Notes: generated from the letters alone by a model not told the origin. Numbered from the stretch's first letter, positions 1 to 32,582 are shown. The stretch is DNA of 32,582 bases from Methanomicrobiales archaeon (GCA_037137755.1 JBAXJR010000027.1:1-32582); one strand, 5' to 3'. Numbers and translations: made by a program.

Positions 1-502
1 ATACAAACGAAGAGCCCGGGGCCCTCCAGGTATGGAACGAATAATCCGGGCTGCATTGAATTGTCGTGTTCCCGGGCCTCTGGTAACAAAGGTGGTAGAG
101 GTAACCGGTATCAGGTGTTAAACCTGATATGACGATGTTTGCCGGCACCCCCTTCCCTGCCGTGGCGACTGGGGTCCTGAGAACTGTGGTTTCGCTGGCG
201 TTATGGTATTCAGCGAATAGTTCCAGGTTTTCTGCCGGGACTACATTTAGATTGACAGAATGATCCGTGGGGCGTCCAAGCTGGATCGTAACGGGTACAT
301 GCGTTGTATAACCGGTACTGGCAGAAACCGGGGATACCGGGTTGCGGATTGCCCGGTCCTGGACAACACCAGCACGGGATGAATTCCCCGGGCCGTGTGC
401 CACGGGTTTTTCCCCCGGACTGACACATGCCGCGGTAATAACGAGTACAATCACTATAATCCAGATTGCGATTGCCACGGTGTTCTTTTGAATCATTTCC
501 AT
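1..502 (-). CDS. Lipoprotein metallophosphoesterase paralog, 5' part only (runs off the window; absent from the ORF track)
   Basis: Manual translation from ATG 502 (GAGGT RBS-like sequence at 504-508) is open to position 1: MEMIQKNTVAIAIWIIVIVLVITAAC...QLGRPTDHSVNLNVVP...ISGLTPDTGYLYHLCYQ...PDYSFHTWRAPGSSFV. It has a lipobox-like TAAC and aligns with the FN3-like N-domain of 507..2069 (LLTRPTDNSVTVSLVP...VQGLVPDEQYYYRTCYQ...PEHSFHTDRSPGSTFT). Confidence 0.85.
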   Translation of the reverse strand, partial: MEMIQKNTVAIAIWIIVIVLVITAACVSPGEKPVAHGPGNSSRAGVVQDRAIRNPVSPVSASTGYTTHVPVTIQLGRPTDHSVNLNVVPAENLELFAEYHNASETTVLRTPVATAGKGVPANIVISGLTPDTGYLYHLCYQRPGNTTIQCSPDYSFHTWRAPGSSFV

Positions 503-506
503 TACC

Positions 507-2069
507 TCATGAATTGTCCCCGGAAAGCGTGTATGAATACGCCACCATGCCGTTCTTTCCGGACAACTTTTCCTTCCCCGGGAGATAGGATTTCACATAA
601 TCGACCGTTGTATTCTGTGGAGAGACGGTCACCCGGAGATAACCGGAATTCGGCTGTTTTACACCGGAAATGTACGCATCTTCATTGAAAGTGCTGTAAG
701 TCGGATCTGCCGGGCAGGGCACTTCCTGGTAGGTGACACCGTCCAGTTCCTGGCGGGCAAACAGGTGGTCATGCCCCTGGAAGAAGATCGTAACGCCGTT
801 CTCTGCCATCACCTGCTGTACAGGGAGTTCCCAGCCGGGTCGTTGTGTGTTGAATTCCCATGTACCCTTCTGGTTGTAGCCGCCCCATTCATACAGCCCG
901 GCATTTTCGATACCACCCCGTCCAGTACCCTGGACATGGTGGGCAAAGACGAATTTGTACGTTGCATTGCTCTCACTGAGTGTTTTTTTGAACCACTGGT
1001 ACTGGGTTTCACCAAGGGTAATCCCCCACGGGTCCCGTATTTTAGCGCTACCCTTCCCTGCGACATTATCCACAGCGACCGGAGAATGCCAGTACGGATC
1101 AATCACAACGAATAATGCATCACCCCAGGTCCAGGCGTAGTAATCCCCGGGAAGCCCGACATATTGTACCGCCCCGGTGTCACCGCTGTAAAATTCACCG
1201 GGTAGGGGCTGTGGGAAAAACTTCATCCGGGACATACCTGCGTATACTGCCGCATTGTCGGGTGTGCCGGTCAGCAGGTACCGGGCGGCCTCTTCATGGT
1301 TGCCGTCCACGAGGAAGACAGGGGATGAGTCCCCGATTATGTCAAGATAATTCCTCTGGCTGAGATAAACCGCGTCCACCGCCCCCTGGCTGAGCTGTCC
1401 TTTTTCAATGAGTGGGTCGATGCTGAAATCATCACCAAGCGAGATATAGAAATCAGGCCTTTCCTGTCCTGCATTACGCAGGGTCTGTTCATACAAGGCA
1501 GAATTAAACATCGTGTTGGTGCGTTCCGGGTGCGAGTCCGCCTGCACACCAAAGGTAAAGGTGCTGCCCGGCGACCGGTCTGTGTGGAACGAATGCTCCG
1601 GGCCACTATTGAGACCGGCTGTGGCGGTCTCCTGGTAGCAAGTCCGGTAGTAATACTGCTCGTCAGGTACCAGGCCCTGGACGGTAACATTCAGGGGTGC
1701 CCCGGCCTTTGCACGTAACTCAGGAGTCTGGCACAGATATGAACCCGGGGAGGTCCCGTATTCAAAGGAAATAAAAAGGTCTTTTTTCGGGACCAGGCTG
1801 ACAGTGACAGAGTTGTCAGTGGGCCGGGTCAGAAGTTCAGTTGCAATAAAATTCGAAGCATAGTCCGGGCTTTCTATTGGCTCAGCGGTCACCAGGGTGG
1901 TGCAGGAAAGGTTAACAGAAACCCCGGCCAGCTGTCCGCCGGTAACGGGTGTTATGATGGGTGTGGCCACCGGCAGGACCCGGTCTTCATTATGGGTACA
2001 ACCAGCGAGAAAAACCCCACCCGCTACCAGGATACAACAGAAAAAGATGAATTTTTTTTTACCCGTCAT
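507..2069 (-). CDS. Lipoprotein calcineurin-like metallophosphoesterase with an FN3/purple-acid-phosphatase-type N-terminal domain
   Basis: Signal peptide with lipobox FLAGC; metallophosphoesterase motifs ADSH, GDD, GNHE, AHH and GHDH in the canonical order. Confidence 0.85.
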   Translation of the reverse strand: MTGKKKFIFFCCILVAGGVFLAGCTHNEDRVLPVATPIITPVTGGQLAGVSVNLSCTTLVTAEPIESPDYASNFIATELLTRPTDNSVTVSLVPKKDLFISFEYGTSPGSYLCQTPELRAKAGAPLNVTVQGLVPDEQYYYRTCYQETATAGLNSGPEHSFHTDRSPGSTFTFGVQADSHPERTNTMFNSALYEQTLRNAGQERPDFYISLGDDFSIDPLIEKGQLSQGAVDAVYLSQRNYLDIIGDSSPVFLVDGNHEEAARYLLTGTPDNAAVYAGMSRMKFFPQPLPGEFYSGDTGAVQYVGLPGDYYAWTWGDALFVVIDPYWHSPVAVDNVAGKGSAKIRDPWGITLGETQYQWFKKTLSESNATYKFVFAHHVQGTGRGGIENAGLYEWGGYNQKGTWEFNTQRPGWELPVQQVMAENGVTIFFQGHDHLFARQELDGVTYQEVPCPADPTYSTFNEDAYISGVKQPNSGYLRVTVSPQNTTVDYVKSYLPGKEKLSGKNGMVAYSYTLSGDNS

Positions 2070-2192
2070 TCTTCTGGTCCTTTGTTCTGGTTAGCCCGGT
2101 GAATGGCCCGTTCGTTTTGAAATTTCATTTCTGATCACATTCTTATTCAGAGAGCGGTTCGGTATACCGGTCCATCCGGAAACAATTGGTTT

Positions 2193-4163
2193 TCAGAGGT
2201 GTGAAAACCAGTTTTTAACCATGTTAAAGATGTTGTTATCAGCGGCCTGGGCCTGTCCACGGGCCTGGGTACCTGAAGTCTGACCCGCCTGCCCTGTTTT
2301 CTGGGGCTGCTGGTTATTTGTCCCGGTGCCTTCTATTGCCTCGACAACACCCGGATTACTCTTTTTAAACGTGTCCAGCCACGTTTTCAACGCTTCCCGG
2401 TCTCCGCTTTTCAGTAATGTCTGTACGCTGCTTATATCATATCCCTTCTGTCCAAGCTGGGCCATGACCTCTTCAACGGGTATACGGTTCTGCTGTCCCT
2501 GGGCGTTCCCCTGTCCGTTCTGGGTAACGTTCCCTGCCCTTGGACTGCTTCCCTGTCCCTGGTTCGTTCCGGTTGCCTGCCCCTGTCCTGGTTTCAGGGG
2601 TCCCTGTCCGTTCCGGGTGACGTTTCCAGCCCCGGGACCATTGCCCGGTCCCTGGTTTGTACCAGTCCCCGGTCCCTGGGTTACCGTTGTCTGCTGCAGT
2701 CCCTGCAGCCATGTGGCCATCTGTGCGCTGTCGTATTGCCCTACACCGAAGAGGAAATCAGACGGTACGTTTTGTGGCATGCTAATTGGCTGTGAGTACA
2801 GGTATGCCCCGTCACAGGTGAAATTGGCAAGGTTCCGCAGTGCAATCATCTTCTTTTTCTGTTCGCTTGTGGTCGTCTGTCCCACATCTGCGAAGTGTGT
2901 TGCGTAGTAGTACGATATCTCACCATCAAGTTCACCGTACCGTGCCGATAATGAACGGACAAGGCTCTCGTCAATGGTATCGCCGGTTAACGCAGTACGC
3001 AGTTCGGTCGCAATTGCCGTCCGTTTTGCAACGATCTCGTTGAGATCAGCACGCTGGAGGTCCACAAGGCTTGTGATTTTCCCGCGCTGGCTGTCGGTTA
3101 ATCCATTTAAGAAGTCTTCCCCGGAATCACCCGTCATGGTAGTACTGATGGAATAGTCAGGGTTACCCATTGCCGGGCGGTCTTTCATGTAGAATGAACC
3201 GAAGTAGGTCGCCTGCCGTTCAGGGCAGAAGTACACATCGGAAGTGACATCGCCTGCATACCATGCAAACATCTCGCTGGCATAAGTCCTCATTGCAACT
3301 GAATTGTCCTGGCCGCTGTTTTTCAGTACTGCCGAAGCATCCACTTCAGGCATCGAGAGCATCCCTCCGGACGCCATCTTATCGAGGTATGCCCGCTGGG
3401 TCTGGTTAAGGGACCGGATCACGCTTGTATAGGCCTTTGCCCGATCCAGGCTGATGCTTGCATCAACATCATATAATTTTGCCGAGTACGCCATCACGGC
3501 TGCCTTATCAAGGCCGCTGCTCCCGGTGGGGATCGTTCCTTCAAGCTGGGCACGGAATGCCTTCGTCAGCGGAAACCGCATATACCCGTACTGGCTTGAA
3601 AGGGGGGCTTCTGTTTTTGAAAGTGCAATAAACTGTGCAAGCTGGTCGTCATTCAGGACAGACAATACATTGTCTGATATCCGGGTAACAAAGTCAGTAT
3701 TATGTCCCATCTGTGTGGCATCATTATCACGGAGGTACTGGAAACCCGCATAATCAGCTACTTTCCCGGGAGGCAGGAACGTGTCGCTGCATGCCTCTCC
3801 TGTTAGGAAAGCCAGTGCGTCAAACGCAATCGTTGCCTGCTGGCCCTGGTCGGAAAGGGTCTGTTCCATGGTATACGCCTGGTTACCGGCTGTCCCCTGT
3901 ACAGGCCCTTGACCTTGTCCTTTTCCCTGGTTTGTACCGCCGTTTCCGGTTCCAACCTGGGTCTGAACAGGATTGTTTACATTGTTATTTGTTCCCTGCT
4001 GTTGCTGCCCCTGTCCGGTTCCCGGTTGCTTACCGGGTCCTGGGGGTTGCTGACCTGGTGCGCCGGCGTTACCTGCCGCACTGACTGCTGCAACCATCAG
4101 TGCTATAATACAGAACACGGCGACAACAAGGCCTATCTTCTTTGAAATTTTCATCGTTGACAT
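2193..4163 (-). CDS. Secreted protein: 395-aa internally duplicated Spy/CpxP/ZraP-like (LTxxQ) core flanked by Gln/Gly/Asn-rich linkers, with a small C-terminal helical domain
   Basis: N-terminal signal peptide (KISKKIGLVVAVFCIIALMVAAVSA); LTxxQ-like motifs LNDDQ, LNQTQ, LTDSQ, TTSEQ bound helical segments; the core is shared with 4420..6912. The family assignment is from motif recognition only. Confidence 0.7.
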   Translation of the reverse strand: MSTMKISKKIGLVVAVFCIIALMVAAVSAAGNAGAPGQQPPGPGKQPGTGQGQQQQGTNNNVNNPVQTQVGTGNGGTNQGKGQGQGPVQGTAGNQAYTMEQTLSDQGQQATIAFDALAFLTGEACSDTFLPPGKVADYAGFQYLRDNDATQMGHNTDFVTRISDNVLSVLNDDQLAQFIALSKTEAPLSSQYGYMRFPLTKAFRAQLEGTIPTGSSGLDKAAVMAYSAKLYDVDASISLDRAKAYTSVIRSLNQTQRAYLDKMASGGMLSMPEVDASAVLKNSGQDNSVAMRTYASEMFAWYAGDVTSDVYFCPERQATYFGSFYMKDRPAMGNPDYSISTTMTGDSGEDFLNGLTDSQRGKITSLVDLQRADLNEIVAKRTAIATELRTALTGDTIDESLVRSLSARYGELDGEISYYYATHFADVGQTTTSEQKKKMIALRNLANFTCDGAYLYSQPISMPQNVPSDFLFGVGQYDSAQMATWLQGLQQTTVTQGPGTGTNQGPGNGPGAGNVTRNGQGPLKPGQGQATGTNQGQGSSPRAGNVTQNGQGNAQGQQNRIPVEEVMAQLGQKGYDISSVQTLLKSGDREALKTWLDTFKKSNPGVVEAIEGTGTNNQQPQKTGQAGQTSGTQARGQAQAADNNIFNMVKNWFSHL

Positions 4164-4220
4164 TCTCCTTTTATGGTTTATCCCATATTGGGTTATTATG
4201 CAGGTTAATCAGGAAAAGAG

Positions 4221-4271
4221 ATAAGTAAATGCCAGAATTAGTCCCGGATTACACCCAAATCATACCCAAAT
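4221..4271 (-). promoter_or_regulatory. Promoter with four phased 11-bp units next to a TATA-like CTTAT
   Basis: Plus-strand units aatgccagaat|tagtcccggat|tacacccaaat|catacccaaat at 4228-4271; ataag at 4221-4225 (CTTAT on minus); about 60 bp upstream of the 4163 start. Confidence 0.65.
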
Positions 4272-4419
4272 CCGGATCCCCGGGATGCTCACACGTGGAC
4301 CCTCAAACCGACTGAGACTACTCACCTCCATCCACCCGGAGACCGGGGATACTGATCCATAACCCGTTAACCGGTTACAGGTGGAAAAAAGGGATTTCAT
4401 TTATTAATTGATGGATACT

Positions 4420-6912
4420 TTACCTTGCGATGCTGAACCCGGTAGCTTTGGACCCGGTAGTCCCGTCACTGTTCGTGACGATTACGTTCCAGCTCCCTGT
4501 TGCCGCTGTCGCCGGGATTGCAAATCTGCACGTGATCGCCATTGGACTTACGACCACAACGCTGTTTGCAACAATATCCGGCTGGCCACTTTTCTGTAAC
4601 TTTACCATAGCTCCTGACCTGAAGTTAGTCCCTGCGAGGTTTGTTATGCTTATGGTCGCCCCTGTCTTCCCCAAAGCGGGTGTGATACCCGTAACCGTAG
4701 GGGGAGGAGGTGCTGTAATGCTGAATGCGGCAGCCTTCTTACCCGATGTCCCGTCACTGTTCGTGACGACTACATCCCAGCTCCCTGTTGCCGCTGTTAC
4801 CGGGATAGTGACGGTACATGTAATCTTAGTGAGGCTGGTGATCGCCACGTTGCTTGCGATAATATCTGGCTGGCCAGCCTTCAACAGCTTTACCGTACCC
4901 CCGGGCATGAAGTTGGCCCCTGCAAGGTTGGTAATACCTACAGTAGTCCCTGCAGTCCCTGAAGCGGGTGTGATACCCGTAACCGTAGGGGAGGGAGGTG
5001 CTGTAATGCTGAATGCGGCAGCCTTCTTACCCGATGTCCCGTCACTATTCGTGACCACTACGTCCCAGTTTCCGATGGAAGCGTTGGGTGGGACTGCAAG
5101 ATCGCACGTGATCTTCGTCGGGCCTGAAGCAACGACATTACCCGCAATAATGGCATTCTGGCCTGATTTCTGGAGTTTCACTGTTGCTCCCGGCCTGAAG
5201 TTAGTTCCCACAAGGGTTGTACTACTTCCGACAGCAATATTTCCTGATGCGGGGGTGATGTTCGTCACCGTGGGTGAGGCCGGTGGCATTAATTTAGGTG
5301 TTAGTTTTTTATCAATTACCGTTGGGACTGCAGGCGCCGTCCGTGCTGTATTGTTTACCCACGTGCTGTTTACATTTCCACTCGTATCGACGGTTCGCGT
5401 ACTTATGGTGTAGGAGACATTTGGTACCAGACCTGTAGCATTGTAGAAGCCAATCCCCCTGGTCACATTCATCATGAACCGGCCATTGAAATAAACGATG
5501 ATTCGGTCAAGGTCCGCATCTCTTGGGTCAGCCCATGTCCAGGTTATGAAATCAGGCTGATATGACGTATTCCTAAGATTCGCAACGCTCTGGGGGGGCG
5601 TTGTATCGGTTGGTGAAGGATCAGTTCCCTGCAGGCCATCTAACCATGCGGTCATTTCCGCGCTGTTGTAGGTCCCCAACCCGAAGAGGAAATTCGTGGG
5701 TATATTCTGAGGCATGTTGATAGTCTGTGAGTACAGGTACGCCCCTTCGCAGGTGAAGCCATCAAGGTTTCGCAGTGCTACCATCTTCTGCTTCTGATCG
5801 CTCGTGATGTTATTTCCCACATCTGCAAAGTGCGTGGCGTAATAGTACGAGATCTCCCCGTCCAGTTCCCCGTACCGTGCTGAAAGTGATCGCACGAGTG
5901 ACTCATCAATGGTATCGCCGGCTAACGCAGTGCGCAGTTCGGTTGCAATAGCCGTCCGCTTTGCAACAATCTCGTTGAGATCAGCACGCTGGAGGTCAAC
6001 AAGGCTTGTGATCTTTTCCCGTTGCGTGGTGGTAAGCAGGTCCAGGAAGGCCTCCCCGGAATCGCCGGTCAGGCTGGTACTGATGGAATAATTCGGGTTC
6101 CCCATTGCAGGACGGTCTTTCATATAGAACGAGCCGAAGTAGGTTGCCTGACGTTCAGGGCAGAAATACACGTCTGATTCAACATCCCCTGCATACCATG
6201 CGAACATTTCGCTGGCGTAGGTCCTCATTGCAACCGAGTTGTTCTGGCCGCTGTTTTTCAGCACGGCTGATGCATCAACAACCGGCCATGAGAGCATTCC
6301 GCCGGATCCCATGTTATCGAGGTATGCCCGCTGGGTCTGGTTTAATGACCGGATCACGCTGGCATAGGTCTTTGCCCGTTCCAGGCTGATGCTTGCATCA
6401 ACATCATACAATTTTGCCGAGTATGCCATCACGGCTGCTTTGTTAAGGCCGCTGCTCCCTGAGGGGATATTTCCTTCAAGCTGGGCACGGAACGCTTTCA
6501 TCAGGGGAAACCGCATATACCCATACTTCGTTGTCAGCGGGGCCTCTGTTTTTGAAAGTGCAACAAATTGTGCAAGCTGGGCGTCATTCAGGATAATTAG
6601 TACATTATCCGAGGCCCGTGTGACAAAATCAGTATTATGTCCCATCTGTGTGGCATCGTTATCACGGAGGTACTGGAAACCCGCATAATCAGCGACTTTC
6701 CCGGGTGGCAGGAATGTATCGCTGCAGGCCTGGCCTGTAAGGAACGCGAGCCCGTCAAATGCGAGGGTCGTTTCCTGTGCCTGGTCGGACAGGGTTTGTT
6801 CCATCGTATATGCCTGGCTGCCCGGGGTCACAGCCCCACTCGCCGCTGTTACCACCAGTGCCATAACGCAGAATATCGTAACTACAAGTCCGGTTTTAAT
6901 TGGTAGTTTCAT
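4420..6912 (-). CDS. Secreted or surface protein: the same 395-aa core plus an FN3 domain and three IPT/TIG domains
   Basis: Signal peptide; core about 85% identical and ungapped versus 2193..4163 (manual count about 58 differences in 395 aa); FN3-like segment (DTTPPQSVANL...ITWTWADP...YNATGLVPNVSYTISTRTVD); three roughly 96-aa repeats PTVTxITP...G.NF..GATVKL...W(D/N)V(V/I)VTNSDG. Confidence 0.8.
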   Translation of the reverse strand: MKLPIKTGLVVTIFCVMALVVTAASGAVTPGSQAYTMEQTLSDQAQETTLAFDGLAFLTGQACSDTFLPPGKVADYAGFQYLRDNDATQMGHNTDFVTRASDNVLIILNDAQLAQFVALSKTEAPLTTKYGYMRFPLMKAFRAQLEGNIPSGSSGLNKAAVMAYSAKLYDVDASISLERAKTYASVIRSLNQTQRAYLDNMGSGGMLSWPVVDASAVLKNSGQNNSVAMRTYASEMFAWYAGDVESDVYFCPERQATYFGSFYMKDRPAMGNPNYSISTSLTGDSGEAFLDLLTTTQREKITSLVDLQRADLNEIVAKRTAIATELRTALAGDTIDESLVRSLSARYGELDGEISYYYATHFADVGNNITSDQKQKMVALRNLDGFTCEGAYLYSQTINMPQNIPTNFLFGLGTYNSAEMTAWLDGLQGTDPSPTDTTPPQSVANLRNTSYQPDFITWTWADPRDADLDRIIVYFNGRFMMNVTRGIGFYNATGLVPNVSYTISTRTVDTSGNVNSTWVNNTARTAPAVPTVIDKKLTPKLMPPASPTVTNITPASGNIAVGSSTTLVGTNFRPGATVKLQKSGQNAIIAGNVVASGPTKITCDLAVPPNASIGNWDVVVTNSDGTSGKKAAAFSITAPPSPTVTGITPASGTAGTTVGITNLAGANFMPGGTVKLLKAGQPDIIASNVAITSLTKITCTVTIPVTAATGSWDVVVTNSDGTSGKKAAAFSITAPPPPTVTGITPALGKTGATISITNLAGTNFRSGAMVKLQKSGQPDIVANSVVVVSPMAITCRFAIPATAATGSWNVIVTNSDGTTGSKATGFSIAR
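4674..5068. repeat. 107-bp near-identical direct repeat inside the IPT-coding region (4674-4780 and 4962-5068)
   Basis: 5 mismatches in 107 bp; offset 288 bp, equal to 96 codons. Confidence 0.85.
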
Positions 6913-7037
6913 AGTTTTTTCACCTTCAGGACGATTTTATGCTGAACGATTGTTGAAATCCGATTACACCATGTAATATTGTAATGCATTATCGTGATGT
7001 AACAATATCTCTCATTATGGGTATTCATAAATAAGGT

Positions 7038-7158
7038 AATTCCAGAATTCGTCCCGGATCACACCCAAATTACACCCAAATTACACCCAAATTACACCCA
7101 AATTACGCCCAAATTACACCCAAATTACACCCAAATTACGCCCAAATTACGCCCAAAT
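7038..7158. repeat. Tandem array of 11-bp units, consensus TACACCCAAAT (9 near-perfect copies at 7060-7158 plus 2 degenerate copies at 7038-7059), upstream of the 6912 gene
   Basis: Read directly: cacacccaaat, 3x tacacccaaat, tacgcccaaat, 2x tacacccaaat, 2x tacgcccaaat, preceded by aattccagaat and tcgtcccggat. ataag at 7031-7035 has the same offset to the array as in the 4221 copy. Confidence 0.95.
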
Positions 7159-7340
7159 CTTTACCGGTCCGGACCGATCCGGATGGGAATTAATAAGGCC
7201 TCATCCGTCACGGATACACAGCACAATAAAAAAGCCCGATATCTCCCGTACAACCGTCATGAACGCTTACGATCAGAGGGATAGAAGGAAATAGGGTATA
7301 TGCCCGGGGCAGAGATATCGGGTTGTTATGTAGATTACCT

Positions 7341-7400
7341 GGAAAAGAAATACGGAAATCCCAGAATTTGCCCCGGATTACACCCAAATCATACCAAAAT
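7341..7400 (-). promoter_or_regulatory. Third copy of the 11-bp-unit promoter cassette
   Basis: ggaaaagaaatacgga followed by aatcccagaat|ttgccccggat|tacacccaaat|cataccaaaat; closely matches 4212-4271. Confidence 0.65.
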
Positions 7401-7405
7401 TTGAA

Positions 7406-7873
7406 TTATTCAAGGCTGATCCAGATGAGGATTACCAGGGCAGCCGTTGCACAGAGGTCCGGCACAATCTGGAACAACCCGATGAATTCCGGACGACCCC
7501 CGAGGAGACTCACGAGCAGCGGGTTGGATGTGATTGCATATATTCCAAGGGCAAAGATCACTGCCATGAGACCGAGAGTAAAGGAGCTCCGCATCTTCCG
7601 GTAAATTCCTGCATAAATAATGAACAGGGGGATGATCAGGCCGATATTGATGAATGATATCACCGTTTTGAGGTTCTCCATCGGTGTCGGGGGCTGCTGG
7701 GCGGGTCGTGCCTGCTGCATGGGAATTGGATTTTGATTTGGTATGGGGTTTTGAATAGGGTTTTGCACGGGGCCGGGTTGTGGTGTTTTTAAAAGAACCG
7801 GGATTATGAAACTGGTAAGTACTACTGCAATCACCGAAATAAGAATTAATACAACAAGATTTTTTTTCTCCAT
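7406..7873 (-). CDS. Small multi-pass membrane protein coupled to the wHTH gene
   Basis: About 4 hydrophobic segments; Pro/Gln-rich loop with QNPI repeats; starts 1 bp after the stop codon of 7875..8177. Confidence 0.75.
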   Translation of the reverse strand: MEKKNLVVLILISVIAVVLTSFIIPVLLKTPQPGPVQNPIQNPIPNQNPIPMQQARPAQQPPTPMENLKTVISFINIGLIIPLFIIYAGIYRKMRSSFTLGLMAVIFALGIYAITSNPLLVSLLGGRPEFIGLFQIVPDLCATAALVILIWISLE

Positions 7874-7874
7874 T

Positions 7875-8177
7875 CTATTTTTCCTCCCTTATTTCATCTG
7901 GTACATCGACCTGTTTCCAGATCTCCATGAAGTCTTCATATCTCGTGTTCATCTGGTCAGTAAGAAAATACATGGTCCCGTATCCCTCCCCCATTGATCG
8001 GACAATCTGGTGCTTATTTAAAACATTGAGGTGGTGGCGGACCGTCTTGTAATCAAGGCTGAATGCTGATGTTAACTGGTTGGCATTATACGGCCTTTTA
8101 TGGAGTGCCTGGATAATCCGGGCCCTATTAATGCCTCCTTTTGATCCTGCTATTAACCACCACAATAACTGTTTCAC
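7875..8177 (-). CDS. Archaeal ArsR-like winged helix-turn-helix transcriptional regulator
   Basis: LLWWLIAGSKGGINRARII...PYNANQL...LDYKTVRHHLNVL...YGTMYFL is typical of small archaeal wHTH proteins; GTG start; no Cys, so no classical ArsR metal site. Confidence 0.85.
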   Translation of the reverse strand: MKQLLWWLIAGSKGGINRARIIQALHKRPYNANQLTSAFSLDYKTVRHHLNVLNKHQIVRSMGEGYGTMYFLTDQMNTRYEDFMEIWKQVDVPDEIREEK

Positions 8178-8295
8178 TTCGGCGCTCCAAACCCGGACTG
8201 ATATATTCTATTGTGATATTGATGCTAATAAAATGGTTATCCGGATTGTCGCGGCTTTATTAAACAGTATTCATTCCAATCGATTTTAGCAGTGT

Positions 8296-8337
8296 TGGAT
8301 GGCTGGAACAGGAAAGGGGCGGTGTTTATGGGGAAGT
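8296..8337 (+). repeat. 42-bp imperfect direct repeat, left copy (right copy at 23316-23357)
   Basis: tggatggctggaacaggaaaggggcggtgtttatggggaagt versus tggatagcacgaacaggaaagggggcgtgtttgcggggaagt; 35/42 identical with no gaps. Confidence 0.75.
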
Positions 8338-8347
8338 GAGGGGGGGT

Positions 8348-8641
8348 TTAGACGATGTTTATGACCGAATTACTTTCGTATCTGTCAACTGGTTTGATTA
8401 GCCAGAGTAATATTGATTGGCCGGATTCGATGGAGATGGATATTTCATCGGCGGGAAGGGGAACAGTTATGTTGGCTGCGGGTTCGAGATCGATGATCGG
8501 TATTGGTAATACTACAGCACTCGGGTATGTTCATACGACGTCGTAGCACGTTGGGGCTTTCGGTAATTTTACGATAAACTGGGAGGCGAGGTGGAGATCG
8601 TTTACTTCATCGATTTGATTATTTTTCTGGTCTCATTTCAT
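8348..8641 (-). pseudogene. Possible decayed gene remnant
   Basis: 98-codon frame from ATG 8641 to TAA 8350-8348 interrupted by two TGA codons; no family recognised. Confidence 0.2.
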
Positions 8642-8733
8642 AATAGTAATATCCGAATCGAAAGATCCGGACTTTTTTTCAGTCAGGCACATTTAATAAT
8701 CCATTTATTGCTGCAGATGCAAACGTCCAAGGC

Positions 8734-10257
8734 ATGAAACCGGCACCGGCAAATACTACCGGAAACGGCTATACGCTCCTGATCGTTTCTATCGCGCTCG
8801 CCAATTTTATGGGGGCATTCGATTCAACCATTGTCACGATTGCACTCCCGACGATAGCGAAGGTCTTCAGCCTCCCTGTCTCGATGACGAGCTGGGTGAT
8901 CACGGTATACGTTCTGGTCATGGCTGCATTAGTCCTGGTCTTTGGGAAACTTTCGGACAGGATTGGTTACAAGAACGTGTTCCTGTACGGGTTCGTCATT
9001 TTCACGGTTGCATCATTCGCCTGCGGTTTCCTCCCTGAATTTTCAAGCTCGTTTCCCGTCTTCATCGCCTCGCGTGCTGTCCAGGCTATCGGTGCCGTGA
9101 TGTTCGTGTCGGTCGGGCCGGCCATGATCTCCGCCTATGTACCCCAGGAGCTGAAAGGAAAAGCAATGGGCACGACGTTTGCATTTGCTGCCCTGGGAAT
9201 GACCATCGCACCGGTTGTTGGCGGGGTGCTCACGCAGTACCTCTCCTGGAACTGGATCTTTTACATCAACATCCCCATCGGGATCGCTGCCGTACTCCTC
9301 GGGTTAAAAGTCATCCCCGCCGGGGTGAGCAGGAAACTGGAGCACGGCTTTGACCTTGCCGGTGCCGTACTCCTCGCTCTCGGACTTACTACCTTGCTCT
9401 ATGCCCTGTCGGAAGGGCAATCGGCAGGCTGGACCGATCCCGTCATCCTGGGATGCCTTGTCGTGGCTTTTGTGTCGCTTCTCGCCTTCATCCGGTGTGA
9501 ATTTGCAGCATCGGACCCGCTTCTCGACCTGCACCTCCTGCAGCAGAAAAATTTCTTCCTGACAAGCCTGGCAATTGTCCTCCTGGTGGTTACCTATGTC
9601 GGGGTCATCTACCTCTTCCCCATCTATCTCCAGCTCGTGCAGGGGTACTCCCCTTCGGTTGCAGGGCTGATATTCACCTCTCTGTCGGTAGCGGTCATGA
9701 TTGGCGGGATCCTGGGTGGGACGCTCTTCAACCGGGCCGGGGGACGACGGGTCAACATTGCTTCCGGTGTGCTGGTCCTTGCAGGGTATATCCTCCTTAC
9801 CGCGATCCGACCGGATTCTCCCGTCTGGTTCATGGTCCTCTCCATGGTCCTGATTGGCCTCGGGTTTGGTATGCTCCTGACCTCAGCGTCAACCATGGCG
9901 ATGATGGCAGTGCCGAAGAAGAATCAGGGTATGGTCTCCGGGTTCATCTGCCTTGCACGGTTCGTACCGATCACTATCGGGGTAGCCCTCTTCACCATCG
10001 TGTTTGTCGGGGGTATGAACGCGGCCAGTCCCGGCAGCGGGGTTGCAAGCGAAGCGCTGGTGAATATCAACACGAATATACTCATTGCCGGGTTCTGGCA
10101 GGCATTTTTGTTCGGGTGCATTATCAGCATCGTCCTCCTCGCGATTGTCATCGTGGCTCGCCAGGAGATCCATCCGGATTATCTTCACAAGGGTGATGAG
10201 GGGAGTCTCCCTCCGGTCATAGGTGAAAACGGGGAACGTAACAATGGCCCCGGATGA
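8734..10257 (+). CDS. MFS transporter, DHA2 (14-TMS, EmrB/QacA-like) efflux family
   Basis: D-STIVTIALP motif, motif A GKLSDRIGYK, WNWIFYINIPIG, many transmembrane segments, 507 aa. Confidence 0.9.
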   Translation: MKPAPANTTGNGYTLLIVSIALANFMGAFDSTIVTIALPTIAKVFSLPVSMTSWVITVYVLVMAALVLVFGKLSDRIGYKNVFLYGFVIFTVASFACGFLPEFSSSFPVFIASRAVQAIGAVMFVSVGPAMISAYVPQELKGKAMGTTFAFAALGMTIAPVVGGVLTQYLSWNWIFYINIPIGIAAVLLGLKVIPAGVSRKLEHGFDLAGAVLLALGLTTLLYALSEGQSAGWTDPVILGCLVVAFVSLLAFIRCEFAASDPLLDLHLLQQKNFFLTSLAIVLLVVTYVGVIYLFPIYLQLVQGYSPSVAGLIFTSLSVAVMIGGILGGTLFNRAGGRRVNIASGVLVLAGYILLTAIRPDSPVWFMVLSMVLIGLGFGMLLTSASTMAMMAVPKKNQGMVSGFICLARFVPITIGVALFTIVFVGGMNAASPGSGVASEALVNINTNILIAGFWQAFLFGCIISIVLLAIVIVARQEIHPDYLHKGDEGSLPPVIGENGERNNGPG

Positions 10258-10302
10258 CCTTTAACCACCCTTCATGATCCCGAATAATACGCACTAGTAT
10301 AT

Positions 10303-10373
10303 AGGCCTCATGCGATCCTCCTTCCGGAAAGCATCGCGATCGTGGGTGGGGGGCATTGAATATGGAAATAACA
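10303..10373 (+). repeat. Dispersed intergenic repeat, copy 1 (related to 12139-12212 and 21411-21466)
   Basis: aggcctcatgcgatcctccttccggaaagcatcgcgatcgtgggtggggggcattgaatatggaaataaca. Confidence 0.6.
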
Positions 10374-10571
10374 TGATATTCGCGATATTAACGAACCGGA
10401 GAAATACCCTGTGTCGGGAAGAATACTTTTGCCCACTCCGATTTCCGCATATGGTGCAGGCCCGGGACCGTCGTCAATTTCCGGGACCGGGGCACGAAAG
10501 AAGCGTATGGAGAATGAAATAAAAAGAGTAGGGTTATCTCAATCCCGCCCGATTATCTATAACGGCGAATT

Positions 10572-11201
10572 ATGCGCACACTCTATCTCTATGTCCTCGA
10601 TACCCTGGCCGACTGGGAACCTGGTCATGTTACAGCCGAGCTCCGCTCCGGAAGGTACCTGAAAGATCCGGCACTCCGGTATTCCGTTGTACTCTGTGGC
10701 AGTACCCTGGCTCCCGCCACCACCATGGGCGGACTGCATTTGACTCCGGAAGTTCTCCTAAGTGATATCCACCCCGTCCCGGGCGATGTGCTCGTGCTGC
10801 CGGGGGCAGATACCTGGCTTGATCCGGCACAGGAGCCCGCCCTCCGGGTGGCAGGCCGGTTGCTTGATGAAGGAATGATTGTCGCCGCTATCTGCGGTGC
10901 GACGCTTGGCCTCGCGAACGCCGGCCTGCTGGACAAACGCCCGCACACCAGCAACGATCCTGCCGCTCTGAAAATGTTCTGCCCTAACTATCGGGGCGAG
11001 AATCATTATGTAAACGAACCAGCAGTAACAGACGCCAATCTCATCACCGCAAGCGGACTTGCACCGGTAGAGTTCGCCTACCATGTATTCCGGAGACTGG
11101 ATGTTATGGCACCTGCAGCGCTCGAAGCCTGGCACGGGCTTTTCACTACGCGGCAGCCTGAGTATTTCTATGCCCTGATGGGATCGCTGTCGCAACGATA
11201 A
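10572..11201 (+). CDS. DJ-1/PfpI family protein (class I glutamine amidotransferase-like)
   Basis: ADWE acidic motif, LVLPGA, nucleophile elbow AAICGA, HTSN, LITASG. Confidence 0.9.
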   Translation: MRTLYLYVLDTLADWEPGHVTAELRSGRYLKDPALRYSVVLCGSTLAPATTMGGLHLTPEVLLSDIHPVPGDVLVLPGADTWLDPAQEPALRVAGRLLDEGMIVAAICGATLGLANAGLLDKRPHTSNDPAALKMFCPNYRGENHYVNEPAVTDANLITASGLAPVEFAYHVFRRLDVMAPAALEAWHGLFTTRQPEYFYALMGSLSQR

Positions 11202-11456
11202 GGATTCCTGGGCATGCAAGTGGGGCTGACCCGGAACCGGTTTAGTACCGGACCCAATCGTTAATTGCCGGTACGGATTTCCGAACCTGAAATCCCTTGA
11301 ATTTGGCCCTCGAACCTGACGCCTTTGACCTGGCCCGGCTATCCTCACCCTTGTTTTTAGTGAATCTGCAATTGCAATTCAGGGACCAATTCCTATCCAG
11401 GGCCCCCCTGGGGCAATCCTTTTTTTAAGCTGAATCCCAACTATCTCTTCAGGTAT

Positions 11457-11756
11457 ATGATACAACAGGATATTTATCAGCAGATCAAAACAAAAAAAAG
11501 TGAAATTCTCCGTCTTGCCGAAACATACGGTGCTTCCCATATCCGGATCTTTGGCTCGGTTGCCCATCACACTGCCGATGAAAAAAGCGATATCGATTTT
11601 CTTGTCGAGATGGAACCCGGAAAAACTCTCTTTGATCTTGGTGGGTTTGCATACGATCTTGAAAAACTCCTGGGCCGGCGGGTGGATGTCTGTACCATTC
11701 CGCTGCTGCGGGAACCGATCCGCAGCCGGGTTGTTTCGGAAGCGGTACCACTATGA
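11457..11756 (+). CDS. Minimal nucleotidyltransferase (MntA-type antitoxin)
   Basis: GS-x10-DxD motif (FGSVAHHTADEKSDIDFL), LGRRVDV; 4-bp overlap with the downstream HEPN gene. Confidence 0.9.
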   Translation: MIQQDIYQQIKTKKSEILRLAETYGASHIRIFGSVAHHTADEKSDIDFLVEMEPGKTLFDLGGFAYDLEKLLGRRVDVCTIPLLREPIRSRVVSEAVPL

Positions 11757-12094
11757 GAAATGACCATTTGCGTTTCATGGATATGGCAGAATCCATCAAA
11801 AAGATAGAGAAATATACCTCATCCGGAAAACAGACTTTTGAGCGGGAGGAACTGGTCCAGGTATGGGTTGTCCATTATCTTCAAATCCTTGGCGAAGCTG
11901 CACGCGGTGTTTCTGGGGAATCACAACAGAAATTCAATCAGGTCCCCTGGGGGAAGATAATTGGTTTTCGTAACATTCTTGTCCAGCACTATTTTGATAT
12001 AAATACTGATGAGATTTGGGCAGTCGTCCAGGTAAATATCCCTCCATTAAAGGTGGCGCTGAACAAGGTTCTCGAAGAATATCCAACGGATTGA
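11753..12094 (+). CDS. HEPN/DUF86 (HepT-type) RNase toxin with a variant catalytic motif
   Basis: LQILGEAA, VPWGKIIGFRNILVQHYFDIN; paired with the MNT gene. Confidence 0.88.
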   Translation: MRNDHLRFMDMAESIKKIEKYTSSGKQTFEREELVQVWVVHYLQILGEAARGVSGESQQKFNQVPWGKIIGFRNILVQHYFDINTDEIWAVVQVNIPPLKVALNKVLEEYPTD

Positions 12095-12138
12095 ATGAGA
12101 AGATCCTTCCAATCCCTTAAAAATACACACCCCCATTA

Positions 12139-12212
12139 AGGCCTCACACGATCACCCCTTCCGGAAAGCCTCACGATCTCGAATGGCATCGGTTGAGGTG
12201 GGGGAGCGGGAG
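12139..12212 (+). repeat. Dispersed intergenic repeat, copy 2
   Basis: aggcctcacacgatcaccccttccggaaagcctcacgatctcgaatggcatcggttgaggtgggggagcgggag. Confidence 0.6.
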
Positions 12213-12255
12213 ATGCCATCTAAAAGCCTATATGTCGCAATCACCTCTTTTTCAT

Positions 12256-13917
12256 ATGGATGAGAAAACGGCCATGGGTTCCCGACCGGGCATCGGCGAA
12301 TACCTGATCCAGAGACTCTACGAAGCCGGGGCCAGGCATGTCTTCGGGGTACCGGGGGATTATATCCTGAATTTCTATGCCATGCTGACCAGGTGCCAGC
12401 TCCAGGTGATCAATACCTGCGATGAGCAGGGTGCAGGGTTTGCAGCAGACGCCTATGCACGGATCAATGGCCTTGGGGTAGTGTGTGTCACGTACAATGT
12501 CGGGGGGTTTAAGGTCGTGAATACAACGGCCGAGGCCTATGCAGAGAAATCCCCGGTACTGGTCATTGCCGGTGCCCCCGGCTTGCAGGAACGACAGAAA
12601 TTTTCACATCTCCACCACAAGGTCAGGGAATACAGTGACCAGTACAGGATATTCGAACGAATTACCGTGGCCTCCACTGATCTCCGCGATCCTGAACATG
12701 CATACGAGGAAATTGACCGTGTTTTGGCAGAGGTCCTCCATGAGAAGGGGCCTGGCTACATCGAACTACCCCGGGATATTGTAACCGTGGTCCCCGGAAC
12801 CATACCAGGTACCCGTGCAGTTCCATTAGCAGGGAGCAGCAGAGAAACTATTTCATCAGGGATCCTGGACCAGGTTGTGTCCCGGGTGAATGGGTCATCC
12901 CGCCCGGTGATCTGGGCCGGCGAGGAGATCGCCCGGAACCAGCTTGGACCATATGTGCAGGCACTTGCGGAGAAGGCCTGTATCCCCCTTGTCTCCACGA
13001 TGCTTGGCAAATCGGCGATCGATGAGACCAGCTCCCTGTACCTCGGGGTGTATGCAGGGGTCATCGGAGATGAGCAGGTAAGGGGATATGTTGAAGCCAG
13101 TGACTGTCTCCTTCTCCTCGGGGTTATGTTAAACGATGTAAACCTGGGGGCAAATACCGCAGCGCTGGACCCGGACCGGATGATTATCCTGTCGGGCGAC
13201 TCGTGCAGGATCGGGACCCGGTCGTTTTGCGGAGCCGGACTTGAGGCACTACCGGAATTGTCTGGAATGCAATTCCTTCCCCACGATCTCCACGGGGTGC
13301 CCCCTTCCCAGAAAAAGAGAAAAATCCCCTATTCCCCGACACATGCAAAAATCACGGCAGAGCGGCTTTTCCTTGCTATCGATTCCTTTGTAGATGAATC
13401 GAACGTTGTTATCGCTGATGTCGGAGACGCAGCGATGGGGTCCATGGCAATTACGATCCCCCGGCCGAACCAGTTCCTCTGCCCAATCTACTATTCCTCC
13501 CTGGGATTCTCGGTCCCCGCCGCCATTGGTGTCAAGGCCGCACGCCCCGGCCTCCGGCCCCTGGTCCTCGTGGGGGATGGTGCATTCCAGATGACGGGGA
13601 TGGAGGTGTCGACGGCAGCCCGGTACCGGATGGACCCCATCGTGATAGTCCTGAATAATGGTGGTTTCGGGACCGAGCGGCCCATGATCGATGGCCCGTT
13701 CAATGATGTAGCACCCTGGCAGTATCACCGCATCCCGGATATCATCGGGGCGGGCAGGGGTTACCTGATTACGACTGAAGATGAACTCGCCGGAGCGCTC
13801 ACGGCGGCAAAGGAATCGAACGACCTGTCCATCATTGAGGTCGTCCTCGACCCGGACGACATCACACCCCAGCTTCGCAGGATGTGCGAGCGACTGGCGA
13901 AGGGAGTGAAACGGTAG
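12256..13917 (+). CDS. TPP-dependent 2-keto-acid decarboxylase (pyruvate/indolepyruvate decarboxylase family)
   Basis: FGVPGDY, conserved Glu in CDEQGAGFAADAYAR, HH motif (HLHHKV), TPP motif GDGAFQM...NN. Start placed at ATG 12256; the ORF-track start at 12193 lies inside the repeat element. Confidence 0.88.
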   Translation: MDEKTAMGSRPGIGEYLIQRLYEAGARHVFGVPGDYILNFYAMLTRCQLQVINTCDEQGAGFAADAYARINGLGVVCVTYNVGGFKVVNTTAEAYAEKSPVLVIAGAPGLQERQKFSHLHHKVREYSDQYRIFERITVASTDLRDPEHAYEEIDRVLAEVLHEKGPGYIELPRDIVTVVPGTIPGTRAVPLAGSSRETISSGILDQVVSRVNGSSRPVIWAGEEIARNQLGPYVQALAEKACIPLVSTMLGKSAIDETSSLYLGVYAGVIGDEQVRGYVEASDCLLLLGVMLNDVNLGANTAALDPDRMIILSGDSCRIGTRSFCGAGLEALPELSGMQFLPHDLHGVPPSQKKRKIPYSPTHAKITAERLFLAIDSFVDESNVVIADVGDAAMGSMAITIPRPNQFLCPIYYSSLGFSVPAAIGVKAARPGLRPLVLVGDGAFQMTGMEVSTAARYRMDPIVIVLNNGGFGTERPMIDGPFNDVAPWQYHRIPDIIGAGRGYLITTEDELAGALTAAKESNDLSIIEVVLDPDDITPQLRRMCERLAKGVKR

Positions 13918-14329
13918 GGATAATGACGCGGATACAACGAATAAAAACTACACTGGCAGGCTATTATGCTGTCATTTCAGGGTTATGACAGATTTTTATT
14001 ACGTCATAACACACATTTTTTTCATAATCAGATTAAAAATAGCCAGATATACTTTCGGTTTGAGTGATGGAAGGACAGTTCTTCCATATATAGATATATC
14101 TAAATTGACAAAGCAAAGACCGCGGATACTCCCTCCATCCATTGTATAGCGGTATTTTTGGTGTAAAAAATAAAAATTGAAGCCGAATCAATTGTAATAT
14201 TCGGATATCTCAACTCTGTGGGCAGAAAAAGAATGCAATCCACCAACTAGCATATATACAATAAACCGGACACGCTGTATTGGATACATTGCCTGATACA
14301 GAGTCGGGTCGTACCCGGGGTCTGGGAAT

Positions 14330-16753
14330 ATGCAACCTGAATCGGTCCTGTCAGCAGTCTGGACACATATCAAGCCGGCATTAATTATTTTTCTCCTTCT
14401 TACGGTGTTGACCGGCCTGCTCTATCCCCTGGTAATTACGGGGATTGCCCAGGTTGCTTTTTCGGATGAATCAAACGGGAACCTGATCATTCACAACGGG
14501 AGCGTTGCCGGCTCCGTTTTAATCGGCCAGCCTTTTTCTTCCCCGGGTTACTTCTGGGGACGGCCATCGGCTACGATCCCCTTCCCCGACAACCCGGAGC
14601 TTTCTACAGGATCAAACCTCGGTCCCACAAACCCGGAATTAATCAACGCAGTTTCAGCCAGGGTCAGCGCATTGCAGGCGGCAGATCCGGGTAACAATCT
14701 CCCGGTACCGGTCGATCTGGTAACTACCTCGGCAAGTGGTCTCGATCCCGATATCAGTGTGGCTGCAGCAGAGTACCAGGTCAGCCGGGTTGCAAAGGCC
14801 AGGAACCTGAGTAAAACCGATGTTGCGTGGCTCGTCGGCAAGAATACAAAACAACCTCAGTTCGGGGTCTTTGGTGAAACCCGGGTTAATGTGTTATCTC
14901 TAAACCTCGCACTCGATGACCTTGCATCTGATCGCATTTCCGTCCCTGCCGGGAATTCAGGCCTTGTCGAACAGGGAAATGGTTCTCCGGTTTCCGGCAT
15001 CGGCGGTAAAGACCTGATCCAGCTGGTCCTGTTTGCGGTTATCCTGATGCTGTTCCTGGTCCCGTTTGGCCGGTTTATGGCACGGGTGTATACCGGGGAG
15101 CATACCATTCTGACCCCGGTTACAGCACCCATCGAGACCTGGGTCTACCGGGTCCTTGGGACGAGCCCCGATGAAGAGATGGACTGGAAATCGTTTGCAA
15201 TTGCACTGCTGGTCTTTAATATTCTGGGAATTATCATAGTTTTCCTCGTACAGCAGGTCCAGTCCATCCTCCCCCTTAACCCTGCCGGACTCGGACCGGT
15301 ACCATGGGACCTCTCCCTCAATACTGCAGTAAGTTTTGCCTCCAATACAAACTGGCAGGCGTACGCAGGGGAGGCAACCCTGAGCTACCTTACCCAGATG
15401 ATGGCACTGACCGTGCAGAATTTTGTCTCGGCAGCAACCGGCATGGCGGTCCTGGTCGCGCTCATTTATGGACTTTCGCGAAAATCCACAGAGAAAATCG
15501 GTAATTTCTGGGTGCTCCTGACACGGGGCATCATTATTCTCCTCCCGGTCTGCATCGTCATTTCCGTAATACTCGTATCGCAGGGTTCCGTCCAGACATT
15601 CAACGGGCCGGTTACTGTCCCGCTTCTCGACCCGGTAACAGACAGTAACGGGGTACTGGTAACGACACAGACCATCCCGATGGGACCTGCAGCCTCACAG
15701 GTAGCGATCAAGTTGCTCGGGACCAACGGCGGAGGGTTCTTTAACACAAACTCCGCACATCCATTCGAAAATCCCACACCATTCTCCAATTTCGTCGAGA
15801 TCCTCAGTATCCTGTTAATCCCGGTCTGCCTGTGTTTCACGTACGGGAAACTGGTCGGTTCGGCAAGAAAAGGCATTGCCATCCTCATTGCAATGACCCT
15901 CATTTTCGTTCCCCTGCTCGGTCTTGCCATCTGGTCGGAAGCAGGGGGAAATCCCGCATTCGCCCCTCTCGGAGTCGATCAGGCTGCGGGAGCACTCCAG
16001 CCTGGAGGCAACATGGAAGGAAAAGAGGTGCGGTTCGGCGTCCCGTTCGCTTCGATGTTCTCGATCGTCACGACCGCGACATCATGCGGTGCCGTAAATT
16101 CCATGCACGATTCCTTCATGCCGCTGGGTGGCTTTGCCCAGATGCTGATGATGCAGTTCGGCGAGGTGGTGTACGGTGGGGTAGGTTCGGGACTATACGG
16201 GATGCTCGTCTTTGTCATTATTGCCATGTTTATTGCAGGGCTCATGGTGGGAAGGACCCCTGAATACCTCGGGAAGAAGATCGAACCCCGGGAAATGAAG
16301 ATCGCAACGATCATCATCATTATCCCGATTGTCCTGGTCCTCGCCGGAACCGCCATTGCTGTTCTGTCCGATGTGGGAAAATCTGCCATACTGAACCCCG
16401 GGGCTCACGGGTTTTCGGAAATTCTCTATGCGTTCACCTCGGTTGCCCAGAACAACGGCAGTGCGTTTGCCGGGCTCTCCGTAAACAGCCTGTTCTACAA
16501 TCTCATTACCGCGATCATGATGGGCATCGGCCGCTACCTGCCTGCCGTCCTCACCCTCGCCCTCGCCGGGGCTTTTGCCATGAAAAAGATCGTCCCGGTC
16601 GGCGAAGGGACGTTGTACGACCACCGGCCGCTTTTTATCATCTGGCTGGTATTCGTCATCGTCATTGTCGGGGCACTCAGTTTCCTCCCGGTGCTCGCAC
16701 TCGGGCCGCTGGCAGAATATCTCCACATGATCTCCGGAGGTTTCCATGTCTGA
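14330..16753 (+). CDS. kdpA: Fused KdpC-KdpA (K+-transporting ATPase subunits C and A)
   Basis: Residues 1 to about 200 are KdpC ([50 protein letters not shown]), then a short linker, then full KdpA with filter motifs NTNWQ, TNGGG, SCGAV, NNGSA, all in one frame. Confidence 0.92.
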
Positions 16754-18836
16754 CCAGGAAACAAAAAAGGGCCAGGCGGAACTCTATAAACGGGCTGTTA
16801 TTGAAGCGTTTCTGAAACTTGACCCGCGGCTGATGGCAAAGAACATCGTGATGTTCGTCGTTGAAATCGGGTCGATTATTACTACCCTCCTCTGGCTCCA
16901 GGCCCTGACGGGTCATGGTGAAGCCCCGGCGTCATTTATCGGTGCAATCAGTATCTGGCTCTGGTTCACGGTTATCTTTGCCAATTTTGCGGAAGCACTC
17001 GCTGAAGGCAGGGGGAAGGCACAGGCCGAATCGCTCAGGAAAATGCGGCGCGATACCGAGGCCAAGAAACTGAAGGGCGACTACAAGGTCAATAAGAACT
17101 GTGAGCCCGGGGATTCGGATTATGAAATTATCCCATCATCGACGCTCCGCAGGTCAGATCACTACTATGTCCGTTCGGGGGATACCATCCCGCTCGATGG
17201 CGAGATTGTTGAAGGAGTCGCGTCGGTGAACGAGAGTGCCATAACCGGGGAAAGTGCCCCGGTAATCCGTGAGTCAGGTGGGGACCGGAGTGCTGTTACC
17301 GGTGGTACGGTGATCCTTTCCGACTGGCTTATCATCCGGGTGACGGCGAATCCCGGGGAAGGGTTCCTTGATCACATGATTTCCCTCATCGAAGGGGCAA
17401 AGCGACAGAAAACCCCGAACGAAATTGCCCTTAATATTCTCCTTATAGGCCTTACAGCGATTTTTATTGTCGTTTGTGCGACACTCTGGGCTTTTTCTCA
17501 TTATTCAGTGGAGACTGCCGGGTACGGGCAGGTCATCACGGTTACCACGCTCATAGCACTCCTCGTATGCCTTGCCCCGACCACTATCGGAGGCCTGCTT
17601 AGCGCCATCGGCATCGCGGGAATGGACCGGTTAATACGTCGTAATGTTATTACAACCTCGGGCAGGGCAATCGAGGCCGCAGGCGATGTCGATGTGCTCC
17701 TCCTCGACAAGACAGGGACGATCACGTTAGGCAACCGGCAGGCGGTAGAGCTGATCCCGGTGGACGGGACCGATATTACCGAGCTTGCCGAAACAGCCCA
17801 GCTCGCCTCCCTTGCCGATGAAACGCCCGAGGGGAGGAGTATTGTCGTGCTTGTCAAGGAACAGTACGGCCTCCGCGGCCGCAGTGTCGGTGCCCATGAA
17901 GAGACCTCCGGAATGCAGTTTATCCCGTTTTCAAGCCATACCCGGATGAGCGGAGTCGACAGCGGGTCCACATCCATAAGGAAAGGAGCAGCCGATGCAA
18001 TTGCCCATTACATAGAAGATAACGGCAACAATGTCTCCCCGGACCTGAAGGCAAAGGTGGAAACAATATCCGGTTCAGGAGGGACACCGCTTGTCGTAGC
18101 AATGAATGGGAAGGCACTCGGCGTAATCCACCTAAAAGACGTGGTAAAAGGTGGAATCAAGGAACGGTTTTCCCAACTGAGACGAATGGGGATTAAAACG
18201 GTGATGATCACAGGGGATAACAGGCTCACTGCAGCAACCATCGCGGCAGAGGCAGGGGTTGACGACTTCCTTGCAGAGGCGACCCCCGAAAGCAAGCTCC
18301 GGATGATCAGGGATTACCAGGCAGGAGGACGTATGGTCGCAATGACCGGTGACGGAACGAATGATGCACCGGCCCTTGCCCAGGCCGATGTCGCCGTCGC
18401 GATGAACACCGGGACCCAGCCGGCCCGCGAAGCGGCGAACATGATCGACCTGGACAGCAACCCGACCAAGCTCATCGAGATCGTGGAGATCGGGAAACAA
18501 TTGCTCATGACGAGGGGAGCGCTCACCACCTTTTCGATTGCAAATGACCTGGCCAAGTATTTTGCCATTATTCCGGCGGCATTTATCACCACCTATCCGG
18601 CGTTGGCAGCCTTAAACATCCTCGGCCTCCATAATGCCATCCTCTCCGCGGTGATCTTTAATGCACTGATCATTGTCATGCTCATCCCGCTCGCCCTTCG
18701 CGGGGTGCAGTACAAACCGATGACCGCTGAGGAAGCGCTGAGAAACAATATCCTCCTGTACGGTGTCGGGGGTATTGTTGCTCCGTTTATCGGGATCAAA
18801 ATAATTGATATCCTCCTCGTCCTCATGGGGGTGTGA
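16746..18836 (+). CDS. kdpB: K+-transporting P-type ATPase subunit B
   Basis: TGES, DKTGT phosphorylation site, [27 protein letters not shown]. Confidence 0.97.
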
Positions 18837-20815
18837 GTGCCATGGTGCTGAATGGCGAGAAAAGGCCGGACCCGGACATCCTCCTCGCCCACGTACTCGA
18901 TGAAGAGCGGCAAAAGCACCGGGGCCGTCTCAAGATTTTTCTGGGCTACGTGGCAGGAGTCGGAAAGACCTACGAGATGCTGAATGCGGCACACCTTAGG
19001 AAAAAAGAAGGAGTAAATGTCCTGATTGGGTATGTCGAGACGCATGGCCGGGCTGAAACGGAAGCACTCCTCGAAGGCCTGACCGTCGTTCCGAGAAAAA
19101 TAGTCGAGTACCGGGAAGTTAAACTGGAAGAGATGGACCTCGATGCGGTTGTCGCTGCACGACCTGACCTGGTCCTCGTCGACGAACTGGCACACACCAA
19201 TGCACCCGGTTCGCGTCACCTCAAGCGTTACCAGGATGTTGAAGAGCTTCTCGATGCCGGGATAGACGTGTATACAACCCTCAATGTCCAGCACCTTGAA
19301 AGCCTGAATGATGTTATCGCCCAGATCACCAACATTGTCGTCAGGGAAACAATACCTGACGGTGTCATCGACGAAGCGACCGAAATCGAGCTTGTTGATC
19401 TTGCACCACCCGAACTCCTGCAACGCCTGCGTGAAGGGAAAGTCTATATCCCGGAAATGGCTGCCCGGGCCATGGAGCAGTTCTTCAACGAGGGAAACCT
19501 CTATGCTCTCCGTGAGATCGCACTTCGCCGTGCGGCAGAACGGGTTGATGACCAGATGCTCTCGTACATGCAGACCCGTTCTATCCCAGGCCCTTGGCAT
19601 GCCGGGGAGAGGATACTTGTCTGTGTCGGCCCAAGCCCCCTTTCAGAACGGCTGGTCAGGACCACTAGGCGGCAGGCAGACAGGATTAATGCGAACTGGG
19701 ATGCCATCTATGTCGAAACCCCGTCCCATCACCGGCTCTCAAAAACTGCAAAGGAACAGGTCTGGCGGACACTCCAGCTCGCCGAGAAACTCGGTGCAAC
19801 AACGGCCACGGTATTCGGGCTGAATGTTGCTGATACCGCGATCGAATATGCCAGGAAACATAACATCACCAGGATTATCATCGGAAAGACACTCCGTCCC
19901 CGATGGCAGGAGTTCGTATTCGGCTCGGTCGTGGATACTCTTATCCATAACAGCGGGACCATCGATGTCTATGTCATCAGCAGCCAGGAGAAGGGACCTG
20001 TAAAACAAGTTGAAATGGAACCCCTGCTGCCAGCGTCCCCGCCAAAAGGTTATGCAGGTTGCTTTGGACTGATTATCCTTACCACGCTCATCGGGTGGCT
20101 GCTCAAACCATATATTTCCCAGACCAACGTCCTGATGTTTTACCTGCTTGCCGTGGTGCTAACGGCATATCTATGGGGCCTTCGCCCGGCGATTGCAAGT
20201 GCAATTCTCGGGGTACTGGCCTTTGACTTCTTTTTCGTATCGCCGTACCTGAGTTTTCGGGTATCCGACTCGGAGTATGTCATCACCTTTTTTGGTTTGA
20301 TTGTGGTCGCCGGTGTGATTAGCCTGTTGGTTGCCCGTGTTCGGGAACATGCATTTGCAGCACAGGAACGAGAAAAAGAGACCAGTACCCTCTTTGCGTT
20401 GTCACAGGACCTCACGGTAGCAACAGATATCAATGAGGTGACTAATGCAGTCACCAGGCATATCGGAGAAATATTTGGCTGGGAATGTGTTTTCCTCATA
20501 TCCGACAACGGTTCCCTCGTACAACATCCTGGGAGTCCGGGCCTTGTGCTGGATGCCAATGAAATCGCCGTTGGGACCTGGGCATTTTCACATGATACCA
20601 TCTCCGGGTACGATACCGATACCCTTCACTCGTCCCGGTTGAGATATATACCGCTCCGTACTAACCGGGGAAAGCTCGGGATTCTCGGGGTAAAACCAAA
20701 CGAACCCGATGGTGTGATCAGCCCCGAGCAGTCCAGGCTCCTGACTGCATTTGCCAACCAGGTGGCACTTGCGATCGAACGCGTGAATGTCACCTCGGTT
20801 TATGAAAATAAATGA
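18833..20815 (+). CDS. kdpD: KdpD sensor lacking the histidine kinase transmitter domains
   Basis: Walker [21 protein letters not shown] domain, 4-TM region and GAF domain; the protein ends at [14 protein letters not shown] with no HisKA or HATPase domain. The start may be ATG 18842. Confidence 0.9.
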
Positions 20816-21109
20816 AAAAGTGAACGTAATTGTAAACCACGTGGAAACCAAATTTTTTGATATCGGTTTATGTTTGAATATAGTTTTAATGGTAATCAGG
20901 AAGAGCACGGGGCTTTCCTCCTCTTGAATTACCCTTTAGCCTTTTCTAGGTCCCACTATTCCTGTAGATTGGAAGAAAAAAAGAAGGAGAGGGCCAGAAA
21001 ATCTAAACCAGTGATTTTTACTAACTATAAATGTAGATGCGATCCGAATTGTGAAGGATTAGATTATTGTCCTCGTTTCAAAAGATATTGTATGAAAAAA
21101 GAATGAGCA

Positions 21110-21337
21110 TCATGGGTCAAATGTTCCACGTTCTCTTTTAAGAGTCTTCAACAGGTCGATTGTCGTAAACATGATTGCAGCTTCAAGAGGATCATCGAAG
21201 TATGCAAGTTCCGGACCTCTCCTTTTTTCCAGTAGTTGCACCAGTTCAATACCGTATTTCAGGTCATTATTTGGTAAACGATTTACAATTCTTCCCCATC
21301 TTTCTGTTAGTCGTTTCATATCGGTAGCGGTAACCAT
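21110..21337 (-). CDS. Small helical protein resembling the PolB2-associated small protein (arCOG07300-like)
   Basis: 75 aa from ATG 21337: ...ERWGRIVNRL...YGIELVQLLE...AYFDDPLEAAIMFTTIDLLK...; similarity recalled from memory, not searched. Confidence 0.5.
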   Translation of the reverse strand: MVTATDMKRLTERWGRIVNRLPNNDLKYGIELVQLLEKRRGPELAYFDDPLEAAIMFTTIDLLKTLKRERGTFDP

Positions 21338-21410
21338 TGAATAAAAAATAGATTTTCGGGTATATGGTAAGATACCGGGGGCGGTGTGAAAGTGTCCTTT
21401 GGGTATCAGT

Positions 21411-21466
21411 CCTTCCGGCTTCAATGGCATCGGTCGGGGTGGGGGATGTGGAGTATGGAAATCACA
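21411..21466 (+). repeat. Dispersed intergenic repeat, copy 3
   Basis: ccttccggcttcaatggcatcggtcggggtgggggatgtggagtatggaaatcaca shares segments with copies 1 and 2. Confidence 0.55.
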
Positions 21467-21876
21467 GAATCTTTGGGCTCTTCGCTATTATGAGTGGGTA
21501 ACTATGAGACGCCAAAAAAAATTAATTGATGGGGCGCCGCCCCAAACCCCGGTTAAGAGAGTTCCGCCGCCCCAGAAGGACGCCCCGGCGGCGATTCAGT
21601 GCGTGTTTAGGCAATTGTCCATAGTATTTCCAATATTTAAAGATATTTTCCAATTTTAATGTTTGAAATGTCTTTTGATTTCATTTGTTGATATCTTAAG
21701 TTCAGGTTATCTACCCACACGAAACAGCGAAGAGGCGTTATTTATGACGTGCTCAAAATAACCTCATAAATGGGCTTCTTTTCCGCGTATTTCATTACCA
21801 TCTGCAAGTTGCAGGCACATCGCTGACTATTTCGAAATCTTCATAATCTTCTCCTTCTAATTGACCATGTTAGGTC

Positions 21877-23091
21877 ATGATAAACATACGAATGTATCTG
21901 CGAATCACGGGGATCCTGGTTATCCTCCTGGTGGGTGTGATGATCCCAGTATCAGCCGGAGCGGTTCCTGACCTGAAGGGTTCCTGGACCGGAATTTCCG
22001 TGGAACAGTACTCCCCGGCAGGCGGGTTTGAAAACCTGACCGCTGATCTTCGATCATTCCGGATTACCGGGCAGGATGGTCGGGGATTTGTTGGAGAAGA
22101 GACGTTTTACGATCGGCCAACAGGCAAAAATATAACTGAAATATTCTCCGGTGCATTATCGCCTGATGGTCGCATGTATGAACTGGACAACGAGGGAAGT
22201 GGGATCTCATTCGGGGAGATTGTTTCAGACCATGAGTTCTACATTACTATGCTCTTTTCTGAAAGGGGCCCGATGATTATATCCCTGCATTTGGTGAAAT
22301 CAGGGACAAATGCCTCTCCACCAGGTAAAGTGCCGGAACTGATCGGGACATGGAACCTCACGCACTACCGGAAAAATTCAGCAAGTACTACCGGCCTCCT
22401 CACCATTGATCAGCAGCAGGGCAGAATCTGGAGCGGGACTGAAAAGGTCCAGGATGAAGACGGGACTTCTATCGACCTGACGCTTGCAGGAACTGTCGGA
22501 GAGACCGGGAGAATATATGCAACTTCAGCAGACGGGGCATATATGTTCGGCTCCCTGGTGGGAGAGGATAGCATTCAGAGTGCTTTCATCATACCCGGAG
22601 ATACCGACGGGACCTATGTGGTTGATCGCGTGGTAACAAAAAATGAGACAGCAATACCACAATCTGACCTTTCGTATCCGGTCATGGCAGGAGACTGGAA
22701 GATTGATAATCGGAACGTGATCGAGAATGGGAAAATAACAAATGTAGGGCCTGTGTCTGATGAGTGGGTCTCCTTTTCCAACCAGACAGGGAAGTTCTTT
22801 ACTGCTGTGCGACACAACCGGATAGCAGGAGTCCTGCCTGATATGGAAGTGTCTGGGGTATTCCGTTTACCCAATGAAGCATTCCTTACGGGTGCAGATT
22901 CGGAAATAGTGATATATCACGTCCTTGATAATTCCAGCATAGAAGCGATAGTGAACAGAAAGGATAAAAAAGCTTCATTATATGTGGATGTATTGACCCG
23001 GAAACCACACATCCAATTATTTTCAGATATACTTAACAATATTTCCGTGCGAAGGTGGATGCTCGCCCATCCCACCAGGCATATCCTGTAA
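21877..23091 (+). CDS. Secreted protein with three tandem beta-rich domains of about 115-120 aa
   Basis: Signal peptide (RITGILVILLVGVMIPVSA); repeats start PDLKGSW, PELIGTW, PVMAGDW and each continues with a Q.G(R/K).(F/W) segment. Confidence 0.75.
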   Translation: MINIRMYLRITGILVILLVGVMIPVSAGAVPDLKGSWTGISVEQYSPAGGFENLTADLRSFRITGQDGRGFVGEETFYDRPTGKNITEIFSGALSPDGRMYELDNEGSGISFGEIVSDHEFYITMLFSERGPMIISLHLVKSGTNASPPGKVPELIGTWNLTHYRKNSASTTGLLTIDQQQGRIWSGTEKVQDEDGTSIDLTLAGTVGETGRIYATSADGAYMFGSLVGEDSIQSAFIIPGDTDGTYVVDRVVTKNETAIPQSDLSYPVMAGDWKIDNRNVIENGKITNVGPVSDEWVSFSNQTGKFFTAVRHNRIAGVLPDMEVSGVFRLPNEAFLTGADSEIVIYHVLDNSSIEAIVNRKDKKASLYVDVLTRKPHIQLFSDILNNISVRRWMLAHPTRHIL

Positions 23092-23315
23092 ATGGGGAGG
23101 GTTCAGGGAAAGGGAATGTGGTTCCCCTCCCCTGGCATCCTGGTATCAGGCAACCCGCTCAGTACAGCGATGAGCCAGTTTTTTTCGATTATTATGAGCC
23201 GGGGGAGGACCCTTTCTAGTTGTATGTCAATTCTATGAATTTTAGGCCGGGTTCCAAATAATTCAACCGGGGCGGTGTATTCCACGGGTCCCTTTATGCC
23301 CGGTACAGGCGGTCC

Positions 23316-23357
23316 TGGATAGCACGAACAGGAAAGGGGGCGTGTTTGCGGGGAAGT
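23316..23357 (+). repeat. 42-bp imperfect direct repeat, right copy, just downstream of the mcrA terminator
   Basis: 35/42 identical to 8296-8337. Confidence 0.75.
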
Positions 23358-23365
23358 AATTACTC

Positions 23366-23382
23366 AAAAAAAAGGAAAAAAA
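23366..23382 (-). terminator. Oligo-U archaeal terminator of the mcr operon
   Basis: Two T-runs separated by CC on the minus strand, about 15 bp after the mcrA stop codon. Confidence 0.7.
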
Positions 23383-23397
23383 ATGGATGAATTGATC

Positions 23398-25083
23398 TTA
23401 CCTTGCTGGTATGATCAGTGAGCGTTCTCCGGCGGGCATGAACTCGCGGATTGCACCCTTTGCGAACTCTCTGCGTGGTTCGGAGAAGTCGAACTTGAGC
23501 GAGGGGTCGGCGAAACAGATCTTGATTAAGGGACTGAGGGTCCATGCATCGCCGCGTCCAAAGTGAGCAGCGCCTGCGATTGCAGCGTACTCTCCCTGGT
23601 GACCGACGTTCATTGCGTAGTTCGGGAAGTTTGGTCCACGGAGTTCTCCGATACAACCTTCGTCACCACGGATGGCCATCGAGTTTGCGGAACCGCACTG
23701 GTCCTGCAGGTCGTAGCCGAAGAAGCCGAGACGTGACCATCCTTCCTTGTGCAGGAGCATGGACATGTACCAGGCGTTCAGACCGGCATTGGAGTTTCCG
23801 GTACCGATTGCGGCGGACAGACCTGATGCGGCTGCGAGGACGGATGCACGCTGTGAGCCACCGAAGTGGGTCTCGAGTGCAGTCGGGAACTGTTCGTACT
23901 GTTCCATACCGTAGAGCGTGACTTCAGTTGCAACATCGTTGACTGCTTCCTGCTTGCAGGGTACCTTGCCGAGGCCACCGAACTTGGACTTGATATAGTC
24001 CATACCGTAGTAGCAGTAGTCGTCGAGGATGTTGTCGGTGTATGCTGCGGTTGCATACTGTGTGAATCCGACACCACCGGACATGTAAGATCCGAGCCAG
24101 ATCTGGTCGAAGAGCATCGCACCAGCGCCGACAACCTCGAGGGATGCACGGACCGGGTCGTTCGGGTACTTGCGGTCGCCCTGGATCATATCGGCGAAGT
24201 GACCGAACTTGATACCACCGGGCTCATTTGGACCACGTGCACGGCGGGCTGGCAGGATGTCGGCCATCTGGATGACACCGGCGTGCTTTGCGGCGTATGC
24301 AAGGTCTGCGGTTGCTGCTTCACCGGCGCACATGTGGTACGCACTGATGAACGACATACCGATCTGCATGGCTGACCATCTTGAGGTGGTCCCACCATCG
24401 CAGGTCCTTGATACGATTGTTGGGATGTGAACTGCCTGGTACATTGACTTGCCGACTGCGGCCTTGAGTGCCTCGGCACTCTTGCCTGGGAAGAGCTTCT
24501 CAATGTTGATCAGGAACTGTGGCTCGATGTCGTCTGCCATCTCGTCGTCGCCGGTAAATACCTTGACGTAACAGTCGTCTACGAGTGCTGGGTGAGTCTC
24601 GACCATGTGTTCCTGAACGACTGCCGCACCGGGCATTGCGTGGTTCAGTACGTGGAGGTACTCGTTGATGGTTTCGGGGGTGACTTCCTTACCGAGACGC
24701 TTCTGGAGGGTCTGGTGAGCGAGGTCGAGTCCTACGATGATGGTCCTCCGGATGTCGTCCCACATCTGCTGCATGGCAGCGTTGTTGACGAAGTGAAGGT
24801 CATCACCCTCAACGAAGACACCGGTGTTGGAAACTTCGTAGGTCATCAGCTGGCGCTGACCGAGTGGGATACCACCAAGGTGGCAGCGGATTGGGTCGTA
24901 CTGGCTGATTCCACGTTCCATCGCTACCTTCTGGCCTTCCTTGACGAAATCCATCTTGTTCTTGGACTGCTTTAGCCCCTCACGTGCGAACACGGTCTGG
25001 GTTGCCTGTGGGTCCTCTGCGAATTTGGTCTTGAGCGCCTTCAGGAAGAGCTTCTGGGTTCTTTCGATTTTCTTTGTTGCCAT
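23398..25083 (-). CDS. mcrA: Methyl-coenzyme M reductase alpha subunit
   Basis: [67 protein letters not shown]; start at ATG 25083. Confidence 0.99.
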
Positions 25084-25089
25084 TTTCAA

Positions 25090-25854
25090 TCACTCCGTTG
25101 GCATGAAGCCGTATTTGGTCCTCAGCGAGTGAACACGCTGTACGTATTCGATATATTCAGCATCATCACGGAAGGGTACACCGACGAGTGAGTGGAAGAT
25201 ACCGGTGTGTGCCTTGAGCCACTTTTCGTCCATTGGCTTCCCGACCTTGACTTCCTTGTCAAGGGGCTCACCAATCTGGTTCTTGACGTACTTTACAATG
25301 CCGCTCTTCTTGTCGAGGACGCAGCGCTGGAGCATGTCGAACATCATCCCGTCTTCTGCGAGACGAAGGGAGTGCCCGTGCACGGTACATCCACGGACTG
25401 CGGTGAGGGCCGGGTCGAAGAGGACGGTGTTGACGAGGTCTTTGGAGTATTTTTCGAGGTCTCTCTCACGGCATTCAAGGATCTGACGTCCTGAGAGGGT
25501 ACCGGGGTCAATTCCACGGTATTTGTATGCCTCGAGGTATGACCTGAGGTAGGGCTGGCAGGGTGCATTGTACATCGAGTCAGCGAACTGGATGTAGCGG
25601 ATGCGGTCCCCGGCTTTTGCGCCGTCTGTCGGGGTCACGAGTTTCCTGATTGGACATGCTGGTTCCGTTTGTTCTGCAAGCGGGGGGTGGGCAGTCTTGT
25701 ATGCAGACCCTGGTGCACGGTGCCCGAGGATCAGTACGAGGTCTTCATCCGTCACATCACGGATCTTTTCCAGCTTCTGTTCCGGGTCCATGTACTTGCG
25801 CCTGTTTGCGGCGACAATAGATGTACCAGGTCCATACTGTGGTTTGTAAGCCAT
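25090..25854 (-). CDS. mcrG: Methyl-coenzyme M reductase gamma subunit
   Basis: LGHRAPG..Y...HPPL, RYIQFADSMY, DPGTLSGRQ, VHGHSLRL. Confidence 0.99.
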   Translation of the reverse strand: MAYKPQYGPGTSIVAANRRKYMDPEQKLEKIRDVTDEDLVLILGHRAPGSAYKTAHPPLAEQTEPACPIRKLVTPTDGAKAGDRIRYIQFADSMYNAPCQPYLRSYLEAYKYRGIDPGTLSGRQILECRERDLEKYSKDLVNTVLFDPALTAVRGCTVHGHSLRLAEDGMMFDMLQRCVLDKKSGIVKYVKNQIGEPLDKEVKVGKPMDEKWLKAHTGIFHSLVGVPFRDDAEYIEYVQRVHSLRTKYGFMPTE

Positions 25855-25857
25855 TTT

Positions 25858-26496
25858 TTATCTCTCCTGATTTTTTTCAGATTTCATTATTTTCATTACT
25901 GCATGAATGACTTCTGCCATTTTTTCACGTGTTGGTGTCTGACCCCTGGTAACACCGCTGACAATTGCCATCACGGTGCCCCTTGTCTTCACCTTGTCTG
26001 CAGGTGGCATTACCACCGCAGTCTTTACGCCTTCCTTTGCGAGATCTTCAAAGTCAATCGGGGCCTGGGAGACCACGACAGCCCTTATATCGCAAGCCTG
26101 GAGAATGTATCTCACCTTGTGGACTACATGGGAGCGTACATTTCCATGGTGCAGAATGGCAAGTTTATGCTTCTCGATCTGCCGGATCTCTTTATCGGTT
26201 ATGCCGAAATATGCTCCGAGTACACCACCGCCGATATGCTGTGCATCGGGTGGCACGCCGCTTCCGGCGTTCAGCACCAGTGTACTGATGCTGTACTCGA
26301 TCCCCTGTTGTCTCAGTGCTGAGGTTATATCGCACACGGGCTTGGTGACATGGCGCCGTCCCGGGGACATGCCGACCACGATAACATCCGGGTAACGGCA
26401 TTCTGATATGGTCCCTCGCTGGGCAATTCCACCACCTTTTCCCATGCCCATTGCCTCACGGCAATCGACAACCTGGGTAACTCTTCCCATCGGCAT
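25858..26496 (-). CDS. mcrC: MCR operon protein C
   Basis: VVDCRE.MG.G.GGG.AQRGT, SPGRRHVTKPVCDIT; position in the operon. Confidence 0.97.
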   Translation of the reverse strand: MPMGRVTQVVDCREAMGMGKGGGIAQRGTISECRYPDVIVVGMSPGRRHVTKPVCDITSALRQQGIEYSISTLVLNAGSGVPPDAQHIGGGVLGAYFGITDKEIRQIEKHKLAILHHGNVRSHVVHKVRYILQACDIRAVVVSQAPIDFEDLAKEGVKTAVVMPPADKVKTRGTVMAIVSGVTRGQTPTREKMAEVIHAVMKIMKSEKNQER

Positions 26497-26498
26497 AG

Positions 26499-26969
26499 TT
26501 ATTTTATTCCCTGTAGTATAACGGGGCCCGTTTTGCTTTTTGGATCCGCCATTCCGATAATACTCTTATCCGCATCCGGTCCGTACTTTGCATAATCAGA
26601 CAATGATGGTTCCGTCTTCATATACCGTCCTTCCTGGATACGGTACGTGAACTCGGTAAAAACCGGATCACATGCTGCCTTGAGTGATGGAATCACATCA
26701 CGGCTTTCCAGTTCGAGCAGTAGTGTCCCAACATGAACGGCGAGTTCCATCTCCTTTTCGCCAACCTTGATCATTCCTCTCATGGAATGAGGATTGGTGG
26801 TATTACGGGCAGGCCCGTAAGGGACCGTGGATGGCAGCCGGGGACCATTCAGGATGATCCTCCGGATTCCTTCCACGGCAACAATCCGGTTGAGGAGACG
26901 TTCCACTGTTTCAGGGTTGAGTAAACGCTCGGTGACGATTCTTACCTGAGGATAATTGGCATCTGTCAT
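26499..26969 (-). CDS. mcrD: MCR operon protein D
   Basis: RLLNPET.E.LLN, GPRLP..VPYGPAR, SDYAKYG; position in the operon. Confidence 0.96.
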   Translation of the reverse strand: MTDANYPQVRIVTERLLNPETVERLLNRIVAVEGIRRIILNGPRLPSTVPYGPARNTTNPHSMRGMIKVGEKEMELAVHVGTLLLELESRDVIPSLKAACDPVFTEFTYRIQEGRYMKTEPSLSDYAKYGPDADKSIIGMADPKSKTGPVILQGIK

Positions 26970-26986
26970 TCGAATCCTTAATGAAG

Positions 26987-28300
26987 TTATACAACTTTCG
27001 CAACTGACTGAATCGGCTTCTTGAACTCTTCAATCTGGCCGAAGGTGTCTGCGTAGATCTTGGATGTGGCTTCTGGGCCGAACATCTGGGTACCTGCATC
27101 AAGACAGCATGCAGCGACGATACAGGGCATACCAACACCGGCGGCGTGACGGGTCACGACGTGGTTTCCGTTGAAGACACCTGGGCCACCGCCACCATAG
27201 ATCGAGTGGCTGAAGAATGAGAACCCGACTGCGACACCCATTGTACGACCGAAGTCTGACCCTGGGAGGCCGGTCTCATGCTCGAGCAGGTCGTTGAAGT
27301 ACAGAAGGGTTGCAGATACTGCCTGTGCGAAACGTCCTGCACCACAGTTTACCATGGTTGCTGCGAGGGTTCCTGCTGAGGCGTAGGCGTTCCACATCAT
27401 TGGGTCCTTGGTGTCCATGAATGTGTAACCGCTCTTGCCCTTCTTTCCTGCCTTGATAACCTTGTCCTCGATTGCTCTCTCAACAAGGCTTTGGACGACG
27501 GTACCGACAGTACCTGTCTTGCCGTTCTTCTTGACGAGGTCGTAGACGAGGTTGTTTGCGTTAAGTCCCTGGTATGCGAGAAGCAGGAGCTGTGCACGCT
27601 CGAAGGGACCGATTGCGGCACCCATCTCGAATTCTCCGGCCTGCTCGAAAATGGACGAAAGTGCGGCACCCTGGATTGCATTCCTGTGGGTCATCATTGC
27701 TGCGTGGTTCGCAGGGATGTTACGGAGTGCGTATCCGAGACCTTCGTTGTTCTGCGGGATGGACAGGATAGAAACGACATTGCCGCCCTGCATGTCCATT
27801 GTCTGCGGGTAGGTACCCCAGACTGCTGCCTTGACCATCGACATGTCGAACATACCGACCTTGTACTGTTCCATCAGTGCGTAGGTGGTTGCTGCTGCGA
27901 CTGCTGTTGAGGCTGCATCATAGGTTGCTGCTGAGTCAAGACGGGCTGTCGGGCACTCGACGAGGATCATCTTGCCGCCGCCGACCTTGGTGATCTTGGT
28001 GTTGTCACCAGCGGTGACTTCGACCATTGCCTTGATCTTGGCTGAGAGTGCCTCGCTGTCCTTGACACAGTCCACTTTCATGGTGCGTCCGAGGATCTGG
28101 TTGCTCTTGCCGCCGACCTTTCCGGTCTTCAGTGCCTCGTCGATACCGGCGAAGTTGACTGCAACCGTCCTCTTGGTGAGGTCGATGATCTTCTTCATCC
28201 CTGGGTTGACCAGCGGGCTGATCTTTTCAAGGGTGACGCCACTCTTGAGCAGCTTGCCCTCATCGTCATAAAGGTCAATTGTTTCCTTGTATTTTGCCAT
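26987..28300 (-). CDS. mcrB: Methyl-coenzyme M reductase beta subunit
   Basis: AYQGLNANN, SFFSHSIYGGGGPGVFNGNHVVTRH. Confidence 0.99.
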   Translation of the reverse strand: MAKYKETIDLYDDEGKLLKSGVTLEKISPLVNPGMKKIIDLTKRTVAVNFAGIDEALKTGKVGGKSNQILGRTMKVDCVKDSEALSAKIKAMVEVTAGDNTKITKVGGGKMILVECPTARLDSAATYDAASTAVAAATTYALMEQYKVGMFDMSMVKAAVWGTYPQTMDMQGGNVVSILSIPQNNEGLGYALRNIPANHAAMMTHRNAIQGAALSSIFEQAGEFEMGAAIGPFERAQLLLLAYQGLNANNLVYDLVKKNGKTGTVGTVVQSLVERAIEDKVIKAGKKGKSGYTFMDTKDPMMWNAYASAGTLAATMVNCGAGRFAQAVSATLLYFNDLLEHETGLPGSDFGRTMGVAVGFSFFSHSIYGGGGPGVFNGNHVVTRHAAGVGMPCIVAACCLDAGTQMFGPEATSKIYADTFGQIEEFKKPIQSVAKVV

Positions 28301-28437
28301 AATTTTCCTCCGTTAATTTACGTTTACCGAATTGTACAATACGTTCGCTGGAAGTGTATGAGCGCCATGGCTCACGAATGCGGGTTGAAGGTCACTATTG
28401 CACGTCCCCTCATGGGACAGTTGTATATTCATATACT

Positions 28438-28462
28438 CTTAATATAAGTGTTGTGTTTTTTA
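28438..28462 (-). promoter_or_regulatory. Probable mcr promoter (BRE/TATA)
   Basis: Minus strand reads AAAAAACACAACACTTATATTAAG, about 140 bp upstream of mcrB in an AT-rich intergenic region. Confidence 0.5.
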
Positions 28463-28645
28463 TTTTTATTTTTTAATATAATATGATTAAAATAATTACT
28501 ATTAAGGGGGGAATATTCAAATATTACCCCCACATCCGGAATCATTCATAAAACAGGTATGAAGAAAAGTAAAAAATGTATCACGAAGTATTACGTTAAT
28601 ACTCCATTTGTATGAATTTGCAGTGCGCTTTTTTGGTGAAAAAGA

Positions 28646-29446
28646 TCAGATTTTCTGGTATAAGTTACCGTATACCATCTGTCCTTTTCTTTTCTTGTGG
28701 CGCTCGCCGGTATCGCCAATATAGTGTGCAAACTTTGCCGTTACACCCTCGATTTCAAGGTCGACATCATCGACATACTTGAAACCCGGCATCATCACAT
28801 CGATGGTGCCGAAAATTATAACCTCGCCCTCTACCATCTGTCCGGCAACTTTGCTTGGTGCATTTCCCTTGACGATAATTTTTCCGCCTTCGGCGTGGGT
28901 CATAAGGTGGACATCAACATCCCCGTTGATGACCATCTCACCCCCGGCCATATACATCCCGACATCGCTGCCGGCATTCCCCTTTACAAGGATCTTTCCG
29001 CCAGACATGCCACGCCAGTCGCCACGGTATGCGGCACCCAGGTAATTTCCGGCATTCCCCTCGATAATGAGTTCTCCGCCTTTCATACCTGTTGCAGCAA
29101 ATGCCTGGATATTCCCCCTGACAGTCATTTTACCGCCGGTCATCCATGCGCCTGCATACAGGTCAGTGCTGCCGTCGATGACAATCTCACCGGCACTCAT
29201 CTTCATGCCGATGTACTTGACTTTCGTTACATCGCCTTTGACGACGATTTTCGTCTCTCCGGCGGTTGCTCCTGCATCACCGGAAATTTCGAAATACTTG
29301 CCGAGTGTGGACTTTGTATTTCCTTCGTACACATGGAGCTCTGCGATCTGTGCGGCCGTTTTTCCCGCAAATTCATCCGGGCAGATGTTTTCCGTTTCGA
29401 GATACAGCGCCGGAGAATTTTTCATCGTGATTGTTACGGTTTCCAT
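28646..29446 (-). CDS. fwdC: Formylmethanofuran dehydrogenase subunit C
   Basis: Gly-rich beta-helix repeats (M.GG.I.V.G), GAAYRGDWRGMSGG; start at ATG 29446. Confidence 0.95.
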   Translation of the reverse strand: METVTITMKNSPALYLETENICPDEFAGKTAAQIAELHVYEGNTKSTLGKYFEISGDAGATAGETKIVVKGDVTKVKYIGMKMSAGEIVIDGSTDLYAGAWMTGGKMTVRGNIQAFAATGMKGGELIIEGNAGNYLGAAYRGDWRGMSGGKILVKGNAGSDVGMYMAGGEMVINGDVDVHLMTHAEGGKIIVKGNAPSKVAGQMVEGEVIIFGTIDVMMPGFKYVDDVDLEIEGVTAKFAHYIGDTGERHKKRKGQMVYGNLYQKI

Positions 29447-29455
29447 GGTACACAC

Positions 29456-31168
29456 CTACACCTGGGTTGCATCTACCTCTAGTGCAAACGGGTTCGGGAC
29501 AAAGTGGTGTCCGAGTGATTCGTAGTTTGCCTGGGTCATGCTGTAGTATTTCAGGAATTTTTCCTTGATATCACGCATGACCTGCGGGTTGTCATTTACC
29601 TTGACATCAACCCAGAGGGTGCGCTTGTTGCCGATGTTTACGATATCACCGTGTGTGACTACCTGCACACCGCTCTTGAAGACATATGCCGCCCTTGAGA
29701 AGGCGGTTTCAATCATTTCGGGGTCTGCAAGTGGTTTATCCGGGTTGAAATCATACACGGCAACGTCTGCATCCATGCCTGGCTTTAAGCCACCACAGAT
29801 ATTGGCAAGCCCGAGGGACTTTGCCGGCCCTGCACGGGTCATCTGGGCGAGCTCGTAGAGCGTGATCTCGCGGTCGATACTACCAAGGGTCGATGCTGCT
29901 ATGACCTTGTCAGCATTCTTGAACGTGTTGAGCCGCTCGTCACGGGCCTTCTTGCTCATCAGCCACTTGAAGACACGGGGGTACCGGGTGAATGGTCCTG
30001 CATTCGGGTGATCTGTCGTGATGAAACAACGCATCGGGTCTTTTGCCAGGAGTGCGAGTTCAAGACCGATTGACCACTGGATGGCACAGACCTTGATGTC
30101 GGGGCTGTAGATATACGGCACGACACCGGCTGCAGTCTCGAGTTCCACGTCACAGTTTGCCCATTTCAGGTGGTTCAGCCCTGTAAGGTGGTGCTCGAAC
30201 GGACCGTCGGCAGTCATCGTTGTCGTCTCATCGAGGGTAACATTGCCGGTATCCATCGTGAGGTTCTTGTGACTGTTCACATAGTTCATGATCTCCGTGG
30301 CCTTGGACTCGAAATTACCCCAGTTCTCTCCACCGTAGGAGTGGAACTGCATGTGGGTAATATGCATGACCTGCTCACGGCCGAACTTGTTCTTTGCCTT
30401 GTAGCCTTCCGCAAGGTTCAGGGTGTCCAGGGTTGTCTGGTAACAGCCGGGGTTCCCGAGGTTATTCGGGTGAATGTGCATCGAGTGGGGGAGACCGAGG
30501 TACTCGTTCGCCTCGATAAGCCCCTTGACGATTTCTGCCGGGGTGATATCGAAGTACGGGACCGGGTCATTGATCGAGAGACAGTTCAGTCCCCATCCCC
30601 ATGCTTCGGTGCCGCCGGGGTTGACGACCTTGACGGCATATCCCTTTGTTGCACGGAGCAGCCAGGCAATATATGCCGCGGTGTTCTCTACCTCGTTGTT
30701 CTTCAGGTACTCCATCACGAACCAGTTATTGCCGAAGACCGGGAATGCACCCTCGTCAATGATCGGCGTATCCCGGATCTCCTCATGCACGTGGCGTGAG
30801 AACATGGGGGGCATTGCTGCCTCCATGCATGTCGTGTAACCCATCTTGGCATACTCGTAGCCGGTTTTGAAGGTGCTTGGGATCGAATTTCCGGAGCCTG
30901 TCCGTTCGATCCCCTTTGTTGGAGTACAGGTGAAGAGCTTGTCTTCCGGACGATAGATCCGGCCCAGGTTCACCTTCGGGCCTGCGATGTGGGCGTGGAT
31001 CTCCACGGCACCGGCCATTACCGTCTTTCCGGCGGCATCTATGACCTTTGCAGATTTTGAGACGTCCTTGACGATTTTACCATCCTTGATGGCAACATCG
31101 GACTTCTCGCCCTTGATACCCTGGACGGGGTCGAATACAAATCCGTTCTTAATAATATATTCTGACAT
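29456..31168 (-). CDS. fwdA: Formylmethanofuran dehydrogenase subunit A
   Basis: Amidohydrolase motifs HAHIAG, KVVNPGG, HIHPNNLG, HMQFHSY, TTDHPN. Confidence 0.97.
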   Translation of the reverse strand: MSEYIIKNGFVFDPVQGIKGEKSDVAIKDGKIVKDVSKSAKVIDAAGKTVMAGAVEIHAHIAGPKVNLGRIYRPEDKLFTCTPTKGIERTGSGNSIPSTFKTGYEYAKMGYTTCMEAAMPPMFSRHVHEEIRDTPIIDEGAFPVFGNNWFVMEYLKNNEVENTAAYIAWLLRATKGYAVKVVNPGGTEAWGWGLNCLSINDPVPYFDITPAEIVKGLIEANEYLGLPHSMHIHPNNLGNPGCYQTTLDTLNLAEGYKAKNKFGREQVMHITHMQFHSYGGENWGNFESKATEIMNYVNSHKNLTMDTGNVTLDETTTMTADGPFEHHLTGLNHLKWANCDVELETAAGVVPYIYSPDIKVCAIQWSIGLELALLAKDPMRCFITTDHPNAGPFTRYPRVFKWLMSKKARDERLNTFKNADKVIAASTLGSIDREITLYELAQMTRAGPAKSLGLANICGGLKPGMDADVAVYDFNPDKPLADPEMIETAFSRAAYVFKSGVQVVTHGDIVNIGNKRTLWVDVKVNDNPQVMRDIKEKFLKYYSMTQANYESLGHHFVPNPFALEVDATQV

Positions 31169-31170
31169 AA

Positions 31171-32487
31171 TTATGCGACCCCCTTGAGTTTCTTCACGCG
31201 ATCGCGAACCATTACAAGGAACTGTTCATCGGTGAGCATGCCCTCCGGAGCATCGACGACCTTACGGCAGTCGATCGGAACGTTATCCATGCGGTATGCA
31301 TTGCCACCGGTCTCAACACCATTGAATGCAACAGGCACATGAAGCTTTGAAACACCACTGGTCGGGGTGATGTGGGGATCGACGCATACTGAATTGACCT
31401 GTGAAATCTTCTTTACTGCACTGATTGGGAAATGTGCTCCCGGATCGCTTCCAATAACAAATGCTGCATCAATTTCCCCCCGGTTAAGGAGGTCGATAGA
31501 GCTCGTGTCGCCCGGGTTATAACGCGGGAACCCGCGGGTAAGATCAACGGAATACGGGTACCCGAACTGCCATGCGAGGACCTCTCCGGACCCTGTCACA
31601 TTGTAGTGACCACGCATTGGCATGATGGAGAATTTCGTGTATTCGTTGAGGTCTTTGGTGACCGCGATTGCCTCATCGATGTTGTGGTTCTTTCCAAGTG
31701 ACTGGGTAACACCCATACCGAAGAAGATGATCCCGAACCGGCCTGCTTTCATAACATTCGTCGCCTCGATGATCTTCTCTTTTGGTATCCCTGCTACAAC
31801 ATCCGGCAGCCATTCGCCCCTTATTGCGACGCGGAATGCGTTAAGGAGTTCGTAGTCCTGTCCCTGGGTGACCTGGAGGTGAATATCTGCCATCTTGGCA
31901 GTGTCAGTGACACGGGGGTCAACTACCACCAGTTTACGGCTTTTATGTCCCTTTCCGGTAAAGAATCCACGTGGGAATATCGAGTACCGGGACATGTGGC
32001 GTGGGTGGGCATGACAGGGGTTGCATCCCCAGAAGATAATTGTGTCAGCCCGGTTCTTAACTTCACCAAGCGTGCAGGTAGGCAGGCCTATGTCCTGCAC
32101 GGCAATCAGGGTGGTGCCGTGGCAGACTGCTGCTGTATTATCAACACATGCACGACACATCTCTGCGATCTCGTTTCCAACGCTCTGGGCTTCGCAATTG
32201 ACCGAGCTCCACCCGTACATCAGCGGTTTCTTTGCACCGGCAAGCATTTTTGCCGTGTAATCTGCCGCTTCGTTGTAGGTGATCTCTTTCCAGGTGCCAT
32301 CCGGCTGCTGGAGTCTCGGCCTGGTGATCCGGTCTTTTGCCTGTGAATGCAGGAATTTTTCCGCACCAATTGCACAGGCGTTGTACACGTCAAGGATCTG
32401 TTTACCGTCATCGGTAACGGTGACCTCGAGATCGTCACAGAGCGTACCGCAGAACGGGCACACAACATCGGTAACTGACTTTGTCAT
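31171..32487 (-). CDS. fwdB: Formylmethanofuran dehydrogenase subunit B (Mo/W-pterin, Cys ligand)
   Basis: CPFCGTLCDD, AVCHG, TLGEVKNRAD, HAHPRHMSRYS, MRGHYNV. W versus Mo cannot be decided from this sequence. Confidence 0.96.
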   Translation of the reverse strand: MTKSVTDVVCPFCGTLCDDLEVTVTDDGKQILDVYNACAIGAEKFLHSQAKDRITRPRLQQPDGTWKEITYNEAADYTAKMLAGAKKPLMYGWSSVNCEAQSVGNEIAEMCRACVDNTAAVCHGTTLIAVQDIGLPTCTLGEVKNRADTIIFWGCNPCHAHPRHMSRYSIFPRGFFTGKGHKSRKLVVVDPRVTDTAKMADIHLQVTQGQDYELLNAFRVAIRGEWLPDVVAGIPKEKIIEATNVMKAGRFGIIFFGMGVTQSLGKNHNIDEAIAVTKDLNEYTKFSIMPMRGHYNVTGSGEVLAWQFGYPYSVDLTRGFPRYNPGDTSSIDLLNRGEIDAAFVIGSDPGAHFPISAVKKISQVNSVCVDPHITPTSGVSKLHVPVAFNGVETGGNAYRMDNVPIDCRKVVDAPEGMLTDEQFLVMVRDRVKKLKGVA

Positions 32488-32582
32488 CAGGATTCACCCC
32501 GGCAGGCTTTCTGTACAAGTTCTACTCCGAGAAGGATAGGCTGGTCCATTGCGACTTCAACCTCAACGGGTACTCCCTTGAA
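32487..32582 (-). CDS. fwdD: Formylmethanofuran dehydrogenase subunit D, 3' end only
   Basis: Manual translation FKGVPVEVEVAMDQPILLGVELVQKACRGES*; its TGA overlaps the fwdB ATG (TGATG). Confidence 0.8.
   Translation of the reverse strand, partial: FKGVPVEVEVAMDQPILLGVELVQKACRGES

What the first reader, a model, noticed from the sequence alone, without database searches (positions are those of the whole stretch)
1..8177. Candidate undescribed archaeal envelope-sensing regulon: wHTH regulator plus membrane partner controlling Spy/CpxP-like secreted proteins and lipoprotein phosphoesterases
Seen: six co-oriented genes, namely a wHTH regulator, a coupled membrane protein, two secreted paralogs with LTxxQ-type helical cores and two lipoprotein metallophosphoesterases, with the same repeat cassette in three places in their intergenic DNA. 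Known: bacterial Spy/CpxP/ZraP proteins are periplasmic chaperones or sensors controlled by two-component systems (Cpx, Bae, Zra). Inference: here a kinase-free wHTH plus membrane-protein pair takes that role, with the membrane protein sensing an outside signal and controlling the regulator. I know of no characterisation of this module in methanogens.
Basis: partly seen in the sequence, partly recalled or inferred. Interest (0 to 1): 0.8.

Follow-up and report, generated by a model that had tools for sequence, protein, structure and literature searches.

The report
Conserved methanogen regulator and secreted-protein cluster
A small DNA-binding protein and a tiny membrane protein sit next to genes for secreted chaperone-like proteins, each preceded by the same phased DNA repeats, in many Methanoregula-type methanogens; it looks like an unstudied archaeal switch for cell-surface proteins.

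Summary
Six co-oriented minus-strand genes are present: an ArsR-type wHTH, a 4-TM DUF8036 protein, two secreted paralogs and two lipobox metallophosphoesterases. The repeat cassette occurs three times.

Related loci extend it. In 19 Methanomicrobiales loci, wHTH-DUF8036 pairs occur in 16, and a cassette follows each pair. I found 26 cassette copies and none elsewhere in 293 kb.

The cassette is usually four 11-bp direct repeats (ATTTGGG-N4 type). They abut an off-consensus TATA-like box about 57 nt before a secreted-protein gene.

The secreted core is a tandem duplication of a Spy/CpxP-like LTXXQ unit. Support is at sequence-profile level only.

My best reading is that the local wHTH activates these weak promoters and DUF8036 modulates it. 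Binding, the sign of regulation and the signal are all inferred.

The phosphoesterases are accessory: 7 of 13 loci with enough downstream sequence have them. DUF8036 paralogs also occur without a wHTH. Envelope sensing remains untested.

Verdict: a real, conserved and apparently undescribed module, and a new variant of a known logic.

The parts
8226..8233 (-). TATA-like box (TTTTATTA) of the wHTH-DUF8036 operon's own promoter, 49 nt before the GTG start
   Evidence: Read from the sequence. The surrounding block CCGGATAACCATT(A/T)ATTA...ATATCA is shared by 9 of 17 wHTH upstream regions even though the upstream genes differ. Its function as a promoter is inferred.
7875..8177 (-). ArsR-type winged helix-turn-helix protein, 100 aa, GTG start, no cysteine
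   Evidence: Pfam HTH_5 scores 9.5e-8, 32.2 bits against a cutoff of 22. NCBIfam ArsR/SmtB scores 35.1 bits, below its cutoff of 55, and SdpR scores 31.6 bits, below its cutoff of 100. The protein has 0 Cys. The helix DYKT(V/I)RHHL is invariant in 17 of 17 orthologues.
7406..7873 (-). DUF8036 (PF26119) membrane protein, 155 aa: TM1, a Pro/Gln-rich linker and a conserved 3-TM bundle. Its start lies 1 nt after the wHTH stop.
   Evidence: All 120 listed homologues carry PF26119. The Atlas names the family DUF8036 and finds it in archaea only. Four hydrophobic segments are present. The loop YR(K/R)xRSSFTLGL is invariant.
7341..7400 (-). Cassette 1 (orphan): four 11-nt units (7357-7400) plus the TATA-like TCCGTATTTCT. 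No protein gene follows it.
   Evidence: The nhmmer E-value is 2.2e-15.
7222..7335 (-). Region of about 110 nt after cassette 1, with a 9-bp long-range stem (7312-7327 / 7230-7245) followed by a T-run. It may be a short RNA or a terminator for the wHTH-DUF8036 transcript.
   Evidence: Inverted repeat I5. The fold has a z-score of -1.73. It is 83% identical to the same arrangement in L005. The stem is kept with one G-U change and no double compensatory change. The evidence is weak.
7022..7158 (-). Cassette 2: eleven phased 11-nt units (7038-7158, nine of them ATTTGGGYGTR) plus the TATA-like ACCTTATTTAT. The ATG of the 830-aa gene lies 116 nt further on.
   Evidence: TRF reports period 11, 8.9 copies and 96% matches. 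See also (11 units here against a mode of 4).
4420..6912 (-). Secreted paralog 1, 830 aa: signal peptide, a 400-aa tandem LTXXQ core, then Ig-like repeats (TIG / CoaZ)
   Evidence: (CoaZ_rpt 37 bits against a cutoff of 30).
4212..4271 (-). Cassette 3: four 11-nt units (4228-4271) plus the TATA-like TACTTATCTCT. The start of the 656-aa gene lies about 55 nt further on.
   Evidence: The nhmmer E-value is 8.6e-18.
2193..4163 (-). Secreted paralog 2, 656 aa (likely true start at 4154, giving 653 aa): signal peptide, Gly/Gln/Pro-rich stretches, the 400-aa tandem LTXXQ core (aa 91-492) and a C-terminal domain
   Evidence: The database copy is 653 aa. LTXXQ scores 19.9 bits, below its cutoff. The two halves are homologous with hhalign probability 97.6%.
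2187..2210 (-). 9-bp hairpin over the stop codon of paralog 2, followed by ATTGTTT; a possible attenuator before the phosphoesterase genes
   Evidence: z-score -1.57. The same stem is visible in L002 and L004. Its function is inferred.
507..2069 (-). Lipobox metallophosphoesterase 1, 520 aa
   Evidence: Metallophos scores 34.7 bits against a cutoff of 21.5, with a sub-threshold match to the purple acid phosphatase N-terminal domain. G23-C24 and the metal-ligand motifs DxH, GD, GNH and GHDH are invariant. A profile search finds purple acid phosphatases in the PDB at 6.8e-6.
2..502 (-). N-terminal 167 aa of lipobox metallophosphoesterase 2; the gene runs off the window
   Evidence: Full-length orthologues, 51-62% identical over this part, follow phosphoesterase 1 in L002, L007, L016 and L018.

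Best explanation
This is a conserved, lineage-specific regulon of Methanoregulaceae-type methanogens. An operon with a near-consensus TATA box makes an ArsR-type wHTH protein and, translationally coupled to it, a 4-TM DUF8036 protein.

The cargo genes are always a secreted protein built from two tandem Spy/CpxP-like LTXXQ units. Sometimes they include an Lcl_C protein, and often two lipid-anchored metallophosphoesterases read through from the core gene.

Each cargo gene is driven by a promoter with an off-consensus TATA-like box (CTTATCTC). This box is immediately preceded by about four direct repeats of 11 bp (AT-YY-GGG-N4), which is one helical turn apart.

I infer that several wHTH molecules bind these repeats on one face of the DNA, just upstream of the BRE position, and help TBP/TFB onto the weak promoter. 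That is activation of the kind described for EarA.

I further infer, more weakly, that DUF8036 holds or modulates the wHTH at the membrane. This would resemble SdpI with SdpR, or an anti-sigma factor with its sigma factor. In that case the DUF8036 paralog encoded at the end of the cargo operon would give feedback.

The signal is unknown. A condition outside the membrane (protein folding, metal, or phosphate compounds) is most likely.

Shown here: the genes, their conserved order, the conserved cassette and its position. Inferred: binding, the sign of regulation, the role of DUF8036 and the signal.
For: Synteny:
- A wHTH lies directly before a DUF8036 gene in 16 of 19 loci. The other three are short contigs that lack that end.
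- The gaps between the two genes are about -1 to 8 nt where read.
- A core gene follows in 15 of the 16. The 16th, L009, has an Lcl_C gene instead.

Cis-element:
- There are 26 cassettes in the window plus loci, all on the gene strand.
- All 22 core-type genes have one. Two Lcl_C genes have one, and two are orphans.
- A profile of the cassette finds the 26 at E <= 1.8e-7. Nothing else scores below 0.01 in 260,016 + 32,582 bases except the window's own array.
- The units are in 11-nt register, with 4 units in 16 of 26 cassettes.
- The ATG lies 55-67 nt after the box in most cases.

Promoter strength:
- The mcr promoter of this window reads CTTATATT, and the wHTH operon has TTTTATTA.
- The cargo promoters read CTTATCTC after a T-rich BRE position.
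- Passages of PMC5512572 say that archaeal activators go with off-consensus TATA/BRE, and that EarA uses four sites immediately upstream of the BRE.

Direct repeats with an 11-bp period are how winged-helix PhoB binds the Pho box (PMC4971064 passages).

The wHTH recognition helix is invariant in 17 of 17 orthologues, as is the GGG core of the repeats.

The wHTH has no Cys and no His in its last helix, so it lacks the usual ArsR/SmtB metal sites (the site definitions are recalled). This leaves a partner protein as a plausible input.

ArsR-type regulators encoded 3 bp before a membrane partner that sequesters them are known for SdpR/SdpI (PMC2910880 passages).

The most conserved part of DUF8036 is the predicted cytoplasmic loop YRKxRSxFT, also in distant members.
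Against: - No binding, expression or interaction data exist.
- ArsR-family proteins are mostly repressors that bind inverted repeats as dimers (recalled). Four direct repeats are atypical for them.
- No cassette lies before the wHTH gene, so there is no sign of autoregulation through the same site.
- The recognition helix and the motif do not vary, so co-variation could not be tested.
- Every cassette lies near a wHTH gene because every locus was fetched through DUF8036. The co-occurrence is therefore partly built in.
- DUF8036 paralogs without a wHTH occur in 8 loci, and they do not form one clade. This fits a cargo-related membrane role as well as it fits feedback.
- None of the 8 longest DUF8036 proteins, out of 150 listed representatives, has an HTH fused to it.
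- The wHTH subfamily is larger than the DUF8036 family: 1804 against 270 clusters at E <= 0.001. Many relatives therefore work without DUF8036.
- The weak-promoter argument rests on one reference promoter.
- Flanking genes give no consistent hint of the signal.
Confidence: 0.45

Rival explanations
1. Classical repressor version, like SdpR/SdpI. The wHTH coats the repeats and shuts the cargo promoters. On a signal, DUF8036 sequesters it at the membrane and the genes are derepressed.
For: The ArsR family is mostly made of repressors (recalled). The wHTH gives a sub-threshold SdpR match, 31.6 bits against a cutoff of 100. The gene order, with an ArsR gene a few bases before a membrane partner, matches SdpRI operons. 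The proximal unit ends 2 nt before the TATA-like box, so it overlaps the BRE position.
Against: The conserved cores of the units lie upstream of the BRE position, not over the TATA box or the transcription start. The cargo TATA box is off-consensus, which suits activation. DUF8036 gives no Pfam SdpI match at E <= 0.1. The wHTH operon has no cassette, whereas SdpR represses its own operon.
Confidence: 0.25
2. DUF8036 is not a signalling partner. It is a membrane component that works with the cargo, for example as an anchor, receptor or export helper for the secreted LTXXQ proteins or lipoproteins. The wHTH alone is the regulator.
For: DUF8036 paralogs lie at the 3' end of the phosphoesterase operon without a wHTH in 8 loci. 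Further partial or divergent copies precede core or PEBP genes in L004, L019 and L010. Distant members carry variable ectodomains, such as an Ig-like insert in P0373. No HTH fusions were found.
Against: The wHTH and DUF8036 genes are tightly coupled in 16 of 16 loci. The strongest conservation is in a short loop predicted to face the cytoplasm. The topology is predicted, not shown.
Confidence: 0.3
3. Same regulatory wiring, but the module is a nutrient response that scavenges phosphate compounds at the cell surface, not an envelope-stress response.
For: Two lipobox metallophosphoesterases have purple-acid-phosphatase-like N-domains. By my eye-count, PEBP domains are fused to the core in 25 of 120 listed homologues, and stand-alone PEBP genes lie in L010 and L018. 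The 7+4 bp direct-repeat layout resembles a Pho box.
Against: No pst, phoU or other phosphate genes lie in any flank examined (101 ORFs of 10 loci). Phosphoesterases are missing in 6 of 13 loci with enough downstream sequence, and no cassette precedes them. The constant cargo is the LTXXQ protein. The grpE-dnaK-dnaJ-hsp20 genes lie just upstream in L014 and L017.
Confidence: 0.2
4. The cassette is bound by a regulator encoded elsewhere, and the neighbouring wHTH-DUF8036 pair controls something else.
For: There is no direct link between the wHTH and the repeats. Direct repeats are unusual for ArsR proteins. The wHTH subfamily is wider than this module.
Against: A cassette follows every wHTH-DUF8036 pair, including L009 and L013 where the cargo differs. 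No other regulator gene is conserved in the flanks.
Confidence: 0.15
5. The repeats are chance microsatellites or duplication scars with no function.
For: The window's 11-unit array looks like slippage. Cassettes could have been copied along with duplicated core genes.
Against: The unit phase, the GGG cores and the TATA-like box are kept in loci whose proteins are only 57-70% identical, while the adjacent leader DNA is not alignable. Orientation and distance to the ATG are fixed. None of 100 shuffles reaches the observed count.
Confidence: 0.03

Closest known systems
Cpx/Bae/Zra control of Spy, CpxP and ZraP in Proteobacteria
   Same: The output includes secreted LTXXQ proteins. The second half of the core aligns with E. 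coli Spy and CpxP with both LTXXQ motifs in register.
   Different: The module has no histidine kinase or response regulator; it has an ArsR-type wHTH and a 4-TM DUF8036 protein instead. The cargo is a 400-aa tandem duplication with extra N-terminal subdomains and variable tails, not a protein of about 160 aa. The promoter is archaeal (TATA/BRE).
SdpR-SdpI of Bacillus subtilis (ArsR-type repressor sequestered by a membrane protein)
   Same: An ArsR-family gene lies a few bases upstream of a multi-pass membrane protein gene, and sequestration at the membrane is the proposed logic (PMC2910880 passages).
   Different: DUF8036 shows no detectable SdpI homology. The wHTH scores far below the SdpR cutoff. 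The targets are neighbouring secreted-protein genes with direct repeats, not the regulator's own operon. No toxin gene is present.
EarA of Methanococcus maripaludis (also Ptr2 and TFB-RF1): archaeal activators at weak promoters
   Same: Several short sites lie immediately upstream of the BRE/TATA of a promoter that deviates from consensus (PMC5512572 passages).
   Different: The motifs differ: four 6-bp sites for EarA against about four 11-bp phased units here. The target genes differ (archaellum against secreted proteins). No homology to EarA was tested. No membrane partner is described for EarA in the passages I read.
PhoB and the Pho box
   Same: A winged-helix protein binds head to tail on direct repeats of 7 bp plus 4 bp, which is an 11-bp period (PMC4971064 passages). 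Phosphoesterases are among the neighbouring genes.
   Different: PhoB is a phosphorylated response regulator of a different wHTH family, and the sequence motif is different. No phosphate-uptake genes are linked here.
ECF sigma factor with a membrane anti-sigma factor (for example sigmaE-RseA; recalled)
   Same: A small DNA-targeting protein is co-translated with a small membrane protein, and the regulon encodes extracytoplasmic folding factors.
   Different: Archaea have no sigma factors. The resemblance is one of logic only, and nothing about it was tested here.

Membership tests
ArsR/SmtB wHTH (Pfam HTH_5, PF01022) | Match to the family profile above the curated cutoff | tested here: met
   Pfam scores 32.2 bits against a cutoff of 22. 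The stricter NCBIfam HTH_metalloreg scores 35.1 bits, below its cutoff of 55.
ArsR/SmtB metal sensors | Metal-ligand residues: Cys in helix 3 or at the N-terminus, or Asp/His/His/Glu in the last helix (site definitions recalled) | tested here: not met
   The protein has 0 Cys. Its His residues are at 26, 48, 49 and 56 only, with none in the C-terminal helix.
SdpR autorepressor family (NF033789) | Score above the curated cutoff | tested here: not met
   31.6 bits against a cutoff of 100.
SdpI membrane immunity/signalling family | Sequence match to the family | tested here: not met
   A Pfam scan of the membrane protein at E <= 0.1 gave only DUF2070 at 0.098. A profile search against the PDB gave nothing.
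DUF8036 (PF26119) | Family assignment of the membrane protein | tested here: met
   All 120 listed homologues, including the window's own protein, carry precomputed PF26119. The Atlas clusters nearest to homologue P0052 are DUF8036 in 98-100% of members. The local Pfam copy seems not to hold this model.
Spy/CpxP/ZraP, LTXXQ family (PF07813) | Profile match above the gathering score | tested here: inconclusive
   The window proteins score 19.9 and 15.5 bits against 24.3, and the core alone scores 22 bits. However, 22 of 37 family members match at E <= 0.01, the best at 1.2e-8. By my eye-count, 31 of 120 listed homologues carry precomputed PF07813.
Spy/CpxP/ZraP, LTXXQ family (PF07813) | Two LTXXQ motifs at the ends of a helical hairpin of about 90 aa | tested here: met
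   LTDSQ and TTSEQ of the second half align with both motifs of E. coli Spy (80 columns, E 0.0011, probability 20.5%) and CpxP (91 columns, E 9.4e-4, probability 22.4%). The first half has LNDDQ and LNQTQ and is homologous to the second half (hhalign probability 97.6%). These are low-probability alignments.
Spy/CpxP/ZraP, LTXXQ family (PF07813) | All-helical cradle fold and dimer | not testable with these tools
A profile of the core finds no PDB sequence at E <= 10.
Calcineurin-like metallophosphoesterases (PF00149) | Profile match above cutoff, and the metal-ligand motifs DxH, GD, GNH, H and GHxH | tested here: met
   34.7 bits against a cutoff of 21.5. D178, H180, D213, N257, H258, H433 and H435 are invariant in 7 of 7 sequences.
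Purple acid phosphatases | The GDxxY motif with the tyrosine ligand, and the DxG first motif (recalled) | tested here: not met
   The first motif reads DSH, and the second reads GDDFS in the window enzyme and GDTFM in the consensus. Only weak profile matches to PAP structures were found, at 6.8e-6. The N-domain match is below its cutoff.
Two-component envelope stress systems (Cpx, Bae, Zra) | A histidine kinase and a response regulator encoded with or controlling the cargo | tested here: not met
   None of the six proteins has such domains. None is conserved in the flanks of 10 loci; a lone receiver domain lies 7 kb away in L017 only.

The most novel reading that the evidence does not exclude
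Archaea, which lack sigma factors, may have built a working equivalent of the ECF sigma/anti-sigma (or Cpx) envelope pathway. In this reading the 4-TM DUF8036 protein holds an ArsR-type activator at the membrane. A disturbance outside the membrane releases the activator. It then binds four helically phased 11-bp sites next to weak TATA boxes and switches on single-chain pseudo-dimers of Spy/CpxP-like chaperones and surface phosphoesterases. A second, inducible DUF8036 copy at the end of the cargo operon closes a negative feedback loop.
Probability: 0.2. Interest if true: 0.8.

Novelty: new variant of a known kind. Interest (0 to 1): 0.55.

Why it matters
How archaea sense and repair damage outside the cytoplasmic membrane is almost unknown, and few archaeal transcription activators have a defined site.

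This module offers a compact, testable case with three parts: a 100-aa regulator, a 66-bp site with clear geometry, and a defined set of secreted targets. All three are conserved across Methanoregula-type methanogens, which are common in peat and freshwater sediments.

It would also give a first functional handle on DUF8036, and on a large family of 400-aa tandem LTXXQ proteins. That family has at least 3500 clusters at E <= 0.001, with look-alikes in Verrucomicrobiota.

If the wHTH proves unrelated to the repeats, the cassette still marks a regulon whose regulator remains to be found.

Tried and rejected

- Complex prediction for wHTH with DUF8036 was not available, so nothing was folded.
As a result no fold search could be done.
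Whole genomes could therefore not be scanned for further cassettes, nor for core genes that lack the regulator pair.

**Searches that found nothing useful**
- Rfam on window 1-9000 gave only one sub-threshold chance hit.
- The sigma-70 promoter and terminator scan is uninformative for an archaeon.
- PADLOC gave only a generic Csa3 wHTH match at 3.4e-9, and no CRISPR or defence genes lie nearby. A defence role is rejected.
- PDB sequence searches with core656, the wHTH (best ArsR 0.0094), the phosphoesterase, and profiles of the core, wHTH and DUF8036 found no close solved relative.

**Leads checked and dropped**
- I looked for wHTH-DUF8036 fusions among 150 DUF8036 representatives. The 8 longest had no HTH.
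- An LTxxQ-like insert occurs in the ectodomain of distant DUF8036 members. Only 3 of 149 match L[TSN]x[ED]Q, and there is no Pfam support. It is kept as a weak lead only.
- Weak cassette-like nhmmer hits at E about 0.08 lie near TPR and Bro-N genes. I treat them as chance.
- A tree of DUF8036 copies is poorly resolved: 11 of 21 inner branches are open. It shows only that the copies without a wHTH are not one clade.
- The small ORF in the orphan region is not conserved in L005, so a peptide gene is rejected.

**Literature**
Five searches found no paper on this module. Subscription journals are not covered.

Full report
**What is in the window**

Positions 1-8177 hold six minus-strand ORFs.
- The 100-aa protein at 7875-8177 is an ArsR-type winged helix. 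Pfam HTH_5 scores 32.2 bits against a cutoff of 22. NCBIfam ArsR/SmtB and SdpR models score below their cutoffs.
- One base after its stop begins a 155-aa protein at 7406-7873. It has four hydrophobic segments and a Pro/Gln-rich linker after the first.
- All 120 listed homologues of that protein carry PF26119. The Atlas names this family DUF8036 and finds it only in archaea, for example Bathyarchaeota and Thermoplasmatota (run on homologue P0052).
- Two secreted proteins, of 830 and 656 aa, share a 402-aa core at 85% identity.
- A 520-aa protein is a metallophosphoesterase (34.7 bits against 21.5). Its lipobox Gly-Cys and its metal ligands are invariant.
- The last ORF is the first 167 aa of a second such enzyme, cut by the window edge.
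- The rest of the window is ordinary methanogen chromosome: mcrBDCGA, formylmethanofuran dehydrogenase-like genes, kdp genes and an MFS transporter.

**The repeats**

ATTTGGGYGTR with up to one mismatch occurs 13 times against 2.44 expected, and 0 of 100 shuffles reach 13. Twelve of the 13 lie in three intergenic places on the gene strand. TRF reports 8.9 copies of an 11-nt unit at 7061-7158. The three places share a 60-nt block.

**Related loci**

A scan of one genome per species with a DUF8036 alignment gave 19 loci, all from Methanomicrobiales MAGs and mostly Methanoregulaceae.
- tblastn with the six window proteins shows a wHTH directly before a DUF8036 gene in 16 loci. The other three are short contigs.
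- A core gene follows in 15 of the 16. In L009 an Lcl_C (DUF1566) gene follows instead.
- Phosphoesterase genes follow in 7 of the 13 loci with enough downstream sequence (L001, L002, L004, L007, L008, L013, L018). They are absent in 6 (L003, L010, L011, L014, L015, L017).
- In 8 loci a second DUF8036 gene, without a wHTH, ends the phosphoesterase operon. These copies do not form one clade, in a poorly resolved tree.
- Flanks differ from locus to locus. Examples are rubrerythrin, riboflavin genes, an MMPL transporter and a thermosome gene. L014 and L017 have grpE-dnaK-dnaJ-hsp20. No phosphate-uptake genes were seen (101 ORFs of 10 loci).

**The cassette as a conserved element**

- Searching the promoter-proximal 20-mer with up to 5 mismatches gave 28 hits. 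I dropped two 5-mismatch hits (L013 minus strand, L014 at 2272) because they have no repeats beside them.
- The 26 kept hits all lie on the gene strand. They precede all 22 core-type genes and two Lcl_C genes, and two are orphans (window 7341-7400 and L005).
- Aligned at the anchor, they read ATTTGGGTATG | ATTTGGGTGTA | ATCCGGGGCAA | ATTCTGGCATT | TCCTTATCTCT. AT and GGG sit at fixed places in each 11-nt unit.
- Sixteen of 26 cassettes have four units, and the window's second cassette has eleven.
- The ATG is 55-67 nt past the anchor in most cases.
- A profile of the cassette finds the 26 at E <= 1.8e-7. Nothing else scores below 0.01 in 260,016 + 32,582 bases apart from the window's own array.
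- DUF8036 copies that are not followed by a core gene have no cassette. The cassette therefore goes with the cargo promoter, not with DUF8036 itself.

**Promoter reading (inference)**

- The mcr promoter of this window has CTTATATT after an A-rich stretch.
- The wHTH operon has TTTTATTA or TTAATTA in a block shared by 9 of 17 upstream regions.
- The cargo promoters have CTTATCTC after a T-rich stretch, with the unit cores immediately upstream of the BRE position.
- Passages of PMC5512572 say that archaeal activators go with off-consensus TATA/BRE. They also say that EarA acts through four sites immediately upstream of the BRE.
- Passages of PMC4971064 describe PhoB binding to 7-bp direct repeats each followed by 4 bp, which is an 11-bp period.

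I therefore favour activation by several wHTH molecules on one face of the DNA. Repression remains possible.

**The regulator pair**

- The wHTH has no cysteine and no histidine in its last helix. It therefore lacks the usual ArsR/SmtB metal sites as I recall them.
- Its recognition helix is invariant in 17 of 17 orthologues.
- The subfamily is wide, with 1804 clusters at E <= 0.001. It includes proteins about 60% identical that are labelled Thorarchaeota and Methanobacteriaceae.
- DUF8036 is small, with 245 representatives at E <= 0.001 among 1.84 billion proteins.
- Distant members keep the three-helix bundle and the loop YRKxRSxFT but vary between TM1 and TM2. One has an Ig-like insert. This suggests that the variable part faces outward.
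- None of the 8 longest representatives has an HTH.
- SdpR/SdpI is the nearest known logic (PMC2910880 passages), but neither protein passes a membership test for those families.

**The cargo**

- The two halves of the core are homologous (hhalign probability 97.6%, E 3.1e-12, 145 columns). Each half has two LTxxQ-like motifs.
- Pfam LTXXQ is below threshold for the window proteins. It matches 22 of 37 family members at E <= 0.01, the best at 1.2e-8, and Metal_resist matches 9 of 37.
- The family profile aligns with E. coli Spy and CpxP with both motifs in register, but at low probability, 20.5% and 22.4%.
- The Atlas places homologue P0159 next to 435-546-aa LTXXQ proteins of Verrucomicrobiota.
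- No PDB sequence matches the profile.
- The idea that the tandem core mimics a Spy dimer in one chain is inference. No fold could be predicted.
- Tails vary. By my eye-count, 25 of 120 listed homologues carry a PEBP domain, and others carry TIG, PKD or PEGA domains.

**What remains open**

Binding of the wHTH to the repeats, the sign of regulation, any wHTH-DUF8036 contact and the signal are all untested.

The co-occurrence of cassette and regulator is partly built into how the loci were fetched.

Five literature searches found no description of this module.

I rate it as a real, conserved, apparently undescribed module that recombines known kinds of parts.

Noticed in passing
window 7022-7158: The cassette before the 830-aa gene has eleven phased 11-nt units, nine of them near-perfect. 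The mode is four, seen in 16 of 26 cassettes, and no related locus has more than five. It looks like a recent slippage expansion of a regulatory site.
   Followed up: partly
window 7222-7400; L005 6869-7045: An orphan cassette with no protein gene behind it is followed by about 110 nt with a 9-bp long-range stem and a T-run. The arrangement is conserved in L005 at 83% identity. It may be a cassette-driven small RNA or a terminator for the regulator operon. The fold z-score is only -1.73, and there is no double compensatory change.
   Followed up: partly
L001 14441-14911, L002 7030-7500, L007 15601-16059, L008 14091-14564, L012, L015, L016, L018: A second DUF8036 gene without a wHTH lies right after the second phosphoesterase gene. 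The window would hold it just beyond position 1.
   Followed up: partly
L004 4436-5068: A cassette-driven gene has the N-terminal and C-terminal parts of the 656-aa protein but lacks the LTXXQ core. It has no Pfam match.
   Followed up: no
L015 8385-9894; L017 10001-10463: The core gene of L015 is matched in several frames, and the DUF8036 gene of L017 shifts frame. These are pseudogenes or assembly errors.
   Followed up: no
proteins P0392, P0426, P0373 (distant DUF8036 representatives): The stretch between TM1 and TM2 varies. P0373 has an Ig-like insert of about 130 aa. P0392 and P0426 have a helical insert with LTDEQ or LTREQ. Only 3 of 149 match L[TSN]x[ED]Q, and there is no Pfam support.
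   Followed up: partly
window 14330-20815: One ORF carries both KdpC (aa 15-196) and KdpA (aa 234-798), followed by kdpB. A KdpD-like protein with KdpD, Usp, DUF4118 and GAF domains follows, but no kinase domain appears at E <= 1e-5.
   Followed up: no
window 11753-12094: A HepT-like ribonuclease ORF, the toxin part of a HEPN/MNT-type pair by its family name. The partner gene was not looked for.
   Followed up: no
window 8178-8233 and the wHTH upstream regions of L001-L005, L007, L011, L015: The wHTH leader holds one unit-like word (GGATTTGGAG, GGGTTTGGAG in the window) that overlaps the ribosome-binding site. It could be a single autoregulatory site or just the Shine-Dalgarno sequence.
   Followed up: no
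L014 5436-9557; L017 5455-9555: The grpE-dnaK-dnaJ-hsp20 genes lie directly upstream of the wHTH gene in these two related loci only. This is a faint hint of a link to protein-folding stress.
   Followed up: no
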